Positions 1 to 64,000 of a DNA stretch of 64,000 nt are shown here, piece after piece. The DNA lies in assembly GCA_963704825.1 (NCBI GenBank), contig CAVPHV010000017.1, forward strand, positions 102,325 through 166,324, in the 5' to 3' direction. Numbering within the stretch: position 1 is the stretch's first letter; each line of letters opens with the position of its first letter. The position numbers and the translations under genes were made by a program. The stretch comes from an uncultured Acidimicrobiia bacterium (lineage in GTDB: Bacteria; Actinomycetota; Acidimicrobiia; Spongiisociales; UBA5794). The notes beneath the pieces were generated by a model. That model searched no databases and was not told where the DNA came from. It saw only the letters and a list, made by a program, of their open reading frames with translations.

Positions 1-5
1 GCGAC

Positions 6-2567
6 GTGCGCGGCTTTGTGATTGCGGCAGCCGGACTCGGCCTTGTGCTCGCCGGCGTGTTTGTTCCAGACCGCAATGGCGGCAACGTGGCCGCGGTCGG
101 CCACGTCGTGGCTCTTTCAGCATTTGCCTTCGGCCCGCAGTCGTGGTGGCTGGTCGGCGTGCTCGCAGGTTGGGTGGCGGGTTGGGCGGCCGAGGTTGTC
201 ACTGAAGACCGTTCTCCACTGCAGCGGCTCAGTGGTGCCGAGGTGTCCGCAACCGACGTGAGCTGGGTGCAGGCGATCGTGCTCGTACTGAGTGTTCCCG
301 TCCTTGCCGCCTTCACGGCTCTCGAGATCTGGCCAGACGCGGAGTTCGTTGCCCTCACCTGGACCGCAGCCTTGCTCGGTATCGGGTACGCCGGTTGGGC
401 GGGATTTGTCGCGGTCCGGCCCCGCCTCGGAGAGATTGCCGCCGTCGGCAGCATCATTCTCACGATCGCCGCGATCGGCGTGGCCTTCGCTGAGTTTGAT
501 GTGCTCGTGGCGTCCGATCGGGTCATTCAGATGAGCGCCCTCACCTCCGGCATCGTCGCCGTCGGACTGGTCGGCGGGCGCCGCCGCCTGTGGATGCATT
601 GGTACGCCTGGTTCCTGTCCTTGCAGCTGACAGTTGTCGCTGCGATGGCGCTCGGCCTGGCGGAAGCGGATGTGCACTGGGCCCTGATTGGGTGGGGCGG
701 CGTGGCGTTGATCGGGTCGCTGGCCACGGACGAGATCCGTTGCGGGATCCGGCCGATCCGCACCGTGATGCGTGACGCTCGCCTCTGGCCACCACTCGTG
801 TTTGGCGCCGTCGCTTTTGTTGCCGGCATCGCCACCGGACTTGTCGTTCCCATCGAATCGGCATGGCCCGTCGCCGTCGCCGGACTGGCCGTCTCGGGCC
901 TCGTCTCCCTCCAATTGCGGTTGGGCGTCCTCTCTGCGCCGACCTGGGCGCTGGCGGCCTATGCCACCGCCTCTGGCCTCATCGCCGGCGGATACGACCT
1001 CGTTGCTGATCCCTGGCTGCTGGTGGCGCCGACCCTGGCGCTCCTCGCGGCTGCGGCGATGCTGCCGGGCCGCGGCGACTGGGCCATTCGCTGGGACCTG
1101 CCGCCATTGGTGGTCGGCCTACTGCTCGGTACTGCCACCGTCGGGCTTGGCTACGAAGCGGCATCCACTGCGACGACCTGGGTACCGATCGGGGTCGGCC
1201 TCGGTTTGGTAGCCCTCGTCAAGCGGTGGTGGGCATTGGCCCCGTTCGGTTTCCTGCTCGTATTGGGTGCGGCCTACCTGGCCGGCCACGGCTGGTTCGC
1301 CGCCGCTCTGGCCGCAACGATGATTGCCACCGGAATCGCCGCCCGGTTTGCCGAGGGGGAGATTGCCGCTGCGCTGCAGTGGTTGTCGGCCGGGTTCGGG
1401 GCCGCCGCCTGGGTCGAGCTCACGCTTGCTCTCGGTTTGTCGGAAGACGAGACCTTGACGGCGAGCGCCGTCGCCAGCGCAGTGATCGCCGTTCTCGTCG
1501 CCGGGGTCGCCTGGACCCGACCCAGCGGAGAACGACTGATGCGTTGGACGGTGCCGTGGGTGTCCGTCGCCTGGGTCGGCTACGCCTTTGTCGCCTTGGT
1601 CGCCGTCTCCTTGGACGTCCCGTCCGCAGTGGCGGCGACGGTGGCTGCGGCCGGCTGGGTCTGGGCGCTGGCTGTGGTCGTGAGCGTGGTTCGGCTCGAC
1701 GTGTCCGAGTTGCAGATCCTCGCCGTGGGCCAGACCTTCGTCGCTATTGGATTGACCGGCTGGAGCCTCGGCCTCGACGCCATCGGCTGGGTGACCTGGC
1801 TGACCAGCGTCGCCGCCGTGAGCACTGCAACCATGATGGCCGTGTCGCTGCGGGCCTCCTCGGCTCGCTGGGTTCCTGCAGTGGCCTCAGTCGCCGGTGG
1901 TTCGTTGATTGCCGCAGGGGGGGCGGCAGCAACCCTGTGGCCGGAGCGCGGCTCGCTCATCACCGTGCTGATCGCCGCCACCGGTTTCACCTTGGTGGCC
2001 GGGGTCGCCACGCGGGATCGCCGCTGGTTCTACCTTGCCCCCGGGCTCGTCTTTGCCGCCTGGGCCATCTTCGCCTCCGAGGCGATGGGAGGGAACGTCC
2101 AGTGGATCTCAACCCCGCTCGCACTCGCCCTGCTCGTCGACGTCGAGCTTGCCCGTTACGACCGGCGCCGCCGCGGCCTCGAGGCTTCGAGCCAGGAACT
2201 CGTGCTTGTCGAGTTGATGGCGATGGCGCTGTTTGTCGGACCGGCGTTGGCCCAGACTCTCCTGGTTTCGACCGCCTACGGGTTGCTCGGCATCGTCCAA
2301 GGCGTTCTGCTCGCCATCTGGGGCACGGCAACCCGGGTACGGCGCAGGGCCTTGGGTGGATTCCTGGCCGCCGCGGTGGCGGCGTTGCTGATGATCGCCG
2401 TGCCGTTGGCCGAGCTGATCCCGCAATTCCGTGGCCCGGCCCTGTGGGCCACCATCTTCGGGATCGGTGCCGTCCTCATCGTGATTGCATCGACCATCGA
2501 GCAGACTCGGCGCCGCTTCGTTGAGATCCGCACCTCCGTCGAGTCGATGATGCAGGGGTGGGAGTGA
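6..2567 (+). CDS. Large polytopic integral membrane protein (more than 20 predicted TM helices), function unknown; may be 5' partial
   Basis: 853-aa ORF beginning with GTG at the window edge with no upstream stop. It is uniformly hydrophobic and Ala/Gly/Leu/Val rich with regularly spaced charged loops. No recognisable catalytic motif. Many overlapping antisense ORFs are high-GC artefacts. Confidence 0.45.
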   Translation: MRGFVIAAAGLGLVLAGVFVPDRNGGNVAAVGHVVALSAFAFGPQSWWLVGVLAGWVAGWAAEVVTEDRSPLQRLSGAEVSATDVSWVQAIVLVLSVPVLAAFTALEIWPDAEFVALTWTAALLGIGYAGWAGFVAVRPRLGEIAAVGSIILTIAAIGVAFAEFDVLVASDRVIQMSALTSGIVAVGLVGGRRRLWMHWYAWFLSLQLTVVAAMALGLAEADVHWALIGWGGVALIGSLATDEIRCGIRPIRTVMRDARLWPPLVFGAVAFVAGIATGLVVPIESAWPVAVAGLAVSGLVSLQLRLGVLSAPTWALAAYATASGLIAGGYDLVADPWLLVAPTLALLAAAAMLPGRGDWAIRWDLPPLVVGLLLGTATVGLGYEAASTATTWVPIGVGLGLVALVKRWWALAPFGFLLVLGAAYLAGHGWFAAALAATMIATGIAARFAEGEIAAALQWLSAGFGAAAWVELTLALGLSEDETLTASAVASAVIAVLVAGVAWTRPSGERLMRWTVPWVSVAWVGYAFVALVAVSLDVPSAVAATVAAAGWVWALAVVVSVVRLDVSELQILAVGQTFVAIGLTGWSLGLDAIGWVTWLTSVAAVSTATMMAVSLRASSARWVPAVASVAGGSLIAAGGAAATLWPERGSLITVLIAATGFTLVAGVATRDRRWFYLAPGLVFAAWAIFASEAMGGNVQWISTPLALALLVDVELARYDRRRRGLEASSQELVLVELMAMALFVGPALAQTLLVSTAYGLLGIVQGVLLAIWGTATRVRRRALGGFLAAAVAALLMIAVPLAELIPQFRGPALWATIFGIGAVLIVIASTIEQTRRRFVEIRTSVESMMQGWE

Positions 2568-2586
2568 CTGCGGCACTGCTTCGGGC

Positions 2587-3648
2587 ATGCGGACACGTAT
2601 GCTCGGGCGTATGACCGACTGGCCATTTGCCTCACCGATCAAACCCATGAAGGCCCGGGTGAAGGAAACTCCGCCGCAGGGCGAAGGTTGGGTGTACGAG
2701 CCCAAGTGGGATGGCTTTCGCGCCATCGCCTGGGGTGGGGCCGAACCAATGCTGGAGAGCCGCAACGGCAAGCCACTGCTGCGCTACTTCCCCGAGCTGC
2801 TTCCGGCGCTCGAGCAACTTCCGGCCGGGACGGTGATTGACGGCGAGGTCGTGGTGGTGGTCGACGACGTCACCCAATTCGACCAGCTCCAACTTCGGAT
2901 CCATCCGGCCGCCTCGCGGATCGAGAGGCTCTCCGGCGAGATCCCCGCCGAGTTGGTGGCCTTCGATCTGCTTGCCGTTGGTGGAGAAGACCTGCGCGCC
3001 ACGCCGTGGGTCGAACGTCGGGAGCGGCTCGAGGAGCTCTTCGCCGGGCTCGAGCTCCCCTGGCATCTCACGCCGGTGACCAGTGACTTCGCTGAGGCCG
3101 AGCGGTGGTTCTCCGAATACGAGGGCGCCGGCTGCGACGGGATCATCTGCAAGCTCGACGACGGCGCCTACGTCGAGGACAAGCGGGTGTGGATCAAGTG
3201 GAAACACCGGCGCGATTGTGACTGCGTGGTCGGCGGCTACCGGGTCCACAAAGACGGTGACAAGATCGGGTCGATTCTGCTCGGTCTCTTCAACGACGAA
3301 GGCAACTTCCACTTCATGGGCCATTGCTCCGGATTCTCCGACCACGACCGGGTCGAGTTGTTGCGCCAATTCGAGCAGATCCGTTCAGACGAGAGCTTTG
3401 GCGGCGATGACGACGTCAGGGTGCCGGGCGCCCAGAGTCGATGGTCGACCGGCAAGGAACTCGACTGGATCCCGGTCACGCCCGGTGTTGTGGTCCAGAT
3501 CAGCTACGACCAGCTCGAGGGTGGCCGGTTCCGTCATGCCACCCGTTTCGAGCGGTGGCGTCCCGACAAGCCGGCCGACGAATGCACCCTGGACCAGTTG
3601 GAACGACCCGAAGGGGCCGGCTTCGCCGAGGTGGTCGATACCTCGTAA
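2587..3648 (+). CDS. ATP-dependent DNA ligase, stand-alone ligase domain (LigC/LigD-ligase-like)
   Basis: Lysine-adenylation motif EPKWDGFR (KxDG) near the N-terminus. Length and motifs fit nucleotidyltransferase plus OB domains. The true start may be an internal Met (MTDWPF...). Confidence 0.8.
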   Translation: MRTRMLGRMTDWPFASPIKPMKARVKETPPQGEGWVYEPKWDGFRAIAWGGAEPMLESRNGKPLLRYFPELLPALEQLPAGTVIDGEVVVVVDDVTQFDQLQLRIHPAASRIERLSGEIPAELVAFDLLAVGGEDLRATPWVERRERLEELFAGLELPWHLTPVTSDFAEAERWFSEYEGAGCDGIICKLDDGAYVEDKRVWIKWKHRRDCDCVVGGYRVHKDGDKIGSILLGLFNDEGNFHFMGHCSGFSDHDRVELLRQFEQIRSDESFGGDDDVRVPGAQSRWSTGKELDWIPVTPGVVVQISYDQLEGGRFRHATRFERWRPDKPADECTLDQLERPEGAGFAEVVDTS

Positions 3649-3706
3649 CGCAGAACGACCCGCCCGACGTCTGGCATGGTCGAGCGGGTCGTCGTGGTTT
3701 GCTACT

Positions 3707-5005
3707 TCACGAAGAGTCGTCGCCGCCGGCCGCTGCGTTGCTTGCAGCTTCGGCGTCGGTCGGCGGAGGATCGCCGGCGTCGGCTTTCGCTAACGCCTCT
3801 GGATCGTCGTAGATCGACGTGTACACGACCGGTTGTACGGTCCGGTAGTGCGACAGGAAGGACGTGATCAGCGCCGCGACCGGCAGGGCCATGAAGGCGC
3901 CCATCGGCCCGGCAATTGCACCGCCGGCCAGGGCGGCTCCAAAGGCGACCCCGCCGTTGAGTGTCATGGTCTTGGCACTCAACCTGGGACTCAGCCAGTA
4001 GTTCTCGACCTGCTGATAGATCAGCACATAGGCCAGCACGATCAGCGCCTGAATGAAGCCCTGGAGGGCCAGGGTCATCAGCACCGGGACGGCGCCGCCG
4101 ATGTACGTGCCGATGGCGGGAATGAACTCGGAAACAAACCCGGCAAAGATCGCAAGTGGTATGGCAATCAACACCGGCAACCCGACGAGGACCATCGTGA
4201 AGAAGAAGCCGAGGCCGTTGATCCCCATCAGGATGATGCGGGAATAGAAGTAGCCACCGGTTTGCTCGATCGCCTGATCAAACGTCCACCCGAGCCGTTC
4301 CTGATGTTTCGGCGGGAACATCGAGAGAACCAATTGCTCGATCCGCTGATGGTCGGCGGTGAAGTAGAACGTGAACAGCGCGATGGTCATTGCGCTGAAG
4401 ATGAGACCGATCCCGGTAGCGAAAACCCCGACGATGCCACCGAGGGCTTGCTTGGCCCAATCCTCGGCGGCTCCGGCCGCATCTTCGCCTGCGGCGGCCG
4501 TCGATGAGGTGTCGCTGAGGCTGACGCCGAAGGTGTCCGCGAGCCAATCGTTGGCATTGTTGACCCACTCCGACCAGTTGTCGCCGATGGTCTGCGCGAC
4601 TTGGACGATCATCGGGATCAGGAAGACCACCATGACGATCATGAAGAGTGCGCCGGCGGCATAGACCACGCCGACGGCGGCCCCACGTTTCCAGCCGCGC
4701 TTACGGTGGATACGTTCGACGAGTGGAATCAGCGCCAGACTGAAGAAGATCGAGATGATCAGCATTCCGACGAGATCGCGAGCACGATCGAAAATGATGT
4801 AGCCGGAAACGGTGAGCAGGACCGCACCGATCACCCGCCAGATCGATCTGGTGCTGATCTCGTACACGATTGGCGGTGGCGCGGCCGGTGGACTCGATGG
4901 AGCGGCAGACACCGCTGCATCGTCGGATGGTGTCGTGCTGTGCGGATCGCTCATGTCACCTCGAGTGTTGACGTTGACTGCATTCTGGCTGAATGCTCGC
5001 CGCAT
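3707..5005 (-). CDS. AI-2E family transporter (PerM/UPF0118 family permease)
   Basis: Seven or eight TM helices with the characteristic C-terminal core (GLPVLIAIPLAIFAGFVSEFIPAIGTYIGG...QQVENYWLSPRLS). The N-terminal region is Pro/Ala-rich. Confidence 0.8.
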   Translation of the reverse strand: MRRAFSQNAVNVNTRGDMSDPHSTTPSDDAAVSAAPSSPPAAPPPIVYEISTRSIWRVIGAVLLTVSGYIIFDRARDLVGMLIISIFFSLALIPLVERIHRKRGWKRGAAVGVVYAAGALFMIVMVVFLIPMIVQVAQTIGDNWSEWVNNANDWLADTFGVSLSDTSSTAAAGEDAAGAAEDWAKQALGGIVGVFATGIGLIFSAMTIALFTFYFTADHQRIEQLVLSMFPPKHQERLGWTFDQAIEQTGGYFYSRIILMGINGLGFFFTMVLVGLPVLIAIPLAIFAGFVSEFIPAIGTYIGGAVPVLMTLALQGFIQALIVLAYVLIYQQVENYWLSPRLSAKTMTLNGGVAFGAALAGGAIAGPMGAFMALPVAALITSFLSHYRTVQPVVYTSIYDDPEALAKADAGDPPPTDAEAASNAAAGGDDSS

Positions 5006-5036
5006 TTCCTCTCACGGCGCGGGCGTTGCTGCGCGC

Positions 5037-6035
5037 CTACTCGTCTTCCCAGTTCTCGGCCCGCTTTTTCGAGGGCTGCACCCGGGGCGGCTCGCCGGGC
5101 ATCTTGGGGTAGTGCGGTGGCCAGGGGGCATCGCCGATGCCCTGTTCCTCGTCGGCGGCAACCAGGGCCATGGCGGCCTCGAGCGAGCAGGCAGCCTCGT
5201 CGATGCCCTCGGTGAGGTCGCCAACCTCGGCCCAGCGCTCCTTGAACGCCATGATGTCCATCGCCCGGTGGTCGATGGTGGCGAGTTCGTTCCAGCGGAA
5301 TGGGGTCGACACCCATCCGGTGTGCCGGATCGAATAGGCGCTGGCGATGGTTTTGTCCCAGGCGTTCTGGTTGAAGTCGAGGAAAACGCCGTCGCGCTCC
5401 TCCTTCCACCATGCCGTGGTGGCCAGCTCGTGGCGGCGTTCCACCTCGCGGGCGATGGCGAGTCCGGCACGGCGCAGCTCGAAGTAGTCCCAGGATCGTT
5501 CGACTCTTGTGTAGATGTGAATCCCGCGGTTCCCCGATGTCTTGGGCCAGCCGATCAGCCCGAGTTCGTCGAGTACCTCTTTGACGATGGCGGCGACCTC
5601 TCGGGCTGCCTCGAAGTCGTAGTCGTCGGTCGGGTCGAGATCGATCCGCAGCTCGTCGGGATGATCGATGTCGTCGGCGCGGGCGTTCCACGGGTTGAGG
5701 TCGATGCAGTTCATCTGTGCCATCCAGATGACGTCGCCCTCATCCAGGGGAGCGAACATGCGCCCCGGCCGAGCTGAGGGAAACCGGACGTCGACCAGGT
5801 TGCTGGCGCTCTTGGGGCGCTTCACGAACAGGGGTGGCTCAGTAACGCCGCGGTTCCAACGTTTGAGCAGCGACGGCCGGTTATAGACCCCGCGCAGCGC
5901 TCCGGTGGCGCACATCAGGTAGTGCTCGACGACATCGAGCTTGGTCCAGCCCTGTTCGGGGAACATGACCTTGCTCGCGCTCGAGATTCGAATCTCCCGC
6001 CCGGCGGCCTCAACAAAGGTCTCGTCTGAGGCCAC
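5037..6035 (-). CDS. Stand-alone LigD-type polymerase/primase domain protein (NHEJ PolDom, archaeo-eukaryotic primase fold)
   Basis: Motifs KTSGNRGIHIY and DFNQNA are typical of the LigD polymerase domain, as are the length (~330 aa) and acidic residues. Confidence 0.8.
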   Translation of the reverse strand: MASDETFVEAAGREIRISSASKVMFPEQGWTKLDVVEHYLMCATGALRGVYNRPSLLKRWNRGVTEPPLFVKRPKSASNLVDVRFPSARPGRMFAPLDEGDVIWMAQMNCIDLNPWNARADDIDHPDELRIDLDPTDDYDFEAAREVAAIVKEVLDELGLIGWPKTSGNRGIHIYTRVERSWDYFELRRAGLAIAREVERRHELATTAWWKEERDGVFLDFNQNAWDKTIASAYSIRHTGWVSTPFRWNELATIDHRAMDIMAFKERWAEVGDLTEGIDEAACSLEAAMALVAADEEQGIGDAPWPPHYPKMPGEPPRVQPSKKRAENWEDE

Positions 6036-6041
6036 GATCGG

Positions 6042-6368
6042 TCAGTTGCCGTACTGGAGGGTTTCGGGCCGTTCGAGCAGCACGGCGTGCGCTGGGGCGT
6101 CGGCTATTGGGCGGTGCTCGACTCCGGCGGGAACCACAACGACATCACCGGGTGCGAGGGCGACTGGTTCCGAGCCTTCCATCTCGATGCGGAAGGTGCC
6201 GTCCCAGCACAAGAAGAGCTCGTCCTCTTCGTGGTGATGCCAGGGAAACTCGCCGTCGAGGCGGGTGACGCGGACGACGGCGTCATTGACCCGAACGACA
6301 TCGGCCGGCTGCCACGGTCCCTGCAGGGAGCCGATGAGGACGGGAAGGGAAACCACACGACTGTTCAT
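6042..6368 (-). CDS. Cupin domain protein
   Basis: 108-aa product with a two-His/Glu cupin motif (FPWHHHEEDELFLCWDG...PAGVEHRP). ATG at 6368-6366. Confidence 0.7.
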   Translation of the reverse strand: MNSRVVSLPVLIGSLQGPWQPADVVRVNDAVVRVTRLDGEFPWHHHEEDELFLCWDGTFRIEMEGSEPVALAPGDVVVVPAGVEHRPIADAPAHAVLLERPETLQYGN

Positions 6369-6403
6369 ATGGCGAGCGTAGCGATCGCTTCCGGCCCAAG
6401 CCG

Positions 6404-6841
6404 CTACGTCAGCGAGTAGCGGTAGACGTTGGTCTCGCGTCGTTCGAAGCCCATCCGCTGGTACAGCCGATTGGCGGCTTCGCGGCTCGGACGGGAGGTG
6501 AGACCAACCGACTTGGCGCCGGCGTTGCGGGCCCGCTCGATCGCCTCTTCGGTGAGGAGGGCGCCGACGCCGCGACCTCGCACCTCGCCGTCGACGACGA
6601 CATCCTCGATGCGGGCCTGGAGCCCGGTCGGGATGCGGTAGAAGGCAAGGGTGAGGCTGCCGACGAACCGTCCGGTGTCGGTATCCCGAGCCACCAGAAG
6701 ATGCGTATGCGGATTGGCTGCCATGTCGGATAGGGCGTCTGCGTCCGGCGGCGGATTCGACGACGAGAGCTGAGGAATGAGTTGGGCAAAGGCGGCGACG
6801 ACCTCGTCGGTGACGTCGACGATCTCGGTGACGTGGATCAT
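6404..6841 (-). CDS. GNAT family N-acetyltransferase
   Basis: Acetyl-CoA binding motif VVVDGEVRGRGVGALLTEEAIERAR. Start chosen at the internal ATG (MIHVTEIV) at 6841. Confidence 0.75.
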   Translation of the reverse strand: MIHVTEIVDVTDEVVAAFAQLIPQLSSSNPPPDADALSDMAANPHTHLLVARDTDTGRFVGSLTLAFYRIPTGLQARIEDVVVDGEVRGRGVGALLTEEAIERARNAGAKSVGLTSRPSREAANRLYQRMGFERRETNVYRYSLT

Positions 6842-6962
6842 GGCCCGGCAGTGTACGGGAATCGGGACACGGTGGGGCAAACGCGACGGCGTGCAACGGA
6901 GACGGCCCCCGCTCGAGTGGAGCGGGGGCCGTCGGTACAGCGGTGTGGGAGGGAGGGGAGAA

Positions 6963-7379
6963 CTACCGCTGAACGTCCACAGTCACCCTGCGGGGCAGGA
7001 CTTCTGGCTTCATCGGAACGACGATCTCGAGAATGCCATCGTTCGAACTGGCCGCGATGGACTCCTGGTCGGCGCCTTCGGGCAGGACGATGGTCCGCTT
7101 GAAGTCGCCTTCGAAGATCTCCTTGCGGCGATAGCCGTTGCCGGCCTCTTCGGTCTCGAAGCTGCGGGTGCCGGCAATGGTGAGGGTGCCTCCTTCGACG
7201 GTCACCTCGACGTTCTCGGGATCCACGCCGGGCAACTCGGCCCGGATGACGAGTGCGTCGCTCTTCTCGAAGACGTCGACCCGTGGCATCCACGGTCCTG
7301 TGGCAAACCCCTTGTCCTCGAACAAACGATCAAACTCGGTCATGAAGCCCCAGGGGTCAAAGCGCACCAGATTGGCCAT
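6963..7379 (-). CDS. hsp20: Hsp20/alpha-crystallin family small heat shock protein
   Basis: 138 aa with an alpha-crystallin domain (VDVFEKSDALVIRAELPGVDPENVEVTVEGGTLTIAG...GILEIVVPM). Confidence 0.9.
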   Translation of the reverse strand: MANLVRFDPWGFMTEFDRLFEDKGFATGPWMPRVDVFEKSDALVIRAELPGVDPENVEVTVEGGTLTIAGTRSFETEEAGNGYRRKEIFEGDFKRTIVLPEGADQESIAASSNDGILEIVVPMKPEVLPRRVTVDVQR

Positions 7380-7433
7380 GTTGTGGTCCTCCTTGTTGGA
7401 CAGTCAAGTTCTACTTATCATACAACATAATGA

Positions 7434-7458
7434 AATCTGAGTCTATTCCACTCAGATA
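7434..7458 (-). promoter_or_regulatory. HAIR-like inverted repeat (candidate HspR operator) in the hsp20 promoter region
   Basis: aTCTGAGT-ctattcc-ACTCAGAt has an 8-bp perfect inverted repeat with a 7-nt spacer. It matches the HAIR pattern CTTGAGT-N7-ACTCAAG. It lies ~55-80 nt upstream of the hsp20 start in a locally AT-rich stretch. Confidence 0.55.
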
Positions 7459-7500
7459 AGCAGAAGAGCGCAAGTGGCGAAAGGTCCGAGTGCGCACAGA

Positions 7501-7530
7501 GAGGGGGCCCCGTCGCTGACGGGGCCCCTC
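7501..7530. terminator. GC-rich hairpin, probable terminator of the upstream 798-aa gene that insulates the hsp20 promoter
   Basis: GAGGGGGCCCCGTC-gctg-ACGGGGCCCCTC is a perfect 12-14 bp stem directly after the stop at 7558. A T-rich tail is present only on the plus strand. Confidence 0.5.
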
Positions 7531-7557
7531 TTGTCTTGGTGAGTCGGGTCGACCGGT

Positions 7558-9954
7558 TCAGTTGGTCACGATCGAGAACCGGCGATTGGCCTTTTGGGGG
7601 TCCTTGTTGCCGGCCCGGTCCACAACGTGGGCGAGGACCTTGAAGTTCCCGTCCTTCTTCAGGTTGCGGGTGAAGGTCCACGTGGTATCGGTACCGCCGG
7701 GATCGGCCAGGGTGACCCTCGGCAGCTTGACCTTCGGTCCCCACGACCCGTCGGGCTGCAGATACTTTCCGGTGTTGGTGTCCTTGACGATGAGTCTGAC
7801 AAAACCAACCCCGAGGTTGTCGGTTGCCCTTCCCTCGAACTGCACCGTCCGGGATGACAACGTCTGGTCCTTCTTGGGCTTCTTGAAGGTGGCGTTGGGA
7901 GCCGTCGTATCGACGCTGAAGGTGGCGGAGGCCTTGGCAGGGTCTTTGTTGCCCGCCAGGTCCTTGACCTGGACCCACACCTCGAAGTTGCTCTCCGGGA
8001 GTGTGCCATTCCAGTCCCAATTCGTTGTCGGTGTGTTGGGGGATGTCAGATTGGCGGGGACCGCGTTCCAGGCTCCCCAGGTGGTGCCGTTGTCCTGGAG
8101 GTAGTCACCCGTCTCCTTGTCCTTGATGATCAGGTTGACCTCGGCGACCGCAATGTTGTCGGTGGCACCGCCGCTCATGGCGACCGAGGTCGTCGCGAAC
8201 GCTTGGTCCGGGGCCGGGACATCGAGTGTCCCGTCCGGCTCAACCGTGTCGTTGCCGGAGGTCACGACGAACGATCGCGTCGCCGGCGAACCATCCACGT
8301 TGCCGACGATGTCTTCGGCCCTGACCGTGACGGTGTAGCTGCCGTTGGGGAGGTCGCCCGACCAGCCGAACGCGGTCGATGTGGCCTGATACTCGTGGAC
8401 GAAGGAAGGAATCTGGGCCCACGTCCCCGCCCACGTCAAGTCCGGCTGCAGATACTGGTCGTTGCCGGTGTTCTTGACCACCACATAGACCTCGGCGACA
8501 CCCCTGTTGTCGGAGGCGGTGCCGGTGACCGTGACCCGACCGTTGTATACCTGACCGTTGGTCGGCACCGTCAGGCTTCCGTTTGGTGCGGTGGTGTCGC
8601 TGGGTGGGGTCGTGCTCGGGAGCTCGAAGAGGGCGTGACGGAAGGTCTGGAGCCCGCCGAACCGTTCACCGTCGCTGCCGGCGAGGAGCCCAACCGGAGT
8701 GGCCTCGAGGGCGAGGACCCCGCGTTGGCCGGAGGCTCCCGGGTCCCATGGCAAGGCGGTGCCGTTGGCGGGATTGATGGCGCCGATCTGGTTCCGGTCC
8801 ACCGTGTTGGCAGGCTGCGTGTTGGTGTTGCCGTTCCCCCAGTCGGTCCACACCGTTCCCGGCTGCTGGAACCAGCGCATGTGGCCACCGACATAGATCG
8901 CCTCGTCGGTGATGGCGACGGCTTCGGGAGTGTCAAACATGCGAGATACCCACGTTGGGTTCACGCCGTTGCCCCCTGCGGTTGGGAAACGCACTGCGAC
9001 ATCGCATCCTGGGGCGAAGTTGCCGAGAGACGACACGGCTACGAAGTAGGAGCCGTCGGGCGAGAACTGCGCGTCGCGCATCAGCGGCCGGATGAACGAC
9101 TCGAACCACGGCTGGCAGTCGTAGTCGTAGTTGGTGGTCTTCCAGGGCAGCAGGCTGGGGGCTCCGTCGATGTCGATCAGGGCCACGCTTTGGCGCGCCT
9201 CACCGCCGACCTTGCGCGAGTTGTGGACGACCAGCAATGTCTTGCCGTCGGGGGTCACGTCGAGGGCCCGTACCGCACCTGCCCTGTTGTTGGGATCCCC
9301 ATCGATCCAGTACCCGGTTTCCTCGGTGACCGGGAAGTTGAAGTCCGCCGCGACCGCTCCGGTTTGCAGATCAACTGCGGCGAGCTTCTCGCGGGCTGTT
9401 CCGTTGACCTGTGCGAAGCCCCCGCCGAAGTAGACCCGATTGCCCGCAACGACAACGTCGTTGACCACTGCTGTGGCGTTCGCTTTGAAGGCGGTCACGA
9501 CGGATCCGTCGACCACGTTGAGCTTCACGACTCGCTTGCGGCTGAGCCCATTTACCGTGTTGAACTGGCCGACGGCGATGATTGTGCCGTCGCCGGCATC
9601 GGCCAGGGCAAAGACGGGGCCGCTCAGCTCGGGTCGGAATGCCATGTCGAGCCGGCCGGTGGCGATGTCGTAGGCAGCGAGATACGGCTGGTTGACCACA
9701 CCGAAGGTGTTGTCGCGCACCTGGGTGTAGCCCCCGCCGACGATGATGCGGTTGCCGACCTGGACGTGGCCGCGTACCTCGTCGTCGAGGAACTCGGGCG
9801 TATTGGCCCGAGGAACCTCTTTCACCACGTCACCGTGGTTGACTCCAGTGGCGGCTGCTTCGTCAATGGTCAGCGCCATGGTCAACGCTGTTGCCAGCGC
9901 CAGCACGACGACGAAGCCGGAACGAGCGCGGCCCTGTGTGAATCCGATCCCCAT
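7558..9954 (-). CDS. Secreted protein with an N-terminal beta-propeller-like region and three C-terminal ~100-aa Ig-like repeats
   Basis: N-terminal signal peptide (VVVLALATALTMALT). Three tandem repeats each contain ...TDN(R/L/I)GV(A/G)EV/FV...K(N/D)T(G/N).(D/K)YLQ(P/D)(D/N)G.W... . Confidence 0.7.
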   Translation of the reverse strand: MGIGFTQGRARSGFVVVLALATALTMALTIDEAAATGVNHGDVVKEVPRANTPEFLDDEVRGHVQVGNRIIVGGGYTQVRDNTFGVVNQPYLAAYDIATGRLDMAFRPELSGPVFALADAGDGTIIAVGQFNTVNGLSRKRVVKLNVVDGSVVTAFKANATAVVNDVVVAGNRVYFGGGFAQVNGTAREKLAAVDLQTGAVAADFNFPVTEETGYWIDGDPNNRAGAVRALDVTPDGKTLLVVHNSRKVGGEARQSVALIDIDGAPSLLPWKTTNYDYDCQPWFESFIRPLMRDAQFSPDGSYFVAVSSLGNFAPGCDVAVRFPTAGGNGVNPTWVSRMFDTPEAVAITDEAIYVGGHMRWFQQPGTVWTDWGNGNTNTQPANTVDRNQIGAINPANGTALPWDPGASGQRGVLALEATPVGLLAGSDGERFGGLQTFRHALFELPSTTPPSDTTAPNGSLTVPTNGQVYNGRVTVTGTASDNRGVAEVYVVVKNTGNDQYLQPDLTWAGTWAQIPSFVHEYQATSTAFGWSGDLPNGSYTVTVRAEDIVGNVDGSPATRSFVVTSGNDTVEPDGTLDVPAPDQAFATTSVAMSGGATDNIAVAEVNLIIKDKETGDYLQDNGTTWGAWNAVPANLTSPNTPTTNWDWNGTLPESNFEVWVQVKDLAGNKDPAKASATFSVDTTAPNATFKKPKKDQTLSSRTVQFEGRATDNLGVGFVRLIVKDTNTGKYLQPDGSWGPKVKLPRVTLADPGGTDTTWTFTRNLKKDGNFKVLAHVVDRAGNKDPQKANRRFSIVTN

Positions 9955-10036
9955 ACTCCTACCCCCGACGCGATGTAGCTGCCGTCGACCAATCCTCGTG
10001 CGGTGCGAAGCATGGCCGCCGTTGCTCCCACTCTAA

Positions 10037-10912
10037 TTGCGGAGGGGACTAGTTGGAGTGGGAGTTTTGGGGGCGCGCCGGAGGTCTAGTCTCGGCGGTG
10101 TGACGTTCTATCTGCTCACCAATGACGACGGGGTGGAGTCTCCTGCGCTTGTACCGTTTGCCCGGACATTGCGTCGCCTCGGGCGGGTCGAGGTGGTGGT
10201 GCCGGACCGAGAGCGAAGCTGGATCGGCAAGGCCATCACTCGTCACGACGAGATTCGGGTCGAGGTGGTCGAACGTGATGGGGTGCGCATCCACACCGCG
10301 ACCGGTTACCCGGCCGACTGCACCCAACTCGGGGTACATCTGCTCTTCGATGAGACGCCTGCCATGGTGGTTTCCGGGATCAACATCGGGTACAACCACG
10401 GGGCTGGATTCCTCCTGTCGAGTGGCACCGTCGGGGCGGCCATCGAGGGGTGGATCAGCGGGGTGCCGGCCATGGCGTTCTCCGCAGGAACCCGCGGGGA
10501 CTGGGACTACTGGAGTCACTTCGTGTGGACGGAAGACGCCACCGAGATGTGGAACCGTCTCGCCGGTCTTGCCACCGACATCATCGAATCGGTCATTGCC
10601 GCCGGTGGTGCCGCCGGGGCTGATGTGCTCAGCGTGAATCTTCCCGGCGACGCCGACACCACCACCCCGCGTCGGGTCACCTCGGTGGCGCGGGTGGGGT
10701 ACGACCACCTGTTTCGGCAGGTCGGCGATGGTGTCTTCAGTCACAGTTTTGGCGGTGGGTTTCGGCACATGGGTGGCCTCGTCGGCACAGATATCGAGGC
10801 GGCGGAGGATGGCATCATCTCCATCACGCCGATCCTCGTTCCCCAAGCCGGCACAATGACCCCGGACTTCGTCGCAATGTTGGAGCGCGGTGGTCGGGCC
10901 CCCGGCAGCTGA
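10037..10912 (+). CDS. surE: 5'/3'-nucleotidase SurE
   Basis: LLTNDDG motif plus conserved GINIGYNHG and SGTVGAA segments. The likely true start is GTG at 10100 (VTFYLLTNDDG). Confidence 0.85.
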   Translation: MRRGLVGVGVLGARRRSSLGGVTFYLLTNDDGVESPALVPFARTLRRLGRVEVVVPDRERSWIGKAITRHDEIRVEVVERDGVRIHTATGYPADCTQLGVHLLFDETPAMVVSGINIGYNHGAGFLLSSGTVGAAIEGWISGVPAMAFSAGTRGDWDYWSHFVWTEDATEMWNRLAGLATDIIESVIAAGGAAGADVLSVNLPGDADTTTPRRVTSVARVGYDHLFRQVGDGVFSHSFGGGFRHMGGLVGTDIEAAEDGIISITPILVPQAGTMTPDFVAMLERGGRAPGS

Positions 10913-10932
10913 GGCTCGTGCACCTGAGGGGG

Positions 10933-11021
10933 TGTTGAACAAGCGCCGTGCGGGATTGCGCCGTCGAGCAAGCGCCTGGTCTTGGACTTCGCGGCAAGCC
11001 CAAGCTGGCGTTGTTCAACAC
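10933..11021. terminator. Long imperfect inverted repeat between convergent surE and the downstream minus-strand gene (bidirectional terminator candidate)
   Basis: GTGTTGAACAAGCGCC at 10933-10948 pairs with GGCGTTGTTCAACAC at 11007-11021 (15/16) around a ~58-nt loop. Confidence 0.4.
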
Positions 11022-11023
11022 CT

Positions 11024-11776
11024 CTATGGGATGGTGGGGAGAAGTGCCCGAATCCGCTCGAGTACGCCGTCGAGAGTCACCACGGTGAAGCGGAAGGTTG
11101 GCGTCTCCGCCGGTTCGGTGGCCACCACCCAATAGCCGAGGTGTCCGGCGTCGAGCACTCGAAGTTCGGCGTCATGGTGAGAGTGGTCGATCTCGGTCCA
11201 CAGACTCGAAACACACCACGTGCGAAGCCGCGACCGATGGGCGAGCACCAGGCGCTTCGCCCAGTGGGCCTCGACGCCGGCGTCGGCGATGATTGCGGTG
11301 GCCGCGGCCGGATCGGTCATCCAGAGGTCCTCGGCGATCTCGATCGTTTCAACCGGGACGATGACCGAGCCATTGAAGCTGGGGTCGGGACGGGCGACGA
11401 TCTTGGTGAGCTGGGCGAGGTGGAACGGGAGGAGGACGGGTTCGATCGAGAAGAGTGCGAAGGCGTCATGGTCGCTCGGTTGGCCGAGGACGGCCTTTCC
11501 GTTGTGGTGCCAGATGGTTGCGATCTCGGTGTGCTCTTCCGTCACCTCGGTGGACACAACGGTGGTTGGTCCGGTCACGACCGAGAGCAGGTCGGCCGCC
11601 AGCGGGTGCAGGATGCCGCCACGGCTGATTCCGGCCCGCTCCAGCTCGGAGATCGCTCGAGTAATGGTCGGGTCTGCGTCGGTGGCGCCCCCGGTTCGCA
11701 GCAACATCGCCACCGGAACCAGGCGGCGGGGCAAGGTGAGGGCGCGTCGCCCGGCGTCGAGTATCGGCTGGGTCAC
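11024..11776 (-). CDS. Hypothetical cytoplasmic protein, third gene of the LysM/membrane-protein operon divergent from the esx-eccC operon
   Basis: ~250 aa, no TM helices. Probable GTG start at 11776 overlaps the upstream stop (GTGA coupling). EspG-like chaperone role considered but not supportable from sequence alone. Confidence 0.5.
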   Translation of the reverse strand: MTQPILDAGRRALTLPRRLVPVAMLLRTGGATDADPTITRAISELERAGISRGGILHPLAADLLSVVTGPTTVVSTEVTEEHTEIATIWHHNGKAVLGQPSDHDAFALFSIEPVLLPFHLAQLTKIVARPDPSFNGSVIVPVETIEIAEDLWMTDPAAATAIIADAGVEAHWAKRLVLAHRSRLRTWCVSSLWTEIDHSHHDAELRVLDAGHLGYWVVATEPAETPTFRFTVVTLDGVLERIRALLPTIP

Positions 11777-12708
11777 TGAGTGGCAGATCCGTGTGAGGCC
11801 GGAGGGCCGGGGAGGATGTCGGCCACTTCCCATTCGCCCCCGTTGCTGGAGAGCTCCAGTGTGTAGGCCACGACATGGACGATTCCGTTTGGCGTGGTTG
11901 CGTTGACGACGGTGCTCACGTAGGTCCGGCCATCGACAACACCTGTCGCCAGCTCAGACAGGGCAACCGCCTGATAGGGGAACGGCTCGATTGCCCGGAT
12001 GTCGCTGCCTGCGACGGTGTAACGCGACAGACGGTGCGACCCAACGAGCATGGCGTCGAGGAACTCTGCGGTGAACTCGGCCAGCTCGGCGTCGACCTCG
12101 TCTGCGAGGGGCGGGATAGGCGGCGGCGTCGGGGCGGGCGGCCCAGCAACTCGTGCCGGGATCTCGGTCACGATGAGCCGCCCATCGACCTTCATGACTC
12201 CGACTTGGTAGTGCTCGATCCCTGCCGAGACGTATCCGTTCTCGGTACGCTCCATGACCTCGGTGGCCACGGTCACATCCCAGTAGGCGCCGCCGAGCGT
12301 CCGGATCTCGATAGTGGCTGCTCGAGTCACATACCGATCGAGTGGTGACATCGCCGCCATCGTCGCCTGGGGTGCCATGAAGGTCTCAACGGACTGGCCG
12401 TTGGTCCCGCCTCCCGTCAGATAGGTCGCGATGAAGAGTTCGGCGAACCCGTCGACGCCGGAGGGCGGAGCAGGGGGTGCCGACACGGTGGCGCTCTGCG
12501 CTGCTCGGGATGCCCACAGCCCCGCCGCGGCGGCGAGCAGAGCGCCGATGGCGAGCGCGACGATGAGACCCCTGGTAGGTCTGCCCGCACGGTGTCTTGG
12601 GTACGGCGGGGCCGGTTCGATTTCCGCTTCGGTTGAGGGCTGAGTCTCCGCCCCGAAATAGTCCTCGATGTCGGTGACGGGTCTCCCAAAATCGAAGTGC
12701 GTGGTCAT
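11773..12708 (-). CDS. Single-pass membrane protein with a ~35-aa cytoplasmic N-terminus, one TM helix and a ~250-aa extracytoplasmic domain
   Basis: ATG at 12708 with GAGGA SD. It overlaps the LysM gene stop (ATGA). TM segment GLIVALAIGALLAAAAGLWA followed by a Pro-rich stretch and a globular domain. Confidence 0.6.
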   Translation of the reverse strand: MTTHFDFGRPVTDIEDYFGAETQPSTEAEIEPAPPYPRHRAGRPTRGLIVALAIGALLAAAAGLWASRAAQSATVSAPPAPPSGVDGFAELFIATYLTGGGTNGQSVETFMAPQATMAAMSPLDRYVTRAATIEIRTLGGAYWDVTVATEVMERTENGYVSAGIEHYQVGVMKVDGRLIVTEIPARVAGPPAPTPPPIPPLADEVDAELAEFTAEFLDAMLVGSHRLSRYTVAGSDIRAIEPFPYQAVALSELATGVVDGRTYVSTVVNATTPNGIVHVVAYTLELSSNGGEWEVADILPGPPASHGSATQ

Positions 12709-13487
12709 GGCTGTTCCTCGGCAACGGCGGGCAACACAACGATCTCGCCGGGATAGATGAGGTCGGGGTCGCTCGAGCGGATGACGTCTTGGTTGGCGAC
12801 GACAACGCGGTGCCAGTACTCGCCGACATCGGGCAGTTGGGCCCCCGAGGCCGCGAAGGTACCGAGGTGTTGTTCGGCAATAGTCCACAGGTTGTCGCCG
12901 GGGGCCACGGTCCACTGCGCCGGCTCGGTGATCACCATGGAGGTGGGCGCCGCAGTTGCCGGGCTGGGCACTCCTGCTGGGGTGGGGGTCCATCCGACTC
13001 GGGTGGCTCCCTGTGGCAAGGTCTCGGCCGGCTCGGGGTCTTCGCTGCCGACAAACGGCGGAATGGGGAGGCCGTCCTCGCCGATTCCTACGACGATCGG
13101 AGAGGGTCCGTCGGTGGCGATGGCGGACATGGCCGGTCCGGCGACGGTCGCGGCGACGATGGTCAGTGCCGCCGTGCCGTCAACGACCCTGCGCACCGCC
13201 GGGAGCGTTGCCCACTCGATCGCCCGTGCCGCGCCCGGAATCCTGGCCAACCGGGCCAGGGCGTAGAGCGCCGTTGAGATCGCAAGCCAGTAGGCAAGAG
13301 CCAGCGCGACGATCCGGAGTAGTGCCGGCAGCGACTCGTCGGCGGGAGTCTGCTGGAGCCAGTTTCCCAGCTGACGCCATGGAATCTGGAGCCACTCAAC
13401 CTCTCCGATGGCGTGTAGGGCCACGAGCGCGCCGGCCTCGAAGACGATCAGCGTGGCCGCCCGGACCCCTCTCGATTCTCGTTCCAT
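12705..13487 (-). CDS. Membrane-anchored LysM domain (peptidoglycan-binding) protein
   Basis: 2-3 N-terminal TM helices, a Pro-rich linker and a C-terminal LysM (WTVAPGDNLWTIAEQHLG...IYPGEIVVLP). Start ATG at 13487 (MERESRG); an upstream alternative TTG start exists at 13523. Confidence 0.65.
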   Translation of the reverse strand: MERESRGVRAATLIVFEAGALVALHAIGEVEWLQIPWRQLGNWLQQTPADESLPALLRIVALALAYWLAISTALYALARLARIPGAARAIEWATLPAVRRVVDGTAALTIVAATVAGPAMSAIATDGPSPIVVGIGEDGLPIPPFVGSEDPEPAETLPQGATRVGWTPTPAGVPSPATAAPTSMVITEPAQWTVAPGDNLWTIAEQHLGTFAASGAQLPDVGEYWHRVVVANQDVIRSSDPDLIYPGEIVVLPAVAEEQP

Positions 13488-13489
13488 TG

Positions 13490-13580
13490 AGTCATCATAT
13501 GCATTGCTAAATGTGTTTGTCAATAGTCAACAATCGTTATACTATATTGACAATTGTTAAATACCTTACATAATCTTCAA
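13490..13580. promoter_or_regulatory. AT-rich (~30% GC) divergent promoter island between the LysM operon and the WXG100-EccC operon
   Basis: Plus-strand promoter: -35 TTGACA at 13547-13552, 17-nt spacer, -10 CATAAT/ATAATC at ~13569-13575. Minus-strand promoter: -35 TTGACA (complement of 13516-13521), 17-nt spacer, -10 ATATGA (13493-13498) for a near-leaderless LysM gene. Near-palindromes TTGTCAATAGTCAACAA and TTGACAATTGTTAA overlap the -35 boxes. Confidence 0.55.
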
Positions 13581-13643
13581 CTATGACCAAGTCGACCGGC
13601 CCTGCGGTCGGTCGACTCGAGCAAGGAAGGAAGGACCAGCACA

Positions 13644-13916
13644 ATGGCGAATATGTTTGGGGCGGATCTGTCGGATCTCGCGGCCCTGCGGGGGACGTTT
13701 GAGACAAAGGCGGGCGAGGTCCAGGCGCTGACCGGAGAACTGTCGGCAAAGGTGGACCCGGCCGCAACGGCGTGGCAGGGGCCGGGCGCCGACAACTTCC
13801 GGGCGGCATGGAACGGCGACTTCAAGCCGGCACTCACCAAGCTCGAGACGGCCCTCGAGGAAGCCGCAGTTGCCGTCGGCAAGTACCGCGAGAACATCGA
13901 GGCGGCTACCCGGTAA
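13644..13916 (+). CDS. WXG100 family type VII secretion target (EsxA/EsxB-like), 90 aa
   Basis: Helical hairpin with central WQGPGADNF (WxG) motif. Size ~90 aa. SD GGAAGGAAGGA upstream. Confidence 0.85.
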   Translation: MANMFGADLSDLAALRGTFETKAGEVQALTGELSAKVDPAATAWQGPGADNFRAAWNGDFKPALTKLETALEEAAVAVGKYRENIEAATR

Positions 13917-13946
13917 CCCTGAGTCTCGAGATCGGGAGGGGAAACC

Positions 13947-14309
13947 GTGACCCCGCACCAGCTCCGGCAATTGGCCGACCGCAATCGGGCGGAGGCGGAC
14001 GCACTGACGGCGTCCGCCGCCCGACTGCGGACGACTGCCGAGTCGTTCCGCGATCTGCTGGAGGGGATTCCCGACCAATCCCGCCGGGTCTGGCAGGGAC
14101 CGGCCGCGACCGACTTCGAGGACAAGGCGCAGGCCGCAGACCGTGATCTCCGCCAACAGGCTCAGGTTCTGTTGAGCACCGCGAGCGACTTCGATCGGGA
14201 GGCGGCAGATCTCAGGGCAGCGGCCCGCGGGCTCGAGGTGCGAGCTGCTGCTGAGGAGGCGGCGACCGTTCCGGGTGAATCGGGTCCGCCTCCAACCGGC
14301 GTGTGGTGA
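13947..14309 (+). CDS. WXG100 family protein, 120 aa, second Esx-like gene
   Basis: Central WQGPAATDFE (WxG) motif. Paired with the upstream WXG100 gene and immediately followed by eccC. Confidence 0.8.
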   Translation: MTPHQLRQLADRNRAEADALTASAARLRTTAESFRDLLEGIPDQSRRVWQGPAATDFEDKAQAADRDLRQQAQVLLSTASDFDREAADLRAAARGLEVRAAAEEAATVPGESGPPPTGVW

Positions 14310-17300
14310 GTGATGCAGATCGTTGTGCACCGCGCCGGAGCCGAGTTCGAGGTGGTACTCGCCGTCGGCGACGAATCGGCCTCACTCGGCGAGATCGTGG
14401 CCGGGTGGTTCGAGGATGCCCCGGCGGCATTTGTCATCGACGGTGTGGTGCGATCGGGAGATACTCCCCTCGCAGCAAGTGGTCTGAGATCTGGATCAGT
14501 GCTCATTCCGCTGGCAGCAGCAGGCCCTATCCCCGAACTGACGGAGGGTGGGCTGGGCGCGGTCGGGCGGCCGTCCTCCTCCTCTCGCATTCCCTTCAAC
14601 CGCCCGCCGCGGCCAGAGTATCCGGTGTCGCTGCCGGCCATCGAGGTGCCGGCCGCACCGCCGGTGGCCAAAGCCTCGACCCGTTTTGGCTGGGGAGCGC
14701 TGGTCGTTCCGCTGATACTCGGACTGGTCATGGCGGTGTTCTTTCACCCCCGGATGGCGCTGTTCGCTCTCTTCAGCCCGGCCATGATGCTGGCCAACTG
14801 GATGGAAGACCGCAGGCGCAGCCGGCGCGAGCGCAGGAGCAGCCAAGCCGACCTCGATCGCAGTCTCGCCGGATTCGGGGACCGGCTCGACGACCTCGCC
14901 ACCGCCGCCGCCCGACTCAAACGCCGCGAGGTGCCGCATCCCGATGGGCTGATTGCATCTCTTGTCGCCGGGAGTCTGCGGATGTGGGAGCGTCGGGTCC
15001 ATCACCCCGACGCCATGGTGCTCGGAATTGGCAGCGGCGACGTCGCGTGGAGCCCGGCCCTGATCACCCCACCTGGGGGCGCCGCGGAGGAGGCGCTGGC
15101 ATTGCTGGCGACGCGCCGCGAGTTGCGCGGGGTTCCGGTCGAAGTCGAGTTGCGGCCCGGTGAGGTGACGGGACTGGTCGGCGATCGCCGCCGCGCCCTT
15201 GGCATGGCACGCTCGCTCCTGATTCAGGCTGCGATCCTCCACGGTCCGGCTGATCTCGAGCTCACGGTGGTCACCGACGCTCCGGATGTGTGGGATTGGA
15301 TCAAGTGGCTGCCTCACGCCGACCTCGACCCGGTGGCTGGGCTGCGCCGGCTCGGAGCCGACCGTGAGGACGTCGGCCCGGTCGTTACCGCCCTGTTGGA
15401 GTCGATTGAGCGGGATCCCGGAGGCAGCGGGCCGATGCGATTGCTCGTCGCCGATGTTGTGGATGTTGCCGCCGAAAGGTGGCAGCGGGTGCGAGAGGGG
15501 CTGAGCGCCGCGGCTCGGGGCAAGGCCGCCGCCATCGCGATTGCCCGCTCGATGAGCGAGTTGCCGTCGGTGTGTACTTCGATTGTTGCGGTTGGTGCCG
15601 GCGGGCCAGCACAGCTGCGGGCTCCCGCAGAGAATCGAAACGTCGGCGGGATTGCGCCGTGGGTCGTTGCTGCGGCGACGGCGCGCCGTGCGGCACGGGC
15701 GCTCGCCGGGTTTCGGGATCCCGATGTTGTCGCCGGTGCAGCAGAGCTTCCCCACCAGGTTCGTCTGCCTGATCTTCTTGGAATCTCCGATCCAACGCCG
15801 GACGCCATCCTGCGCCGCTGGCAGGCCGCAGGCGCCGCCCCGCGCCCGGCGGCCCCCATCGGCATGACCGCCGACGGTCCGCTTCTTGTCGACTTTGTGT
15901 CGGATGGACCCCACGCTCTGTTGGCCGGGACCACCGGCGCCGGTAAGTCCGAGCTGCTGCGCACGTTGGTCGCCTCCCTGGCGGCAACGAACGACCCCGA
16001 CCACCTCACCTTCGTGCTGATCGACTACAAGGGAGGGAGCGCCTTCGACGTCTGCGCCGACCTGCCCCACACCGTTGGTCTGGTAACGGATCTCGATGGG
16101 CACCTGGCGTCGCGGGCGCTCACCTGCCTGGAAGCCGAACTGCGCTACCGCGAGCAGCGTTTGCGCGCTGCGGGGGCATCTGATCTTGCCGCGTACTTGG
16201 CGGGTGGCGAGCCGGAGCCGCTGCCCCGGCTGCTGGTTGTCATCGACGAGTTCGCTGCCCTGGCCAAGGAACTGCCGGCGTTCATGGCGTCCCTCGTCGA
16301 CATCGCCCAGCGCGGCCGCAGCCTTGGGGTGCACCTCTTGCTCGCCACCCAACGGCCCGGGGGTGTGATCAGCGACAGCATCCGCGCCAACACCAACCTG
16401 CGGATGGCGCTGCGAGTCCAGGATGGGTCCGACTCGACCGACGTCCTGGGCATCCCGGACGCGGCAACGATTGGTCGGATGCAGCCGGGCCGTGGCCTGG
16501 TGCGGCGCGGACCCGGTGATGTGGTGCCGTTCCAGACGGCGCTGGTCACTACACCAAGGGGCGATGGCGCGGCAACCGCAGCTGCGGTGCGGCCGTTTGT
16601 CTTCGGCTACGAGCAGCCTGCGGCGGCAGGCACCGACCGCACCGAAACCGGTCCGACCGACCTGGGGGCGCTGGTCGACGCGGTGACTGGGGCGACCGCC
16701 ACCCTCGGGCTCGAGCCACCGCGTCGACCGTGGCCGGACCCGCTCGAAACCAACGTGGCCGCCAAGCTTCTCGACGCGACCCCGCCCGATCAGGTGCGCG
16801 GCGCGCGGATCGCGGTGCCGCTCGGGCTCGCCGACGAGCCCACCCACCAGCGGCAGCGGACCGCGTGGTGGTCAAGTGAGGATGGCAATCTGCTCCTGTA
16901 CGGCGTGCCTGGTTCGGGAACGACGACTGCTCTGGCGACCATCGCGCTTGGGGTGGCGGGACGCCACTCGCCGGACGATGTGCACGTGTACGTCATGGAC
17001 TTCGACGACCAGCGCTTGGCCCCATTGGCCGGTCTCCCCCACGTCGGGGCGGTGGTCGGGGCAGGGGAGCGAGAGCGTCAGCTGCGCCTCCTGCGGTTTC
17101 TCCAGGCCGAGGTGGAGGAGCGCCGGGTGGCGGTGGCGGCCGATCCGGCAGTCCTCGGGGAATTGCCCGCCCTGCTGGTGCTGGTGGACAATTACGCCGG
17201 TCTGGCGGCGGCCTTCGACGAGCCGGCCGACATGGCGGTGCGGACCATTCTCCCCCGGGTCGCGGCTGATGGCCCCGGCGTCGCCATCCATGTCGTGGCC

Positions 17301-18221
17301 ACGGCAAAACAGCCCATCGACATACCCGCCCAGCTGGGTTCTCTGGTCCCCGCCAAGCTGGCCTTTCGCCTCACCGATCGCTACGAGTACGGCGGGCTCG
17401 GCATCCCCATCGAAGAGGTGCCAAGGATCCCGGGACGCGCTCACCAATCGGGGACGGGGCAGGAGATCCAGATCGCTCGAGCCCATCCCGGTGGTGTCGC
17501 CGCGGCCGTAGACGCGCATGCCGACCAGGCAGTGGCGCGGCCACCGCATCGCATCGAGGTACTCCCCACCGAAGTCAAGGTGCCCGACATCGTCGATGCG
17601 GCGCGCGTCTTCGACCTCGAGTGGTCCCTGCCGATCGGGATCGGAGATCACGACCTCAGCCCGGTGGGGTTCGTGCTCGGCGAGGGAGATCACGTTGTGG
17701 TCGCCGGGCCGCCACGGTCGGGCAAGTCGACGGCGCTGATGACCATGGCTGCGATCGTGGCGAGCCACCGGCCCGACGTGATCATCACCGCGGTGGCTCT
17801 GCGGCGCTCTCCATTGCGAGACTGCCCGCAGGTGACGCGGCTCGTCACGGATCCTGAGCAGCTCGAGGATGCCCTTGGTTCGGTGCCCAACGGCGATGGG
17901 TCGCCCCATCTCGTGCTGGTCGATGACGCCGGGATGGTCGACGACGAGGGCGGCTGGCTATCCGCAATGGTCGCTTGCCGTCGGCCCGGGGTGCATCTGG
18001 TGGCGGCCGACCAGGCGGACACGCTGCGGGCCGCCTACGGGCATTGGACCAAGGATGTGCGACGTTCCCGTCTCGGACTCGCCCTCAAGCCGAACGCAGG
18101 CTCCGACGGGGATCTATGGCTAACGCCACTGCCGCGTCGAGGTCCGCCTCACTTCCCTCCCGGGCGGGGCTACCTGTTGGCGGATGGCCGCTGTGAGCTG
18201 GTGCAGACGGCATGGCAGTGA
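14310..18221 (+). CDS. eccC: EccC-like type VII secretion FtsK/SpoIIIE family ATPase with three P-loop NTPase domains
   Basis: 1303 aa. N-terminal soluble domain then two TM helices (~aa 125-165). Three Walker A sites: LLAGTTGAGKSE, LLLYGVPGSGTTT (degenerate) and VVVAGPPRSGKST. Start directly abuts the second WXG100 gene. Confidence 0.9.
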   Translation: MMQIVVHRAGAEFEVVLAVGDESASLGEIVAGWFEDAPAAFVIDGVVRSGDTPLAASGLRSGSVLIPLAAAGPIPELTEGGLGAVGRPSSSSRIPFNRPPRPEYPVSLPAIEVPAAPPVAKASTRFGWGALVVPLILGLVMAVFFHPRMALFALFSPAMMLANWMEDRRRSRRERRSSQADLDRSLAGFGDRLDDLATAAARLKRREVPHPDGLIASLVAGSLRMWERRVHHPDAMVLGIGSGDVAWSPALITPPGGAAEEALALLATRRELRGVPVEVELRPGEVTGLVGDRRRALGMARSLLIQAAILHGPADLELTVVTDAPDVWDWIKWLPHADLDPVAGLRRLGADREDVGPVVTALLESIERDPGGSGPMRLLVADVVDVAAERWQRVREGLSAAARGKAAAIAIARSMSELPSVCTSIVAVGAGGPAQLRAPAENRNVGGIAPWVVAAATARRAARALAGFRDPDVVAGAAELPHQVRLPDLLGISDPTPDAILRRWQAAGAAPRPAAPIGMTADGPLLVDFVSDGPHALLAGTTGAGKSELLRTLVASLAATNDPDHLTFVLIDYKGGSAFDVCADLPHTVGLVTDLDGHLASRALTCLEAELRYREQRLRAAGASDLAAYLAGGEPEPLPRLLVVIDEFAALAKELPAFMASLVDIAQRGRSLGVHLLLATQRPGGVISDSIRANTNLRMALRVQDGSDSTDVLGIPDAATIGRMQPGRGLVRRGPGDVVPFQTALVTTPRGDGAATAAAVRPFVFGYEQPAAAGTDRTETGPTDLGALVDAVTGATATLGLEPPRRPWPDPLETNVAAKLLDATPPDQVRGARIAVPLGLADEPTHQRQRTAWWSSEDGNLLLYGVPGSGTTTALATIALGVAGRHSPDDVHVYVMDFDDQRLAPLAGLPHVGAVVGAGERERQLRLLRFLQAEVEERRVAVAADPAVLGELPALLVLVDNYAGLAAAFDEPADMAVRTILPRVAADGPGVAIHVVATAKQPIDIPAQLGSLVPAKLAFRLTDRYEYGGLGIPIEEVPRIPGRAHQSGTGQEIQIARAHPGGVAAAVDAHADQAVARPPHRIEVLPTEVKVPDIVDAARVFDLEWSLPIGIGDHDLSPVGFVLGEGDHVVVAGPPRSGKSTALMTMAAIVASHRPDVIITAVALRRSPLRDCPQVTRLVTDPEQLEDALGSVPNGDGSPHLVLVDDAGMVDDEGGWLSAMVACRRPGVHLVAADQADTLRAAYGHWTKDVRRSRLGLALKPNAGSDGDLWLTPLPRRGPPHFPPGRGYLLADGRCELVQTAWQ

Positions 18222-19753
18222 GCGGCTTTCGCGGGATTGATCCCGACGGGCTCGTTGGGTTGAGCCGGATGATGGAGGGCACTGCGGCTGAGGTGCTCGC
18301 CGCAGGCAACCTGGGCTACGCGGTGCTCGTCCGCCGCGACCGGGAGTCCGCCGGCGACCGCTTCGGGATGGCGATGAGTCGCCTCGCCCGGCAACTCGAC
18401 GACGAGGCGGCGGAAATGAGCTGGCGGGCTGAGGCAATTCGACGGGGTCAGCTGATGACCTCCTCGTCGATGCCCTCGATGGTGGTTGCCGAACTCCTCT
18501 GGGAAGAGGCTGAGTTCGCCGCGGCCGCCAGGTTCACCGTCGGCGACCGTCAGGTGAGCTTCGAACAGTGGCGCCAACGCCCGCCGGTCCGCGCCCTGAG
18601 GAAGATGCGGCCGGACCAGGTGTCGGCGGCCTTGGCGGCCATGTCTCTCGCGGCAGTCGATCGCCTCCTGCTCGAAGAGCCAACCCTGGTGGGGGGGTTG
18701 GACGGAGCCCCCGCTTGGCTGCGGTGTACCGCAAACGACATGCTGATCGGGCGGGAGGTGAATCGGCTCGCCGGACTTGCCGCCGAGATCGCGGATGAGA
18801 TCAACCAGTTGGAGGATCTCGAGTGGTCGGGCCGCACCACGCAGCAGCGTCTGGTGCGCGAGGTGTACCTCGACGAACTCGAGCGGATCGAGGCGCGCAT
18901 CGCCATGTTCGGTCGGTGGTTGGCCGAGGATCGCCAGATCCTGCTGTTCGACCCTCGAGGTGACGGCCGAGTCGCTGAGGTGTTCGGAGACCTCGACCAA
19001 GCTGGTTTTGTCGCCGTGGTGGTGCCGGGGATCACCAACGACATCGACAACTTCGGTCCGATCGACGGTGGGGGGTTTCGAGCCAACGCCGGACAGCTCT
19101 ACGAGGAGGCGGCGAGGCTCGAGCCCGACGTGGCCACAATCGCCTGGCTGGGCTACGACACGCCCGATGGCGCCGATGCGGCGCTAGCCGGTGCCGCTGA
19201 GGACGGTCACCGCCACCTCGTTGCCTTCACCAAGGGTCTTGCCGCAGCGACTCCCGAACCGCACCTCACCGTCATCGGTCACAGCTACGGTTCGCTGGTC
19301 ACCGGGATGGCGGCGGGTGCCGGCATGGCGGTTGACGATGTTGTGTTCGTCGGAAGCCCCGGAACCAGCCTCGACCGGGCAAGCGAGGCGATCATCGACA
19401 GGGGGGGACGGGTGTGGGCGGGCTTGGCGCACAAGGACCCGATCGGGGCGGGCATCGATCCCCTTCCCGACTCGGCATGGGAGTTCATGCTCGGCCCAAT
19501 CGGCTCGTACGTATGGGACAGCTTTGGGACCGGTGACTACGCGACGGAGGACCTGTGGCATGGCCGCAACCCCGTTCACGAGTCGTTCGACGCCATCGAG
19601 TTCACTACCGATGGCGCCGCGGGTCATTCGCAGTACTTCGCCGCCGGCACCGAATCGTTGGCCAACCTGGCGCGCATCATCGCCGGTCTCGACTTCGCCG
19701 TCCGCTTGGTCGGTGGCGGCGAACTAGCAGCCGACTCAGTCGAAGACGATTGA
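18212..19753 (+). CDS. DUF1023-type alpha/beta hydrolase with N-terminal helical domain; candidate T7SS-associated substrate/effector
   Basis: 513 aa. GHSYGS nucleophile elbow and downstream Asp/His-containing segments in the C-terminal half. N-terminal ~250 aa helical. Start overlaps the eccC stop by 10 nt. Confidence 0.7.
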   Translation: MAVSGFRGIDPDGLVGLSRMMEGTAAEVLAAGNLGYAVLVRRDRESAGDRFGMAMSRLARQLDDEAAEMSWRAEAIRRGQLMTSSSMPSMVVAELLWEEAEFAAAARFTVGDRQVSFEQWRQRPPVRALRKMRPDQVSAALAAMSLAAVDRLLLEEPTLVGGLDGAPAWLRCTANDMLIGREVNRLAGLAAEIADEINQLEDLEWSGRTTQQRLVREVYLDELERIEARIAMFGRWLAEDRQILLFDPRGDGRVAEVFGDLDQAGFVAVVVPGITNDIDNFGPIDGGGFRANAGQLYEEAARLEPDVATIAWLGYDTPDGADAALAGAAEDGHRHLVAFTKGLAAATPEPHLTVIGHSYGSLVTGMAAGAGMAVDDVVFVGSPGTSLDRASEAIIDRGGRVWAGLAHKDPIGAGIDPLPDSAWEFMLGPIGSYVWDSFGTGDYATEDLWHGRNPVHESFDAIEFTTDGAAGHSQYFAAGTESLANLARIIAGLDFAVRLVGGGELAADSVEDD

Positions 19754-20401
19754 TTCGAGCATGGCTTCTCCCTCGGCAATCCGTTGCACGTTCAGATCGC
19801 CCTCATAGAGGAACGCGGCATATAGGGTGCCCGTTGCTGCCTCGATCAGGACAAAGCGGCTGACCGAAACCGTGCCGTCGTCATGGGAGATGGTGCGCTC
19901 CACGATATGGGCCGGAGCGCCGTCGATCGTCGCTTCCTCAGCCACGGTGACCTCGCTGGTGCCGGGGGTGGGGAAGAAGAACTCAGCGAAGAGGTCGGCA
20001 TTGGCGTCGGCGATCTCGGCTGGAGTTCCTGCGTCGGCGAAGTCGAGGTCTTCGGAGGCGAAGCCGATGAAGAGGACGCCGCCGGGCCCCTCCTCGGTGT
20101 CGATCAAGGCGGCAACACGCCCGTAGGTGATGCCGTCCTGGCGCACCACCCAGTCGCGTGGCACCGTGATCGAGATCCCGAGCGGCTCCACGGCAACCGG
20201 GTCGAGCGGGGCAGGCGCCGCGGCGCTCGACGTTGTCGGCGCCGCCGATGTCGTCGCACTGGGCGAGGCAGTGGTCGAAGTCGTCGTTGCTGTGGTTGTT
20301 GTGGTGGTGGCCGTGTCGGTTGCGGAGCACGCCGTCGCGGCGAGGACGACGACGGCGAGGGCTGCTGGCAACAACGTCCTACGGATGGGCATGGCCGCCA
20401 T
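19736..20401 (-). CDS. Secreted/lipo-protein with Thr-rich linker
   Basis: Signal peptide with LAATAC lipobox-like motif, poly-Thr linker and a globular C-terminal domain. It overlaps the yibE/F-like gene start, so the two are probably co-transcribed. Confidence 0.6.
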   Translation of the reverse strand: MAAMPIRRTLLPAALAVVVLAATACSATDTATTTTTTATTTSTTASPSATTSAAPTTSSAAAPAPLDPVAVEPLGISITVPRDWVVRQDGITYGRVAALIDTEEGPGGVLFIGFASEDLDFADAGTPAEIADANADLFAEFFFPTPGTSEVTVAEEATIDGAPAHIVERTISHDDGTVSVSRFVLIEAATGTLYAAFLYEGDLNVQRIAEGEAMLESIVFD

Positions 20402-21836
20402 CTTGGCCCGATGCGGTTCTGGCGGCGAGCCATGTGGTGATGGGCACTGCGGCTACAAGGCCGATGCTGCCAACCAGGGTCCTTACGATTTCGACGGCGA
20501 CGACCTCGCTGTTGGCGATCGACCCGAGCGATTGCTGGGCGAGCACAAAAAGGACGAGCAGCGGGAGCGAGGCTCCGGCGTAGGCGAGCAGCAGGGTGTT
20601 GACCGTCGAGGCGATGTGGTCCCGCCCGATCCTCAGGCCGCCGGCGAAGAGGCGGCCCCGGGTGAGAGCCGGGCTGGCCGCCTTCAGCTCCCACACCGCG
20701 GATGCCTGGGTCACGGTGACGTCGTCGATTGCGCCGGCGGCGCCAAGGACGATGCCGGCCAGCAGCAAACCCCGCACGTCGATCGACCCGAACAGTGTGA
20801 GGAACGAGCTCTCTTCGGTGGCGACCCCGGTGAAGTTCGCCAAGGCGACCACCACGGCGGAGAGCAGCGCGGTGAGGATCAGAGCCGACAGCGTACCGAG
20901 CAGGGCGACGGTGGTCATTCGCGAGAAACCATGGGCCAGATAGAGGGCAAGGTAGGCAATCGCAGAGGCACCGACCACGGCGACGAGCACCGGGCTGCGG
21001 CCATCGAGAATGGCAGGCAGCACAAAGAGCAAGAGCACCATCACGCTGGCGATAAGGCCGCCGAGTGCGGCAACTCCACGCAACCGCCCCAGGGCGACGA
21101 CGACCGCGGCAAAGAGCAGGGCCAGGGCGATCAGCAGCGGCCGCCGCTGGAAGTCGGCGAACTGGTAGAGGATGCTGGGGTCGACCGGCGCCACGGCGAG
21201 GATCTCGAGTTCATCGGCTTCATCTTGGAAGAACTCGATGACGGCCATGTCACCCGGCAGCAGCGTCTCGGCGTAGTCGCCGGGGAACAGTTCGTAGTCG
21301 ACATACCGGCCGGCGTCGCCATCGTCGATCAGGAGGGTGAGCGTTCGGCACACCTCCTCAGGATCGAACGAACATGGTACGTCGGTGACGTCGACCACGG
21401 TTGTGCTCGGGGAGAGGTACGACAGCACGACGGTCTGCCCGGCCGCAAAGTCGGGGATGGATCGTCCCTGGGTGTACTCCTGGACGAAGACGTACCCGAC
21501 GTCGGGCCCGCTGCTGAGCTCCATTTCGACCCGTAGGCAGGTCTCTGTTGGCAAGCCGCGGCAGGGGCGCTCCTCGGCGGTGAGCACGGTTGCCTCGTGG
21601 AACTGACTTGGCACGCCCAGGGCCACCAAGCGCTCGGCATCTCGACGCGACTCGCCGGTGGGGCGGAGGGCGATCATGCCCACGATGGTGAGGACGGCGC
21701 CGGCGATCGCGAGATAGGCAAGGACATCGAGGTCGACGCGAGGCCGCTTCTTCGCATCCGACTCTGGGGCGTACGCCATCCAGTCACCCAGGTCGGGATC
21801 GTGGGCGGGATCGTTCGGGACGTCCGGCGTCTCCAT
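20379..21836 (-). CDS. YibE/F family membrane protein
   Basis: N-terminal TM and extracytoplasmic domain, then a C-terminal multi-TM core rich in GxxxG/Ala (ILDGRSPVLVAVVGASAIAYLALYL...) typical of YibE/F. Confidence 0.65.
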   Translation of the reverse strand: METPDVPNDPAHDPDLGDWMAYAPESDAKKRPRVDLDVLAYLAIAGAVLTIVGMIALRPTGESRRDAERLVALGVPSQFHEATVLTAEERPCRGLPTETCLRVEMELSSGPDVGYVFVQEYTQGRSIPDFAAGQTVVLSYLSPSTTVVDVTDVPCSFDPEEVCRTLTLLIDDGDAGRYVDYELFPGDYAETLLPGDMAVIEFFQDEADELEILAVAPVDPSILYQFADFQRRPLLIALALLFAAVVVALGRLRGVAALGGLIASVMVLLLFVLPAILDGRSPVLVAVVGASAIAYLALYLAHGFSRMTTVALLGTLSALILTALLSAVVVALANFTGVATEESSFLTLFGSIDVRGLLLAGIVLGAAGAIDDVTVTQASAVWELKAASPALTRGRLFAGGLRIGRDHIASTVNTLLLAYAGASLPLLVLFVLAQQSLGSIANSEVVAVEIVRTLVGSIGLVAAVPITTWLAARTASGQDGGHAHP

Positions 21837-21924
21837 GGGGCAATGGTGGCACAGTCGGCGGGTGGAGTGGTCGCAAACTCCCGGTCGGGCGGGAACCCGA
21901 GGTGCGTGGGCCTAACATCCGTGG

Positions 21925-22755
21925 ATGCGACCGTCCGTTGCTGTTCTCGGAGCCGGCTCGATGGGGACCATCCTCGCCGAGGGGCTGGTGCGCGCCGGCT
22001 GGGATCCCGCCGACTTGGTGCTAGCGGTCCGGCGCAAGGAGCGGGCGGTCGAGACCGAGCGCCTCACCGGTATCACCACGCTGCTCGATGCTGCCGCCGC
22101 GGCGGCAGGCCGTGATGTGGTGGTCGTCGCGGTCAAGCCGAAGGACGTCGGCTCGTTGCTCCGCCAGGTCGCCGACACAATTACCTCCCACCAACTCGTT
22201 ATTTCGCTGGCGGCCGGCGTACCCATCTCGGTTTTCGAGGCGGCGTTGCCGGGCGTGCCGATCGTGCGGTCGATGCCGAACACGCCGGCCGCGGTTGATG
22301 AGGCGATGACGGCGTACTGCGGGGGAGCCCATACCGACGAAGCCTCGCTGGAGCTGGCGGCCGAGGTCCTCGCCGCCGTCGGCGACACCATCAACCTCAG
22401 CGAGGACCTGCTCGATGCCGTCACCGCCGTCTCGGGTACCGGGCCTGCCTACATCTTCTTGCTCGCCGAATCGCTCACCGAAGCCGCGATTCGCGAGGGC
22501 TTGCCCCATCATGCCGCGGAGCGCCTCGTCGACCAGACGCTGCGCGGCGCCGGCGTTCTGCTCCAAGGCTCGGAGAAGAGCGCCTTTCGGTTGCGGGCCG
22601 AGGTCACCTCGCCCGGCGGAACCACCGCGGCCGCAATGCACGTGCTCGAGAACGGCGGCTTTCGGGCGTTGGTCGAGGACGCAGTCCGGGCCGCCTCGCA
22701 GCGTTCCAACGAGCTGGGGGCCGCCGCGGCCGAAGCAGCCGGTGAGGAGAGCTGA
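21925..22755 (+). CDS. proC: Pyrroline-5-carboxylate reductase
   Basis: NAD(P)-binding VAVLGAGSMG motif and a conserved C-terminal P5CR segment (EVTSPGGTTAAAMHVLENGGFR). Confidence 0.9.
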   Translation: MRPSVAVLGAGSMGTILAEGLVRAGWDPADLVLAVRRKERAVETERLTGITTLLDAAAAAAGRDVVVVAVKPKDVGSLLRQVADTITSHQLVISLAAGVPISVFEAALPGVPIVRSMPNTPAAVDEAMTAYCGGAHTDEASLELAAEVLAAVGDTINLSEDLLDAVTAVSGTGPAYIFLLAESLTEAAIREGLPHHAAERLVDQTLRGAGVLLQGSEKSAFRLRAEVTSPGGTTAAAMHVLENGGFRALVEDAVRAASQRSNELGAAAAEAAGEES

Positions 22756-22757
22756 GC

Positions 22758-23675
22758 GTGACGTCGACACTGGGTCGCACCGTGTTGGCAATCACCGAGC
22801 AACCGCCCGTTCGCAAGGTCTTCACCGCTACCCGCCCCGGGCGCGCCCTGTCGACTCGCTTCGTTGCGGGTGAGACCATGGATGACGCTGTGGCGGCAGC
22901 CCTGGGGCTGAATCAACTCGGCGCCCAGGTTTCGCTCGATCATCTCGGCGAGCACGTAGCCGACACGACGCAGGCCGAGAGTGCACGTAACGACTACCTG
23001 GCGTGCCTCGATCGCATCGGGGTCGAGGGGATCGACGGCAACATCTCCGTGAAGCTCACCCAACTCGGTCTGGGCAACGACGACGGCCTCGCCGCCGAAT
23101 CGCTGGGAGCGCTGGCGGCCCGCGCCCAGGAGGTCGGCACGTCGGTCAGCGTCGACATGGAGGAGAGCGCCCTCACCGAGGCAACCATCACCATGTTCGA
23201 GCAGGTGCAAGCGGCGCACGGCAACCTGGGCCTTGCCCTCCAGGCGTATCTGCGGCGCACCCCGCGCGATCTCGATCGGGTCATCGCAGCCGGGGGCCAT
23301 GTGCGGCTGTGCAAGGGCGCCTACGCCGAACCGCCCGACCTGGCCTACCAGAGCAAGGCTGAGGTCAACGCCGCCTTCGACCGGCTGACCCGGTTGGTGA
23401 TGGGTAACGGCAGGATCTACCCGGCGATCGCTACCCACGACGACGAACGGATCGCGCTCGCCACCGAGTTGGGCCGGTCACGGAACAAGGGGTGGGAGTT
23501 CCAGATGCTCTACGGGGTCCGCACCAAGCTGCAGGAGGAGCTCCTGGCGGCCGGTCACAAGCTGCGGGTGTATGTGCCCTACGGCTCGGCTTGGTACCCG
23601 TACCTGACCCGCCGCCTCGCCGAACGCCCCGCCAACCTCTGGTTCTTCCTACGAGCCGCCGCCAGCCGGGGCTGA
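22758..23675 (+). CDS. Proline dehydrogenase (monofunctional PutA-like proline oxidase)
   Basis: 305 aa TIM-barrel PRODH signature (VSVKLTQLG...LALQAYLRR...VRLCKGAY...YVPYGSAWYPYLTRRLAERPAN). GTG start 3 nt after the proC stop. Confidence 0.85.
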   Translation: MTSTLGRTVLAITEQPPVRKVFTATRPGRALSTRFVAGETMDDAVAAALGLNQLGAQVSLDHLGEHVADTTQAESARNDYLACLDRIGVEGIDGNISVKLTQLGLGNDDGLAAESLGALAARAQEVGTSVSVDMEESALTEATITMFEQVQAAHGNLGLALQAYLRRTPRDLDRVIAAGGHVRLCKGAYAEPPDLAYQSKAEVNAAFDRLTRLVMGNGRIYPAIATHDDERIALATELGRSRNKGWEFQMLYGVRTKLQEELLAAGHKLRVYVPYGSAWYPYLTRRLAERPANLWFFLRAAASRG

Positions 23676-23685
23676 AGCCCTCCCT

Positions 23686-23739
23686 GTTCCGGCGTGGCCG
23701 AGGTACCAAAAACCGCGCCCTGGCCACGCAAGAACAGAA
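23686..23739 (+). repeat. Copy A of a ~55-nt palindromic 3'-end element
   Basis: CTGTTCCGGCGTGG...CCACGCAAGAACAG arms (11/12 bp stem) enclosing a ~28-nt core. Lies 10 nt after the proline dehydrogenase stop. Confidence 0.6.
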
Positions 23740-23993
23740 AACGCCACGTACGCCCCGGTTGTGTGGAGCGTGATGTCCGAGGCGTTGTCGAACCCTGTGG
23801 TGCCGGACTGTCGGGTCCACACCGGTTCACCATCCGTAGTGAATCTGCGGACATAGCCGTCCAGACGCCGACGTTGGTCTGGCTGGGCAGCGCCCCTTCA
23901 GTCGTCACACGGTCCTAGGACCCTGGACCGGTGGGTCAGCGCAGCCGCAGAATGCGGAGAGGACCTGCGTGGCGATCTCGTGGAGGATCTGAG

Positions 23994-25271
23994 ATGAACA
24001 CCTCAAGGGTGGCGAAGCTTCTTGTCGCGGTTGCCCTGTTGACTGGATGGATGCTGTTGCCGGGCGGGGCCGAGGCAGCCGGCGGGGACTTCGAGGGTCC
24101 CAATTTCCGTATCAGCGGCAGCTCCGACACTGGGCACGAGTGGTTCCCCTCGGTGGCCTACAACTCGACCGATGACGAGTATCTCGTCGTCGGTCAAGAC
24201 GGCAGCGGACACGTCATCGGGCAGCGGATTGCGCCCGATGGCCGCCGCTTGGGTGAGATGTTCGGTATCAGCGGCAACCGGGCTGTCGGCGTGTCCGTCC
24301 CAGCCGTCGTTCACAATCCCGTTGACAGTGAGTATCTGGTCGTGTGGTGGGACGCCCGGCGCGCCAAGGGTGGCGACGGTGACCCGACAGGCGACATTTT
24401 CGCCCAGCGGATCGCCGCCGATGGCAGTCGAATCGGGTGGAATCTGAGAATCAGCGGGAAGGAGATCACATGGCGCTGGGACCCTGATCTGGTCCACAAT
24501 GTCGTCCGCAACGAGTATCTCGTCGTCTGGGAAAGCTCGCGGGATATCGTCGGTCAACGACTCTCGTCAAGTGGCGAGCGGATTGGCAGGAGGATTCCCA
24601 TCAGCGCTGCCGACAGCGTGCAGGCGGCGTATCCATCGGTTGCCCATGACGCAGCCCACAACAGGTACCTGGTGGTCTGGCAAGACGGCAGGAACCTCGA
24701 CGTGTCCGACTGGGATGTCTATGGCCAGCGGATCGCTGCCAAGGGCAGACTCGTGGATGCCAACTTCCGGATCAGCGGTGCAGCCGCGACCGCGTCGGAT
24801 CAGTATCCGGGTGTCGGGTTCAATACCAACCGCAACCAATACCTGGTCTTTTGGCATGACGAGCGGAGAAATCGACAAGTTGGCGCCGATGTCTACGGGC
24901 AGCGACTTTCGGCCAAGACAGAACGCTTGGGCGGCAACTTCCGGCTCACCAACGACATGACGAAGTCCAATGGCTGTTGCCAGTCGCACAACGTTGCCTA
25001 CAACCCAACAAGCGATCAGTACCTGGCGCTGCTGGCGCCCATCGATCAGGCCGGGCACGTCTACGGGCAAAGGATGCGGGCCAACGGAAAGCGCCTTGGT
25101 GCTGCCTTCCGCATCAGCGGCCCAAACGCCGATGTCTTTGGATACGGTTCGAACGCCGTTACCTGCCATCCGCTACGGAACGAGTACGTGGCCGTTTGGG
25201 CCGACGCCAGGAACGTGGACACCCGGGGGATCGACATCTATGGCCGGCGAGTCACCGGGGCGGCCCCGTAG
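23994..25271 (+). CDS. Secreted protein built from ~8 tandem ~45-aa repeats (beta-propeller-like)
   Basis: Signal peptide (MNTSRVAKLLVAVALLTGWMLLPGGAEA). Repeats share the pattern NFRISG...YLVVW.D.R...DIYGQR...G.R.G. SD GGAGG 8 nt upstream of ATG 23994. Confidence 0.65.
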   Translation: MNTSRVAKLLVAVALLTGWMLLPGGAEAAGGDFEGPNFRISGSSDTGHEWFPSVAYNSTDDEYLVVGQDGSGHVIGQRIAPDGRRLGEMFGISGNRAVGVSVPAVVHNPVDSEYLVVWWDARRAKGGDGDPTGDIFAQRIAADGSRIGWNLRISGKEITWRWDPDLVHNVVRNEYLVVWESSRDIVGQRLSSSGERIGRRIPISAADSVQAAYPSVAHDAAHNRYLVVWQDGRNLDVSDWDVYGQRIAAKGRLVDANFRISGAAATASDQYPGVGFNTNRNQYLVFWHDERRNRQVGADVYGQRLSAKTERLGGNFRLTNDMTKSNGCCQSHNVAYNPTSDQYLALLAPIDQAGHVYGQRMRANGKRLGAAFRISGPNADVFGYGSNAVTCHPLRNEYVAVWADARNVDTRGIDIYGRRVTGAAP

Positions 25272-25347
25272 CCAACTCTCTCAAGAGGCGTGTGCCGCTT
25301 TTGCGCAGCACCGGTGACCGCCTCCGGGTCCGGTATCCTGTCGCCGC

Positions 25348-26719
25348 GATGACATCACTGCGCAAGTTCTCCGCCCTGCTCGTTGTTGTGTTCGTTTTCT
25401 CTGCGTCGGTGGCCGCGGCTGTCGCGGTGGAGTCCGGCGAGATCGCCGAGGAGGTATTCACCCAGGGCTTCTACGTCGAGGAGGGTGCGTCCATCACCGA
25501 CGCGGAAGCGAGCGCGATCGTCTCGGCGGCTCGCAACGAAGGCTCGCGCTATCACCTCATCGTGCTCGTGGAGACCCCGCCGGGGGGCAATACGGTCTTT
25601 GCGGAGGCGGTTTACGACTTCATGGGGATCGACTCGGGCACCGTCTTTGTACTCAGCGAGGACGACACCGGATGGGTTTCGGTTGACGAATTCAGCGAAT
25701 CCGAGCTGGAAGACGCCTTCATTCTCGCCAGCGACGCCGGCGGAAGCGACGCCGCCTATGCCGCAAACTTCACCGGTGCTCTCTTCGGGCTCGACCTCAA
25801 CGTGGGCTCCACGGCCGGTGGTTCCGACGACCGTGCGAGTTCCACCACCAGCGCGGGGGGTTCCGCCACTGGGGGTAGTTCCGACGACGGTGGCGGCGGA
25901 GGCGGCTTCCTGTGGTTCATTCTGATCGTTGGCGGTCTGGTCTTGCTCGTGTGGTGGCTGATGCGGCGCAGCAAGGCCCAGGCTGCAAGGGCCGCAGAGA
26001 GCCAGTTCGCCAAGGCGCGTTCCGAGATTCAGGTCCAGCTCGACGGCATCGCCAACGACATTCTCGAGATGGAGAGCGAGGTCCGTGGCGCCGACAACGC
26101 CACGGTTGATGCCTTGTTCGACGAGGCCGGCACCACCTACAACGAGGCCTCGGATGAGCTGGCAGAGGCGGACAGTCCGCAGGAGTTGCTGGACCTCTCC
26201 AACAAGGTCGATCTGGCGGTGTGGCAACTGGACTCGTGCGAGGCGATCCTCGACGGCAAAGAGACGCCGCCGAAGCCTCAGCCGGAGAAGCTCGTGCCGC
26301 CGCCCCAGCCCAAACCGTCCCAGCCCGCGCCCGGCGGTGCGTCGTCGGGTTCATCATTGCCACCGCGGCCCTCCTACCCGCAGTACCAACGGCGTTCGAC
26401 CCGGCGCAGCTCAGGACTCTCCCCGGGGATGCTCGAGATGCTGATCGGGCTGGGGGCCGGAGCCATGATGGGCCGTCGCCGAGGACCGTCGCGCACCGGG
26501 TACTCGAGTAGCGGCGCCCGTTCGAGCGGTGGGGTGATTCCGGGACCGTCCCAGCGGTGGCAGCTCCTCATCGCGGAGGAGCTCATCTGGCCGGTCTCGC
26601 AGCACGGGCCGACGGGTACGCGGTGGTGGCAAACGCAGGCGTTGACAGAGTCTGGGAGGGCTCTTCCGGGACCGCCTAGACTCGACACAGACATCAAGTT
26701 CAGGGAAGGATCGGTATGA
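25348..26719 (+). CDS. Membrane protein with N-terminal extracytoplasmic TPM-like domain, one TM helix and a cytoplasmic coiled-coil/low-complexity tail
   Basis: Signal peptide, then TPM-like segment (TDAEASAIVSAARNEGSRYHLIVLVETPP...FVLSEDD), Gly/Ser-rich linker, TM FLWFILIVGGLVLLVWWL and a helical region. Stop overlaps the pspA start (ATGA). Confidence 0.5.
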
Positions 26720-27438
26720 GTTGGTTCAAGCGAGTTTGGGGCTATTTCGCCACGCTCTTCAAGCGCACTGCTGAGAACGCGATGGACCCTGAGATCGAGA
26801 TCGAGCAGGCGATCAACAACGCCAAGAAGCAGGACCAACAGCTGCGCAATCAGGCTGCCAAGGTCGTTGCCCACCGCACTCAGCTCGAGAGCAAGATGGA
26901 AAAGGCCGCGGATGCGGTTGGCGAGAACCGTGAGATGGCCAAGCAGGCAATCCTGCGCGCCGAGGACGCCAAGTCCAAGGGTGACGTCGAAGGTCAGACC
27001 AAGTGGGTGAAGACCGCCCAGGCATTGGCGATGAAGCTGCAGGCGTCCGAGAACAATCTGAATACGCTGAAGGTCCAGTATGAAACCGCCGCGGTCCAGG
27101 CCGACAAGGCAAAGGCGGCGGTAACCGCGAATGCGATGAAGGTTCAGGAACTGGCCGCCAAGCAGATGGAACTGCTCGGGACGCTGCAGGCCGCCAAGAT
27201 GCAGGAGTCGGTCAACAAGGCCGTCGACACCATGTCCAACACGATGGACTACGACGCGCCGTCGTTGGCGAAGGTCGAGGAGAAGATCGAGAAGCGCCAA
27301 GCGGAAGCCATGGCAAAGGCCGAACTGCGCGACGCCACCCCGGATGGTGCTGAGGCGGAGCTCAAGGAGGCCATCAACATGGTCCAGGCCGACGCCAAGC
27401 TCGAAGAGTTGAAGGCCGAGCTCGGCATCACCGAGTAG
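26716..27438 (+). CDS. pspA: PspA/IM30 (phage shock protein A/Vipp1) family protein
   Basis: 240 aa, entirely coiled-coil. Conserved N-terminal amphipathic helix and IM30 core (MDPEIEIEQAINNAKKQDQQLRNQAAKVVAHRTQLE...). Confidence 0.85.
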   Translation: MSWFKRVWGYFATLFKRTAENAMDPEIEIEQAINNAKKQDQQLRNQAAKVVAHRTQLESKMEKAADAVGENREMAKQAILRAEDAKSKGDVEGQTKWVKTAQALAMKLQASENNLNTLKVQYETAAVQADKAKAAVTANAMKVQELAAKQMELLGTLQAAKMQESVNKAVDTMSNTMDYDAPSLAKVEEKIEKRQAEAMAKAELRDATPDGAEAELKEAINMVQADAKLEELKAELGITE

Positions 27439-27497
27439 GAGGCTGTTGGACAATCGGCGTGAGCGGCGAGTAGCCAGACGCAGCTGAAGCGACATGA

Positions 27498-27528
27498 ACG
27501 GCCCTCGGATCACCGGGGGCCGTTTCAG
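27498..27528 (+). terminator. Hairpin terminator after pspA
   Basis: AACGGCCCTCGG-atca-CCGGGGGCCGTT (11/12 stem) followed by TTCAGCAG. Confidence 0.5.
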
Positions 27529-27543
27529 CAGAAACGGAGTGCC

Positions 27544-27870
27544 ATGTACGTGATCCGGAGAGTGTGGACCGTCAAGCCCGGCGAGGCGCGCCGCGCCGCC
27601 ACGATCGTGGCAGAGATCGGCAAGCACTACGAGGCCTCGGGCAAGCGCAGCGCCAGCCGGGTCTACTTCAACAATGGCACCGTGCCTGGCGCGAAGGACC
27701 GCGTCTACATGGAGTGGACCGAGGAGTCGATCGAGTCGCCCTACCGGCCGGGCACGTCCAGCCCAGAGATGACGCAAGCATTGGGCGCCAAGCTGCGAGA
27801 GCTGGCAATCGAGAGCCAGATCGAGTTCTACGAGATGATGACGCCCGAAAAGGCGATGGATATCTCTTGA
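27544..27870 (+). CDS. Hypothetical small soluble protein (108 aa)
   Basis: Clean ORF with start ATG preceded by GGAG. No recognisable motif. Confidence 0.45.
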   Translation: MYVIRRVWTVKPGEARRAATIVAEIGKHYEASGKRSASRVYFNNGTVPGAKDRVYMEWTEESIESPYRPGTSSPEMTQALGAKLRELAIESQIEFYEMMTPEKAMDIS

Positions 27871-27912
27871 GAGAGACTGCATGTCGCTGAACCGCCCGTA
27901 GGCTGCGGTGCC

Positions 27913-29493
27913 ATGTTCACGTCCGCCTCTCTTCGCCGACTCGCTGCGAATGTGGCTGTCGCCGCGTTGCTTGGTGCGGCGTGCTCGGCAGTCGGAGCCG
28001 GTGACACGACGCTGCCGCCGGCGGACCGGGCAACCACGACCTCGGTGCCGTCGGGACCAGCGGCTGCTGCGACGACGACCACCGTCGTGTCGCCGGCGGC
28101 CACAACGACGACGACCACCTCGGCCACGACCACGACCACGACGCTCCCGGCCCGGGCGGAAGGCGAGGTTCCCCCGTGGACCGTCGGTGCACCCTGGGGT
28201 GAGATCGAGGGCTTGACGATGTTCCGCGGCAACCCGACCCGCACGTTCTACGGCAGCGGACCAATCCCGCAGCAGCCCCGGGTGCTCTGGCGCTTCCCGG
28301 AGAGCCCGATGTGTGGCACCTCATCGGTGGCGGGCGAGGCGAAACAGTGGTGCGGCTCGGGATGGACCGGTCAGCCCGTCGTGTGGGAGCGAGACGACGG
28401 GGTCACCGAGGTCATCTTTGGGGCCTACGACAAGCGGATTCACTTCCTCGATGCCGACACCGGCGAGCGGCTCCGCCCCGATTTCTCGATGGGAGACATC
28501 ATCAAGGGCTCGGTCACGCTCGACCCCGACGGGTTCCCGTTGCTCTACGCCGGTTCGCGCGATCCCAACTACCGCATCATCGCCCTCGACCGTGACGAGC
28601 CAACCGAACTGTGGTCGCTCCCGGCGTCGGCGGTCAACGGCATGTGGAACAACGACTGGGATTCGAATGCGGTGATCATCGACGACGTGCTGCTCATCGG
28701 CGGCGAGAACAGCTGGTGGTTCGCCGTCGGGCTCAACCGCGGCTACGACGCCGCCGGCAAGGTCACCGTGGATCCCGAGATCCTCTACAGCATCCCGGCG
28801 TGGACCCAGGAGTTGGTCGGCCGGGTGGGGCGGCAGCAGAGCGTCGAGAGCTCGACGGCCGTCTTCGGCACCACCGCCTATTTCGCCAACTCGGCCGGCC
28901 GGGTGGTCGGAGTCGATACGTCCCAGGTGCGCTCCGGCGAGGGTGCGATCGTCTTCGATTTCTGGATGGGCGACGACGTCGACAGCACCATCGTGATCGA
29001 TGAAGCCGGCATGCTCTACGTGTCGGCTGAGGTGGACCTCAGCACTTCACGCGGTCGCGAGGTTGGTCAATTGGCGAAGCTGGATCCCTCCCGCCCCGAT
29101 GATCCACTGGTATGGAGTGTTGCCGTGCCCGCCACCACCGTCGACGGCGGTATCTGGGCAACTCCGGCGCTGGTCGGTGACGTGCTGTATGTGCCCACCA
29201 ACCCCGGCGACCTGCTGGCAGTCGACACCAAGACGGGCGAGGTCCTCTGGCATGATGAGATCGGCGTCAACGCCTGGTCGTCACCGGTGCATGTCGATGA
29301 CACGCTCGTGGTTGCCGTCAACTGCGAACCCAGCCCGGCGCTGCGCGCCTATGACGTGAGCGACCCTTCCCGTCCCCAGTTGCTGTGGGAGCTTCCTGTG
29401 GGCGGCGGCTGTATCGAGTCAACCCCCGCCGTCTGGAACGGCCGCATCTACGTGGGCTCCAGGGATGGCTACTTCTACGCAATCGGCGAGTAA
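27913..29493 (+). CDS. Lipoprotein with Thr-rich linker and PQQ-like beta-propeller repeats (BamB-like fold)
   Basis: Signal peptide with LLGAAC lipobox-like motif and poly-Thr linker. Repeated motifs (LYAGSRD...ALD, VLYVPTNPGDLLAVDTKTGEVLW, RIYVGSRDGYFYAIG) match PQQ-enzyme-like propeller blades. Confidence 0.7.
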   Translation: MFTSASLRRLAANVAVAALLGAACSAVGAGDTTLPPADRATTTSVPSGPAAAATTTTVVSPAATTTTTTSATTTTTTLPARAEGEVPPWTVGAPWGEIEGLTMFRGNPTRTFYGSGPIPQQPRVLWRFPESPMCGTSSVAGEAKQWCGSGWTGQPVVWERDDGVTEVIFGAYDKRIHFLDADTGERLRPDFSMGDIIKGSVTLDPDGFPLLYAGSRDPNYRIIALDRDEPTELWSLPASAVNGMWNNDWDSNAVIIDDVLLIGGENSWWFAVGLNRGYDAAGKVTVDPEILYSIPAWTQELVGRVGRQQSVESSTAVFGTTAYFANSAGRVVGVDTSQVRSGEGAIVFDFWMGDDVDSTIVIDEAGMLYVSAEVDLSTSRGREVGQLAKLDPSRPDDPLVWSVAVPATTVDGGIWATPALVGDVLYVPTNPGDLLAVDTKTGEVLWHDEIGVNAWSSPVHVDDTLVVAVNCEPSPALRAYDVSDPSRPQLLWELPVGGGCIESTPAVWNGRIYVGSRDGYFYAIGE

Positions 29494-29627
29494 GCCGGGG
29501 ACCCTGCGCGGCCGTTCGCGCCAGTCGCGGACCAAGTACCGAGGTCCGCTGTGACCTCCTGCCCTAGAGCTACGCCGCCTATGGTGGTCGAATAGCGCAA
29601 AACACATCCGGTCGAGGAGCAAACGCC

Positions 29628-32600
29628 GTGTCCACTGAATCTGCACCTCGCCGCTACGTCACCCTGGACGGGAACGAAGCGGCTGCCTCTATCGCGTTCA
29701 GGACCAATGAGGTCATCGCGATCTACCCCATCACCCCGGCATCGCCGATGGGCGAGCTATCCGACGCCTGGGCGGCGCGGGGAATGAAGAACATCTGGGG
29801 CACTATCCCCGAAGTCATCGAGATGCAAAGCGAGGCCGGGGCGGCTGGAACCGTTCACGGTGCGCTGCAAACCGGTGCGTTGACGACGACGTTCACCGCT
29901 TCGCAGGGCCTACTGCTGATGATCCCGAACATGTTCAAGATCGCCGGTGAGCTGACCCCGGCCGTCTTCCACATTGCGGCGCGCACCGTGGCCACCCACG
30001 CCCTGTCCATCTTTGGTGACCACAGCGACGTGATGTCGGTGCGCAGCACCGGCTGGGCGATGCTGGCCAGCGCCTCCGTACAAGAGGCTCACGACCTCGC
30101 CCTTGTCGCGCAGTCGGCGACGCTCGAGACCCGGGTGCCTTTCCTGCACTTCTTCGATGGCTTCCGCACGTCCCACGAAGTCGCCAAGATCGAGGAACTC
30201 ACCGACGACGACATCAGGCACATGGTGTCACTCGACGCCGTACTCGAACACCGGATGCGCCGCCTCGACCCGGATGCACCCGTGCTGCGCGGCACGGCGC
30301 AAAACGCCGACGTCTTCTTCCAGGCCCGTGAGGCGTGCAACCTGTACTACGACGCCGTCCCGGACAAGGTGCAGGCGGCGATGGATCGCCTCGCCGGCCT
30401 CGTCGACCGGCAATATCACCTGTTCGACTACGTGGGCGCCCCCGATGCCGAGACCGTGATCGTGCTGATGGGATCTGGTGTCGGCGCGGCCGAGGAGGCC
30501 GTCAACAAGCTCGTCGCCGAAGGCCGCAAGGTTGGGATGATCAAGGTCCGCCTCTACCGCCCCTTCGCCTCGGGCGCCTTTGTCGCCGCCCTGCCGCCGA
30601 CGGTCCGCACCGTTGTCGCCCTCGACCGGACCAAAGAGCCCGGCGCCGTCGGCGAGCCCCTCTACACCGACGTCGTTGCTGCCATCGTCGAGGAGACCCA
30701 CGACGAGCGCACCACATGGGCCGTGATGCCGCGGGTACTCGGCGGCCGCTACGGGCTTTCCAGCAAGGAGTTCACGCCGGCGATGGTCAAGGCCGTGTTC
30801 GACGCCGCCGAGACCGATGATGCGCCGCGCGAGTTCACCATCGGCATTTTCGACGACGTGACCAATCTCAGCCTCGATTGGGACCCGGAGTGGTCGGCCG
30901 AACCCGATGGTGTGAAGGCAGTGTTCTTCGGCCTTGGCGCGGACGGCACGGTGGGCGCCAACAAGAACTCAGTGAAGATCGTCGGCGAGAACACGGATCA
31001 GCACGCCCAAGGCCATTTCGTCTACGACTCCCGCAAGTCGGGAGCCGTCACGATCTCTCACCTGCGGTTTGCTTCGCAGGAGATCCAGTCCACCTATCTG
31101 ATCACCGACGCCGACTTCGTGGCCTGCCACAACTTCGGTTTCCTCGAAAAGATGGACGTACTGGGCGTGGCCCGCTTTGGGGCGACGTTCCTCCTCAACA
31201 GCCCGTATGGGCCCGACGAGGTGTGGGACAAGATCCCGCGTGAGGTACAGGAGCAGATCGTCTCCAAGCAGCTCGACTTCTACATCGTCGATGGACACGG
31301 CGTCGCCGAGAAGGCTGGGCTCGGAGGGCGCATCAACACGGTGCTGCAGACCTGCTTCTTCTACCTCAGCGGGATCTTGCCCCGCGACGAATCAATCGCC
31401 GCCATCAAGAAGGCCATCGAGAAGAGCTATGCCCGCTTCGGCGAATCGGTGCTCGAACGCAACTACGCCGCTGTCGATGGGGCCATTGAAGCGATCCACA
31501 AGGTCGAGGTTCCGGCGAGCGCATCATCGGAAATCGAGATGCGGCCGGTGGTGCCTCCCACCGCTCCTGACTTCGTGAAGCGGGTCACGGCGATGATGCT
31601 AGAGGGCAAAGGCGACCTGCTTCCGGTCAGCGCATTGCCGGTTGACGGTACCTTCCCAACGGCGACCACGCAGTACGAGCTGCGCAGCATCGCCAGGGAG
31701 ATTCCGATCTTCGACGCCGAAATCTGCATCCAGTGCGCCAAATGCACCATCGTGTGTCCCCATGCGGCGATTCGGATGAAGGCGTTCCCGGCCGAATTGG
31801 CCGAAAATGCCCCCGACGCCCTCCAGGTGTTGCCGTTCCGCTCCAAGGAACTCGAAGGCCACGTGATGACCATTCAGGTCGCTCCCGACGATTGCACGGG
31901 TTGTGGCGTCTGCGTCAACGTGTGCCCGGCCAAGTCCAAGGAGGTGGTCAAGCACAAGGCCATCAACATGGAGCCGAAGGAAGACCACCTGGAGGTCGAG
32001 CGGGCCAATTGGGACTTCTTCAAGACGATTCCAGAGCCGGACCGCACCTTGATCAACATCAACAATGTGAAGGGCTCCCAGCTGCTCGATCCGTTGTTCG
32101 AGTTCTCGGGCGCCTGCTCGGGGTGTGGCGAAACGCCGTACATCAAGCTCCTCACTCAGTTGTTCGGCGATCGCATCATGGTGGCCAACGCCACCGGTTG
32201 CTCGTCGATCTACGGCGGGAACCTGCCGACGACGCCCTATGCCGTCAACTCCGAAGGACGGGGACCGACCTGGGCCAACTCGTTGTTCGAGGACAACGCC
32301 GAGTTTGGGCTCGGGATGCGACTGGCGCTCGATCAGGAAGTCGATGCTGCGCGGCGCTTGGTGGCGGCGCTGTCGGGCGAGATCGGCGAAGACCTCGCCA
32401 CTGCTTTGCTCGATGCGGACCAGTCGGATCAGGCGGGTCTTGACGCTCAGCGGGCCCGTGTCGCCGAGCTGGTCGGGAAGCTGAAAACCGTCGACGACTC
32501 CCGGGCCCGCAGGCTCGAAGTAATCGCAGGCACTCTGGTGCGCAAGAGCGTTTGGATCGTGGGTGGCGACGGCTGGGCCTACGACATCGGTTTTGGCGGT

Positions 32601-33233
32601 GTCGACCACGCCATGGCGTCGGGCAGGAACATCAACATTCTGGTGCTCGACACCGAGGTCTATTCCAACACCGGCGGTCAGGCGTCGAAGGCGACGCCCC
32701 GGGGAGCCGTGGCCAAGTTTGCCGCCAGCGGCAAGACCGTTGCCAAGAAGGACCTCGGTCAGATCGCGATGGCCTACAAGAACGTCTACGTCGCCCAAAT
32801 TGCCGTTGGGGCCAACAACATCCAAACGGTCAAGGCGTTCCAGGAGGCCGAAGCGTTCGACGGCCCGTCGCTCATCGTCGCCTACAGCACCTGTATCGCT
32901 CACGGGATCGACATGGAGACCAGCATGGAGCACCAGAAGGATCTGGTGAGCTCGGGATTCTGGCCGCTGTATCGATACGACCCGCGGGTGACGCTCGAGG
33001 GCAAACACGCCTTCCATCTCGACAGTCGAAAACCGACGTTGGCGTTTGCGGAGGTGGCCAAGACCGAGGGCCGCTTTGCGATGCTGATGCGGTCGGCTCC
33101 CGAGACCGCCGAGCGACTGTTTGCCATGGCGCAGGAGGACATCGACGAACGGTGGAATCTGTACGAGCAATTTGAAGACATGGACCGGACCATTCTCGGC
33201 GAGGAGGCCAGCGTGGAGGAGCCGCAGTCATGA
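29628..33233 (+). CDS. nifJ: Pyruvate:ferredoxin (flavodoxin) oxidoreductase, single-polypeptide PFOR
   Basis: 1201 aa. Conserved N-terminal PFOR domain I, two 4Fe-4S ferredoxin motifs (CIQCAKCTIVCP, CTGCGVCVNVCP) and a TPP-binding region (GGDGWAYDIGFGG). Confidence 0.92.
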   Translation: MSTESAPRRYVTLDGNEAAASIAFRTNEVIAIYPITPASPMGELSDAWAARGMKNIWGTIPEVIEMQSEAGAAGTVHGALQTGALTTTFTASQGLLLMIPNMFKIAGELTPAVFHIAARTVATHALSIFGDHSDVMSVRSTGWAMLASASVQEAHDLALVAQSATLETRVPFLHFFDGFRTSHEVAKIEELTDDDIRHMVSLDAVLEHRMRRLDPDAPVLRGTAQNADVFFQAREACNLYYDAVPDKVQAAMDRLAGLVDRQYHLFDYVGAPDAETVIVLMGSGVGAAEEAVNKLVAEGRKVGMIKVRLYRPFASGAFVAALPPTVRTVVALDRTKEPGAVGEPLYTDVVAAIVEETHDERTTWAVMPRVLGGRYGLSSKEFTPAMVKAVFDAAETDDAPREFTIGIFDDVTNLSLDWDPEWSAEPDGVKAVFFGLGADGTVGANKNSVKIVGENTDQHAQGHFVYDSRKSGAVTISHLRFASQEIQSTYLITDADFVACHNFGFLEKMDVLGVARFGATFLLNSPYGPDEVWDKIPREVQEQIVSKQLDFYIVDGHGVAEKAGLGGRINTVLQTCFFYLSGILPRDESIAAIKKAIEKSYARFGESVLERNYAAVDGAIEAIHKVEVPASASSEIEMRPVVPPTAPDFVKRVTAMMLEGKGDLLPVSALPVDGTFPTATTQYELRSIAREIPIFDAEICIQCAKCTIVCPHAAIRMKAFPAELAENAPDALQVLPFRSKELEGHVMTIQVAPDDCTGCGVCVNVCPAKSKEVVKHKAINMEPKEDHLEVERANWDFFKTIPEPDRTLININNVKGSQLLDPLFEFSGACSGCGETPYIKLLTQLFGDRIMVANATGCSSIYGGNLPTTPYAVNSEGRGPTWANSLFEDNAEFGLGMRLALDQEVDAARRLVAALSGEIGEDLATALLDADQSDQAGLDAQRARVAELVGKLKTVDDSRARRLEVIAGTLVRKSVWIVGGDGWAYDIGFGGVDHAMASGRNINILVLDTEVYSNTGGQASKATPRGAVAKFAASGKTVAKKDLGQIAMAYKNVYVAQIAVGANNIQTVKAFQEAEAFDGPSLIVAYSTCIAHGIDMETSMEHQKDLVSSGFWPLYRYDPRVTLEGKHAFHLDSRKPTLAFAEVAKTEGRFAMLMRSAPETAERLFAMAQEDIDERWNLYEQFEDMDRTILGEEASVEEPQS

Positions 33234-34240
33234 GTGTCGATCTCAGCACCACCTATCTCGGCCTGAAACTGGCGAACCCGGTGATGGCATCCTCTTCGCC
33301 GCTCACGGGATCCGTCGACACGCTCAAACAACTCGAGGATGCCGGGGTCTCTGCGGTGGTGTTGCCTTCGCTATTCGAGGAGCAGATCGAGCACGAGGCG
33401 ATGGAAGCACACCGGCTCGTCGAGTACGGGGCAGAGAGCTTTGCCGAGGCGCTCGGTGGCTACTTCCCCGAATTGGACTCGTACAACACGGGGCCCCAGC
33501 TCTATCTCGACCAAGTCTCCGCGGCCAAGGAGGCACTGTCGGTCCCGGTGATCGCCAGTCTCAACGGCACGACCCGTGGCGGTTGGGTTCGCTACGCGAA
33601 GCGAATGGAAGAGGCCGGCGCAGACGCCCTGGAACTGAACGTGTACCTGATTCCGACCGACCCGTACGCCACGTCACTCGACGTCGAGCGTCGCTATCTC
33701 GACTTGCTCTCGGCAGTTGTCGAGACCGTCGATATTCCGGTGGCGATCAAGATCGGCCCCTACTTCTCGTCGCTGGCCCACGTGGCACGCGAGTTCGTGG
33801 AGGCCGGTGCGGCCGGGTTGGTGCTCTTCAACCGGTTCTATCAGCCGGACATCGACCTCGAAGACCTGCGGGTCCTGCCCAATCTCCAACTGAGCACCTC
33901 GGCAGAGTTGCGGCTTCCGCTGCGCTGGCTGGCGATCCTCCATGGCAAGTTGCGGGCCGACATGGCGGTCACCGGCGGCGTGCACACGTCGGATGATGTG
34001 CTGAAATCGCTGCTGGTAGGTGCGGACGCGGTGATGATGGCGTCGGCATTGCTCCAGGAGGGCCCGTATCACGCCGCTGCGGTGATCGGTGGGGTCAAGG
34101 CGTGGCTCGAGGAGCACGAATACGACTCGGTTGAGCAGATGAAGGGGTCGATGTCGATGGCTTCGGCCCCCAATCCCGACGGCTTCATCCGCTCCAACTA
34201 CATGCGGGTCCTCGCCAGCTACACGACGCCCGTTCCGTAG
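33230..34240 (+). CDS. Dihydroorotate dehydrogenase-like (DHOD/DPD family) flavoprotein, PFOR-associated
   Basis: TIM-barrel FMN-binding family signature (LKLANPVMASSSPLTGS...IKIGPYF...GGVHTSDDVLKSLLVGADAVMMASAL). Start overlaps the nifJ stop (ATGA). Confidence 0.7.
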   Translation: MSVDLSTTYLGLKLANPVMASSSPLTGSVDTLKQLEDAGVSAVVLPSLFEEQIEHEAMEAHRLVEYGAESFAEALGGYFPELDSYNTGPQLYLDQVSAAKEALSVPVIASLNGTTRGGWVRYAKRMEEAGADALELNVYLIPTDPYATSLDVERRYLDLLSAVVETVDIPVAIKIGPYFSSLAHVAREFVEAGAAGLVLFNRFYQPDIDLEDLRVLPNLQLSTSAELRLPLRWLAILHGKLRADMAVTGGVHTSDDVLKSLLVGADAVMMASALLQEGPYHAAAVIGGVKAWLEEHEYDSVEQMKGSMSMASAPNPDGFIRSNYMRVLASYTTPVP

Positions 34241-34415
34241 GGCTCAAGGCTGCTGCGAGTCGTGCTGCTGAGTAGGCTTTTGTGGACCTGTCGCCGACCC
34301 AACAAGAGGGTCTCTGCTGCGGTCTTGGCGACCGTGCTGATTCCGGCTGGCTCGGCGACGGCGCTGCGCCCACAACCGGCGTGATGACCGCGTAAGCATC
34401 GGTAGAGGGGGAGAC

Positions 34416-35832
34416 ATGTCCACCAGTCAGAGTTCGCACCCAAGAACGCCTCAGCTCCAGAAGGCCGTCAGTCCGCAGGATCGCCGCGCCAAGGGGAAGG
34501 CGATTCGCAAGGCGGTGCCACGTTCCAGCCACGGCGAATGGTCGGCGCCGGCCGACCGCCAAGACCCCGTCGCTGTGATCGCGAGTCAGGATACGGAGCG
34601 AGTGCAGTGGCTGGTCCCTATTCGACACGGTCGGATGTCGGATTCGCCCTTCACGTTCTACCGCGGCGCCGCCAAGATCATGGCGGCCGACCTATCTCAC
34701 ACCCCGAGGACCGGTCTAAACGCTCAGATATGCGGTGATGCTCACCTGGCCAACTTCGGCTCCTACGGTTCGCCCGATCGTCGTCAGGTGTTCGACGTCA
34801 ACGACTTCGACGAAACCCTTCCCGGCCCCTGGGAGTGGGATCTGAAGCGGTTGGCGACCAGCGTCGTGTTGGCAGGACGCGACAATGAATTGGACGACTC
34901 CGCCATCAGGACGGCGACGCTGGGATCGGTTGCGGCGTACCGCCGGGCAATGGCGGAATTCGGGAGCGCGAGGACACTTGACATCTGGTACTCACAGCTC
35001 TCGCTCGAGCAGATGGCGGCGGCGGCGCCCACCAAACACGACCAGAAACTGGTGGAGAAGAGGGCAAGGAAGGCTCGTTCCAAGGACAGCCTGACGGCCT
35101 TGTCGAAGCTCGCGGAGAAAGTGAACGGGACCTATCGGATCAAGAGCCAGCCGCCGTTGCTGTTGCCGATCGCGCGAACTGGCCGGTTCGAGAGATCTGG
35201 ACGAGATCAGGGCTGGGGTTGACGACAGCTTGTCGAGCTACCGGTTGACCCTCCCCGACGATCGTAGGCTCCTGTTCGACCGGTTCACCCTCGTCGATTT
35301 TGCGCTGAAGGTGGTGGGTGTCGGCAGTGTGGGAACTCGCTGCTTGATCGTGCTCTTTCAAGGGCGCGACGACGAAGACCCGCTTTTCTTGCAGATCAAG
35401 GAAGCCAGCAGCTCGGTGTTGGAAGGTCACCTGCCGCGGAGCCACTACGAAGAGCACGGCAAGCGGGTGGTGGAAGGGCAGCGACTCATGCAGGCGTCGA
35501 GCGACATCTTCCTGGGCTGGACGGTCCACCTCGACTCCAACTGGCACTTCTACTGGCGCCAGCTCCGCGATATGAAGGGCTCGGCCGACGTTGCGGCGAT
35601 GGGCCCGGCACGGTTGGCGGACTACGCGAGCTTGTGCGGATGGACGCTGGCTCACGCCCATGCCCGATCGGGGGATCCCATCGCGATAGCGGGATACCTC
35701 GGCTCGGCGGACGTCTTCGATCGTTCCGTTGCCGACTTCGCGTTTGCCTATGCCGATCAGAACGACAAGGACTATCAGGCGTTCGTGTCCGCCATCAAGT
35801 CGGGCAAGATCGAAGCCGTCACCGGCGAGTAG
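34416..35832 (+). pseudogene. DUF2252 family protein split by a +1 frameshift near 35180-35230 (two ORFs 34416-35222 and 35230-35832)
   Basis: Both ORFs together look like N- and C-terminal halves of a single ~470-aa DUF2252 protein. A frame change sits next to a G-run (GGCTGGGGTT). May be an assembly indel rather than true decay. Confidence 0.55.
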
Positions 35833-35855
35833 CGCGCTGCCGTGGCAGTGTCAGC

Positions 35856-37199
35856 TCAACCGGACGTCGCCGCGCCGTGGCACATTTTGAGTTTGCGCCC
35901 GCTCCCACATGGGCACGGGTCGTTGCGCCCGGCGGTGGCGAAGCGTTGCGCCTCTTCGGCGTCGAGGACGGCCGTGACGCCGGCAGGAGCGCGGCCTTGG
36001 CGCAGCAGGCCCGACATGATTCGCATTGGGTGATCGATGTGGTTGAAGAACGTCTTGTAGCCGGCGCAAAGGTAGTTCAGGCCGGGGTCCCCTTCGGGAG
36101 TGGTGGTGAAGCGGTTTCGGGGGCAACCACCGTGGCAGGCAAACCGGACCTCGCAACCCCGGCAGAACGGCGGAAGCGTGTCCCGCTTGTCGAGGCCGAA
36201 CTGGCGTTGTCGATCGGATGCGACCAAGTCGATCATCGGAGTCTCGTTGATGTTGCCGATTAGGTAGTCAGGCTCCACGTAGTGGTCGCAGGAGTACAAA
36301 TCGCCGTTGTGCTCGAGGGCCACGGCGAGGCCGCAGGTCTCCGAGAACACGCACACCCCCGGCGGCTCGCCGTGCCAATTGGCCAGAGCCGTGTCGAAGT
36401 GCTGCACGTAGACCTTCCCGACGTCGCCTTGGATCCATTCGTCGAACACGGCGCTGAGGAATCGCCCAAACCCTTCCGGGCTGACGCTGCGTTCGGTGAC
36501 ACAGCTTCCGGCTTGCACGTAGAGCGGTCGCTTCTCCTTGCTCCCGGTACTCCACCCGAGGTTGGCCAGCGGCAAGAGCGTCTCTGTGGCACGCTCGACG
36601 ATGGGAATGAACTGGATGAACTCGACGCCCATGTCGTCGCGGAAGAAGCGGTAGACCTCGGCCGGGTGATCCTGGTTGCCGGCATGGATAGTGCACAGGA
36701 CGTTGACGTCGACGCCGGCGGCACGAAGGTGCTCGTAGCCGGCCATCACCCGATCGAATGAGCCGTTGCCGCGCTTGTCGATTCGGTACCGATCATGCAG
36801 CTTTCGGGGGCCGTCAACCGAAATGCCGACGAGGAAATTGTTCTCCTCGAAGAAGGCCGCCCAGCGTTCGTCGATGAGGACGCCGTTGGTCTGGATGGTG
36901 TAGGCGATCCGCTGGTTCGGCTTCCTGAGTTCGTCGACCAACTCAACCGAGCGGCGGAAAAAGTCGAGGCCCATCATCGTGGGCTCCCCACCTTGCCAGG
37001 CGATGGTGACCTCGGGAGTGCGGTGCGATTCGAGCAACTGGCGCAAGTAGGTCTCCAGCATCTCGTCGGCCATGCGGAACCGATCGCCGGGATACAGCAT
37101 CTCCTTGGACAGGAAGAAGCAGTACTCGCAGTCGAGGTTGCAGATCGGTCCCGTCGGCTTGGCCAGCACGTGATACGCCGGCGGTCCCCCCCGCATCGT
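35856..37199 (-). CDS. Radical SAM/SPASM enzyme of the anaerobic sulfatase-maturating enzyme (anSME) family with C-terminal SEC-C motif
   Basis: CNLDCEYCF radical-SAM cluster motif, SPASM Cys clusters (CGLAVALEHNGDLYSCDHY, CRGCEVRFACHGGCP) and terminal CPCGSGRKLKMCHG. Start at internal ATG (MRGGPPAYHVLAKP). Confidence 0.8.
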   Translation of the reverse strand, partial: TMRGGPPAYHVLAKPTGPICNLDCEYCFFLSKEMLYPGDRFRMADEMLETYLRQLLESHRTPEVTIAWQGGEPTMMGLDFFRRSVELVDELRKPNQRIAYTIQTNGVLIDERWAAFFEENNFLVGISVDGPRKLHDRYRIDKRGNGSFDRVMAGYEHLRAAGVDVNVLCTIHAGNQDHPAEVYRFFRDDMGVEFIQFIPIVERATETLLPLANLGWSTGSKEKRPLYVQAGSCVTERSVSPEGFGRFLSAVFDEWIQGDVGKVYVQHFDTALANWHGEPPGVCVFSETCGLAVALEHNGDLYSCDHYVEPDYLIGNINETPMIDLVASDRQRQFGLDKRDTLPPFCRGCEVRFACHGGCPRNRFTTTPEGDPGLNYLCAGYKTFFNHIDHPMRIMSGLLRQGRAPAGVTAVLDAEEAQRFATAGRNDPCPCGSGRKLKMCHGAATSG

Positions 37200-37633
37200 C
37201 AACACATCGTCCTCCTGGAGTACTCGTCCTTGCCGCAGGTTATCGACACCGCTATGCCAAGGAGGGGCCGCGTTGGTGGCGGTAATGGGGCCTCGGGCTG
37301 GTCTCGGCACGCGAGGGGTCTGATCTGATCGCCGACGTTGTACACGGGGCGAATCGTGAGCAGGAGGTCGGCGGCAGCGTCTTCAACCATCGGCTTGATC
37401 GTAGGGACGCCAAAGGCGAGCAAGATGACCACGATGATTGTGGCCCAGCCGACACCGACGCGGAGTACCTACACCGACGTCACGGCGGTGGCCTGATCGC
37501 CACCAGAGACGCTGCTGAAGGCCTACGCCTGGTCGCTCACGTCGGCGGGCGTCGGCTAGATGCAACGACTCGAGGTCAGCCGGCGTCGGCGACCCGAAGA
37601 GCGGGCCGCCGACGGTTCGGACTGGATAGTGGG

Positions 37634-38167
37634 TTAGGAGTCGACGGCGTCGGCGATCTCGTCGTCGGACTTCGAGATGGCTTTCTGCAGTTTGTCGTAA
37701 TCGTCTTGGCTGATCGCCTTGTTGACCCGCTTGTCGGCGTCGGTCAGCGCAGCCTCAACCCGGTCGAGATACTTGTCGTCGACGACGACAACCACCGCAG
37801 ATGAGTTCGGTGGGAAGTACTCGTCGAGCTCAACGCCGAGTTCCTTCTCTTCGTGCTTCTTGGTCAGGTGTCCGAGCAGAGCACCGATGCCGGCACCGAT
37901 CGCGGTCGAGGCAAGCAGCGGAGGAGCGAACAGGCCAACAACGAGGCCAATCCCGCCGCCGATCCACGCACCGGCCGCGGTGTCTTCGTTGGCAGCGCCC
38001 TTCTCGAGCACGTCGACCTTACCGTTGGCGTCGCGGCTCATCACCACGGCGCCCACGACCTTGAAGTCGTCGCCCTCGGCGTCTTTGAGCAGTTGGAAAT
38101 CCGACTGCGCGGACGTTGCGTCGCTGTACGCAGCTACGTACAGAACAAGATTGTCACCTTCTGACAT
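37634..38167 (-). CDS. DUF1269-like small membrane protein (glycine-zipper TM pair)
   Basis: 177 aa. N-terminal soluble domain, a central Gly-rich TM hairpin (GAWIGGGIGLVVGLFAPPLLASTAIGAGIGALLG) and an acidic C-terminal tail. Confidence 0.5.
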   Translation of the reverse strand: MSEGDNLVLYVAAYSDATSAQSDFQLLKDAEGDDFKVVGAVVMSRDANGKVDVLEKGAANEDTAAGAWIGGGIGLVVGLFAPPLLASTAIGAGIGALLGHLTKKHEEKELGVELDEYFPPNSSAVVVVVDDKYLDRVEAALTDADKRVNKAISQDDYDKLQKAISKSDDEIADAVDS

Positions 38168-38399
38168 GTATGTGTCCTTTCTCTGACACGAGTCTTCCTG
38201 TCTCCCCGCCGAGTGATGCCACGACGGAAACCTTGTTGCGTGAGGATGTGGTCATGCGATGACCACGGTGACCGGTCCACCTGCAGGATTGAGTGAGCCG
38301 TCCGAGAGGTCTACTGCGTAGCTGAGGTGTCCATTCGACAGTTGGTGGTCACTGAGGACCACGATAGTGTTGCTGACGTTGCTGACGTCGGTGACGGGA

Positions 38400-38790
38400 G
38401 AAGCGCATTTGGCGGGTTCTCCGCAATCGTGTCGTCCCCTTCACCCCACGTCGAAACGCGGTGAGACCGTGGAGGAGCACACTCATCCCTACCGTGATGG
38501 CGGCGACCGCGGTGATCGTGGCTTGGCCGGCGAGATCGGCCTCCGTGACTACGAGAGCTGCTAAAACGATTGTCACCAGTCCTCGGGGACCGAACCACCC
38601 CATGTAGAGCACGGTCGGCCCGGCCGGCTTGGTCCCACCATGGACACGGCAACCGGGCCGATTCGAGCCACCGTGAGGGCGAGCACGGCCATAGGGACGA
38701 TCTGCCATGTCATCAGATCGAAGGTGCGATTCAGCACGAGCGCGAAGCCGAGCACGCAGATGGCAACGTGGAAGATGACACGTGCCATGC
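38400..38790 (-). pseudogene. Remnant of the C-terminal end of a CPA1-type Na+/H+ antiporter (frameshifted fragment)
   Basis: Two adjacent minus-strand frames encode antiporter-like TM segments (IVPMAVLALTVARIGPVAVSMVG and VLYMGWFGPRGLVTIVLAALVV...LLHGLTA). There is no intact N-terminal ~350 aa. Confidence 0.5.
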
Positions 38791-38829
38791 CCGGCCTCGT
38801 TCGCTACGTCTGTTCTCCTCCCCGCTGGG

Positions 38830-39042
38830 TCAGGCGGCGTGCAGCTCGCGGCCCTCGTAGGCGCTTGCCGAGTACGCGGCGATGTCGGCGATGACACCGA
38901 GGCCGATGATCACATCGTCAAACCCGGTGATCACCGTTCGCCTCACTTCTCCCGAAGGATGTCTCGCATTGCCCGCTGCGACCCCACCCGTTTCGCGTGG
39001 ATATCGCCGAAGATGCGCGGTGCTCCGGGCATCTGTAGTCAT
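38830..39042 (-). pseudogene. Truncated paralogous copy of the 3' end of the adjacent small membrane protein gene
   Basis: C-terminal 30 aa (ITGFDDVIIGLGVIADIAAYSASAYEGRE) and ~70 nt of DNA are near-duplicates of the end of the 39054-39335 gene. The N-terminal part is unrelated and non-hydrophobic. Confidence 0.4.
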
Positions 39043-39053
39043 CGGTTTGCTGT

Positions 39054-39335
39054 TCAGGCGGTCATGTACCGCTCACGGTTGGTGTAGCCACTGCCGGCGT
39101 ACGAGGCAATGTCGGCGAAGATGCCGAGGCCGAGGATCACGTAGTCGAAACCGGTGATGCCACCCGGTGCTACTGATGCCCACATGAGGGTGGTCCACGG
39201 TGCGAAGATGAAGCCGACGAATGCCCACCAGAAGCTGGAGAAGGCGGCTTCCCACCGCGCCGTGTCGATCAGCCACCACACCAGGATGGCGGCGCGGGGT
39301 CCGAGGAAGACCAAGCTTGTGAAGAAACAACACAT
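39054..39335 (-). CDS. Small membrane protein (93 aa, 2-3 TM helices), unknown family
   Basis: Trp/Phe-rich TM segments. C-terminal motif ITGFDYVILGLGIFADIASYAGSGYTNRE is shared with the downstream truncated copy. Confidence 0.5.
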   Translation of the reverse strand: MCCFFTSLVFLGPRAAILVWWLIDTARWEAAFSSFWWAFVGFIFAPWTTLMWASVAPGGITGFDYVILGLGIFADIASYAGSGYTNRERYMTA

Positions 39336-39475
39336 CCGTCCCGAACCTCCGTGCTGAGCCGCCGTTTACCACAGAGACGGTACTTCCATGCTCGGGCGCC
39401 TGGCAAGCCGGTGCCTCCCCTTCACCACGTCCTCAGGTCTAGTGTGATACTGAGACGAGGCGAGGAATCACCATC

Positions 39476-39823
39476 ATGAACGGCGACCCATCGAGCGAAG
39501 ATCGTGAACGCGAGGAACGGGCGGCGCAAGCGCGGTATGAAGTAGAGCGCAAGGCCAGCCACGACCGCTACGAAGCCGAACGTGAAGCCTCCCACGACCG
39601 TCACGAGGTGGAACGACAAGCTGGTCGTGACCTCGACGACTCTGCCCAGCGCAACGAGCGGGAACGTTTCGAACGGGAGCGTCGCGAAGAGCGTGAACGG
39701 ATCGATCAGATCCGCCGCGACGAGAGAGAGCAAGCCGATGCCCTCCGTCGCGAAGAGCGAGAACGCGATGATGTGGAACGGCGCGAGGCTCGCGATCAGA
39801 GACGAGCCGACCGAGAGGGCTGA
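39476..39823 (+). CDS. Small highly charged Arg/Glu/Asp-rich protein with three 11-residue (33-nt) tandem repeats
   Basis: 115 aa. Repeats RYEVERKASHD / RYEAEREASHD / RHEVERQAGRD. Preceded by GAGGCGAGGAA SD-like sequence and a TAGTGT...GATACT promoter-like stretch. The overlapping 389-aa minus-strand ORF has no support. Confidence 0.5.
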   Translation: MNGDPSSEDREREERAAQARYEVERKASHDRYEAEREASHDRHEVERQAGRDLDDSAQRNERERFERERREERERIDQIRRDEREQADALRREERERDDVERREARDQRRADREG

Positions 39824-39914
39824 GACCTGGTGATCACGCGCCGGACGTGAGGCGGTCGACGAAGGCGTTTGCGTGGCGGCGGTCCGGCACCGTCGCGACC
39901 CTCGGCCGACTTCC

Positions 39915-39968
39915 CTGTTCTGGCGTGGCTCAGGCGCGATTTCCTGGACCCGAACCACGCAAGAACGG
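39915..39968 (-). repeat. Copy B of the ~55-nt palindromic 3'-end element (core inverted relative to copies A and C)
   Basis: CTGTTCTGGCGTGG...CCACGCAAGAACGG arms. The core GGCGCGATTTCC is the reverse complement of GGAAACCGCGCC in copy C. It overlaps the last codons of the minus-strand GNAT gene. Confidence 0.6.
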
Positions 39969-40421
39969 ATTGGGTCGAGCGAACTCCACAACGTTGATAC
40001 CTGGAGCCACCTCACGTTCGTCGGTGCGATGAAAGCCGAGGGACTCGTAGAGGGCGCATGCCGGCTCGTTGCGAGCGCCGGTCGACACGGTGACGACGGG
40101 ATGATCGAGCACGGCCTCGACCAGGGCACGGCCGATTCCTCGTCTGGCCTGGTCCGGATCGACGATGAGCCGGTCGATGTCGCAGCTGCCGTCTGGTGCG
40201 ACGACAAATCCGATGGCACCGACGATGGCGTCACCCTCGAAAGCCGCCAGCCAATCGATGGGCTGCGACTGGAGTTCGTCGACCGTCTCGTCGAGCGGCG
40301 GAATCCCGTCGTAGCCGATGAGATCCGCCTCGATTTGGTAGGCGGCGTGCTGAATCGCCAGCAGGCGGGTGGCGATGGCGGTGTCGCCGACCTCGGGGGT
40401 TTGGATGGAGATGGTGGCCAT
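39930..40421 (-). CDS. GNAT family N-acetyltransferase
   Basis: Motif RLIVDPDQARRGIGRALVEAVL for acetyl-CoA binding. Start at the internal ATG (MATISIQTPE) at 40421. The extreme C-terminus is encoded by the palindromic repeat. Confidence 0.7.
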   Translation of the reverse strand: MATISIQTPEVGDTAIATRLLAIQHAAYQIEADLIGYDGIPPLDETVDELQSQPIDWLAAFEGDAIVGAIGFVVAPDGSCDIDRLIVDPDQARRGIGRALVEAVLDHPVVTVSTGARNEPACALYESLGFHRTDEREVAPGINVVEFARPNPFLRGSGPGNRA

Positions 40422-40463
40422 CGCCGCCACCCTAGGCGGGGAATTCGCGCTTGACTGGTCGAT

Positions 40464-41633
40464 GTGATTTCGATCAACTCTGCAGAGCGAAGGGCCCGGC
40501 TCGCCGTTCGCCACCGGCTGGCGCGGCCCGCCGATAGCGTCGTTACCGCAGCAGCCGACATGGTTGGTCTGCACTCGAGCGATCCCGCCACGGTCTACCT
40601 GTCGGCGTGGGCCCGGGTGCCCGGGTTCGTTCACGGTGACCTCGAGGCAGCCCTCTACGACGATCGAGCTTTGCTGCGCATGCTCGGGATGCGGCGCACG
40701 ATGTTTGTGGTTCCTCCAGACCTTGCCGCGGTGATGCAGTCCGCCTGCACGGACGCCCTGCTTGCCCCGGAGCGCCGCCGGTTGGTCAAGATGCTGGGGG
40801 AGCAGGGCATCGCCACCGATCCCGAGGCCTGGCTGGTCGACGTCGAGTCCCGAGTCCTGTCGGCACTGGAGGGCCGTGGTGAGGCGACCGCCGTCGAACT
40901 GACCGAGGATGTACCCGAGCTCGGCACCAAGCTGATGTTTGGTGCGGGCAAGAAGTGGGGCGGGACCATAGGCCTATCAACCCGCGTTCTCTTTCTTCTC
41001 GCCACCGCCGGTTCGATCGTGCGCGGCCGGCCCCGGGGCACGTGGCTGTCGAGCCAATACCGCTGGGCGCCGACTACAACCTGGGTGGGGGCGCCGCTTC
41101 CCGAGTTGGACCGAGCCGAGGCGCAGGCCGATCTCCTGAGCCGGTGGCTGTCGGCCTTCGGCCCGGGCACGCTCACCGATCTCAGGTGGTGGACCGGATG
41201 GACGGTGCGCGACACCAAGGCGGCGCTTGCCGCCAACGGTGCGATCGAGGTCGAACTCGAGACCGGGACCGGGTGGGTGCTGCCGGACGATCTGGAGCCG
41301 GTACCGGCAGCGGGGGATTGGGTGGCGTTACTACCTGGGCTGGATCCGACCGTGATGGGCTGGAAGGAACGGGACTGGTACCTGGCCGATCACCAGGCAC
41401 TCTTGTTCGATCGCAACGGCAACGCCGGACCGACCGTCTGGTGCAACGGCCGCATCGTCGGCGGCTGGGCGCAACGCCGCGACGGTGAGATTTCGATTGA
41501 GTTGCTCGAAGACGTTGGCGCTGCCGCTGCCGCCGAGATCGAGGCCGAGGCCGCTCGCCTCCACGAGTGGCTCGGCGACACCCGGGTCACTCCGCGCTTC
41601 CGCTCTCCGCTGGACAAGCGTTTGAACGGCTGA
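40464..41633 (+). CDS. Winged-helix DNA-binding protein of the AlkZ/YcaQ family (putative interstrand-crosslink DNA glycosylase)
   Basis: 389 aa. N-terminal pattern LxRxRLxxxxD...VGLHSSDPATVYLSAWARVPGF and an overall layout resembling YcaQ/AlkZ-like proteins. Confidence 0.55.
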   Translation: MISINSAERRARLAVRHRLARPADSVVTAAADMVGLHSSDPATVYLSAWARVPGFVHGDLEAALYDDRALLRMLGMRRTMFVVPPDLAAVMQSACTDALLAPERRRLVKMLGEQGIATDPEAWLVDVESRVLSALEGRGEATAVELTEDVPELGTKLMFGAGKKWGGTIGLSTRVLFLLATAGSIVRGRPRGTWLSSQYRWAPTTTWVGAPLPELDRAEAQADLLSRWLSAFGPGTLTDLRWWTGWTVRDTKAALAANGAIEVELETGTGWVLPDDLEPVPAAGDWVALLPGLDPTVMGWKERDWYLADHQALLFDRNGNAGPTVWCNGRIVGGWAQRRDGEISIELLEDVGAAAAAEIEAEAARLHEWLGDTRVTPRFRSPLDKRLNG

Positions 41634-41652
41634 ACGCAGTGTCCGCACCGAT

Positions 41653-41703
41653 TCCTGCGTGGCCAGGGTGTCGGAAACCGCGCCTGAACCACGCAAGAAC
41701 GGG
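41653..41703 (+). repeat. Copy C of the ~55-nt palindromic 3'-end element
   Basis: TTCCTGCGTGG...CCACGCAAGAACGGG with core GGAAACCGCGCC. Lies 20 nt after the AlkZ-like gene stop. Confidence 0.6.
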
Positions 41704-41770
41704 TTCTCGCTGCAGAGGTCTGTGAGCTGCCGGGTACACTCGCTGGGAGGCCGACGGGATAGGAGGAGAC

Positions 41771-43949
41771 GTGGCAACGACCGCCACTCAGGAAGCTCCG
41801 GAGGACGCTGCCCCGAAGCAGCGCAAGATCACCGCCAGCGGAGCGCTTTTTGTGCTTTCCGGGCTCGCCGTTGTCGGCACGCTGCTGCTGTGGTGGATGG
41901 GCACGCTCCCCGACGAACCCGAGATCGAAGTCGGCCGGCTCGTCTTCGGCAACATTCCGGGGCCTGTCATCGCCCTGTTCTATGTCTCCGTTGCGGTGTT
42001 CCTCGGCGTCTCGATCTACCTGCTGGCACAGCGGGCCAAGAGCTGGGAACGCGGCTCGTGGGAGAACCGCAGCGGGATGATGAAGAAGCGGCTCCACGAG
42101 TTGCGCGAGGGTCTGTCGATGCGCACCCTGCTACGCGACCGCAACGCCGGGCTGATGCACTCGGCGATCTACTACGGGTTCATCGTGTTGTTCCTCGGAA
42201 CCGTCACGCTCGAGATCGACCACCTGCTGCCCAACAACCTCAAGTTCCTCTACGGCGCCTTCTACCAAGGCTTCTCGTTTGTCCTCGACCTGTTTGCCGT
42301 GATCTTCCTGGTCGGCATCGTCTGGGCGGCGGTGCGTCGCTACGGCATGAAGCCATGGCGGCTGCGCTCGAAGACCAAGCCGGAAGACGCCGGCATCCTC
42401 ATCACCCTCGGGCTCATCGGCGTCACCGGACTGCTGGTCGAGGCCGCCCGTGTCGCCGAGATTGGAAGACCGGACTTCGAGAAATGGTCGTTTGTCGGCT
42501 ACCCGCTGAGCTACCTCGTCCCCGAGAGCTCAGCCGCCGGCATCCATCAGGTGTTCTGGATCACCCACGTCGTGGTGTTCATCGCGTTCCTGGTGATGCT
42601 GCCGACCACCAAGCTGCGACACATGGTGTCGTCGCCGGTCAACATGTTTCTCTCGCCCCATGAGCGGCCGAAGGGCGCGATGCGGGAGGTGCCGAACCTG
42701 ATGGAAGCGACCGACATCGAGACCATCGGCGCCGCCACGGTTGGGGAGTTCACCTGGAAGCAGCTCTTCGACACCGACGCCTGCACCATCTGCGGGCGGT
42801 GCACGTCGGTGTGCCCCGCCAACACCACCGGCAAGTCGCTCGATCCACGCGAGATCGTGCTCAAACTCGGAGAGGTTGCCGACCGCACTGCGGCCGACCC
42901 CGTCTCGCCGCCGGTGTCGGTCGACCAGGCGATCACGGTGACCTCGGACAACGTCTTCGAGCGGATCACCGCCGAGGAGCTGTGGGCGTGCACGACGTGC
43001 CGGGCCTGCGACGAGATCTGCCCGGTCAACATCGAGATCGTCGACAAGATCCTCGACATGCGCCGCTACCTGTCGCTGATGGAGGCCGACTTCCCCAGCG
43101 AGCTCGGCAAGGCCTACGTCTCGATGGAGAACTCATCGAACGTGTACGGCATGGACCAGAGTTCTCGGGGCGACTGGACCGATGAACTCGGCTTCCCGGT
43201 CAAGGTCCTCGGCGAACCCGGTGTCGAAGCCGAGTACCTCTACTGGGTGGGGTGTGCCGGATCGTTCGACGATCGCAACCGCAAGGTCACCATCTCGACC
43301 GCCCGCCTGCTCAACGAGGCAGGAGTCGACTTCGCCATCCTGGGGCCCCGTGAGCTGTGCACCGGCGACCCGGCTCGCCGCACCGGCAACGAATACGTGT
43401 TCCAAGGGCTTGGCGCTGCAGAACATCGAGACGCTCAACGATCTCGGGGTGACCAAGATCATCACCCAGTGCCCCCACTGCTTCAACACGCTCGGCAACG
43501 AGTACCCGCAGTTCGGCGGCGACTACGAGGTGGTGCACCACAGCGAACTGCTGATGCATCTCGTCGATAGCGGCAAGATCACCCCGAAGTCGAACGGTCA
43601 GTCGATCACCTATCACGACCCCTGCTACCTGGGCCGCTACAACGATGTGTTCATGGCGCCGCGCGAAGTGCTCGACACCGTGGGCAGGCGGGTCGAGATG
43701 CCCCGCAACGGCACCGGCTCGTTCTGTTGTGGCGCCGGCGGGGGCCGGATGTGGATGGAGGAGCAGACCGGCAAGAAGGTCAACATCGAGCGCACCGAGG
43801 AGGCGATCGCCACCGGCGCCGATGTCATCGCGGTTGGGTGCCCGTTCTGCTTCGTGATGATCGACGACGGAGTCAAGGAACTCGGCAAGGACGAGGACGT
43901 CGAGGTGAAGGACCTGTCGATGCTGCTCGCCGAACGCTCACTCGACTGA
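41771..43949 (+). CDS. Membrane-bound (Fe-S)-binding reductase with N-terminal multi-TM domain, two 4Fe-4S motifs and C-terminal CCG (HdrD/GlpC-like) domains; frameshifted near 43400
   Basis: [12 protein letters not shown] and [12 protein letters not shown] ferredoxin motifs. CCG-domain cysteines in the downstream frame (ITQCPHCFN..., CYLGRY..., FCCGAGGG..., AVGCPFCF). Resembles the actinobacterial Rv0338c-type iron-sulfur reductase. Reading frames 41771-43570 and 43182-43949 join if one G is removed from GGG at ~43398. Confidence 0.7.
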
Positions 43950-43958
43950 ATCTGCACC

Positions 43959-44735
43959 GTGACGGAGCCCATCAGCGCTGCCGGAGCGATCGCCTCCGTC
44001 ACCCTGGTCTTGCTGGCGGCCGGTCTTTCGTGGTGGCGTGGAGTCGGGGTCGAGAAGTCGGTGCTGTGGGCGGCCTTTCGTGCGGCAGTTCAGTTGCTCG
44101 CAGTCGGCGCCGTGCTCGCCGTGATCTTCACGTCGGGCGGGGCGATGGTCTTCGCCTGGTTGTGGGTGGTCTTCATGGTGGTTGTGGCAGCAGAGACCGC
44201 CCGGCGCCGCGCTCCCGAGGTGCCCGGGCTGCGGACGACCGTGTTTCTCGCCATCGGCGGATCGGCCGCTGTGGCGCTTGCCGTGGTATTCGGGTTCCAG
44301 ATTCTCGACCTGACCCCGGTGACGGTGGTGGTGACGGCGGGGATCACCATCGGCAACACCATGCCGTCGACCGTGCTCGCCAGTGACCTGGTGGTGTCCT
44401 ATCTCCAGGACAACCGGCTCCAGATCGAGGGTCTGCTCTCCCTCGGGTTCGATGAGCGGGGTGCCTCGCAGTTCCTGGTTCGCACCACCTCCCGCACCGC
44501 TCTCATCCCCCAGATCGAGCGCACCAAGGTCGTGGGCTTGATTGCCCTCCCCGGGGCCATGACCGGGCTGCTGCTGGCAGGCGTCGAACCGATTCCCGCC
44601 GTGCTCGTGCAGCTCGTCGTGATGTACCTGGTGCTTGCTGCAGTCGTGGTTGCGGTCCTCGTGGTGGTGTCCACGATCTCCCGGAGAGCCTTCACCCCCG
44701 ACCTCCGACTCGAGTCCTGGACGGTGCGGACCTAG
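43959..44735 (+). CDS. FetB/YbbM (UPF0014) family ABC transporter permease
   Basis: 258 aa, ~7 TM helices with family-typical segments. No adjacent ATPase gene in the window. Confidence 0.6.
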   Translation: MTEPISAAGAIASVTLVLLAAGLSWWRGVGVEKSVLWAAFRAAVQLLAVGAVLAVIFTSGGAMVFAWLWVVFMVVVAAETARRRAPEVPGLRTTVFLAIGGSAAVALAVVFGFQILDLTPVTVVVTAGITIGNTMPSTVLASDLVVSYLQDNRLQIEGLLSLGFDERGASQFLVRTTSRTALIPQIERTKVVGLIALPGAMTGLLLAGVEPIPAVLVQLVVMYLVLAAVVVAVLVVVSTISRRAFTPDLRLESWTVRT

Positions 44736-44924
44736 CGGGCATGTGGGGTGGGGCCAACCGCACCGCGGGGTTGGTCGGGTGGTGGGGGTGCCCGAGGGGG
44801 CGGGCCTTGCCCCGGCCCCCTCGGCTCGATCGGCCCGGCTGAGCCGGGGCGATCGGCAATGAGGGCGGCCGGGAGGCCGCACGAATACGAGCCGGAGCCC
44901 CTTTGGGGCGGAGGCGAGAACTCA

Positions 44925-44947
44925 GAGGACAACCGGAGGTTGTCCTC
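44925..44947. terminator. Perfect hairpin between convergent FetB-like and malG-like genes
   Basis: GAGGACAACC-gga-GGTTGTCCTC, a 10-bp perfect stem 8 nt from the malG-like stop. Preceded by additional GC hairpins (CCCGGCT-ga-GCCGGG). Confidence 0.55.
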
Positions 44948-44955
44948 TGAAGGCC

Positions 44956-45882
44956 CTAGCCCTTGACGGCGCCTGAGGTCAGGCCGCCGACGAGCTGATC
45001 CTGCATCGGGACGTAGACGGCGATCACGGGAATCGACGCCAGCACCGACGCCGCGGCGAGGCCACCCCAGTTGGCGGTGTAGCTGTCGGAGATCATCAAG
45101 AACAGACCGCGCGGCAGCGTGTAGAGGTTGGTATCGGACAGCAACACCGAGGCGAGGATGTACTCGCCGTAGATGAAGACGAACGTGATGATGAACACCA
45201 CGCCGAGAATCGGTCGGGTCAGCGGCAGGATCACGCGGTAGAAGATGTCGAAGTGGCTGGCACCGTCGACGACCGCCGCCTCGTCGAGCGAGAACGGGAT
45301 GGTGTCCATGAAGCCCTTGATCAGCCAGGTATTGATCCCGATCGAACCGCCGAGGTAGACGAGGATCAACCCGAGGTGGGTGTTGAGTCCGGCGATCGGG
45401 AAGATGTCACCGATGCCCCGTACCAGCAGCAGGATGGCGACAAACGCCAAATACTGCGGGAACACCTGGATCAGCAGGACGATCAGCAGCCCAGCCCGGC
45501 GGCCGCGCCACTCCAACCGGGAGAAGGCAAAGGCGGCAGATGCCGACATGAGGACCTGGATGGTGGCCACCACAAAGGCGATGTAGAAGCTGTTCCACAG
45601 CCAGCGGCCGACGGGGAGCAAGGGGTCGGTGAACAACTCTTTGAAGTTGTTCAACGTGACCGAGGTCGGAATGAGGTTAGAGGCGCCCAGGGTGTTGAAG
45701 GTGTTGAACGCCGCCGAGACCATCCACAGCACCGGGTAGATGGCGAATGCCATCGCCACCCACATCACGGCATGACGCCATCCCTTGTTGCGCAGCCAGA
45801 CCTTGAAGCTGGTCTTGTTCTTGGTACCGAGACTTATCTGCCCGGCGACGACCTTGCTGTCGGTCGGCTTAGAGGTTGCCAT
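44956..45882 (-). CDS. Carbohydrate ABC transporter permease (MalG-like)
   Basis: Six TM helices with EAA-like loop motif (FSLDEAAVVDGASHFDIFYRVILP). Confidence 0.85.
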   Translation of the reverse strand: MATSKPTDSKVVAGQISLGTKNKTSFKVWLRNKGWRHAVMWVAMAFAIYPVLWMVSAAFNTFNTLGASNLIPTSVTLNNFKELFTDPLLPVGRWLWNSFYIAFVVATIQVLMSASAAFAFSRLEWRGRRAGLLIVLLIQVFPQYLAFVAILLLVRGIGDIFPIAGLNTHLGLILVYLGGSIGINTWLIKGFMDTIPFSLDEAAVVDGASHFDIFYRVILPLTRPILGVVFIITFVFIYGEYILASVLLSDTNLYTLPRGLFLMISDSYTANWGGLAAASVLASIPVIAVYVPMQDQLVGGLTSGAVKG

Positions 45883-47452
45883 AGAGTCTCTCCAGGCGTT
45901 TGGTGAACCGGAAACTGAAGGCCGAGATCAGAGCCACGATGATGAAGATGAGGATGGCGAATGTGGCGGCGAGCGCAAACCTTCCGGCGTTCTGCGACAG
46001 CGAGAACGTGAAGGTGATGAGGAGATCGGTTTCGCCGACCGGTACGTCATAGGTGAGTAGCTGCGGTCCGCCGTTGGTCAGGAGGAAGATGTTGATGAAG
46101 TTGTTGAAATTGAAGGCAAACGATGCGATGAGCAACGGGGCGATGATCACCATCAGCATCGGGAAGGTGACCTTGCGGAACGTCTGGAACCCGTTGGCGC
46201 CGTCGACCTTGGCCGCCTCGATCAGCGACGTCGGTATCGACTGGAGCGCCCCCATCGAGATCAGCATCATGTAGGGGAAACCCTGCCACACGGTGACCAG
46301 GATCACCGACACCTTGGCCCAGAACCCATTGGTGAGCCACGGAACCGCAAACCCCGTCCACGCCAGCAGGTCGTTGTTGATCGGTCCGAAGTTGGTGTCC
46401 ATCAGCCCACGCCAGATCAGCACCGAGATGAAGGCGGGGATGGCGTAGGGCAAGATCAGGATCGATCGGTAGAACTTGATGCCGCGCAGTTGAACGTTGT
46501 GCAGGGTCAACGCCAGCCCGAGGCCGAGCGCCAACTGGAGGAGCACAACGGAGATGGCGAAGATGACGTTCCAGGTGAACACTCGCAGCAGCGGCCCCCC
46601 TACCCGTCGGTCGGTCAGGGCATCGACGTAATTGTCGGCTCCGATGAAGATGCGCCAACCCGGAGTGAGTACCCGCCCGTCTCCGCAGACGTAGTTGCCC
46701 TCAACCGGCACACATTCGGTGTCCTCGATGTTGTCGACCATCAGGTCGCGTGCCGCGTCGTATGTGTACCGCTGGATCTGGCCGGCCTGGGCCGTGGTTG
46801 CCGTCACCACGACGGCCTCGCCGACCGGCGTGTCGATCGCAGACGCCAGTAACTCACCCTCGACTGCGATCAGGTCGATCAATCTGAGCTTGCTGAAGCC
46901 GTCGATCTCGTCGGGTGGGGCGGCCGGATCATCGAGGGGGACTGGCTCACAGGTGCTCTCGCTGGGTGGATCCGTCTTGAGGCGTGGTGCCCCGAAACAC
47001 GTAGTGCCCTCGTCATCGACGAGGAGGAATTGAAGGTCGCCGTTCGGCGCCTGATAGACGGTGAGGGCGAACTGCGCCGGATCGTCGGAGATGACCTTGA
47101 TGCTCTCGAGCGAGGCCGTCGCCTGCTCCTTGTTGACGTTGTTCGGTTGGGCGAAGTTCGTCATCGAGAGGTAGATGGTGTACCCGATGGGGTAGACGAC
47201 AAAGACGAGAAGGAAGACCAGGCCGGGTGCGATGTAGCGCAACGGGATGGCCTTGCTGGAGAAGTAGATGAAGTTGAGCCCGACGGCGCCGACCGCCAAC
47301 AGCGCCATGACGAGCCATTGCTCTTGGTCGATCAGGCTGTACATCGCCCACAGGGCCATGGCATCGACGATCGCCATCGACCCGAAGCGGAACCAGAAGC
47401 CCGGTCCCAGGCTTCCGAATCGTCCGGAACGCGCCGAGGACGGGGCCGTCAT
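45869..47452 (-). CDS. Carbohydrate ABC transporter permease with large extracytoplasmic loop (MalF-like)
   Basis: 527 aa. N-terminal TM pair, ~230-aa periplasmic loop, then a core with EAA motif (SLIEAAKVDGANGFQTFRKVTFP). Overlaps the malG-like gene. Confidence 0.85.
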   Translation of the reverse strand: MTAPSSARSGRFGSLGPGFWFRFGSMAIVDAMALWAMYSLIDQEQWLVMALLAVGAVGLNFIYFSSKAIPLRYIAPGLVFLLVFVVYPIGYTIYLSMTNFAQPNNVNKEQATASLESIKVISDDPAQFALTVYQAPNGDLQFLLVDDEGTTCFGAPRLKTDPPSESTCEPVPLDDPAAPPDEIDGFSKLRLIDLIAVEGELLASAIDTPVGEAVVVTATTAQAGQIQRYTYDAARDLMVDNIEDTECVPVEGNYVCGDGRVLTPGWRIFIGADNYVDALTDRRVGGPLLRVFTWNVIFAISVVLLQLALGLGLALTLHNVQLRGIKFYRSILILPYAIPAFISVLIWRGLMDTNFGPINNDLLAWTGFAVPWLTNGFWAKVSVILVTVWQGFPYMMLISMGALQSIPTSLIEAAKVDGANGFQTFRKVTFPMLMVIIAPLLIASFAFNFNNFINIFLLTNGGPQLLTYDVPVGETDLLITFTFSLSQNAGRFALAATFAILIFIIVALISAFSFRFTKRLERLYGNL

Positions 47453-47511
47453 TTCGACCCCGTCCTCTGGTGTCCTCCAAACATGCTGTTGGAGGTTAGT
47501 CGGTTGCTACG

Positions 47512-48859
47512 TCAGGCTCCGATCAGACCGTCGATCTGTTCGCCGGCCGCGGTGAGCGCGGTCGTCGGGTCGGATTCGCCGTTGCGGATCTGGAGCATGG
47601 CGGCGCCCCACGAGTCCCAGACATCACCGGTCATCTGCGGGATGTTGGGCATCGGCTGACCGTTGGCGATCGACTCCGTGAAGGCGGCAACGATCGGGTC
47701 ACTCGACACGGCCTCGGCCACGGTCTTGTTGGCCGGGAGGCGCGGGTCGGCGTCATAGAGTGCCTGCTGCACCTCAGGCGTGGCGGCGTAGTCGTAGATG
47801 AAGGTCTTGGCGACGAGCACCTGGGTGGTCTGCGAGCTCAGGTAGATACCCCTGTGCGCCGAAGAACGGACGGGGCGTGTTGCCCTCCATCGTCGGGATA
47901 CTGATCACCTGGATTTCGAAGCCATTCTCGGCGGCGCCGGTCTCGGCATCACCACGGGCCCACGGGCCGGTCATCCAGAACAGCGCATTGCCCTGTTGGA
48001 AGGCTTCCTGCGCATTGCCGTAGTTGTAGGACGGGATGTACCCGGCGTCGACAAGTCCGGCCATGAAGTCGGCGCCGGCGATGGACTCGGGGGAGTCGAT
48101 GCCGGCGGTGTCGGCCGTGTAGCCCGTTGCCGGGTCGAACGTGAAGATCGAACCACCGAAGGCGGATTGGAACGGGAACATGTGGTAGGCGTCGGCTGCG
48201 TCGGCGCCACCGGGCAGCGCGATGCAGACCTGGTCACCGCTGAGCACGCTGTCACACAGCGCCGTCAGGTCCTCGAACGTTGCCGGGGCGTCGGTGGTGG
48301 CAGCCAGCGTGGTGTTCATCCACATGGCGATGCCCTCCATCTGGAACGGCAAGGCGTAGAGCGAGCCACCCAGGGTGAAGGCGGTGAGTGAAGGATCGAA
48401 GAAGTCCGCGGCTCTGTCGGCCGGGAGATCGTTCATCGGAGCGATCACGCCGGCGTCCGACAGCGGCCCGGTCCAGTCGTGGGCGCCGATGAAGACGTCG
48501 GGGCCTTCGCCGGTCGGGATCAGCTGAATCGCCTCGTCGCGGATCGAGCCGAAGTCCTTCTGCACCACCTCGATGGCGACGCCGGTTGCTGCCTCGAACT
48601 CAGGTGCGATGGCGATGATGGCCGGGGCACGGCTCTCGTCGGCCCACACCACCAGCGCCTCGGCTGCTGCGGCCGTGGTTGTCGTCTCAGGGGCAGCCGT
48701 GGTCGTTGTCTCTTCCATGGCTTCGGTCGTTGTCGTTGTGTCTTCCGTGGCTTCGGTGGTCGTTGTCGTGTCGCCAGCGCTGTCATCGTCGCCACAGGCG
48801 GCAGCGATCAGAGCAAAGGCAAGAACAAGGCCAACCAGAATCCGGTACCGACTTCTCAC
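47512..48859 (-). CDS. Maltose/maltodextrin-type solute-binding lipoprotein (MalE-like), interrupted by a 1-nt frameshift at ~47848
   Basis: GTG start at 48859 with GGAGGAGG SD. Lipobox-like LIAAAC and Thr-rich linker. N-terminal part in ORF 47774-48997 and C-terminal part in ORF 47512-47820. Frames join if one G is removed from CAGGGG, giving ...GAQGIYLSSQTTQVLVAKTF... Confidence 0.75.
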
Positions 48860-48954
48860 AAGAAGTCCTCCTCCGTTATCCAATGGGGTTGCGCGGGGCA
48901 TCTCGAGTGAGTGCCTCCGATGCTGGTAGTAAACCAGCAAACGCGAGTAAAGCA

Positions 48955-49010
48955 CGTTCCTTGCAGGATTTCCAATCACTTTCTGCAAGTCTTGCAAGAA
49001 CTTGCAAAGT
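48955..49010. promoter_or_regulatory. Candidate LacI-family operators in the divergent region between the mal operon and the LacI regulator gene
   Basis: Perfect 8-bp palindrome CTTGCAAG at 48991-48998 flanked by CTGCAAG (48983-48989), CTTGCAAA (49001-49008) and CTTGCAGG (~48958). Confidence 0.5.
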
Positions 49011-49026
49011 GGGGGATAGTAGGGGG

Positions 49027-50025
49027 ATGCGTCCCAAGCTCCAGGAAGTCGCCGCGCTCACCGGCGTGAGTGAAGCCACCGTCAGCCGCGTGATGAACGC
49101 CAAGCCCGGCGTGTCGGAACACACCCGCCGGTTGGTGCTCGACGTGCTCAGCGACCTCGGCTACCGCGAGGTCCCGGTGCGCACGGCGCGTTCGGGGGTC
49201 GTCGGCATCATCACCCCCGAGTTGGAGAATCCCATCTTCTCGCTGCTCGCTCAGACCATCGAGGCGCGGTTGGCCCGCCACGGGATCATGTCGGTCGTCT
49301 GTCCGTCGACATCTGAGACGATCCACGAAGACGACTACCTGGATCATTTGGTCGACATCGGGGCCACCGGTGTCGTGGTCGTCAACGGTCGTTACGCCCA
49401 GGCCGGCATCGGATACGAACCGTACGAGCGTCTACTCGACAAGGGGATTCCGACGGTGCTGGTCAACGGGATCTTCCCCGACTGCACCGTTCCGGCCGTG
49501 TCGATCGACGTCGCCGGTGCCGCAGCGTCGGGAGTGCAACACCTCACCCGTCTCGGCCACACCACGATCGGTTGTCTGATCGGCCCCCGTCGCTACAGCA
49601 CGTCACAGCTCCTGGTCGAGGGCTACCAGGAGGCAATCGCCGCAGCGGGGCTCAGGAACGGCAGCCGTCTCATTTCCGAGACTCTCTTCACGCTCGAGGG
49701 CGGCCATGCCGGCATGGCCAAGCTGCTCGAGGCCGGCGCCACGGGAGTCATCACCGGTGGTGATCTCATGGCCATCGGCGCCATCGGCGCCGTTCGGGCC
49801 TGGGGCGCCAAGGTGCCCGACGACGTCTCGGTTATCGGTCTCGATGGCACTCCAATCGCCGCCCTCACCAACCCGGCGCTCACCACCATGCGTCAACCGG
49901 TCGATCGCATGGCCGCCGCGGTTGCTTCGATGATCGTGGCCCAAGCCACCGACCAAAGCCGTCCCCGGCCCCAATTGTTCCGCCCCGAGTTGGTGGTAGG
50001 CGGCTCTGCCGCGGCGGCGCCGTAG
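49027..50025 (+). CDS. LacI family transcriptional regulator
   Basis: N-terminal HTH (LQEVAALTGVSEATVSRVMN) and periplasmic-binding-protein-like effector domain. ATG 49027 preceded by AGGGGGA. Confidence 0.85.
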   Translation: MRPKLQEVAALTGVSEATVSRVMNAKPGVSEHTRRLVLDVLSDLGYREVPVRTARSGVVGIITPELENPIFSLLAQTIEARLARHGIMSVVCPSTSETIHEDDYLDHLVDIGATGVVVVNGRYAQAGIGYEPYERLLDKGIPTVLVNGIFPDCTVPAVSIDVAGAAASGVQHLTRLGHTTIGCLIGPRRYSTSQLLVEGYQEAIAAAGLRNGSRLISETLFTLEGGHAGMAKLLEAGATGVITGGDLMAIGAIGAVRAWGAKVPDDVSVIGLDGTPIAALTNPALTTMRQPVDRMAAAVASMIVAQATDQSRPRPQLFRPELVVGGSAAAAP

Positions 50026-50048
50026 CGATCTGCGCAGCCAAACGGGTG

Positions 50049-50966
50049 TCAGTCTCGTTCGACGCGATCGTGATCGCTGGTCACGGTGACGGGACCATGC
50101 AGGTAGGTTCGGACGGTCGGGTAGGCGAGCTCGACCCGGTCGGTGCCGTCGATTCCGTCGAGAATGGCCTCCCAGACCGCCTGGGCGATGTCACGCTGCT
50201 GGCGCGCCCCCACCAGAAAACGGCACGTGAACATCACGCCGCTGTTGTCGACCGACAGGTACACGATGGGGGTGAGCGTCCCGACCTTGATGTGGTAGTC
50301 GCGGGCCGTCTCCCGAATCCGGGTTCCAGCTACTTCCTCGACATTCGCTGTGTTGTTGATCACGGCTCGTTCGAGGATCTGGCGCGCTTCGGTCCGATCA
50401 GACTCAAAGGTGACGAGGACGGGAATCTCGTACCAGATGAACTCAAAGCCCTCCGTGTAGTTCGCCACCTTCTTGGTGAACAGCAGGCCGTTGGGGATGT
50501 GAATGAGGCGTCCCGTCGACTGATCGGCGTCGACCCAATTCCCCACTTCCATCAAGGAGAAGCGGAAGAGGCGGACGTCGATGACGTCACCCTTGGTCCC
50601 ATCGATCTCGATGCGGTCTCCGAGTCGAAACGGTCTGCGGCTCAAGATGAAGAACCACCCGGCGAGGTTCTTGAGGACGTCTGAAAGTGCAATGGCGATA
50701 CCCGCAGACAGCAGGCCGAGGAAGGTGGGCAGATTGTCAAAGGCATCTATCCAGATCCAGGCCAACGACATGAGTCCAATGATCGTGGCCGTGTAGGTGA
50801 TCATCTTGCCGGCCCGATAGGCACTCCATAGATCGTCGGAGACCTTGGGTAGGGTGCGCAGGACGAGCCATCTGCCGATGAAGAGAGCCGCGATCACGAC
50901 AACGGAAGCGAGGAGCTTGCCCTGTGTGTCCGGCGAGATTCCGAGTTGTTCGGTGATCCACTCCAT
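50049..50966 (-). CDS. Small-conductance mechanosensitive channel (MscS family)
   Basis: Three TM helices followed by the MscS beta-domain signature (FRLGDRIEIDGTKGDVIDVRLFRFSLMEVGNW). Start at internal ATG (MEWITEQLG). Confidence 0.8.
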   Translation of the reverse strand: MEWITEQLGISPDTQGKLLASVVVIAALFIGRWLVLRTLPKVSDDLWSAYRAGKMITYTATIIGLMSLAWIWIDAFDNLPTFLGLLSAGIAIALSDVLKNLAGWFFILSRRPFRLGDRIEIDGTKGDVIDVRLFRFSLMEVGNWVDADQSTGRLIHIPNGLLFTKKVANYTEGFEFIWYEIPVLVTFESDRTEARQILERAVINNTANVEEVAGTRIRETARDYHIKVGTLTPIVYLSVDNSGVMFTCRFLVGARQQRDIAQAVWEAILDGIDGTDRVELAYPTVRTYLHGPVTVTSDHDRVERD

Positions 50967-50967
50967 G

Positions 50968-51465
50968 TCACTCGTCTCCCAGGCTGACGAGAAGACGCCG
51001 CAACAGTTGAGCGAGCGCATCCCGCTCGTCGGGATCGAGTGCCGCGAGCAGGTAGTCCTGCCTATCGAGATTTGATACGAGGATCTGATCGACCAGATGG
51101 CATCCCTCATCGGTGAGGCGGATAACGAGGGCCCGTCGATCTGACGGGTCGGCATGGCGTTCCACCAGGGCGGCATCCTCGAGTCGATCGAGACGGCTCG
51201 TCATGCCGCCCGTCGTGATGAGCGCTGCTTCGGCGAGTTGCGTGGGGGATAGCTCGTGGCGAGGCGTTTGCCGGCGGAGGGCGGCCAGTGTGTCGTAGTC
51301 GCCCTTGGTGCTCAGCCCGGCCTCGATGGCGCCCTGTTCGAGCTCAGTCTGTAGGTAACTGGCCAAACGGAGGATTCTGGCAACAACTTCGGTGGTTGAA
51401 GCATCGAGATCGGGACGCGCGGCTCCCCACTCGTCGATGACTCGGTCCGTGAAGTCGCGCTCCAT
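50968..51465 (-). CDS. MarR family transcriptional regulator
   Basis: 165 aa winged-helix segment (LSPTQLAEAALITTGGMTSRLDRLEDAALVERHADPSDRRALVIRLTDEG). Stop 1 nt before the mscS start. Confidence 0.75.
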   Translation of the reverse strand: MERDFTDRVIDEWGAARPDLDASTTEVVARILRLASYLQTELEQGAIEAGLSTKGDYDTLAALRRQTPRHELSPTQLAEAALITTGGMTSRLDRLEDAALVERHADPSDRRALVIRLTDEGCHLVDQILVSNLDRQDYLLAALDPDERDALAQLLRRLLVSLGDE

Positions 51466-51519
51466 TCGATACCCCTTACCACAAGATTACTTGAGATATT
51501 ACTATCATATCCCGAGGAG

Positions 51520-53088
51520 TCAACGTGGGGTGACGAGCCGGCCGCGAAACTTCCCCCACCGCCATTCGGCCGAGGTCTGGTCGACCCGCCACTCCACCGG
51601 CGTCTGGGGCGGTTCTGCGTTCTCGACTCGAGCTCGCACCGCTGCTCGGACTCGGTCCCTGAGATCGTCGGATCCGCTGAAGCGCATCGGGACTCTGCCG
51701 ACCTCGAGACCACCGGCGAGGGCGGAGGTTGTGTGGGTCAACGCCTGCTCGGTGCCGTAGAAGATGGCGGGCACCCCGGGGAGGGCGAGCACGGCATCCG
51801 TCGCGGCGGCCAGTCGCGCCGAGTCGCCGCTCCAGCGGTGCAGGCCACGACCCATGTCGTGGTTGTCGAAGAAGCGAACCCACGAGAAGTCTTCGTGGGC
51901 GAGCACGGCAGCCGCCTCTTGCTCGACCTCGACCAAACCGGCGGGGTCCAACTCGCCCCCGAGGAAGTCACGCAACGCATAGGCGAAGAGGAAGTCGGTC
52001 ACCCCGTCGAGCACTCCGCCGTAGCGTCGACAGAATGCCGGCGTCGCGGTGGCTTCTCCAAACAGCCAGGCCTCGGGATGGGTGCGGTTGAGTTCGCTCG
52101 ACAGGTCGGCAAAGAACGATTCGCTCGGCCCGAGCACATGGTCGATCCGGTAGCCGGCGACTCCGTACTCATCGAGCCAGTGCCGGGCGGCGGCGATCAG
52201 CGCGGCCCTCGCCTCGGGATGGTTCACGTTGACCTTGGGCATCCCGGGGTTCCCGAAGAACGTGTCGTAGCTGCCGTCTTCGTGGATGAAGAACCAGTCC
52301 CGGGTATCGCCACCTCGGCGGGCTTCGGTGAACCACGGGTGCTCATTCGAAACATGGTTGGGCACGAAGTCGAGCAGGACCCGGATGCCGGAGTTTCCCG
52401 CTGCGATCACCAGGTCGTTGAGGGCGGTGTTGCCCCCGAAGCGTGGATCGACCTGGCCGAAGTCCCTGGTGTCGTACCCGTGATAGCTGCTGCAGGTGAA
52501 GATTGGGGTGAGCCAGATCGTGTTGATCCCGAGGTCTGCGAGGTAGGGGACCTGTGCGGTGACTCCGGCGAGATCACCTCCGGCCCACGCTTTGGGGTGT
52601 TCGGGCTCGGGAACGGGACCGCTTGGGGTGGCGAATCGGTCGACGAAGATCTGATACACGACCGCATCGTGAGTCCATGGGGGCGGGCGTCGTGAGGTGA
52701 CGCGGTGGGTGAAGACGGTGGCGGCTCGCTGAGGTCTGCGGCCGTCGGCGTACCAGGCGCGTTCGGTCCCGTCCAAGCTGCGCACGACGTAGTTGACGAT
52801 GGTGCCGTCCGGCATCCCCGGCATCACCGCCTCCCAATGAGACCCGACCCGTCGGGCCGGGTATTCAACGCCGCTTGTTTCGATCGCTTGGGGCGTGACG
52901 GCGGCGGGGTCATCGGCGGCAACGATGGTGACCCGGCGCGCGTCCGATGTTGTGGTGACTCGCAGCACAATCGGTCGCCCCGGCCGAGGGACACTGGGGA
53001 TCCGGTCGTACTGGTGATCGACGGCCAGGCCTTGCTGGAGGTCGAACATGCCGAAGAGGAAGGCGGCTTGGGGGCGGCGGGGGAGCAT
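51520..53088 (-). CDS. GH13 alpha-amylase family glycoside hydrolase with N-terminal extra domain
   Basis: Conserved GH13 regions (DAVVYQIFVDRFA, GYDTRDF, VLLDFVPNHVS, GYRIDHV, EATA...). Confidence 0.8.
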   Translation of the reverse strand: MLPRRPQAAFLFGMFDLQQGLAVDHQYDRIPSVPRPGRPIVLRVTTTSDARRVTIVAADDPAAVTPQAIETSGVEYPARRVGSHWEAVMPGMPDGTIVNYVVRSLDGTERAWYADGRRPQRAATVFTHRVTSRRPPPWTHDAVVYQIFVDRFATPSGPVPEPEHPKAWAGGDLAGVTAQVPYLADLGINTIWLTPIFTCSSYHGYDTRDFGQVDPRFGGNTALNDLVIAAGNSGIRVLLDFVPNHVSNEHPWFTEARRGGDTRDWFFIHEDGSYDTFFGNPGMPKVNVNHPEARAALIAAARHWLDEYGVAGYRIDHVLGPSESFFADLSSELNRTHPEAWLFGEATATPAFCRRYGGVLDGVTDFLFAYALRDFLGGELDPAGLVEVEQEAAAVLAHEDFSWVRFFDNHDMGRGLHRWSGDSARLAAATDAVLALPGVPAIFYGTEQALTHTTSALAGGLEVGRVPMRFSGSDDLRDRVRAAVRARVENAEPPQTPVEWRVDQTSAEWRWGKFRGRLVTPR

Positions 53089-53129
53089 CGGCGGAGCGTA
53101 GCTCGCGGGCGAAGCTGCGGAGTGCCAAC

Positions 53130-54746
53130 ATGGGGTCCGTGAAGGGTCGCCTTGTTTTCGTCATGCATGCCCACTTGCCCTATGTCTTGGGTCACGGCGA
53201 GTGGCCATACGGGGCGTCGTGGTTGTACGAGGCCGCGGCCGACACCTACCTCCCGCTGCTCGGATCGCTCGAGGCGCTCCAGGCCCACGGGGTGCGGCCT
53301 GCGTTGACACTCGAGTTCTCGCCGGTGCTCGGAGAGCAACTCGATGATGACCGCTTTCGAACGGGTTTGGTCGGCCACCTTGGGGCGCTCATTGCCGCCG
53401 CCATACGGAACCGAGATGACGCCGCGGCGTCGGGCGATACCGACCGGGCCGAAATCGCTGAAGGGTGGCGGGATCGGTACCAAGCGATGCAGGACGATTT
53501 CGAGCGGCGCAATCGTGACATCCTGAGCGGGTTCGGCGCTCTTGATGCTGTCGGCGCGATCGAGCTGTTCACCTGCGCCCGCACCCACGGCTTCCTGCCC
53601 CTGCTCGGCTCAGCGGAGCGCACCCGCTGCCAGATCGAGGACGGCGTGGATTGGTTCCTGGCGCGGTTTGGCCGCAAGCCGCGCGGGATGTGGATGCCGG
53701 AATGTGCGTACCGCCCTGGTGGTCCGTGGCAGCCTGCCGCAGGCCTGCCACTCGACGGTGAGCGTCCCGGAGTCGAGGCGTTCCTGCAGGCGGCAGGCAT
53801 CGACTGGACGATCATCGACGCTCACCTCGTGACCAAGGGGGCTCCGATCGGCAACTATCCGCCGTGGTCGGCGACTGCCGGGCAAGGGTTGTCACCCCAC
53901 CAGATCTACACCCTGGGAGATTCAACGGTTGCGGCGTTTCCCCGCGATCCGACGACGACGGTCCAGGTGTGGTCGGGCGACGTTGGCTACCCGGCCAATC
54001 CGTGGTTCCTCGAGTTCCATCGGCGCCATCACGAAGGTGGGCTGCGCTATTGGCGAGTCACCGATCGCGAGCTCGACATCGGTGAGAAGGCGCCGTACCA
54101 ACCAGGTCCTGCACGCGCGGCCGTTGCCGAGCAGGGCCACCACTTTGCCCGGCTCGTCGGTGAGACTATCGCCAACACGGTTGCGGCCGGAGTTGAAGAT
54201 CCTGTGGTCCTGGCGCCGTACGATGCCGAACTCTTCGGCCACTGGTGGCGCGAAGGCGTGGAGTGGTTCACCGCTGCCAGGCGCGAACTCGACGCCGCCG
54301 GGATCTCGGTTGCCACGGCCTCGGAGGCGCTCGACGCCTCAGGCACTGCCCAAGCGGTACGGGTCCCGGCAGGCTCTTGGGGGGACGGCGGCGACTACCG
54401 GGTGTGGGATGTGCCGGCGACCGCCGATCTGTGGCGCGCCATCTACGCCGCCGAGGTCGGCCTCGAACAAGCCGAGGCGGAGGATCCGGAACCGCAACGA
54501 ACGCTGCGGACCGTGCTCGACCAGCTCCGCCGGACGGTGTTGCTCATCGAGAGTTCGGACTGGGCATTCTTGATATCGACCGGTACCGCGGTCCGCTACG
54601 CCACCGAACGCTGGAGAGGGCACGCCGCCGACGCCACCTTTCTCGTCGGCCTCGCCGAACACCTGGCCGGAGGCGACGCCCTCGACGGAGACCAGGAACG
54701 TGGTCTTGCCGGCCTCGTGGAGCGAGATAGGGTGTGGCTGCCGTGA
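53130..54746 (+). CDS. GH57 family 1,4-alpha-glucan branching enzyme
   Basis: N-terminal LVFVMHAHLPYV signature of GH57 plus catalytic Glu/Asp regions (WMPECAY..., FGHWW). Confidence 0.8.
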   Translation: MGSVKGRLVFVMHAHLPYVLGHGEWPYGASWLYEAAADTYLPLLGSLEALQAHGVRPALTLEFSPVLGEQLDDDRFRTGLVGHLGALIAAAIRNRDDAAASGDTDRAEIAEGWRDRYQAMQDDFERRNRDILSGFGALDAVGAIELFTCARTHGFLPLLGSAERTRCQIEDGVDWFLARFGRKPRGMWMPECAYRPGGPWQPAAGLPLDGERPGVEAFLQAAGIDWTIIDAHLVTKGAPIGNYPPWSATAGQGLSPHQIYTLGDSTVAAFPRDPTTTVQVWSGDVGYPANPWFLEFHRRHHEGGLRYWRVTDRELDIGEKAPYQPGPARAAVAEQGHHFARLVGETIANTVAAGVEDPVVLAPYDAELFGHWWREGVEWFTAARRELDAAGISVATASEALDASGTAQAVRVPAGSWGDGGDYRVWDVPATADLWRAIYAAEVGLEQAEAEDPEPQRTLRTVLDQLRRTVLLIESSDWAFLISTGTAVRYATERWRGHAADATFLVGLAEHLAGGDALDGDQERGLAGLVERDRVWLP

Positions 54747-56080
54747 AGATCCTGATGTCGGCCGCCGAGCTCGCCCCATTCGTCCGCACCGGAGGTCTGG
54801 GGAACGCCGTCGAGGGACTGGCCGGAGCGCTGGCCCGACTCGGCCATGAGGTGACGGTCACCGTTCCCGGGTATCGCGATCTCGAACCGGAAGGCACCCC
54901 GATCGGTGGGAGCTGGTATCGGATCCCCGACCCCCTGCTCGACGTCCTTGCCTACCGAGACGCCTCGTTTGCCCGCCCCGGGGTCTATGGACCCGAGCCC
55001 GGCACCGGCTACGACGACAACTGGCTGCGCTTCGGCCGCTTCGCCCGGGCGACGGCGGACCTCGCCGGCGACTTCGACGTACTCCATCTCCACGATGCTC
55101 ACGTTGGTGCGGCGGCGCTGCTGGCGCCGGTTCCGACCGTGTTCACGATCCACAACGCGGCCCACCCGATGCTGGGGCCACTCGATGAAGCGGCCGCCTT
55201 GCTCGGAGTGGCTCCCGAGGCGGCGATGCCCGGCGGTGCCCTCGAGTGGTACGGCTCGGCCAACTATCTCAAGGCAGGCATGGTCGGTGCCGACCGGGTG
55301 ACGACGGTGAGTCCGGGGCACGCGGCTGAACTCGCCGTACCGGACACGTCGTTTGGCCTTTCCGGCATCGTTGGCTCCCTGGCCCACCCCATCGTGGGGA
55401 TCTTGAATGGGATCGACACCACGTCGTGGGATCCAACAACCGATGTCACGCTCCCGGCGCCGTTCAGCGCCGATGACCTGAAGGGCAAGAAGAAGTCGCG
55501 GGCGGCGTTGATGGGCGTGGCGGGCCTGAGCGACGGCCAGGTCTTCGGCAACGTAGGGAGGATGGCGCGCCAGAAGGGCCTCGGCCTTCTGGCGCCCACC
55601 ATCGACGATCTGGTGGCTGAAGGCTTCCGATTGGTGTTGGTCGGCAACGGCGAACTCGATGCCATGGTCGACGACTGGGTGCTGCGTCACCCGGGTGCTG
55701 TGGCTCACCTGCCCTACCAGGACTCGCTGTCGCGGCTGGTGTCGGCCGGCGCCGATGCCTACCTGATGCCGTCGGAGTTCGAGCCCTGCGGCCTCGGACA
55801 GTTGTACGCGATGCGCTACGGGACGCCGCCGGTCGTGCGCCTCACCGGGGGTCTCGCCGACAGCGTGCATGACATCGACGAGCACGACGATCGCGGCACC
55901 GGACTTGGGTTCCGCACGTTTGAGCCGGAATCGTTGGCCAAGACGATTCGCCGGGCCATGCGCTATCACCTTGGTTTGCCTCGGCTTTGGAATCGGATGC
56001 AGGTGAACGGGATGACCGTTGACTGGTCGTGGGAAGCCCGCGCCGCCGAGTATGAGGCGGTCTACGCCGCCTCCGGTTGA
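54734..56080 (+). CDS. glgA: Glycogen/alpha-glucan synthase (GT5, GlgA-like)
   Basis: N-terminal KILMSAAELAPFVRTGGLGNAV motif (KTGGL variant) and C-terminal GT-B domain. Start overlaps the GH57 gene end. Confidence 0.8.
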   Translation: MAAVKILMSAAELAPFVRTGGLGNAVEGLAGALARLGHEVTVTVPGYRDLEPEGTPIGGSWYRIPDPLLDVLAYRDASFARPGVYGPEPGTGYDDNWLRFGRFARATADLAGDFDVLHLHDAHVGAAALLAPVPTVFTIHNAAHPMLGPLDEAAALLGVAPEAAMPGGALEWYGSANYLKAGMVGADRVTTVSPGHAAELAVPDTSFGLSGIVGSLAHPIVGILNGIDTTSWDPTTDVTLPAPFSADDLKGKKKSRAALMGVAGLSDGQVFGNVGRMARQKGLGLLAPTIDDLVAEGFRLVLVGNGELDAMVDDWVLRHPGAVAHLPYQDSLSRLVSAGADAYLMPSEFEPCGLGQLYAMRYGTPPVVRLTGGLADSVHDIDEHDDRGTGLGFRTFEPESLAKTIRRAMRYHLGLPRLWNRMQVNGMTVDWSWEARAAEYEAVYAASG

Positions 56081-56172
56081 ATCTCTCCTCAGGCTGCGCT
56101 CCGGTCTGGTCGATGTTTCCTGGGAACCATGACGTGCACTTCCCCACGCCTTGACTGCGGGATGGCAGTGCG

Positions 56173-59016
56173 ATGACCTGGCACGGAGAACGATGGGAGG
56201 ACCGTCGCTTCCGGGCCTGGCTGATTCGTGCCGTCGTCTTCATTGTGCCCGTTGTGGCTGCGATCGTGGTGGCGACGGTCGTGGCCAACTCACTGCCCGA
56301 CCCCGAAGGACTCCCGGGCAGCTTGGCGTGGTGGGCGCTCGTACTCGGATCGTCGTTCGGAACCATGTGGCTGGTCGACCGCATCGCCCGGCAGCTTCTG
56401 CCGCTGGCAGCGCTCCTGCGGATGTCGCTGGTGTTCCCGGACAAGGCACCATCTCGGTTCAGCGTTGCGCTGCGGTCGCATTCGTCGCGTCGCATGCAAG
56501 CCGAGGTCGAGCAGGCGCGTGCTGCCGGGGTCGATGACGATCCCACCAGGGCCGCGGAGTTTGTCTTGGCGATGGTGGCCTCGCTGGGTGACCACGATCG
56601 TCTCACCCGCGGTCACGCCGAGCGGACCCGGGCCTATACCGATCTGCTCGCCGAGGAATTGGGCATTCCGGCGGACGACCGTGACCGCTTGCGATGGGTG
56701 GCCCTTTTGCACGATGTCGGCAAGCTGGGGGTTCCGGCCGAGGTTCTCAGCTCCGACCACAAGCTCACCGACGATGACTGGGCCCATGTCAGGAATCACC
56801 CCGCCGATGGGTTCGAGCTGACCCGCCCGATTCATGAGTTCCTGGGACCATGGGCCGTCACCATCCTCCACCATCACGAGCGGTACGACGGTTCAGGCTA
56901 TCCGGCGGGGATCGCAGGAGAAGATATCGCCTATGGTGCCAGGGTCGTCGCGGTCGGGGATGCCTACGACGCGATGACCGCGTTTCGCACCTATCAGCCG
57001 GCGCTGTCGACGGCTGCGGCCCGAAAGGAACTCGCTGCCGGCGCCGGATCCCAGTTCGACCCCCACGTGGTGCGGGCATTCCTCAGCCTCTCGATGGGAA
57101 GCCTGCGCCGGGTGGCCGGTCCGCTTGCCTTCCTCGGACAGTTGCCCTTCATTGGGGGCCTGCGGCGGCTCGGTGACACCGCGACTGCCGCTATTGCAAC
57201 CACGGCCGCATTGGGCGTAGCTCTCGTCGGCGGACTGATTCCCGGGCCAAACGGTGGAGTGAGCGTCGGCGACATCGTTCCTTCCTACGCCGGCCAGGAC
57301 GTATCCGAGTACCAGGTGAGCTGGGACGGCGACGGGACGTTCGACCCGAACAACATCGACCCCGACACGGTGTTGATCGTACAGAGCCCGACCGAAGGCG
57401 TCGTGGCGCCCAACGCCGATGGTGTCCTCGTCTACTTGCCGGGCCCGGGGCCGGTCACCGGTGACCGCTACGTGGTCAGGTTGTGCGACATGGATGGCGA
57501 CTGTGTGTCGCTTCCGGTTGTCGTACTCCCCGAAGATGACGTTGTGACCGCTCCTCCTGAGGGCGGCGCGACGCCGACCAACCCTCCGCCACCTGCAACG
57601 ACCACCACGTCGTCGACGACCACGACCTTGGCGACGACGACCACGGGATTCCCGACACCGAGCACGCTGCCTCCGCAGACGACGACCACCGCCCCGCCGA
57701 CCACAACCACGACGACGACCAAGCTTCCGCCGACCACCACGACCACCACGACAACGACGGTTCCGCCGACCACCACGACCACCACGACAACGACGGTTCC
57801 GCCCCACCACACGACCACGACCACCACGACAACGACAACCACCACAACAACGACGACGACGACGACGCTGCCACCGGCACCGCCCGATGCGGTGCCGGAT
57901 TCCGCCGCTACCGACGAGGACGTCCCGGTCGTGATCCCGGTGCTGGCGAACGATTCAGACCCCGACGGCGACCTCGATCCGGCCACTCTGGCCGTGACCT
58001 CGGCCGCGGCGCAGGGGACCGCCACCGTCGTCGGTTCGGAGATCGAATACGTCCCGGCTGCCGATATCTCGGGTGCAGATTCGTTCGACTACGAGATCTG
58101 TGACATGGGAGGCAGGTGCTCGACGGCTGCGGTCACGGTGACGATCGCCCCGGTGAACGACCCGCCTGTTGCTGTGGACGACACTGCGTCCGGGCAGCCG
58201 CGGACGGTCATCGTGATCGACGTGCTCAGCAACGACAGTGACATCGACGGCGGCCCGCTCACCATTTCTGGATCCGATCCCATATCGGCCTTGGGTGGCT
58301 CCGTTACCTGCGGCGCGCAATGCACTTACATCCCACCCGACCCGTGGACCGGACCCGACACTTTCAGCTACGTCGTGAGCGACGGCGCCGGGGGCGTCGA
58401 TGCGGCGACGGTGACGGTGACCCCTACGACGCCCGACACTGAGCTCTTTCTCCGCGCCGCCGGCGCCGGCAACCAAACCTCCACTCCGGTGCTGCCGCTC
58501 TCGACCGGGGCCGGCCCCACCAACGCGTCTCTGCCCAACTACGACACCAATCGTGATGCCGGACCGGGGCTGTTCTTGGAGCAGGTCAACGGCGGGATCG
58601 GGGTCCAAATCGCCGAGACCAACCCGGCTCGGTACCAGCTCTGGTCGTATCCGCTGGCGAGCGACCTCGTGCTCAATGGCGACGCCTCCATGGATCTCTG
58701 GGCAGGAATGGCCGCGCTCCAGTCGGGGGTGCACGGCCGGCTGCGTGTGTTCGTGCTCGACTGCCCGGCGGGTTCGATCGACGGCACAGACTGTATTCAG
58801 ATCGTGCGTGAGTATGACGACCGTGACCCGTGGACAACGGTGGATCTGCAATGGGAACGGGCCGTGTGGGATTTCGGCACACTCGCCTACACGATTCCGG
58901 CGGGCCGCTCCCTCACCTTGAAGGTGGTCGTGGCCGGCCCCAATGCCGACGACGACATGCGGGTTGGCTTTGATGCCGCCGGCTTCGAGAGCAGCTTCGT
59001 GCTCCGGGCGGGGTAG
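56173..59016 (+). CDS. Membrane HD-GYP domain protein fused to an extracellular Thr/Pro-rich linker, two cadherin-like/VCBS-type repeats and a C-terminal beta-rich domain
   Basis: Two N-terminal TM helices, then HD-GYP signatures HDVGK and HHERYDGSGYP (aa ~90-330) and a third hydrophobic segment. A long poly-Thr stretch follows. Repeats carry the motifs VPVVIPVLANDSDPDGDL and TVIVIDVLSNDSDIDGGPL. C-terminal ~180 aa domain. Confidence 0.7.
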   Translation: MTWHGERWEDRRFRAWLIRAVVFIVPVVAAIVVATVVANSLPDPEGLPGSLAWWALVLGSSFGTMWLVDRIARQLLPLAALLRMSLVFPDKAPSRFSVALRSHSSRRMQAEVEQARAAGVDDDPTRAAEFVLAMVASLGDHDRLTRGHAERTRAYTDLLAEELGIPADDRDRLRWVALLHDVGKLGVPAEVLSSDHKLTDDDWAHVRNHPADGFELTRPIHEFLGPWAVTILHHHERYDGSGYPAGIAGEDIAYGARVVAVGDAYDAMTAFRTYQPALSTAAARKELAAGAGSQFDPHVVRAFLSLSMGSLRRVAGPLAFLGQLPFIGGLRRLGDTATAAIATTAALGVALVGGLIPGPNGGVSVGDIVPSYAGQDVSEYQVSWDGDGTFDPNNIDPDTVLIVQSPTEGVVAPNADGVLVYLPGPGPVTGDRYVVRLCDMDGDCVSLPVVVLPEDDVVTAPPEGGATPTNPPPPATTTTSSTTTTLATTTTGFPTPSTLPPQTTTTAPPTTTTTTTKLPPTTTTTTTTTVPPTTTTTTTTTVPPHHTTTTTTTTTTTTTTTTTTTLPPAPPDAVPDSAATDEDVPVVIPVLANDSDPDGDLDPATLAVTSAAAQGTATVVGSEIEYVPAADISGADSFDYEICDMGGRCSTAAVTVTIAPVNDPPVAVDDTASGQPRTVIVIDVLSNDSDIDGGPLTISGSDPISALGGSVTCGAQCTYIPPDPWTGPDTFSYVVSDGAGGVDAATVTVTPTTPDTELFLRAAGAGNQTSTPVLPLSTGAGPTNASLPNYDTNRDAGPGLFLEQVNGGIGVQIAETNPARYQLWSYPLASDLVLNGDASMDLWAGMAALQSGVHGRLRVFVLDCPAGSIDGTDCIQIVREYDDRDPWTTVDLQWERAVWDFGTLAYTIPAGRSLTLKVVVAGPNADDDMRVGFDAAGFESSFVLRAG
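57726..57810 (+). repeat. Perfect 36-nt tandem repeat (2.3 copies) inside the poly-Thr linker of the HD-GYP gene
   Basis: TCCGCCGACCACCACGACCACCACGACAACGACGGT occurs twice in tandem (57726-57761 and 57762-57797), followed by a partial third copy. Encodes PPTTTTTTTTTV. Confidence 0.7.
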
Positions 59017-59526
59017 TCACCGCAGCGGGCGTTCCAGTTCCCAGACCGCTACGGCGAGCCCATCGACATCCTGGGTGCCCTGCTCGGTGCGGGTGAACTC
59101 GTGCAATTCGTAGAAGTCGAGGGCGCGTTCGTTGTCGGCTTCCGTTTTGACGATCATCTTTTGGTAGCCGGCGTCGTGACAGGAGGCCACCGTCGCCGCC
59201 ACGAGGGCGGTTCCGATGCCGTGCCCCAGCAGCGACTGCAACACCATGATCCCGGCCAACTCCACGGTGGCTTCGTCGATCCGGGTTGTGGCGGAGAACC
59301 CGACGACGCGCCCGCCCGACCGTGCCAGGAACATGCGCCGATCGGGTCCACCGAGACGCTCCACGATCGCCGCCTGGGTGGTGAGTTCGCGGATGACCTC
59401 ATCGGTGGCGCCGGCAAATCCGGGGGCGTCGGGGCCGGCCTGTTGCCACGCCTCCCAGAAGAACGCGGCGAAGGCGCCGGCGTCGTCGGCGGTGGCCTCG
59501 GCGACGGTGATCGGGCTGGCGTCCAT
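59017..59526 (-). CDS. GNAT family N-acetyltransferase
   Basis: Start at internal ATG (MDASPITVAE). Motif IMVLQSLLGHGIGTALVAATV. Confidence 0.7.
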   Translation of the reverse strand: MDASPITVAEATADDAGAFAAFFWEAWQQAGPDAPGFAGATDEVIRELTTQAAIVERLGGPDRRMFLARSGGRVVGFSATTRIDEATVELAGIMVLQSLLGHGIGTALVAATVASCHDAGYQKMIVKTEADNERALDFYELHEFTRTEQGTQDVDGLAVAVWELERPLR

Positions 59527-61070
59527 CACACGACGCGCCAGATGGACCCGGAGCGCGGTCCGATCGAGAGGCGGGCGTTGTTGTCCCCGGGTTCGACCAT
59601 GTCTTGACCCCACAGCACTTCCAGCCGGTCGCCGGCGAAATCGCTCAGCGGCAACACCAAGGTTTCGCGCTCCTCCCCGGCGTTGATGGCGACGATGATC
59701 TCCTCGCCGGGGGCGGTCCGTTCGATGACGGTGAGCATCGTGCCGTGCTGTCCGGGCGGCGGCCAGACGCGGCGGTAGTTGGCGGAGCGCAACGCCGGAT
59801 GGGCCTTGCGCAGCGCGATGAGTTGTCGGAAGGTTTCCAGCAGGTCGGTATTCCACTGCGCCTCGTCCCACGGGAAGCCCCCGCGGGAGCCGGGTTCCTT
59901 GGCACCATCCATTCCGACCTCGGTGCCGTAGTAGATGCTCGGTGCCCCGGGAAAGGTGAACAGCAGCAGGGCCGCCAGCTCGACGGTGGTGACGTCACCG
60001 CTGGCAATGGTACGGATCCGGGCGGTGTCGTGGGAGTCGAGCAAGTTGAGGTTGGCGAGGTGGGCGTGCTCGGGATATGAGGCGAGCAGTCGATCGATAC
60101 GATCGTTGTACCCGGCGGCATCGATCGGCGGCAGGATGTCGTACCACGGATTGTCGAGGGTCTGTTCGGGATCGACTCGCGAGCCGGCAGCGAAGGCGAT
60201 GATGGCGGTGGTGAGCAGGTAGTTCATCGTCCCGTCAAAGCGGGTGCCCGACGCGATGTAGTCGGAGGCGTTCGACCAGATCTCGCCGACGATATATGCG
60301 TCGGGATTGATGGCGCGAACCCGTTGGCGGAACTCCTCCCAGAAGCCGGGGGTTTGGATCTCCTCGGGCACATCGAGCCGCCAGCCGTCGATGCCGAGCC
60401 GCATCCAATGTTCGCCGACCTGCATCAGGTACTCCCGAACCTCAGGGTTGTCCGTGTTGAACTTGGGGAGTGCCTTGATGCCCCACCACGCGCCGTAGTT
60501 GGCCGGTTGATCGCCGTAGGGGTGCAGCGGCCAGTCGTAGATGTGGAACCAGTCGGCCCACGGTGAGCCCGCCCCGTTCTCCAACACGTCGTGGAACTGG
60601 AAGAAGCCACGGCTGGAGTGATTGAGTACGGCATCGAGCACGACCCGGATACCACGTTGGTGACACGCTTCGAGGAACTCGCGGAATGCTTCGTTGCCAC
60701 CGAGGAGTGGATCGACTTGGAAGTAGTCGTGGGTGTGATAGCGATGGTTGGAGCCGCTTTGGAAGATCGGGTTGAGGTAGATGGCGGTGATCCCGAGGTG
60801 GCTCAGGTGATCGAGCCGTTCGGTGATCCCGAGCAGATCACCCCCCTTGTACCCGTGGTGCGTCGGCGGTGACTCCCAATGCTCGAGCCCGTTTGGCTTG
60901 TCCAACCGAGACGAGCGGGCAAATCGATCCGGGAAGATCTGATAGAAGACTGCGGCGTTGGTGACCCACTCGGGCGGCCGGTGGAAGCGTTCTGGTTCCT
61001 GGGGGTGGGGTCGTTCGCAGTCGGCGCACCAGTGCCAACCCTCGCGGCTCCGCAGGTCTGGAGGTTCCAT
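59526..61070 (-). CDS. GH13 alpha-amylase family enzyme (alpha-glucosidase/cyclomaltodextrinase-like)
   Basis: AVFYQIFPDRFA, GITAIYLNPIF, VVLDAVLNHSS, GWRLDVPEE, GEIWS and LDSHDTAR conserved regions I-IV. Confidence 0.85.
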   Translation of the reverse strand: MEPPDLRSREGWHWCADCERPHPQEPERFHRPPEWVTNAAVFYQIFPDRFARSSRLDKPNGLEHWESPPTHHGYKGGDLLGITERLDHLSHLGITAIYLNPIFQSGSNHRYHTHDYFQVDPLLGGNEAFREFLEACHQRGIRVVLDAVLNHSSRGFFQFHDVLENGAGSPWADWFHIYDWPLHPYGDQPANYGAWWGIKALPKFNTDNPEVREYLMQVGEHWMRLGIDGWRLDVPEEIQTPGFWEEFRQRVRAINPDAYIVGEIWSNASDYIASGTRFDGTMNYLLTTAIIAFAAGSRVDPEQTLDNPWYDILPPIDAAGYNDRIDRLLASYPEHAHLANLNLLDSHDTARIRTIASGDVTTVELAALLLFTFPGAPSIYYGTEVGMDGAKEPGSRGGFPWDEAQWNTDLLETFRQLIALRKAHPALRSANYRRVWPPPGQHGTMLTVIERTAPGEEIIVAINAGEERETLVLPLSDFAGDRLEVLWGQDMVEPGDNNARLSIGPRSGSIWRVV

Positions 61071-61509
61071 GTCGCCGGGTCCCCTGTCTCGATTTCAATG
61101 ACTGCATCGGTCTTCTCGGCGAGCCACCGTAGCCAATCGACGGCCCATTGATCGAAGTCCGCCAACCGATCGCCCCACAGCGATGCCTCGGGCGACCCTC
61201 ATGACTCTCCTCGCAAGGTCGAGGAGGACCGTCTCCAGCGTTTCTGGGTCGGCTCGTTCGAGGAGGGGAGTCGGACTTCCCGCTTGGGGAGGCATACGGG
61301 TATCGAGTCGAATCGCTTCGGAATCTGACATTGTCCGGGTCGCCGCCGCTCGCAAACTGGTCACCTCAGTGTTCTACGGGATGTGTGACGGTGAGATCCG
61401 CTGCCTGAAGGAGGCGGGCCCGGGCGAGTGTCGAGACTTGGTGTTTGGAAAGGGTCTTGTGATTCTTGTCGTAAGAATCGGTGGCTGAGACCTTCTAGGG
61501 GGTGAGGTC

Positions 61510-61986
61510 GTGGAGGTGATGTTGGTTTCTTCGAAGTCCGTGGCAGTGGAGAGCTTCGAAGGGTTTTTCGCGGAGATAGAGCCGATGCTGCGGCACGCGT
61601 TGGTGGCGAGCTTGGGGTTCGAGACGGGGCGTGAAGCGGCAGCGGATGCGTTGGTGTATGCATGGGTTCATTGGGATCGTGTCGGTTCGATGGAGTATCC
61701 GGTGGCGTATCTGTATCGGGTTGGTCGCAGTGCCGCCAGGAAGTACCGGTGGAGACCGGCGGTCGTGGAACCGCCGGGGCCGGTGTCGTTGCCTTGGGTT
61801 GAGCCTGCGCTCGAACCGGCGTTGCGTCGCTTGTCGGACCGGCAGCGTCTTGCCGTGGTCCTCCGGTACAGCTTTGGGTACACATACGACGAGATCGCAC
61901 ACGTGATGGGAGTGTCGATCTCCACGGTCCAGAAGCACGCCGAACGCGCTCTGGTGAAACTGCGACGGCGATTGGAGGTGCCCTGA
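61510..61986 (+). CDS. ECF-type RNA polymerase sigma factor (sigma-70 regions 2 and 4)
   Basis: 158 aa. Region 4 HTH (LSDRQRLAVVLRYSFGYTYDEIAHVMGVSISTVQKHAERALVKLRR). Confidence 0.75.
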   Translation: MEVMLVSSKSVAVESFEGFFAEIEPMLRHALVASLGFETGREAAADALVYAWVHWDRVGSMEYPVAYLYRVGRSAARKYRWRPAVVEPPGPVSLPWVEPALEPALRRLSDRQRLAVVLRYSFGYTYDEIAHVMGVSISTVQKHAERALVKLRRRLEVP

Positions 61987-63455
61987 TGGTCCGTGACCTG
62001 ATCCAAGAGTTGGAAGGGTACGGTCACGCTGCCGAGGCGTTGGTTCCCCCGGTAGCGCTCGATGAGCTGTCGGACCGTGCGGGCGGTGCGGTGACTGGCG
62101 AGCGGACCGGGCCGACGAGAGCGACACGCGGTCCATGGTCGGGGTGGATTGTTGCGGCGGCAACGTCGGTCGTGGTGGTTGTGCTGGTTGGCGGTGTGGC
62201 ATGGTTGTGGCGTGGCGTGGGTGGTGAGGTGGCCGAGTCACCTGCTCCTCCGACGACGGCAATCGCGGTCGAGACGACCACGACCGAAACCGAGCCTGGC
62301 GAGGCTGTGACGTCGTCGGTCGATCCTTGGGGTCTTGCGGAGTTTGAGATGCCCTCGACGCAGGCCCAGGTGACGGCGGTGCTCTTGGGCATGCCGGATG
62401 AGATCGCTGGCATGGTGCGTCGGGGCGATGAGGGTGGCGACCACGTGGCGACTATCGAGTATCGCGGTGCGGGCGACGAGGCGACCTCCTTGTTCGCGCA
62501 GCCGGGGGATTCCCGTGATCGAACCCTCCCCGTTGAGTGGCTGACGATGATGGCTGAGGGCGAGGAATTGGCTATCACGTCGAGTGTCCTAGATCCGGCC
62601 AGCGACCTCGTATGGATATCGGGGTCGGTGATTCCACAAGAGGGCACCTTGTATTTCGCGGCATGGGCGAACCCCGAATCGGACTGGGTCTTCTACGTAG
62701 AAGCCGACTCGCCGCCAAGCCGCGACGCCACGGTCACTGCGTTTTCGGAGGCGAACCGAAATCGCTTGTCCGCATCCGGGGACCGGGAGGCGAAAGCCGT
62801 CACCCCAACACCTACGACAGTGCCACCCGGCTCGCTGTCGGACGAACTCATCGTGGTCGCGGACCTCCCGCCGATGGGGTCGTGGGAGATCGCTCCGATC
62901 GACCTCGAGTTCGGGGATCCGAACTCGGCCAATGCCAATGCGGTTTCGGTTCATTTCTGTGCGGACCCGACGATGCCGGAGGCGCCACGTCCTTGGAACC
63001 TCGTGGCAACGCCGCCGATGAGTGAGTTGGGTAGCGGACCGGTCGCCGTGGTATTCGAAACAGATCGTGTTGGGATCCAAGAGGTGATCTATGCCGATAC
63101 CGCACTTGCGGTCACTGCCGCGTTCGACAGCATCGTGTCTTCTTTGGAGAGATGCCTCGACCAATTCGACCCGACCTTCTCCTTCACCGACGATGCAGCA
63201 CATGAAGGGTGGCATTGGGAGGCGGACCGGCTCGACATGCTGCTTTTGGGAGACAACGTGTATGCCATTCAATTCAGCGCAGTGGATCCGGACGGCGTGG
63301 AGGGCAGCTATCAGATGGATCACAGCTTGGCGGTCGTTCGCAGTGGCGACCGTCTCGTGGTCATCGAGATGAACGAGGGCTACGCCAACGAGACGCTACG
63401 AGGCTCCGAGTTCTCCGACCTTGTCAACGCAGCGATTCAACGACTCGCAACCTGA
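61986..63455 (+). CDS. Membrane-anchored anti-sigma factor with large extracytoplasmic domain (cognate of the upstream ECF sigma)
   Basis: Start overlaps the sigma gene stop (TGATG). Short cytoplasmic N-terminus, one TM (WIVAAATSVVVVVLVGGVAWLW), Thr-rich linker and a ~380-aa extracellular domain. Confidence 0.6.
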   Translation: MVRDLIQELEGYGHAAEALVPPVALDELSDRAGGAVTGERTGPTRATRGPWSGWIVAAATSVVVVVLVGGVAWLWRGVGGEVAESPAPPTTAIAVETTTTETEPGEAVTSSVDPWGLAEFEMPSTQAQVTAVLLGMPDEIAGMVRRGDEGGDHVATIEYRGAGDEATSLFAQPGDSRDRTLPVEWLTMMAEGEELAITSSVLDPASDLVWISGSVIPQEGTLYFAAWANPESDWVFYVEADSPPSRDATVTAFSEANRNRLSASGDREAKAVTPTPTTVPPGSLSDELIVVADLPPMGSWEIAPIDLEFGDPNSANANAVSVHFCADPTMPEAPRPWNLVATPPMSELGSGPVAVVFETDRVGIQEVIYADTALAVTAAFDSIVSSLERCLDQFDPTFSFTDDAAHEGWHWEADRLDMLLLGDNVYAIQFSAVDPDGVEGSYQMDHSLAVVRSGDRLVVIEMNEGYANETLRGSEFSDLVNAAIQRLAT

Positions 63456-63479
63456 TCCGCACCGACCACACCGCCAACT

Positions 63480-63700
63480 GACCTCATCCGGCAAACCAAG
63501 CCGCCCATGCCAGGCAATATGGCGCACGCGAGTCGTGGATCGCTCCTCGGTCGCTGCGGGAGCAGGTGCGGTACCGCCACAAGTTGTCCCAGCTCCGTAC
63601 CGGGTTGAAGTCTCAGGTGCATTCGGTGTTGGGCAAACAGGGGGTGGTGCCGTCGTTGACGACGATGTGGGGTTTCTGGCGGGAACCGGTTCTTATGAGA
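63480..63700 (+). mobile_element. Possible transposase gene remnant (IS110-like central segment), degraded
   Basis: Frame encoding ...GSLLGSLREQVRYRHKLSQLRTGLKSQVHSVLGKQGVVPSLTTMWGF resembles the Arg/Leu-rich middle region of IS110-family transposases. No intact ORF; located after the sigma/anti-sigma pair at the window edge. Confidence 0.25.
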
Positions 63701-64000
63701 CACCGCTTGAGAAACCCCCTTGACATCCAAACAGGCATCGATGTGCGCGTGGGGCGGTCAGACGCTGAAGACGGGGACGGGTTGGGGGATTCCTTTGAGT
63801 GTCACTGGATCGGGCAGGGGGGTGGCTCGGATACCGGCTGCGGCGATCGTGCGCTGGCTTGCCAGGATCGTTCCAGGTTCGGCCCGGTCGCACAGTCGTG
63901 AGGCGAGGTTGACTGTGGTCCCTATGGGTGTGTAGTCGTAGCGACCTTCATATCCGATCCTTCCAAGAGTGGCATATCCAGTCGCGATACCAATCCCAAG

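Follow-up and report, generated by a model that had tools for sequence, protein, structure and literature searches.

A predicted HD-GYP phosphodiesterase of Acidimicrobiia with a long C-terminal region predicted outside the cell

HD-GYP proteins and related membrane systems

A published census of HD-GYP proteins places sensor and receiver domains N-terminal to HD-GYP, all described architectures being alike in this respect, and does not refer to Actinobacteria or to any domain that follows HD-GYP on its C-terminal side. According to the same census, no HD-GYP protein with an extracytoplasmic sensor had been experimentally characterised. We analyzed a gene from a 64,000-nucleotide stretch of DNA of an uncultured Acidimicrobiia bacterium (the window) in which this typical layout is not found: only a hairpin of two transmembrane (TM) segments lies upstream of the HD-GYP domain, and ~640 residues follow it, of which ~590, the C-terminal two-thirds of the protein, are predicted to lie outside. 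The HD-GYP domain resembles those of PmGH (4MCW), PA4781 (4R8Z) and the RpfG family in its HD and HHExxDGxGYP motifs, its other metal ligands and its fold. It differs from known HD-GYP phosphodiesterases in being bracketed by TM segments and followed by the extracytoplasmic residues, in reading RxxQ for RxxK, and in its N-terminal 2TM and juxtamembrane module, which has no Pfam model.

DvhD of Desulfovibrio is a c-di-GMP-bound, non-hydrolysing HD-GYP receptor that signals from inside to outside and has SQ in place of HD and MN in place of HH. DvhD, LapD of Pseudomonas and the window protein all link cytoplasmic c-di-GMP chemistry across the membrane to adhesin-type repeats outside, and the DvhD HD-GYP is the closest structural neighbour of the domain studied here. 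However, DvhD and LapD are catalytically dead, whereas the window protein keeps both the HD and HH motifs and the core metal ligands. In DvhD and LapD the outside domain is N-terminal, between two TM segments, and its targets are a separate protease (DvhG/LapG) and separate adhesins; in the window protein the C-terminus itself carries the adhesin-like part by covalent fusion, and the neighbourhoods examined showed no protease partner.

The PknB/PrkC-type Ser/Thr kinases of monoderms have a cytoplasmic catalytic domain, a TM helix and C-terminal extracellular repeats that bind envelope ligands. The window protein has the same order of parts, an analogy of layout only, as PknB has a kinase rather than HD-GYP, PASTA rather than Big_9 repeats and a jelly roll, and no N-terminal TM hairpin. 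Surface proteins with tandem-95/Big_9/cadherin-like repeats share these repeats and their DxDxDG-type motif with the window protein, but have just a leader or an anchor where the window protein has a cytoplasmic enzyme. PepX_C (PF08530), with a galactose-binding-domain-like fold, is the jelly roll at the C-terminus of X-Pro dipeptidyl peptidases, CocE and NonD; unlike it, the window jelly roll is not joined to an alpha/beta-hydrolase. The C-terminal motif, hydrophobic segment and basic tail of LPXTG sortase-anchored proteins are all absent from the window protein, which ends in ...GFESSFVLRAG.

Gene layout, outside region and neighbourhood

The open reading frame (positions 56173..59016, + strand) is complete, starts with ATG and encodes 947 amino acids plus a stop. 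Its N-terminus agrees with those of homologues, such as MTWQGERW in P0007, and full-length homologues include P0002 and P0010. In order, the product comprises two TM segments, HD-GYP, TM3, an Ig-like domain, a Thr/Pro stalk, two Big_9 repeats and a jelly roll. The Pfam search returned HD_5 (aa 138-299, 1.2e-31), HD (1.2e-12), two copies of Big_9 (1.3e-37), Cadherin_5 (2e-21) and Cadherin_4 (9e-20), and Kyte-Doolittle (KD) hydropathy gave three hydrophobic segments, aa 20-38 (2.96), aa 50-68 (1.33) and aa 338-356 (1.91), which correspond to TM1-TM3 and are the only ones in the protein. Together with NCBIfam and the motifs, these results bear out every descriptive element of the domain composition and order given in the first-pass annotation, and the census agrees with its statement that HD-GYP normally lies C-terminal to sensors. 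A promoter and terminator scan around the gene found none and is uninformative for a high-GC actinobacterium. The gene product is best explained as a protein that crosses the membrane of a monoderm Acidimicrobiia bacterium three times and whose HD-GYP domain is a predicted c-di-GMP phosphodiesterase.

The first outside domain is a small Ig-like beta sandwich (aa ~372-452; 57286..57528, + strand) with a Cys438/Cys444 pair. It matches Pfam Big_9 at E 3.8e-4 and 21.7 bits, below the 23.6 cutoff; the AF2 model has strands at 401-451 with pLDDT 75-85, and the domain occurs in only 45 of the best 120 homologues. A low-complexity Thr/Pro-rich stalk follows (aa 455-571, ~117 aa; 57535..57885, + strand), encoded partly by a 36-nt repeat that specifies T9-V-P-P units and containing an indel-prone site at nt 57805-57811. 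The first Big_9/bacterial cadherin-like repeat (aa 572-665; 57886..58167, + strand) carries the motif VLANDSDPDGD and Cys643/Cys649, and the second (aa 666-754; 58168..58434, + strand; best Big_9 stretch 662-750) carries VLSNDSDIDGGPL and Cys713/Cys717. Over the repeats, PF17963 scores 129 bits (cutoff 23.6), PF17892 76 bits and PF17803 71 bits, and the NCBIfam 'tandem-95 repeat' model NF012211 reaches 114 bits, above its cutoff of 90. Their DxDxDG-type motifs, NDSDPDGD and NDSDIDGG, are predicted Ca2+ motifs.

The protein ends in a jelly-roll beta sandwich (aa 755-947; 58435..59013, + strand) that is PepX_C/CocE-C-like, its fold resembling that of the domain at the C-terminus of PepX/CocE hydrolases. 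For the window domain there is no Pfam match at E<=10, the profile of its family (A1) has no PDB sequence match at E<=1, and PF08530 is reached by only 5 of 50 relatives. The family shows a conserved Cys pair (Cys864/Cys874 here) and a D-x-D-x-D-x-x-PGL motif, and is best described as a divergent PepX_C relative without a model of its own. Many proteins that have a hydrophobic leader at the N-terminus contain the same jelly roll, and the same repeats and jelly roll exist together in secreted proteins that lack HD-GYP.

The gene lies in an alpha-glucan cluster, as had been pointed out, with GH57 branching-enzyme, GT5 glycogen-synthase and two GH13 genes at its flanks. This location is specific to the genome and is shared only by a 99%-identical strain; a functional tie to the cluster was rejected as a general feature, the neighbours being unrelated at four homologue loci at different distances. 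The closest orthologues lie between an M23 peptidase and MFS/EamA transporters, and other homologues adjoin PDH-E1 or cbb3 oxidase genes. With no conserved neighbourhood across the homologue loci, gene context indicates no output pathway.

Catalytic domain, membrane topology and family

The HD-GYP domain (aa ~130-307; 56560..57093, + strand) was delimited by Pfam HD_5/HD, alignment to 4mcw, 5z7c and 4r8z, and Foldseek. It contains HDVGK at aa 180-184 (HD at 180-181) and HHERYDGSGYP at aa 234-244. The predicted metal ligands H148, H180, D181, H209, H234, H235 and D263 are invariant in a 21-sequence family alignment, as are HD, HHE, GYP and K184, which, with H148, H209 and D263, align to the PmGH/PA4781 ligands. 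We take H148, H209 and D263 to be the equivalents of PmGH H189, H250 and D305. HHExxDGxGYP is kept in 116 of 121 sequences (the query and its best 120 homologues), and pLDDT of the AF2 model is mostly 75-93 within the domain. Foldseek matched this model to 9rbz, 4r8z and 4mcw (E ~1e-7), the target TM scores being 0.70-0.74 for 9rbz and 4r8z (0.70 for the latter). Taken together, these results give strong support to a domain that looks catalytically competent.

The third-metal Glu of PmGH, E185, defines the trinuclear sub-family that takes pGpG to GMP. Leu144 occupies this position in the aligned window protein, which places the enzyme with the binuclear sub-type, for which c-di-GMP to pGpG would be the reaction expected; the E185 equivalent is likewise missing in bimetallic PA4781. 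Asp142, two residues upstream, is invariant in the family alignment and could conceivably replace the third-metal Glu.

The TM1 and TM2 helices form a hairpin with an ~11-aa outside loop (PDPEGLPGS) between them. TM1 (aa ~15-40; 56215..56292, + strand) has a KD peak of 2.96 and an AF2 helix at 12-40 with pLDDT 84-94, and is preceded by an Arg-rich, predicted cytoplasmic N-terminus with 5 K+R in aa 1-20. TM2 (aa ~47-70; 56311..56382, + strand) has an AF2 helix at 46-74 and a weak KD of 1.33, the family median being 1.95. The juxtamembrane segment that follows (aa 71-100, RQLLPLAALLRMSLVFPDKAPSRF; 56383..56472, + strand) is a conserved family signature without a Pfam model, invariant at P77, F88, P89, A92, P93 and R95 in the 21-sequence alignment (A2), and aa 1-136 as a whole has no Pfam match. 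On the other side of HD-GYP, a basic linker before TM3 (aa 308-333, GSLRRVAGPLAFLGQLPFIGGLRRLG; 57094..57171, + strand) is also conserved, with P317 invariant and R312, G316 and P325 near-invariant. The chain is predicted to leave the cytoplasm at TM3 (aa ~334-356; 57172..57240, + strand; KD 1.91; AF2 helix 334-352, pLDDT <45), which lies ~102 aa past GYP across the family and has H>1.5 in 79 of 87 members. Beside TM2 and TM3, the segments that flank HD-GYP show some of the strongest conservation in the family. In the AF2 model of aa 1-465, pLDDT is <50 for TM3 and for the conserved linkers on both sides of HD-GYP (aa 77-95 in the juxtamembrane segment), and therefore no transmission mechanism can be read from it.

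Topology was assigned from sequence statistics of 87 family members and from domain types. K+R make up 11.9% of the predicted cytoplasmic part and 3.9% of the predicted outside part, with means per 20 aa of 3.8 before TM1, 3.7 after TM2, 1.4 (1.44) before TM3 and 0.4 (0.43) after TM3. Cys accounts for 0.20% of residues inside versus 0.98% outside, where its count is even in 84 of 87 members; in the window protein all 8 Cys fall outside, as four close pairs. The tail domains are of types known from extracytoplasmic proteins, namely Big_9/cadherin and, in an Acidothermaceae homologue, CBM_2. Because of this family-wide charge bias, the paired Cys and the domain types, a topology with the N-terminus and HD-GYP inside and the C-terminal ~590 aa outside, as the first-pass annotation had predicted, is strongly supported.

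At least 119 distinct homologues (90%-identity clusters, first search) have the same architecture, constituting a large, conserved Acidimicrobiia family. Among the best 120 homologues, all match the HD-GYP domain as well as the TM region at the N-terminus, and 119 also match Big_9. The architecture had been called unusual: it does reverse the layout described in the census, but it is no singular oddity. A literature search for HD-GYP with Acidimicrobiia, cadherin, or transmembrane Actinobacteria found no published account of it. The same 2TM-HD-GYP-TM3 core and Pro/Thr linker bear Big_9 plus jelly roll in Actinospongicola and weak Big_9-like repeats in Thermoleophilia, and other tails elsewhere in Actinomycetota: CBM_2 in the Acidothermaceae isolate B102 and pentapeptide repeats in a Cellulomonas MAG. 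For this reason, the core appears to be a signalling chassis whose C-terminal outside modules can be exchanged. Pentapeptide repeats are atypical as an extracellular sensor, and the Cellulomonas tail counts against a chassis or receptor explanation. Matches in Streptomyces genomes cover the query only across the HD-GYP domain (residues ~131-304); the published Streptomyces HdgA and HdgB are 6TM-HD-GYP proteins. The family is present in the cultured strains Actinospongicola halichondriae Hal317 and Acidothermaceae B102 (CBM2 head), and is therefore open to direct test.

Proposed working, alternatives and significance

It is hypothesized, with a probability of roughly 0.5, that the protein is a one-component receptor phosphodiesterase of reversed order, in which outside modules regulate c-di-GMP hydrolysis by an HD-GYP domain bracketed by the 2TM hairpin and TM3, on a chassis with exchangeable tails. 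The catalytic part would come first and the sensor last, as in PknB-type kinases, and the Thr/Pro stalk may be long enough to span the cell wall. The outside modules would bind a surface, a polysaccharide or another ligand, or come under tension, and the signal would pass via TM3 and the conserved segments on either side of HD-GYP to alter c-di-GMP hydrolysis at the membrane. Different lineages may have mounted different outside modules on the same core. A narrower version is possible but tentative: the jelly roll and Big_9 repeats would bind a substrate such as a polysaccharide, a surface or a second cell, and load or occupancy, transmitted through a wall-spanning, probably glycosylated stalk and TM3, would switch a double-clamped HD-GYP phosphodiesterase. 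An adhesin through which surface contact acts on c-di-GMP turnover, as suggested earlier, would be a reasonable reading; the variable tails (CBM2, pentapeptide, Big_9 plus jelly roll) speak at least as strongly for a sensor of ligands or surfaces.

The opposite direction of signalling would suit the position of DvhD, an inside-out c-di-GMP receptor, as closest structural neighbour, the adhesin-type repeats outside, and the tethering of HD-GYP to the membrane at both ends, through which a nucleotide-driven change could shift TM3. HD-GYP would then be a c-di-GMP-sensing switch, comparable to LapD and DvhD, that alters extension, clustering or cleavage of the tail, and c-di-GMP would control adhesion directly. 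We consider this unlikely, as the core metal ligands are intact and invariant, unlike those of DvhD, and an active enzyme would consume its own signal; in addition, neither a LapG/DvhG-type protease nor a separate adhesin was found, by Pfam labels, among the neighbours of the window gene or of four homologues.

The outside region might also have no signalling role, and either fix a constitutively active HD-GYP at envelope sites as a local c-di-GMP sink or belong to what is chiefly a surface protein, anchored in the membrane by way of the HD-GYP core. The wide variation of the tails in type and length (520-1600 aa overall), the low complexity of the stalk, and the missing C-terminal sorting signal, which leaves the TM core as the sole visible anchor, are consistent with such a passive tether. 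It appears doubtful, since the strong conservation of the HD-GYP flanks suits a transmission element and not a mere anchor.

Sequence similarity fails to distinguish c-di-GMP from 3'3'-cGAMP as substrate: the top PDB match, the cGAMP-specific V-cGAP3 (5z7c, 2.6e-27), stands only marginally above PmGH (4mcw, 9.6e-27), a negligible gap. Of the c-di-GMP contact residues, K184 of HDxGK is present and RxxK reads RxxQ (R272, Q275), RSYQ being the family consensus. No GG[DE]EF motif was found within the window or 370 kb of related flanks, too small a sample to inform, and a search for an Acidimicrobiia-specific census of diguanylate cyclases found none. Hydrolysis of another nucleotide, such as 3'3'-cGAMP or pGpG, in a pathway other than c-di-GMP signalling, is nevertheless quite improbable, given that Foldseek ranks the c-di-GMP-binding structures 9rbz, 4r8z and 4mcw above 5z7c. 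The HD-GYP census includes an RxxK-motif variant that retains c-di-GMP hydrolysis.

Finally, the concern that mis-assembly or a frameshift error had joined an HD-GYP gene to a secreted Big_9 gene is effectively refuted: the only split version, in one public assembly of a 99.1%-identical strain (L001), does have the locus called as 642-aa and 303-aa genes, but this split stems from two 1-nt deletions 6 nt apart within the poly-Thr repeat, at a point beyond both TM3 and the Ig-like domain, its 642-aa product ends in out-of-frame junk, three further 1-nt indels disrupt a neighbouring GH13 gene that is intact in the window, GC content is level along the whole gene, and the fusion is a single open reading frame in 119 of the best 120 homologues, from many samples and sequencing projects.

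The family inverts the described order of HD-GYP proteins, the less-studied class of c-di-GMP phosphodiesterases, and has hundreds of residues of predicted binding domains on the outside. Its members abound in the Acidimicrobiia, an environmental class that is widespread but has received little study. The analysis also delineates two domain families without existing models, the N-terminal 2TM/juxtamembrane module and a PepX_C-like extracytoplasmic jelly roll of ~1000 clusters. If the narrower reading is true, these proteins would represent a class of modular receptors of Actinobacteria whose C-terminal heads (Big_9 plus jelly roll, CBM2 or pentapeptide repeats) can be swapped, and the multi-protein logic of LapD/LapG/LapA (DvhD/DvhG/adhesin) would be reduced to one chain.

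Gene structure and a split copy in a related strain

The HD-GYP gene occupies 56173..59016 (+) and encodes, from an ATG start, a protein of 947 aa whose N-terminus, MTWHGERWEDRR..., agrees with homologues (P0007, for example, begins MTWQGERWKDR). Hydropathy peaks mark TM1 (aa 20-38, strong), TM2 (aa 50-68, weaker) and TM3 (aa 338-356), and Pfam HD_5 matches aa 138-299 (1.2e-31; the HD model was also matched). A Thr/Pro tract (aa 455-571) leads to two repeats (aa 572-665 and 666-754) that match Big_9 twice (1.3e-37), with overlapping Cadherin_4 and Cadherin_5 models and an NCBIfam tandem-95 repeat above cutoff, and the protein ends in a beta domain (aa 755-947; window 58435-59013). Flanking genes encode a GH57 branching enzyme, a GT5 glycogen synthase and two GH13 enzymes. 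The first-pass annotation had described the ORF, the HD-GYP domain, the TM segments, the Thr/Pro tract, both repeats, the beta domain and the flanks, in each case correctly.

A fusion or frameshift artefact in the window was considered and rejected. The 120 best database homologues come from many samples in four source collections and, where named, are mostly Acidimicrobiia MAGs; every one aligns to both the N-terminal TM region and the HD-GYP domain, and Big_9 is present in 119. GC content is uniform along the gene, and the one assembly with a split gene appears to be indel-prone. The close homologues P0002 and P0010 are colinear with the window protein from end to end, C-terminal domain included. 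P0003 is 99% identical to it yet has only 642 aa.

P0003 comes from a 288.9-kb contig of a near-identical strain (L001; ENA ERZ25039600 contig_21141; 99.1% identity over 11 kb), where the locus was called as genes of 642 and 303 aa. Direct DNA comparison traced this split to two 1-nt deletions, 6 nt apart, in the poly-Thr coding repeat, at nt 57805 and 57811 (L001 7631-7640; window CCGCCCCACCACACGACC vs L001 CCGCCC-ACCAC-CGACC). At window 57805-57811 the encoded repeat is PPHHTT, in contrast to PPTTTT in the units before it. Three more 1-nt indels in L001, extra G residues at window 51799, 51904 and 52447, all fall within the neighboring GH13-like gene (51520-53088, -), which the window has intact (521 aa; alpha-amylase family, PF00128, 1.1e-50) and L001 only as a 248-aa fragment; they suggest that L001 is an indel-prone assembly. 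The window reading frame is the correct one, since P0003 downstream of the deletions is out-of-frame junk (DHDHHDNDN...) and the L001 indels also break the GH13-like gene. The locus is a single gene, and its split copy is best explained by indel errors, or at most by a strain-level pseudogene. The two also differ by a strain-level insertion or deletion of ~2.5 kb: L001 (10971-13512) has a stretch coding for a Na+/H+ exchanger-Usp protein that is missing from the window at ~61145, and the sequences become similar again at window 61103-61328 (94.7% identity).

Catalytic domain, topology and outside modules

A PDB sequence search with the HD-GYP domain returned V-cGAP3 (5z7c; 2.6e-27), PmGH (4mcw; 9.6e-27) and PA4781 (4r8z; 1.7e-25). 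In alignment to these structures the metal-ligand positions are filled by H148, H180-D181, H209, H234-H235 and D263. An alignment of 21 family sequences shows no variation in these ligands, nor in K184 (the Lys of HDxGK), E236, G240, G242, Y243 and P244; the RxxK motif reads RxxQ in the window protein. Since Leu144 stands at the position of PmGH E185, the protein belongs by the published classification to the binuclear sub-family, whose expected reaction is conversion of c-di-GMP to pGpG. The AF2 model of the domain superposes on DvhD, PA4781 and PmGH. DvhD is a non-hydrolyzing c-di-GMP receptor in which SQ replaces HD and MN replaces HH; with both motifs retained, the window protein is predicted to be an enzyme. 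All sequence and fold criteria testable here point to an HD-GYP family member of binuclear sub-type.

Conserved motifs served as anchors for testing topology by the positive-inside rule and by cysteine distribution in 87 family members. Mean K+R per 20 residues was 3.8 upstream of TM1, 3.7 downstream of TM2, 1.4 upstream of TM3 and 0.4 downstream of TM3, and the TM1-TM2 loop (~13 aa) held a mean of 1.1. K+R made up 11.9% of the predicted cytoplasmic part versus 3.9% of the predicted outside part, and Cys 0.20% versus 0.98%; the outside Cys number was even in 84/87 members, and TM3 hydropathy exceeded 1.5 in 79/87. All eight cysteines of the window protein lie C-terminal to TM3, in four close pairs (438/444, 643/649, 713/717 and 864/874), one per folded domain. 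The distance from the GYP motif to the start of TM3 has a median of 102 residues in homologues. Tail domains are of extracytoplasmic types (Big_9/cadherin repeats, and CBM_2 in one homologue), and the C-terminal domain, a jelly roll, is also found in many proteins that start with a hydrophobic leader. In the AF2 model, TM1 and TM2 form a hairpin of helices at high confidence (pLDDT 84-94), whereas TM3 is a helix of low confidence (pLDDT <45). The charge and cysteine statistics and the tail domain types agree with the layout first proposed, and a predicted topology with the N-terminus and HD-GYP domain inside and the C-terminal 591 residues outside is well supported.

Outside the membrane, aa ~372-452 form a small beta domain just below the Pfam Big_9 threshold (AF2 pLDDT 75-85), with counterparts in only 45/120 best homologues. 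The stalk of ~117 residues, mostly Thr and Pro and partly made of a 36-nt repeat, would be long enough to span the wall of a monoderm cell and is likely to be a target of O-glycosylation. After it come the two Big_9 repeats. The last 193 residues had no Pfam match, even at E<=10, and were modeled by AF2 from a 30-sequence alignment as a jelly-roll sandwich (pLDDT 96.3). A profile search of 1.84 billion representatives found 1009 clusters (50% identity), 750 of them at 1e-10. Conserved features of this jelly-roll family are a D-x-D-x-D-x-x-PGL motif, a Cys pair and invariant Trp residues; 5/50 relatives cross the Pfam PepX_C threshold. Among 140 further representatives, those beyond the sequences already collected, only 24 have an HD-GYP motif; partners in the non-HD-GYP proteins, secreted ones among them, include Big_9/cadherin repeats, S8 peptidases and DUF6701. 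As most further representatives lack the HD-GYP motif and are paired with other domains, the jelly roll is a mobile extracytoplasmic module; it is a divergent relative of PepX_C and lacks a Pfam model of its own.

Distribution, tails and genomic settings of the family

In a scan of one genome per species, the complete core including the TM hairpin was found in ~37 genomes, mostly Acidimicrobiia, among them the cultured Actinospongicola halichondriae Hal317; outside that class it occurred in Acidothermaceae B102, a Cellulomonas MAG, Thermoleophilia and Gaiellaceae. As the top identity to the window protein was 54%, the window species is not among the GTDB representatives. Streptomyces matches covered the catalytic domain only, and HdgA and HdgB of that genus differ in being 6TM-HD-GYP proteins. 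The hairpin with its juxtamembrane motif (RRLLPLAALLRMSLVFPDxAPSRF; aa 15-100, window 56215-56472) has no Pfam match; it marks this HD-GYP family in Acidimicrobiia, Thermoleophilia, Acidothermaceae and Cellulomonas alike.

Behind TM3, core-bearing proteins have a Pro/Thr-rich linker and then variable tails. That of A. halichondriae is Big_9 x3 plus the jelly roll also seen in the window protein, the cultured Acidothermaceae B102 (AP028633.1) has a CBM_2 cellulose-binding domain (2.8e-16), the Cellulomonas MAG has pentapeptide repeats and Thermoleophilia have weak Big_9-like repeats. By sequence, the family appears to be a chassis with exchangeable heads. Its best-conserved non-catalytic parts are the post-TM2 segment (LLPLAALLRMSLVFPDxAPSR) and a basic, Gly/Pro-rich pre-TM3 segment, the two tethers of the catalytic domain.

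The alpha-glucan setting reported at first pass holds at the window locus (GH57, GT5, two GH13), but it is shared only with the 99%-identical strain and is absent at the P0002, P0007, P0045 and P0020 loci. P0002 and P0007 (81% and 59% identity to the window protein in the best aligned segments) have an M23 peptidase gene on one side and MFS/EamA transporter genes on the other, P0045 lies downstream of PDH-E1, and P0020 lies downstream of cbb3 oxidase genes and upstream of giant He_PIG/Big_9 proteins. We read the glycogen context as coincidental. The genes after P0020 (L005 10695-17666) code for a DDE transposase and for a pair of very large He_PIG/Big_9/RibLong repeat proteins, one of 1398 aa and one of >1083 aa, a possible adhesin island adjoining the family member.

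In the window, 44956-56080 and 59526-61070 hold two ABC permeases, a LacI-type regulator, an MscS-type channel and the alpha-glucan genes (GH13, GH57 branching enzyme, GT5 glycogen synthase and a second GH13), with the GH57 stop overlapping the GT5 start at 54734-54746. The HD-GYP stop codon abuts that of a convergent GNAT gene without spacer. The GNAT ORF as called mechanically (59017-59871, -; 284 aa) overlaps the upstream GH13 ORF (59526-61070, -) by ~345 nt; a related assembly has it as 169 aa, and the true start is therefore probably near 59526. Farther away are a single-chain pyruvate:ferredoxin oxidoreductase of 1201 aa (29628-33233, +; POR_N, POR, EKR, Fer4, TPP_enzyme_C), notable for an Acidimicrobiia genome, and a radical-SAM/SPASM protein with a C-terminal SEC-C motif (35856-37310, -).

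A putative receptor-type phosphodiesterase and its alternatives

In a published census, HD-GYP domains typically form the C-terminal end of proteins whose sensors are N-terminal, as the first-pass annotation had it, and the window protein departs from that architecture. The census states that no HD-GYP protein with an extracytoplasmic sensor had been characterized, and never mentions Actinobacteria. Family sequences are already in databases, labeled 'tandem-95 repeat protein', 'Ig-like domain-containing protein' or 'HD-GYP domain-containing protein'; no description of the architecture as a class was found in the searchable literature.

Domain order, topology and an intact catalytic site are shown or strongly supported. 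We infer a receptor-type phosphodiesterase, in which binding or tension outside would act through TM3 and the conserved tethers on the HD-GYP domain. PknB-type kinases have a similar layout. In theme the protein is close to LapD/DvhD adhesin control, but the defining features of those systems are absent from it. Inside-out control of an adhesin, with the protein as a DvhD-like receptor, is unlikely: the intact active site favors an enzyme. About equally doubtful is a passive tether or local sink; exchangeable heads and conserved tethers lead us to favor a signaling role over a mere anchor. A substrate other than c-di-GMP is very improbable. For the putative receptor-type phosphodiesterases, the CBM_2 variant of the cultured Acidothermaceae B102 would be the most tractable model for ligand control of an HD-GYP domain.
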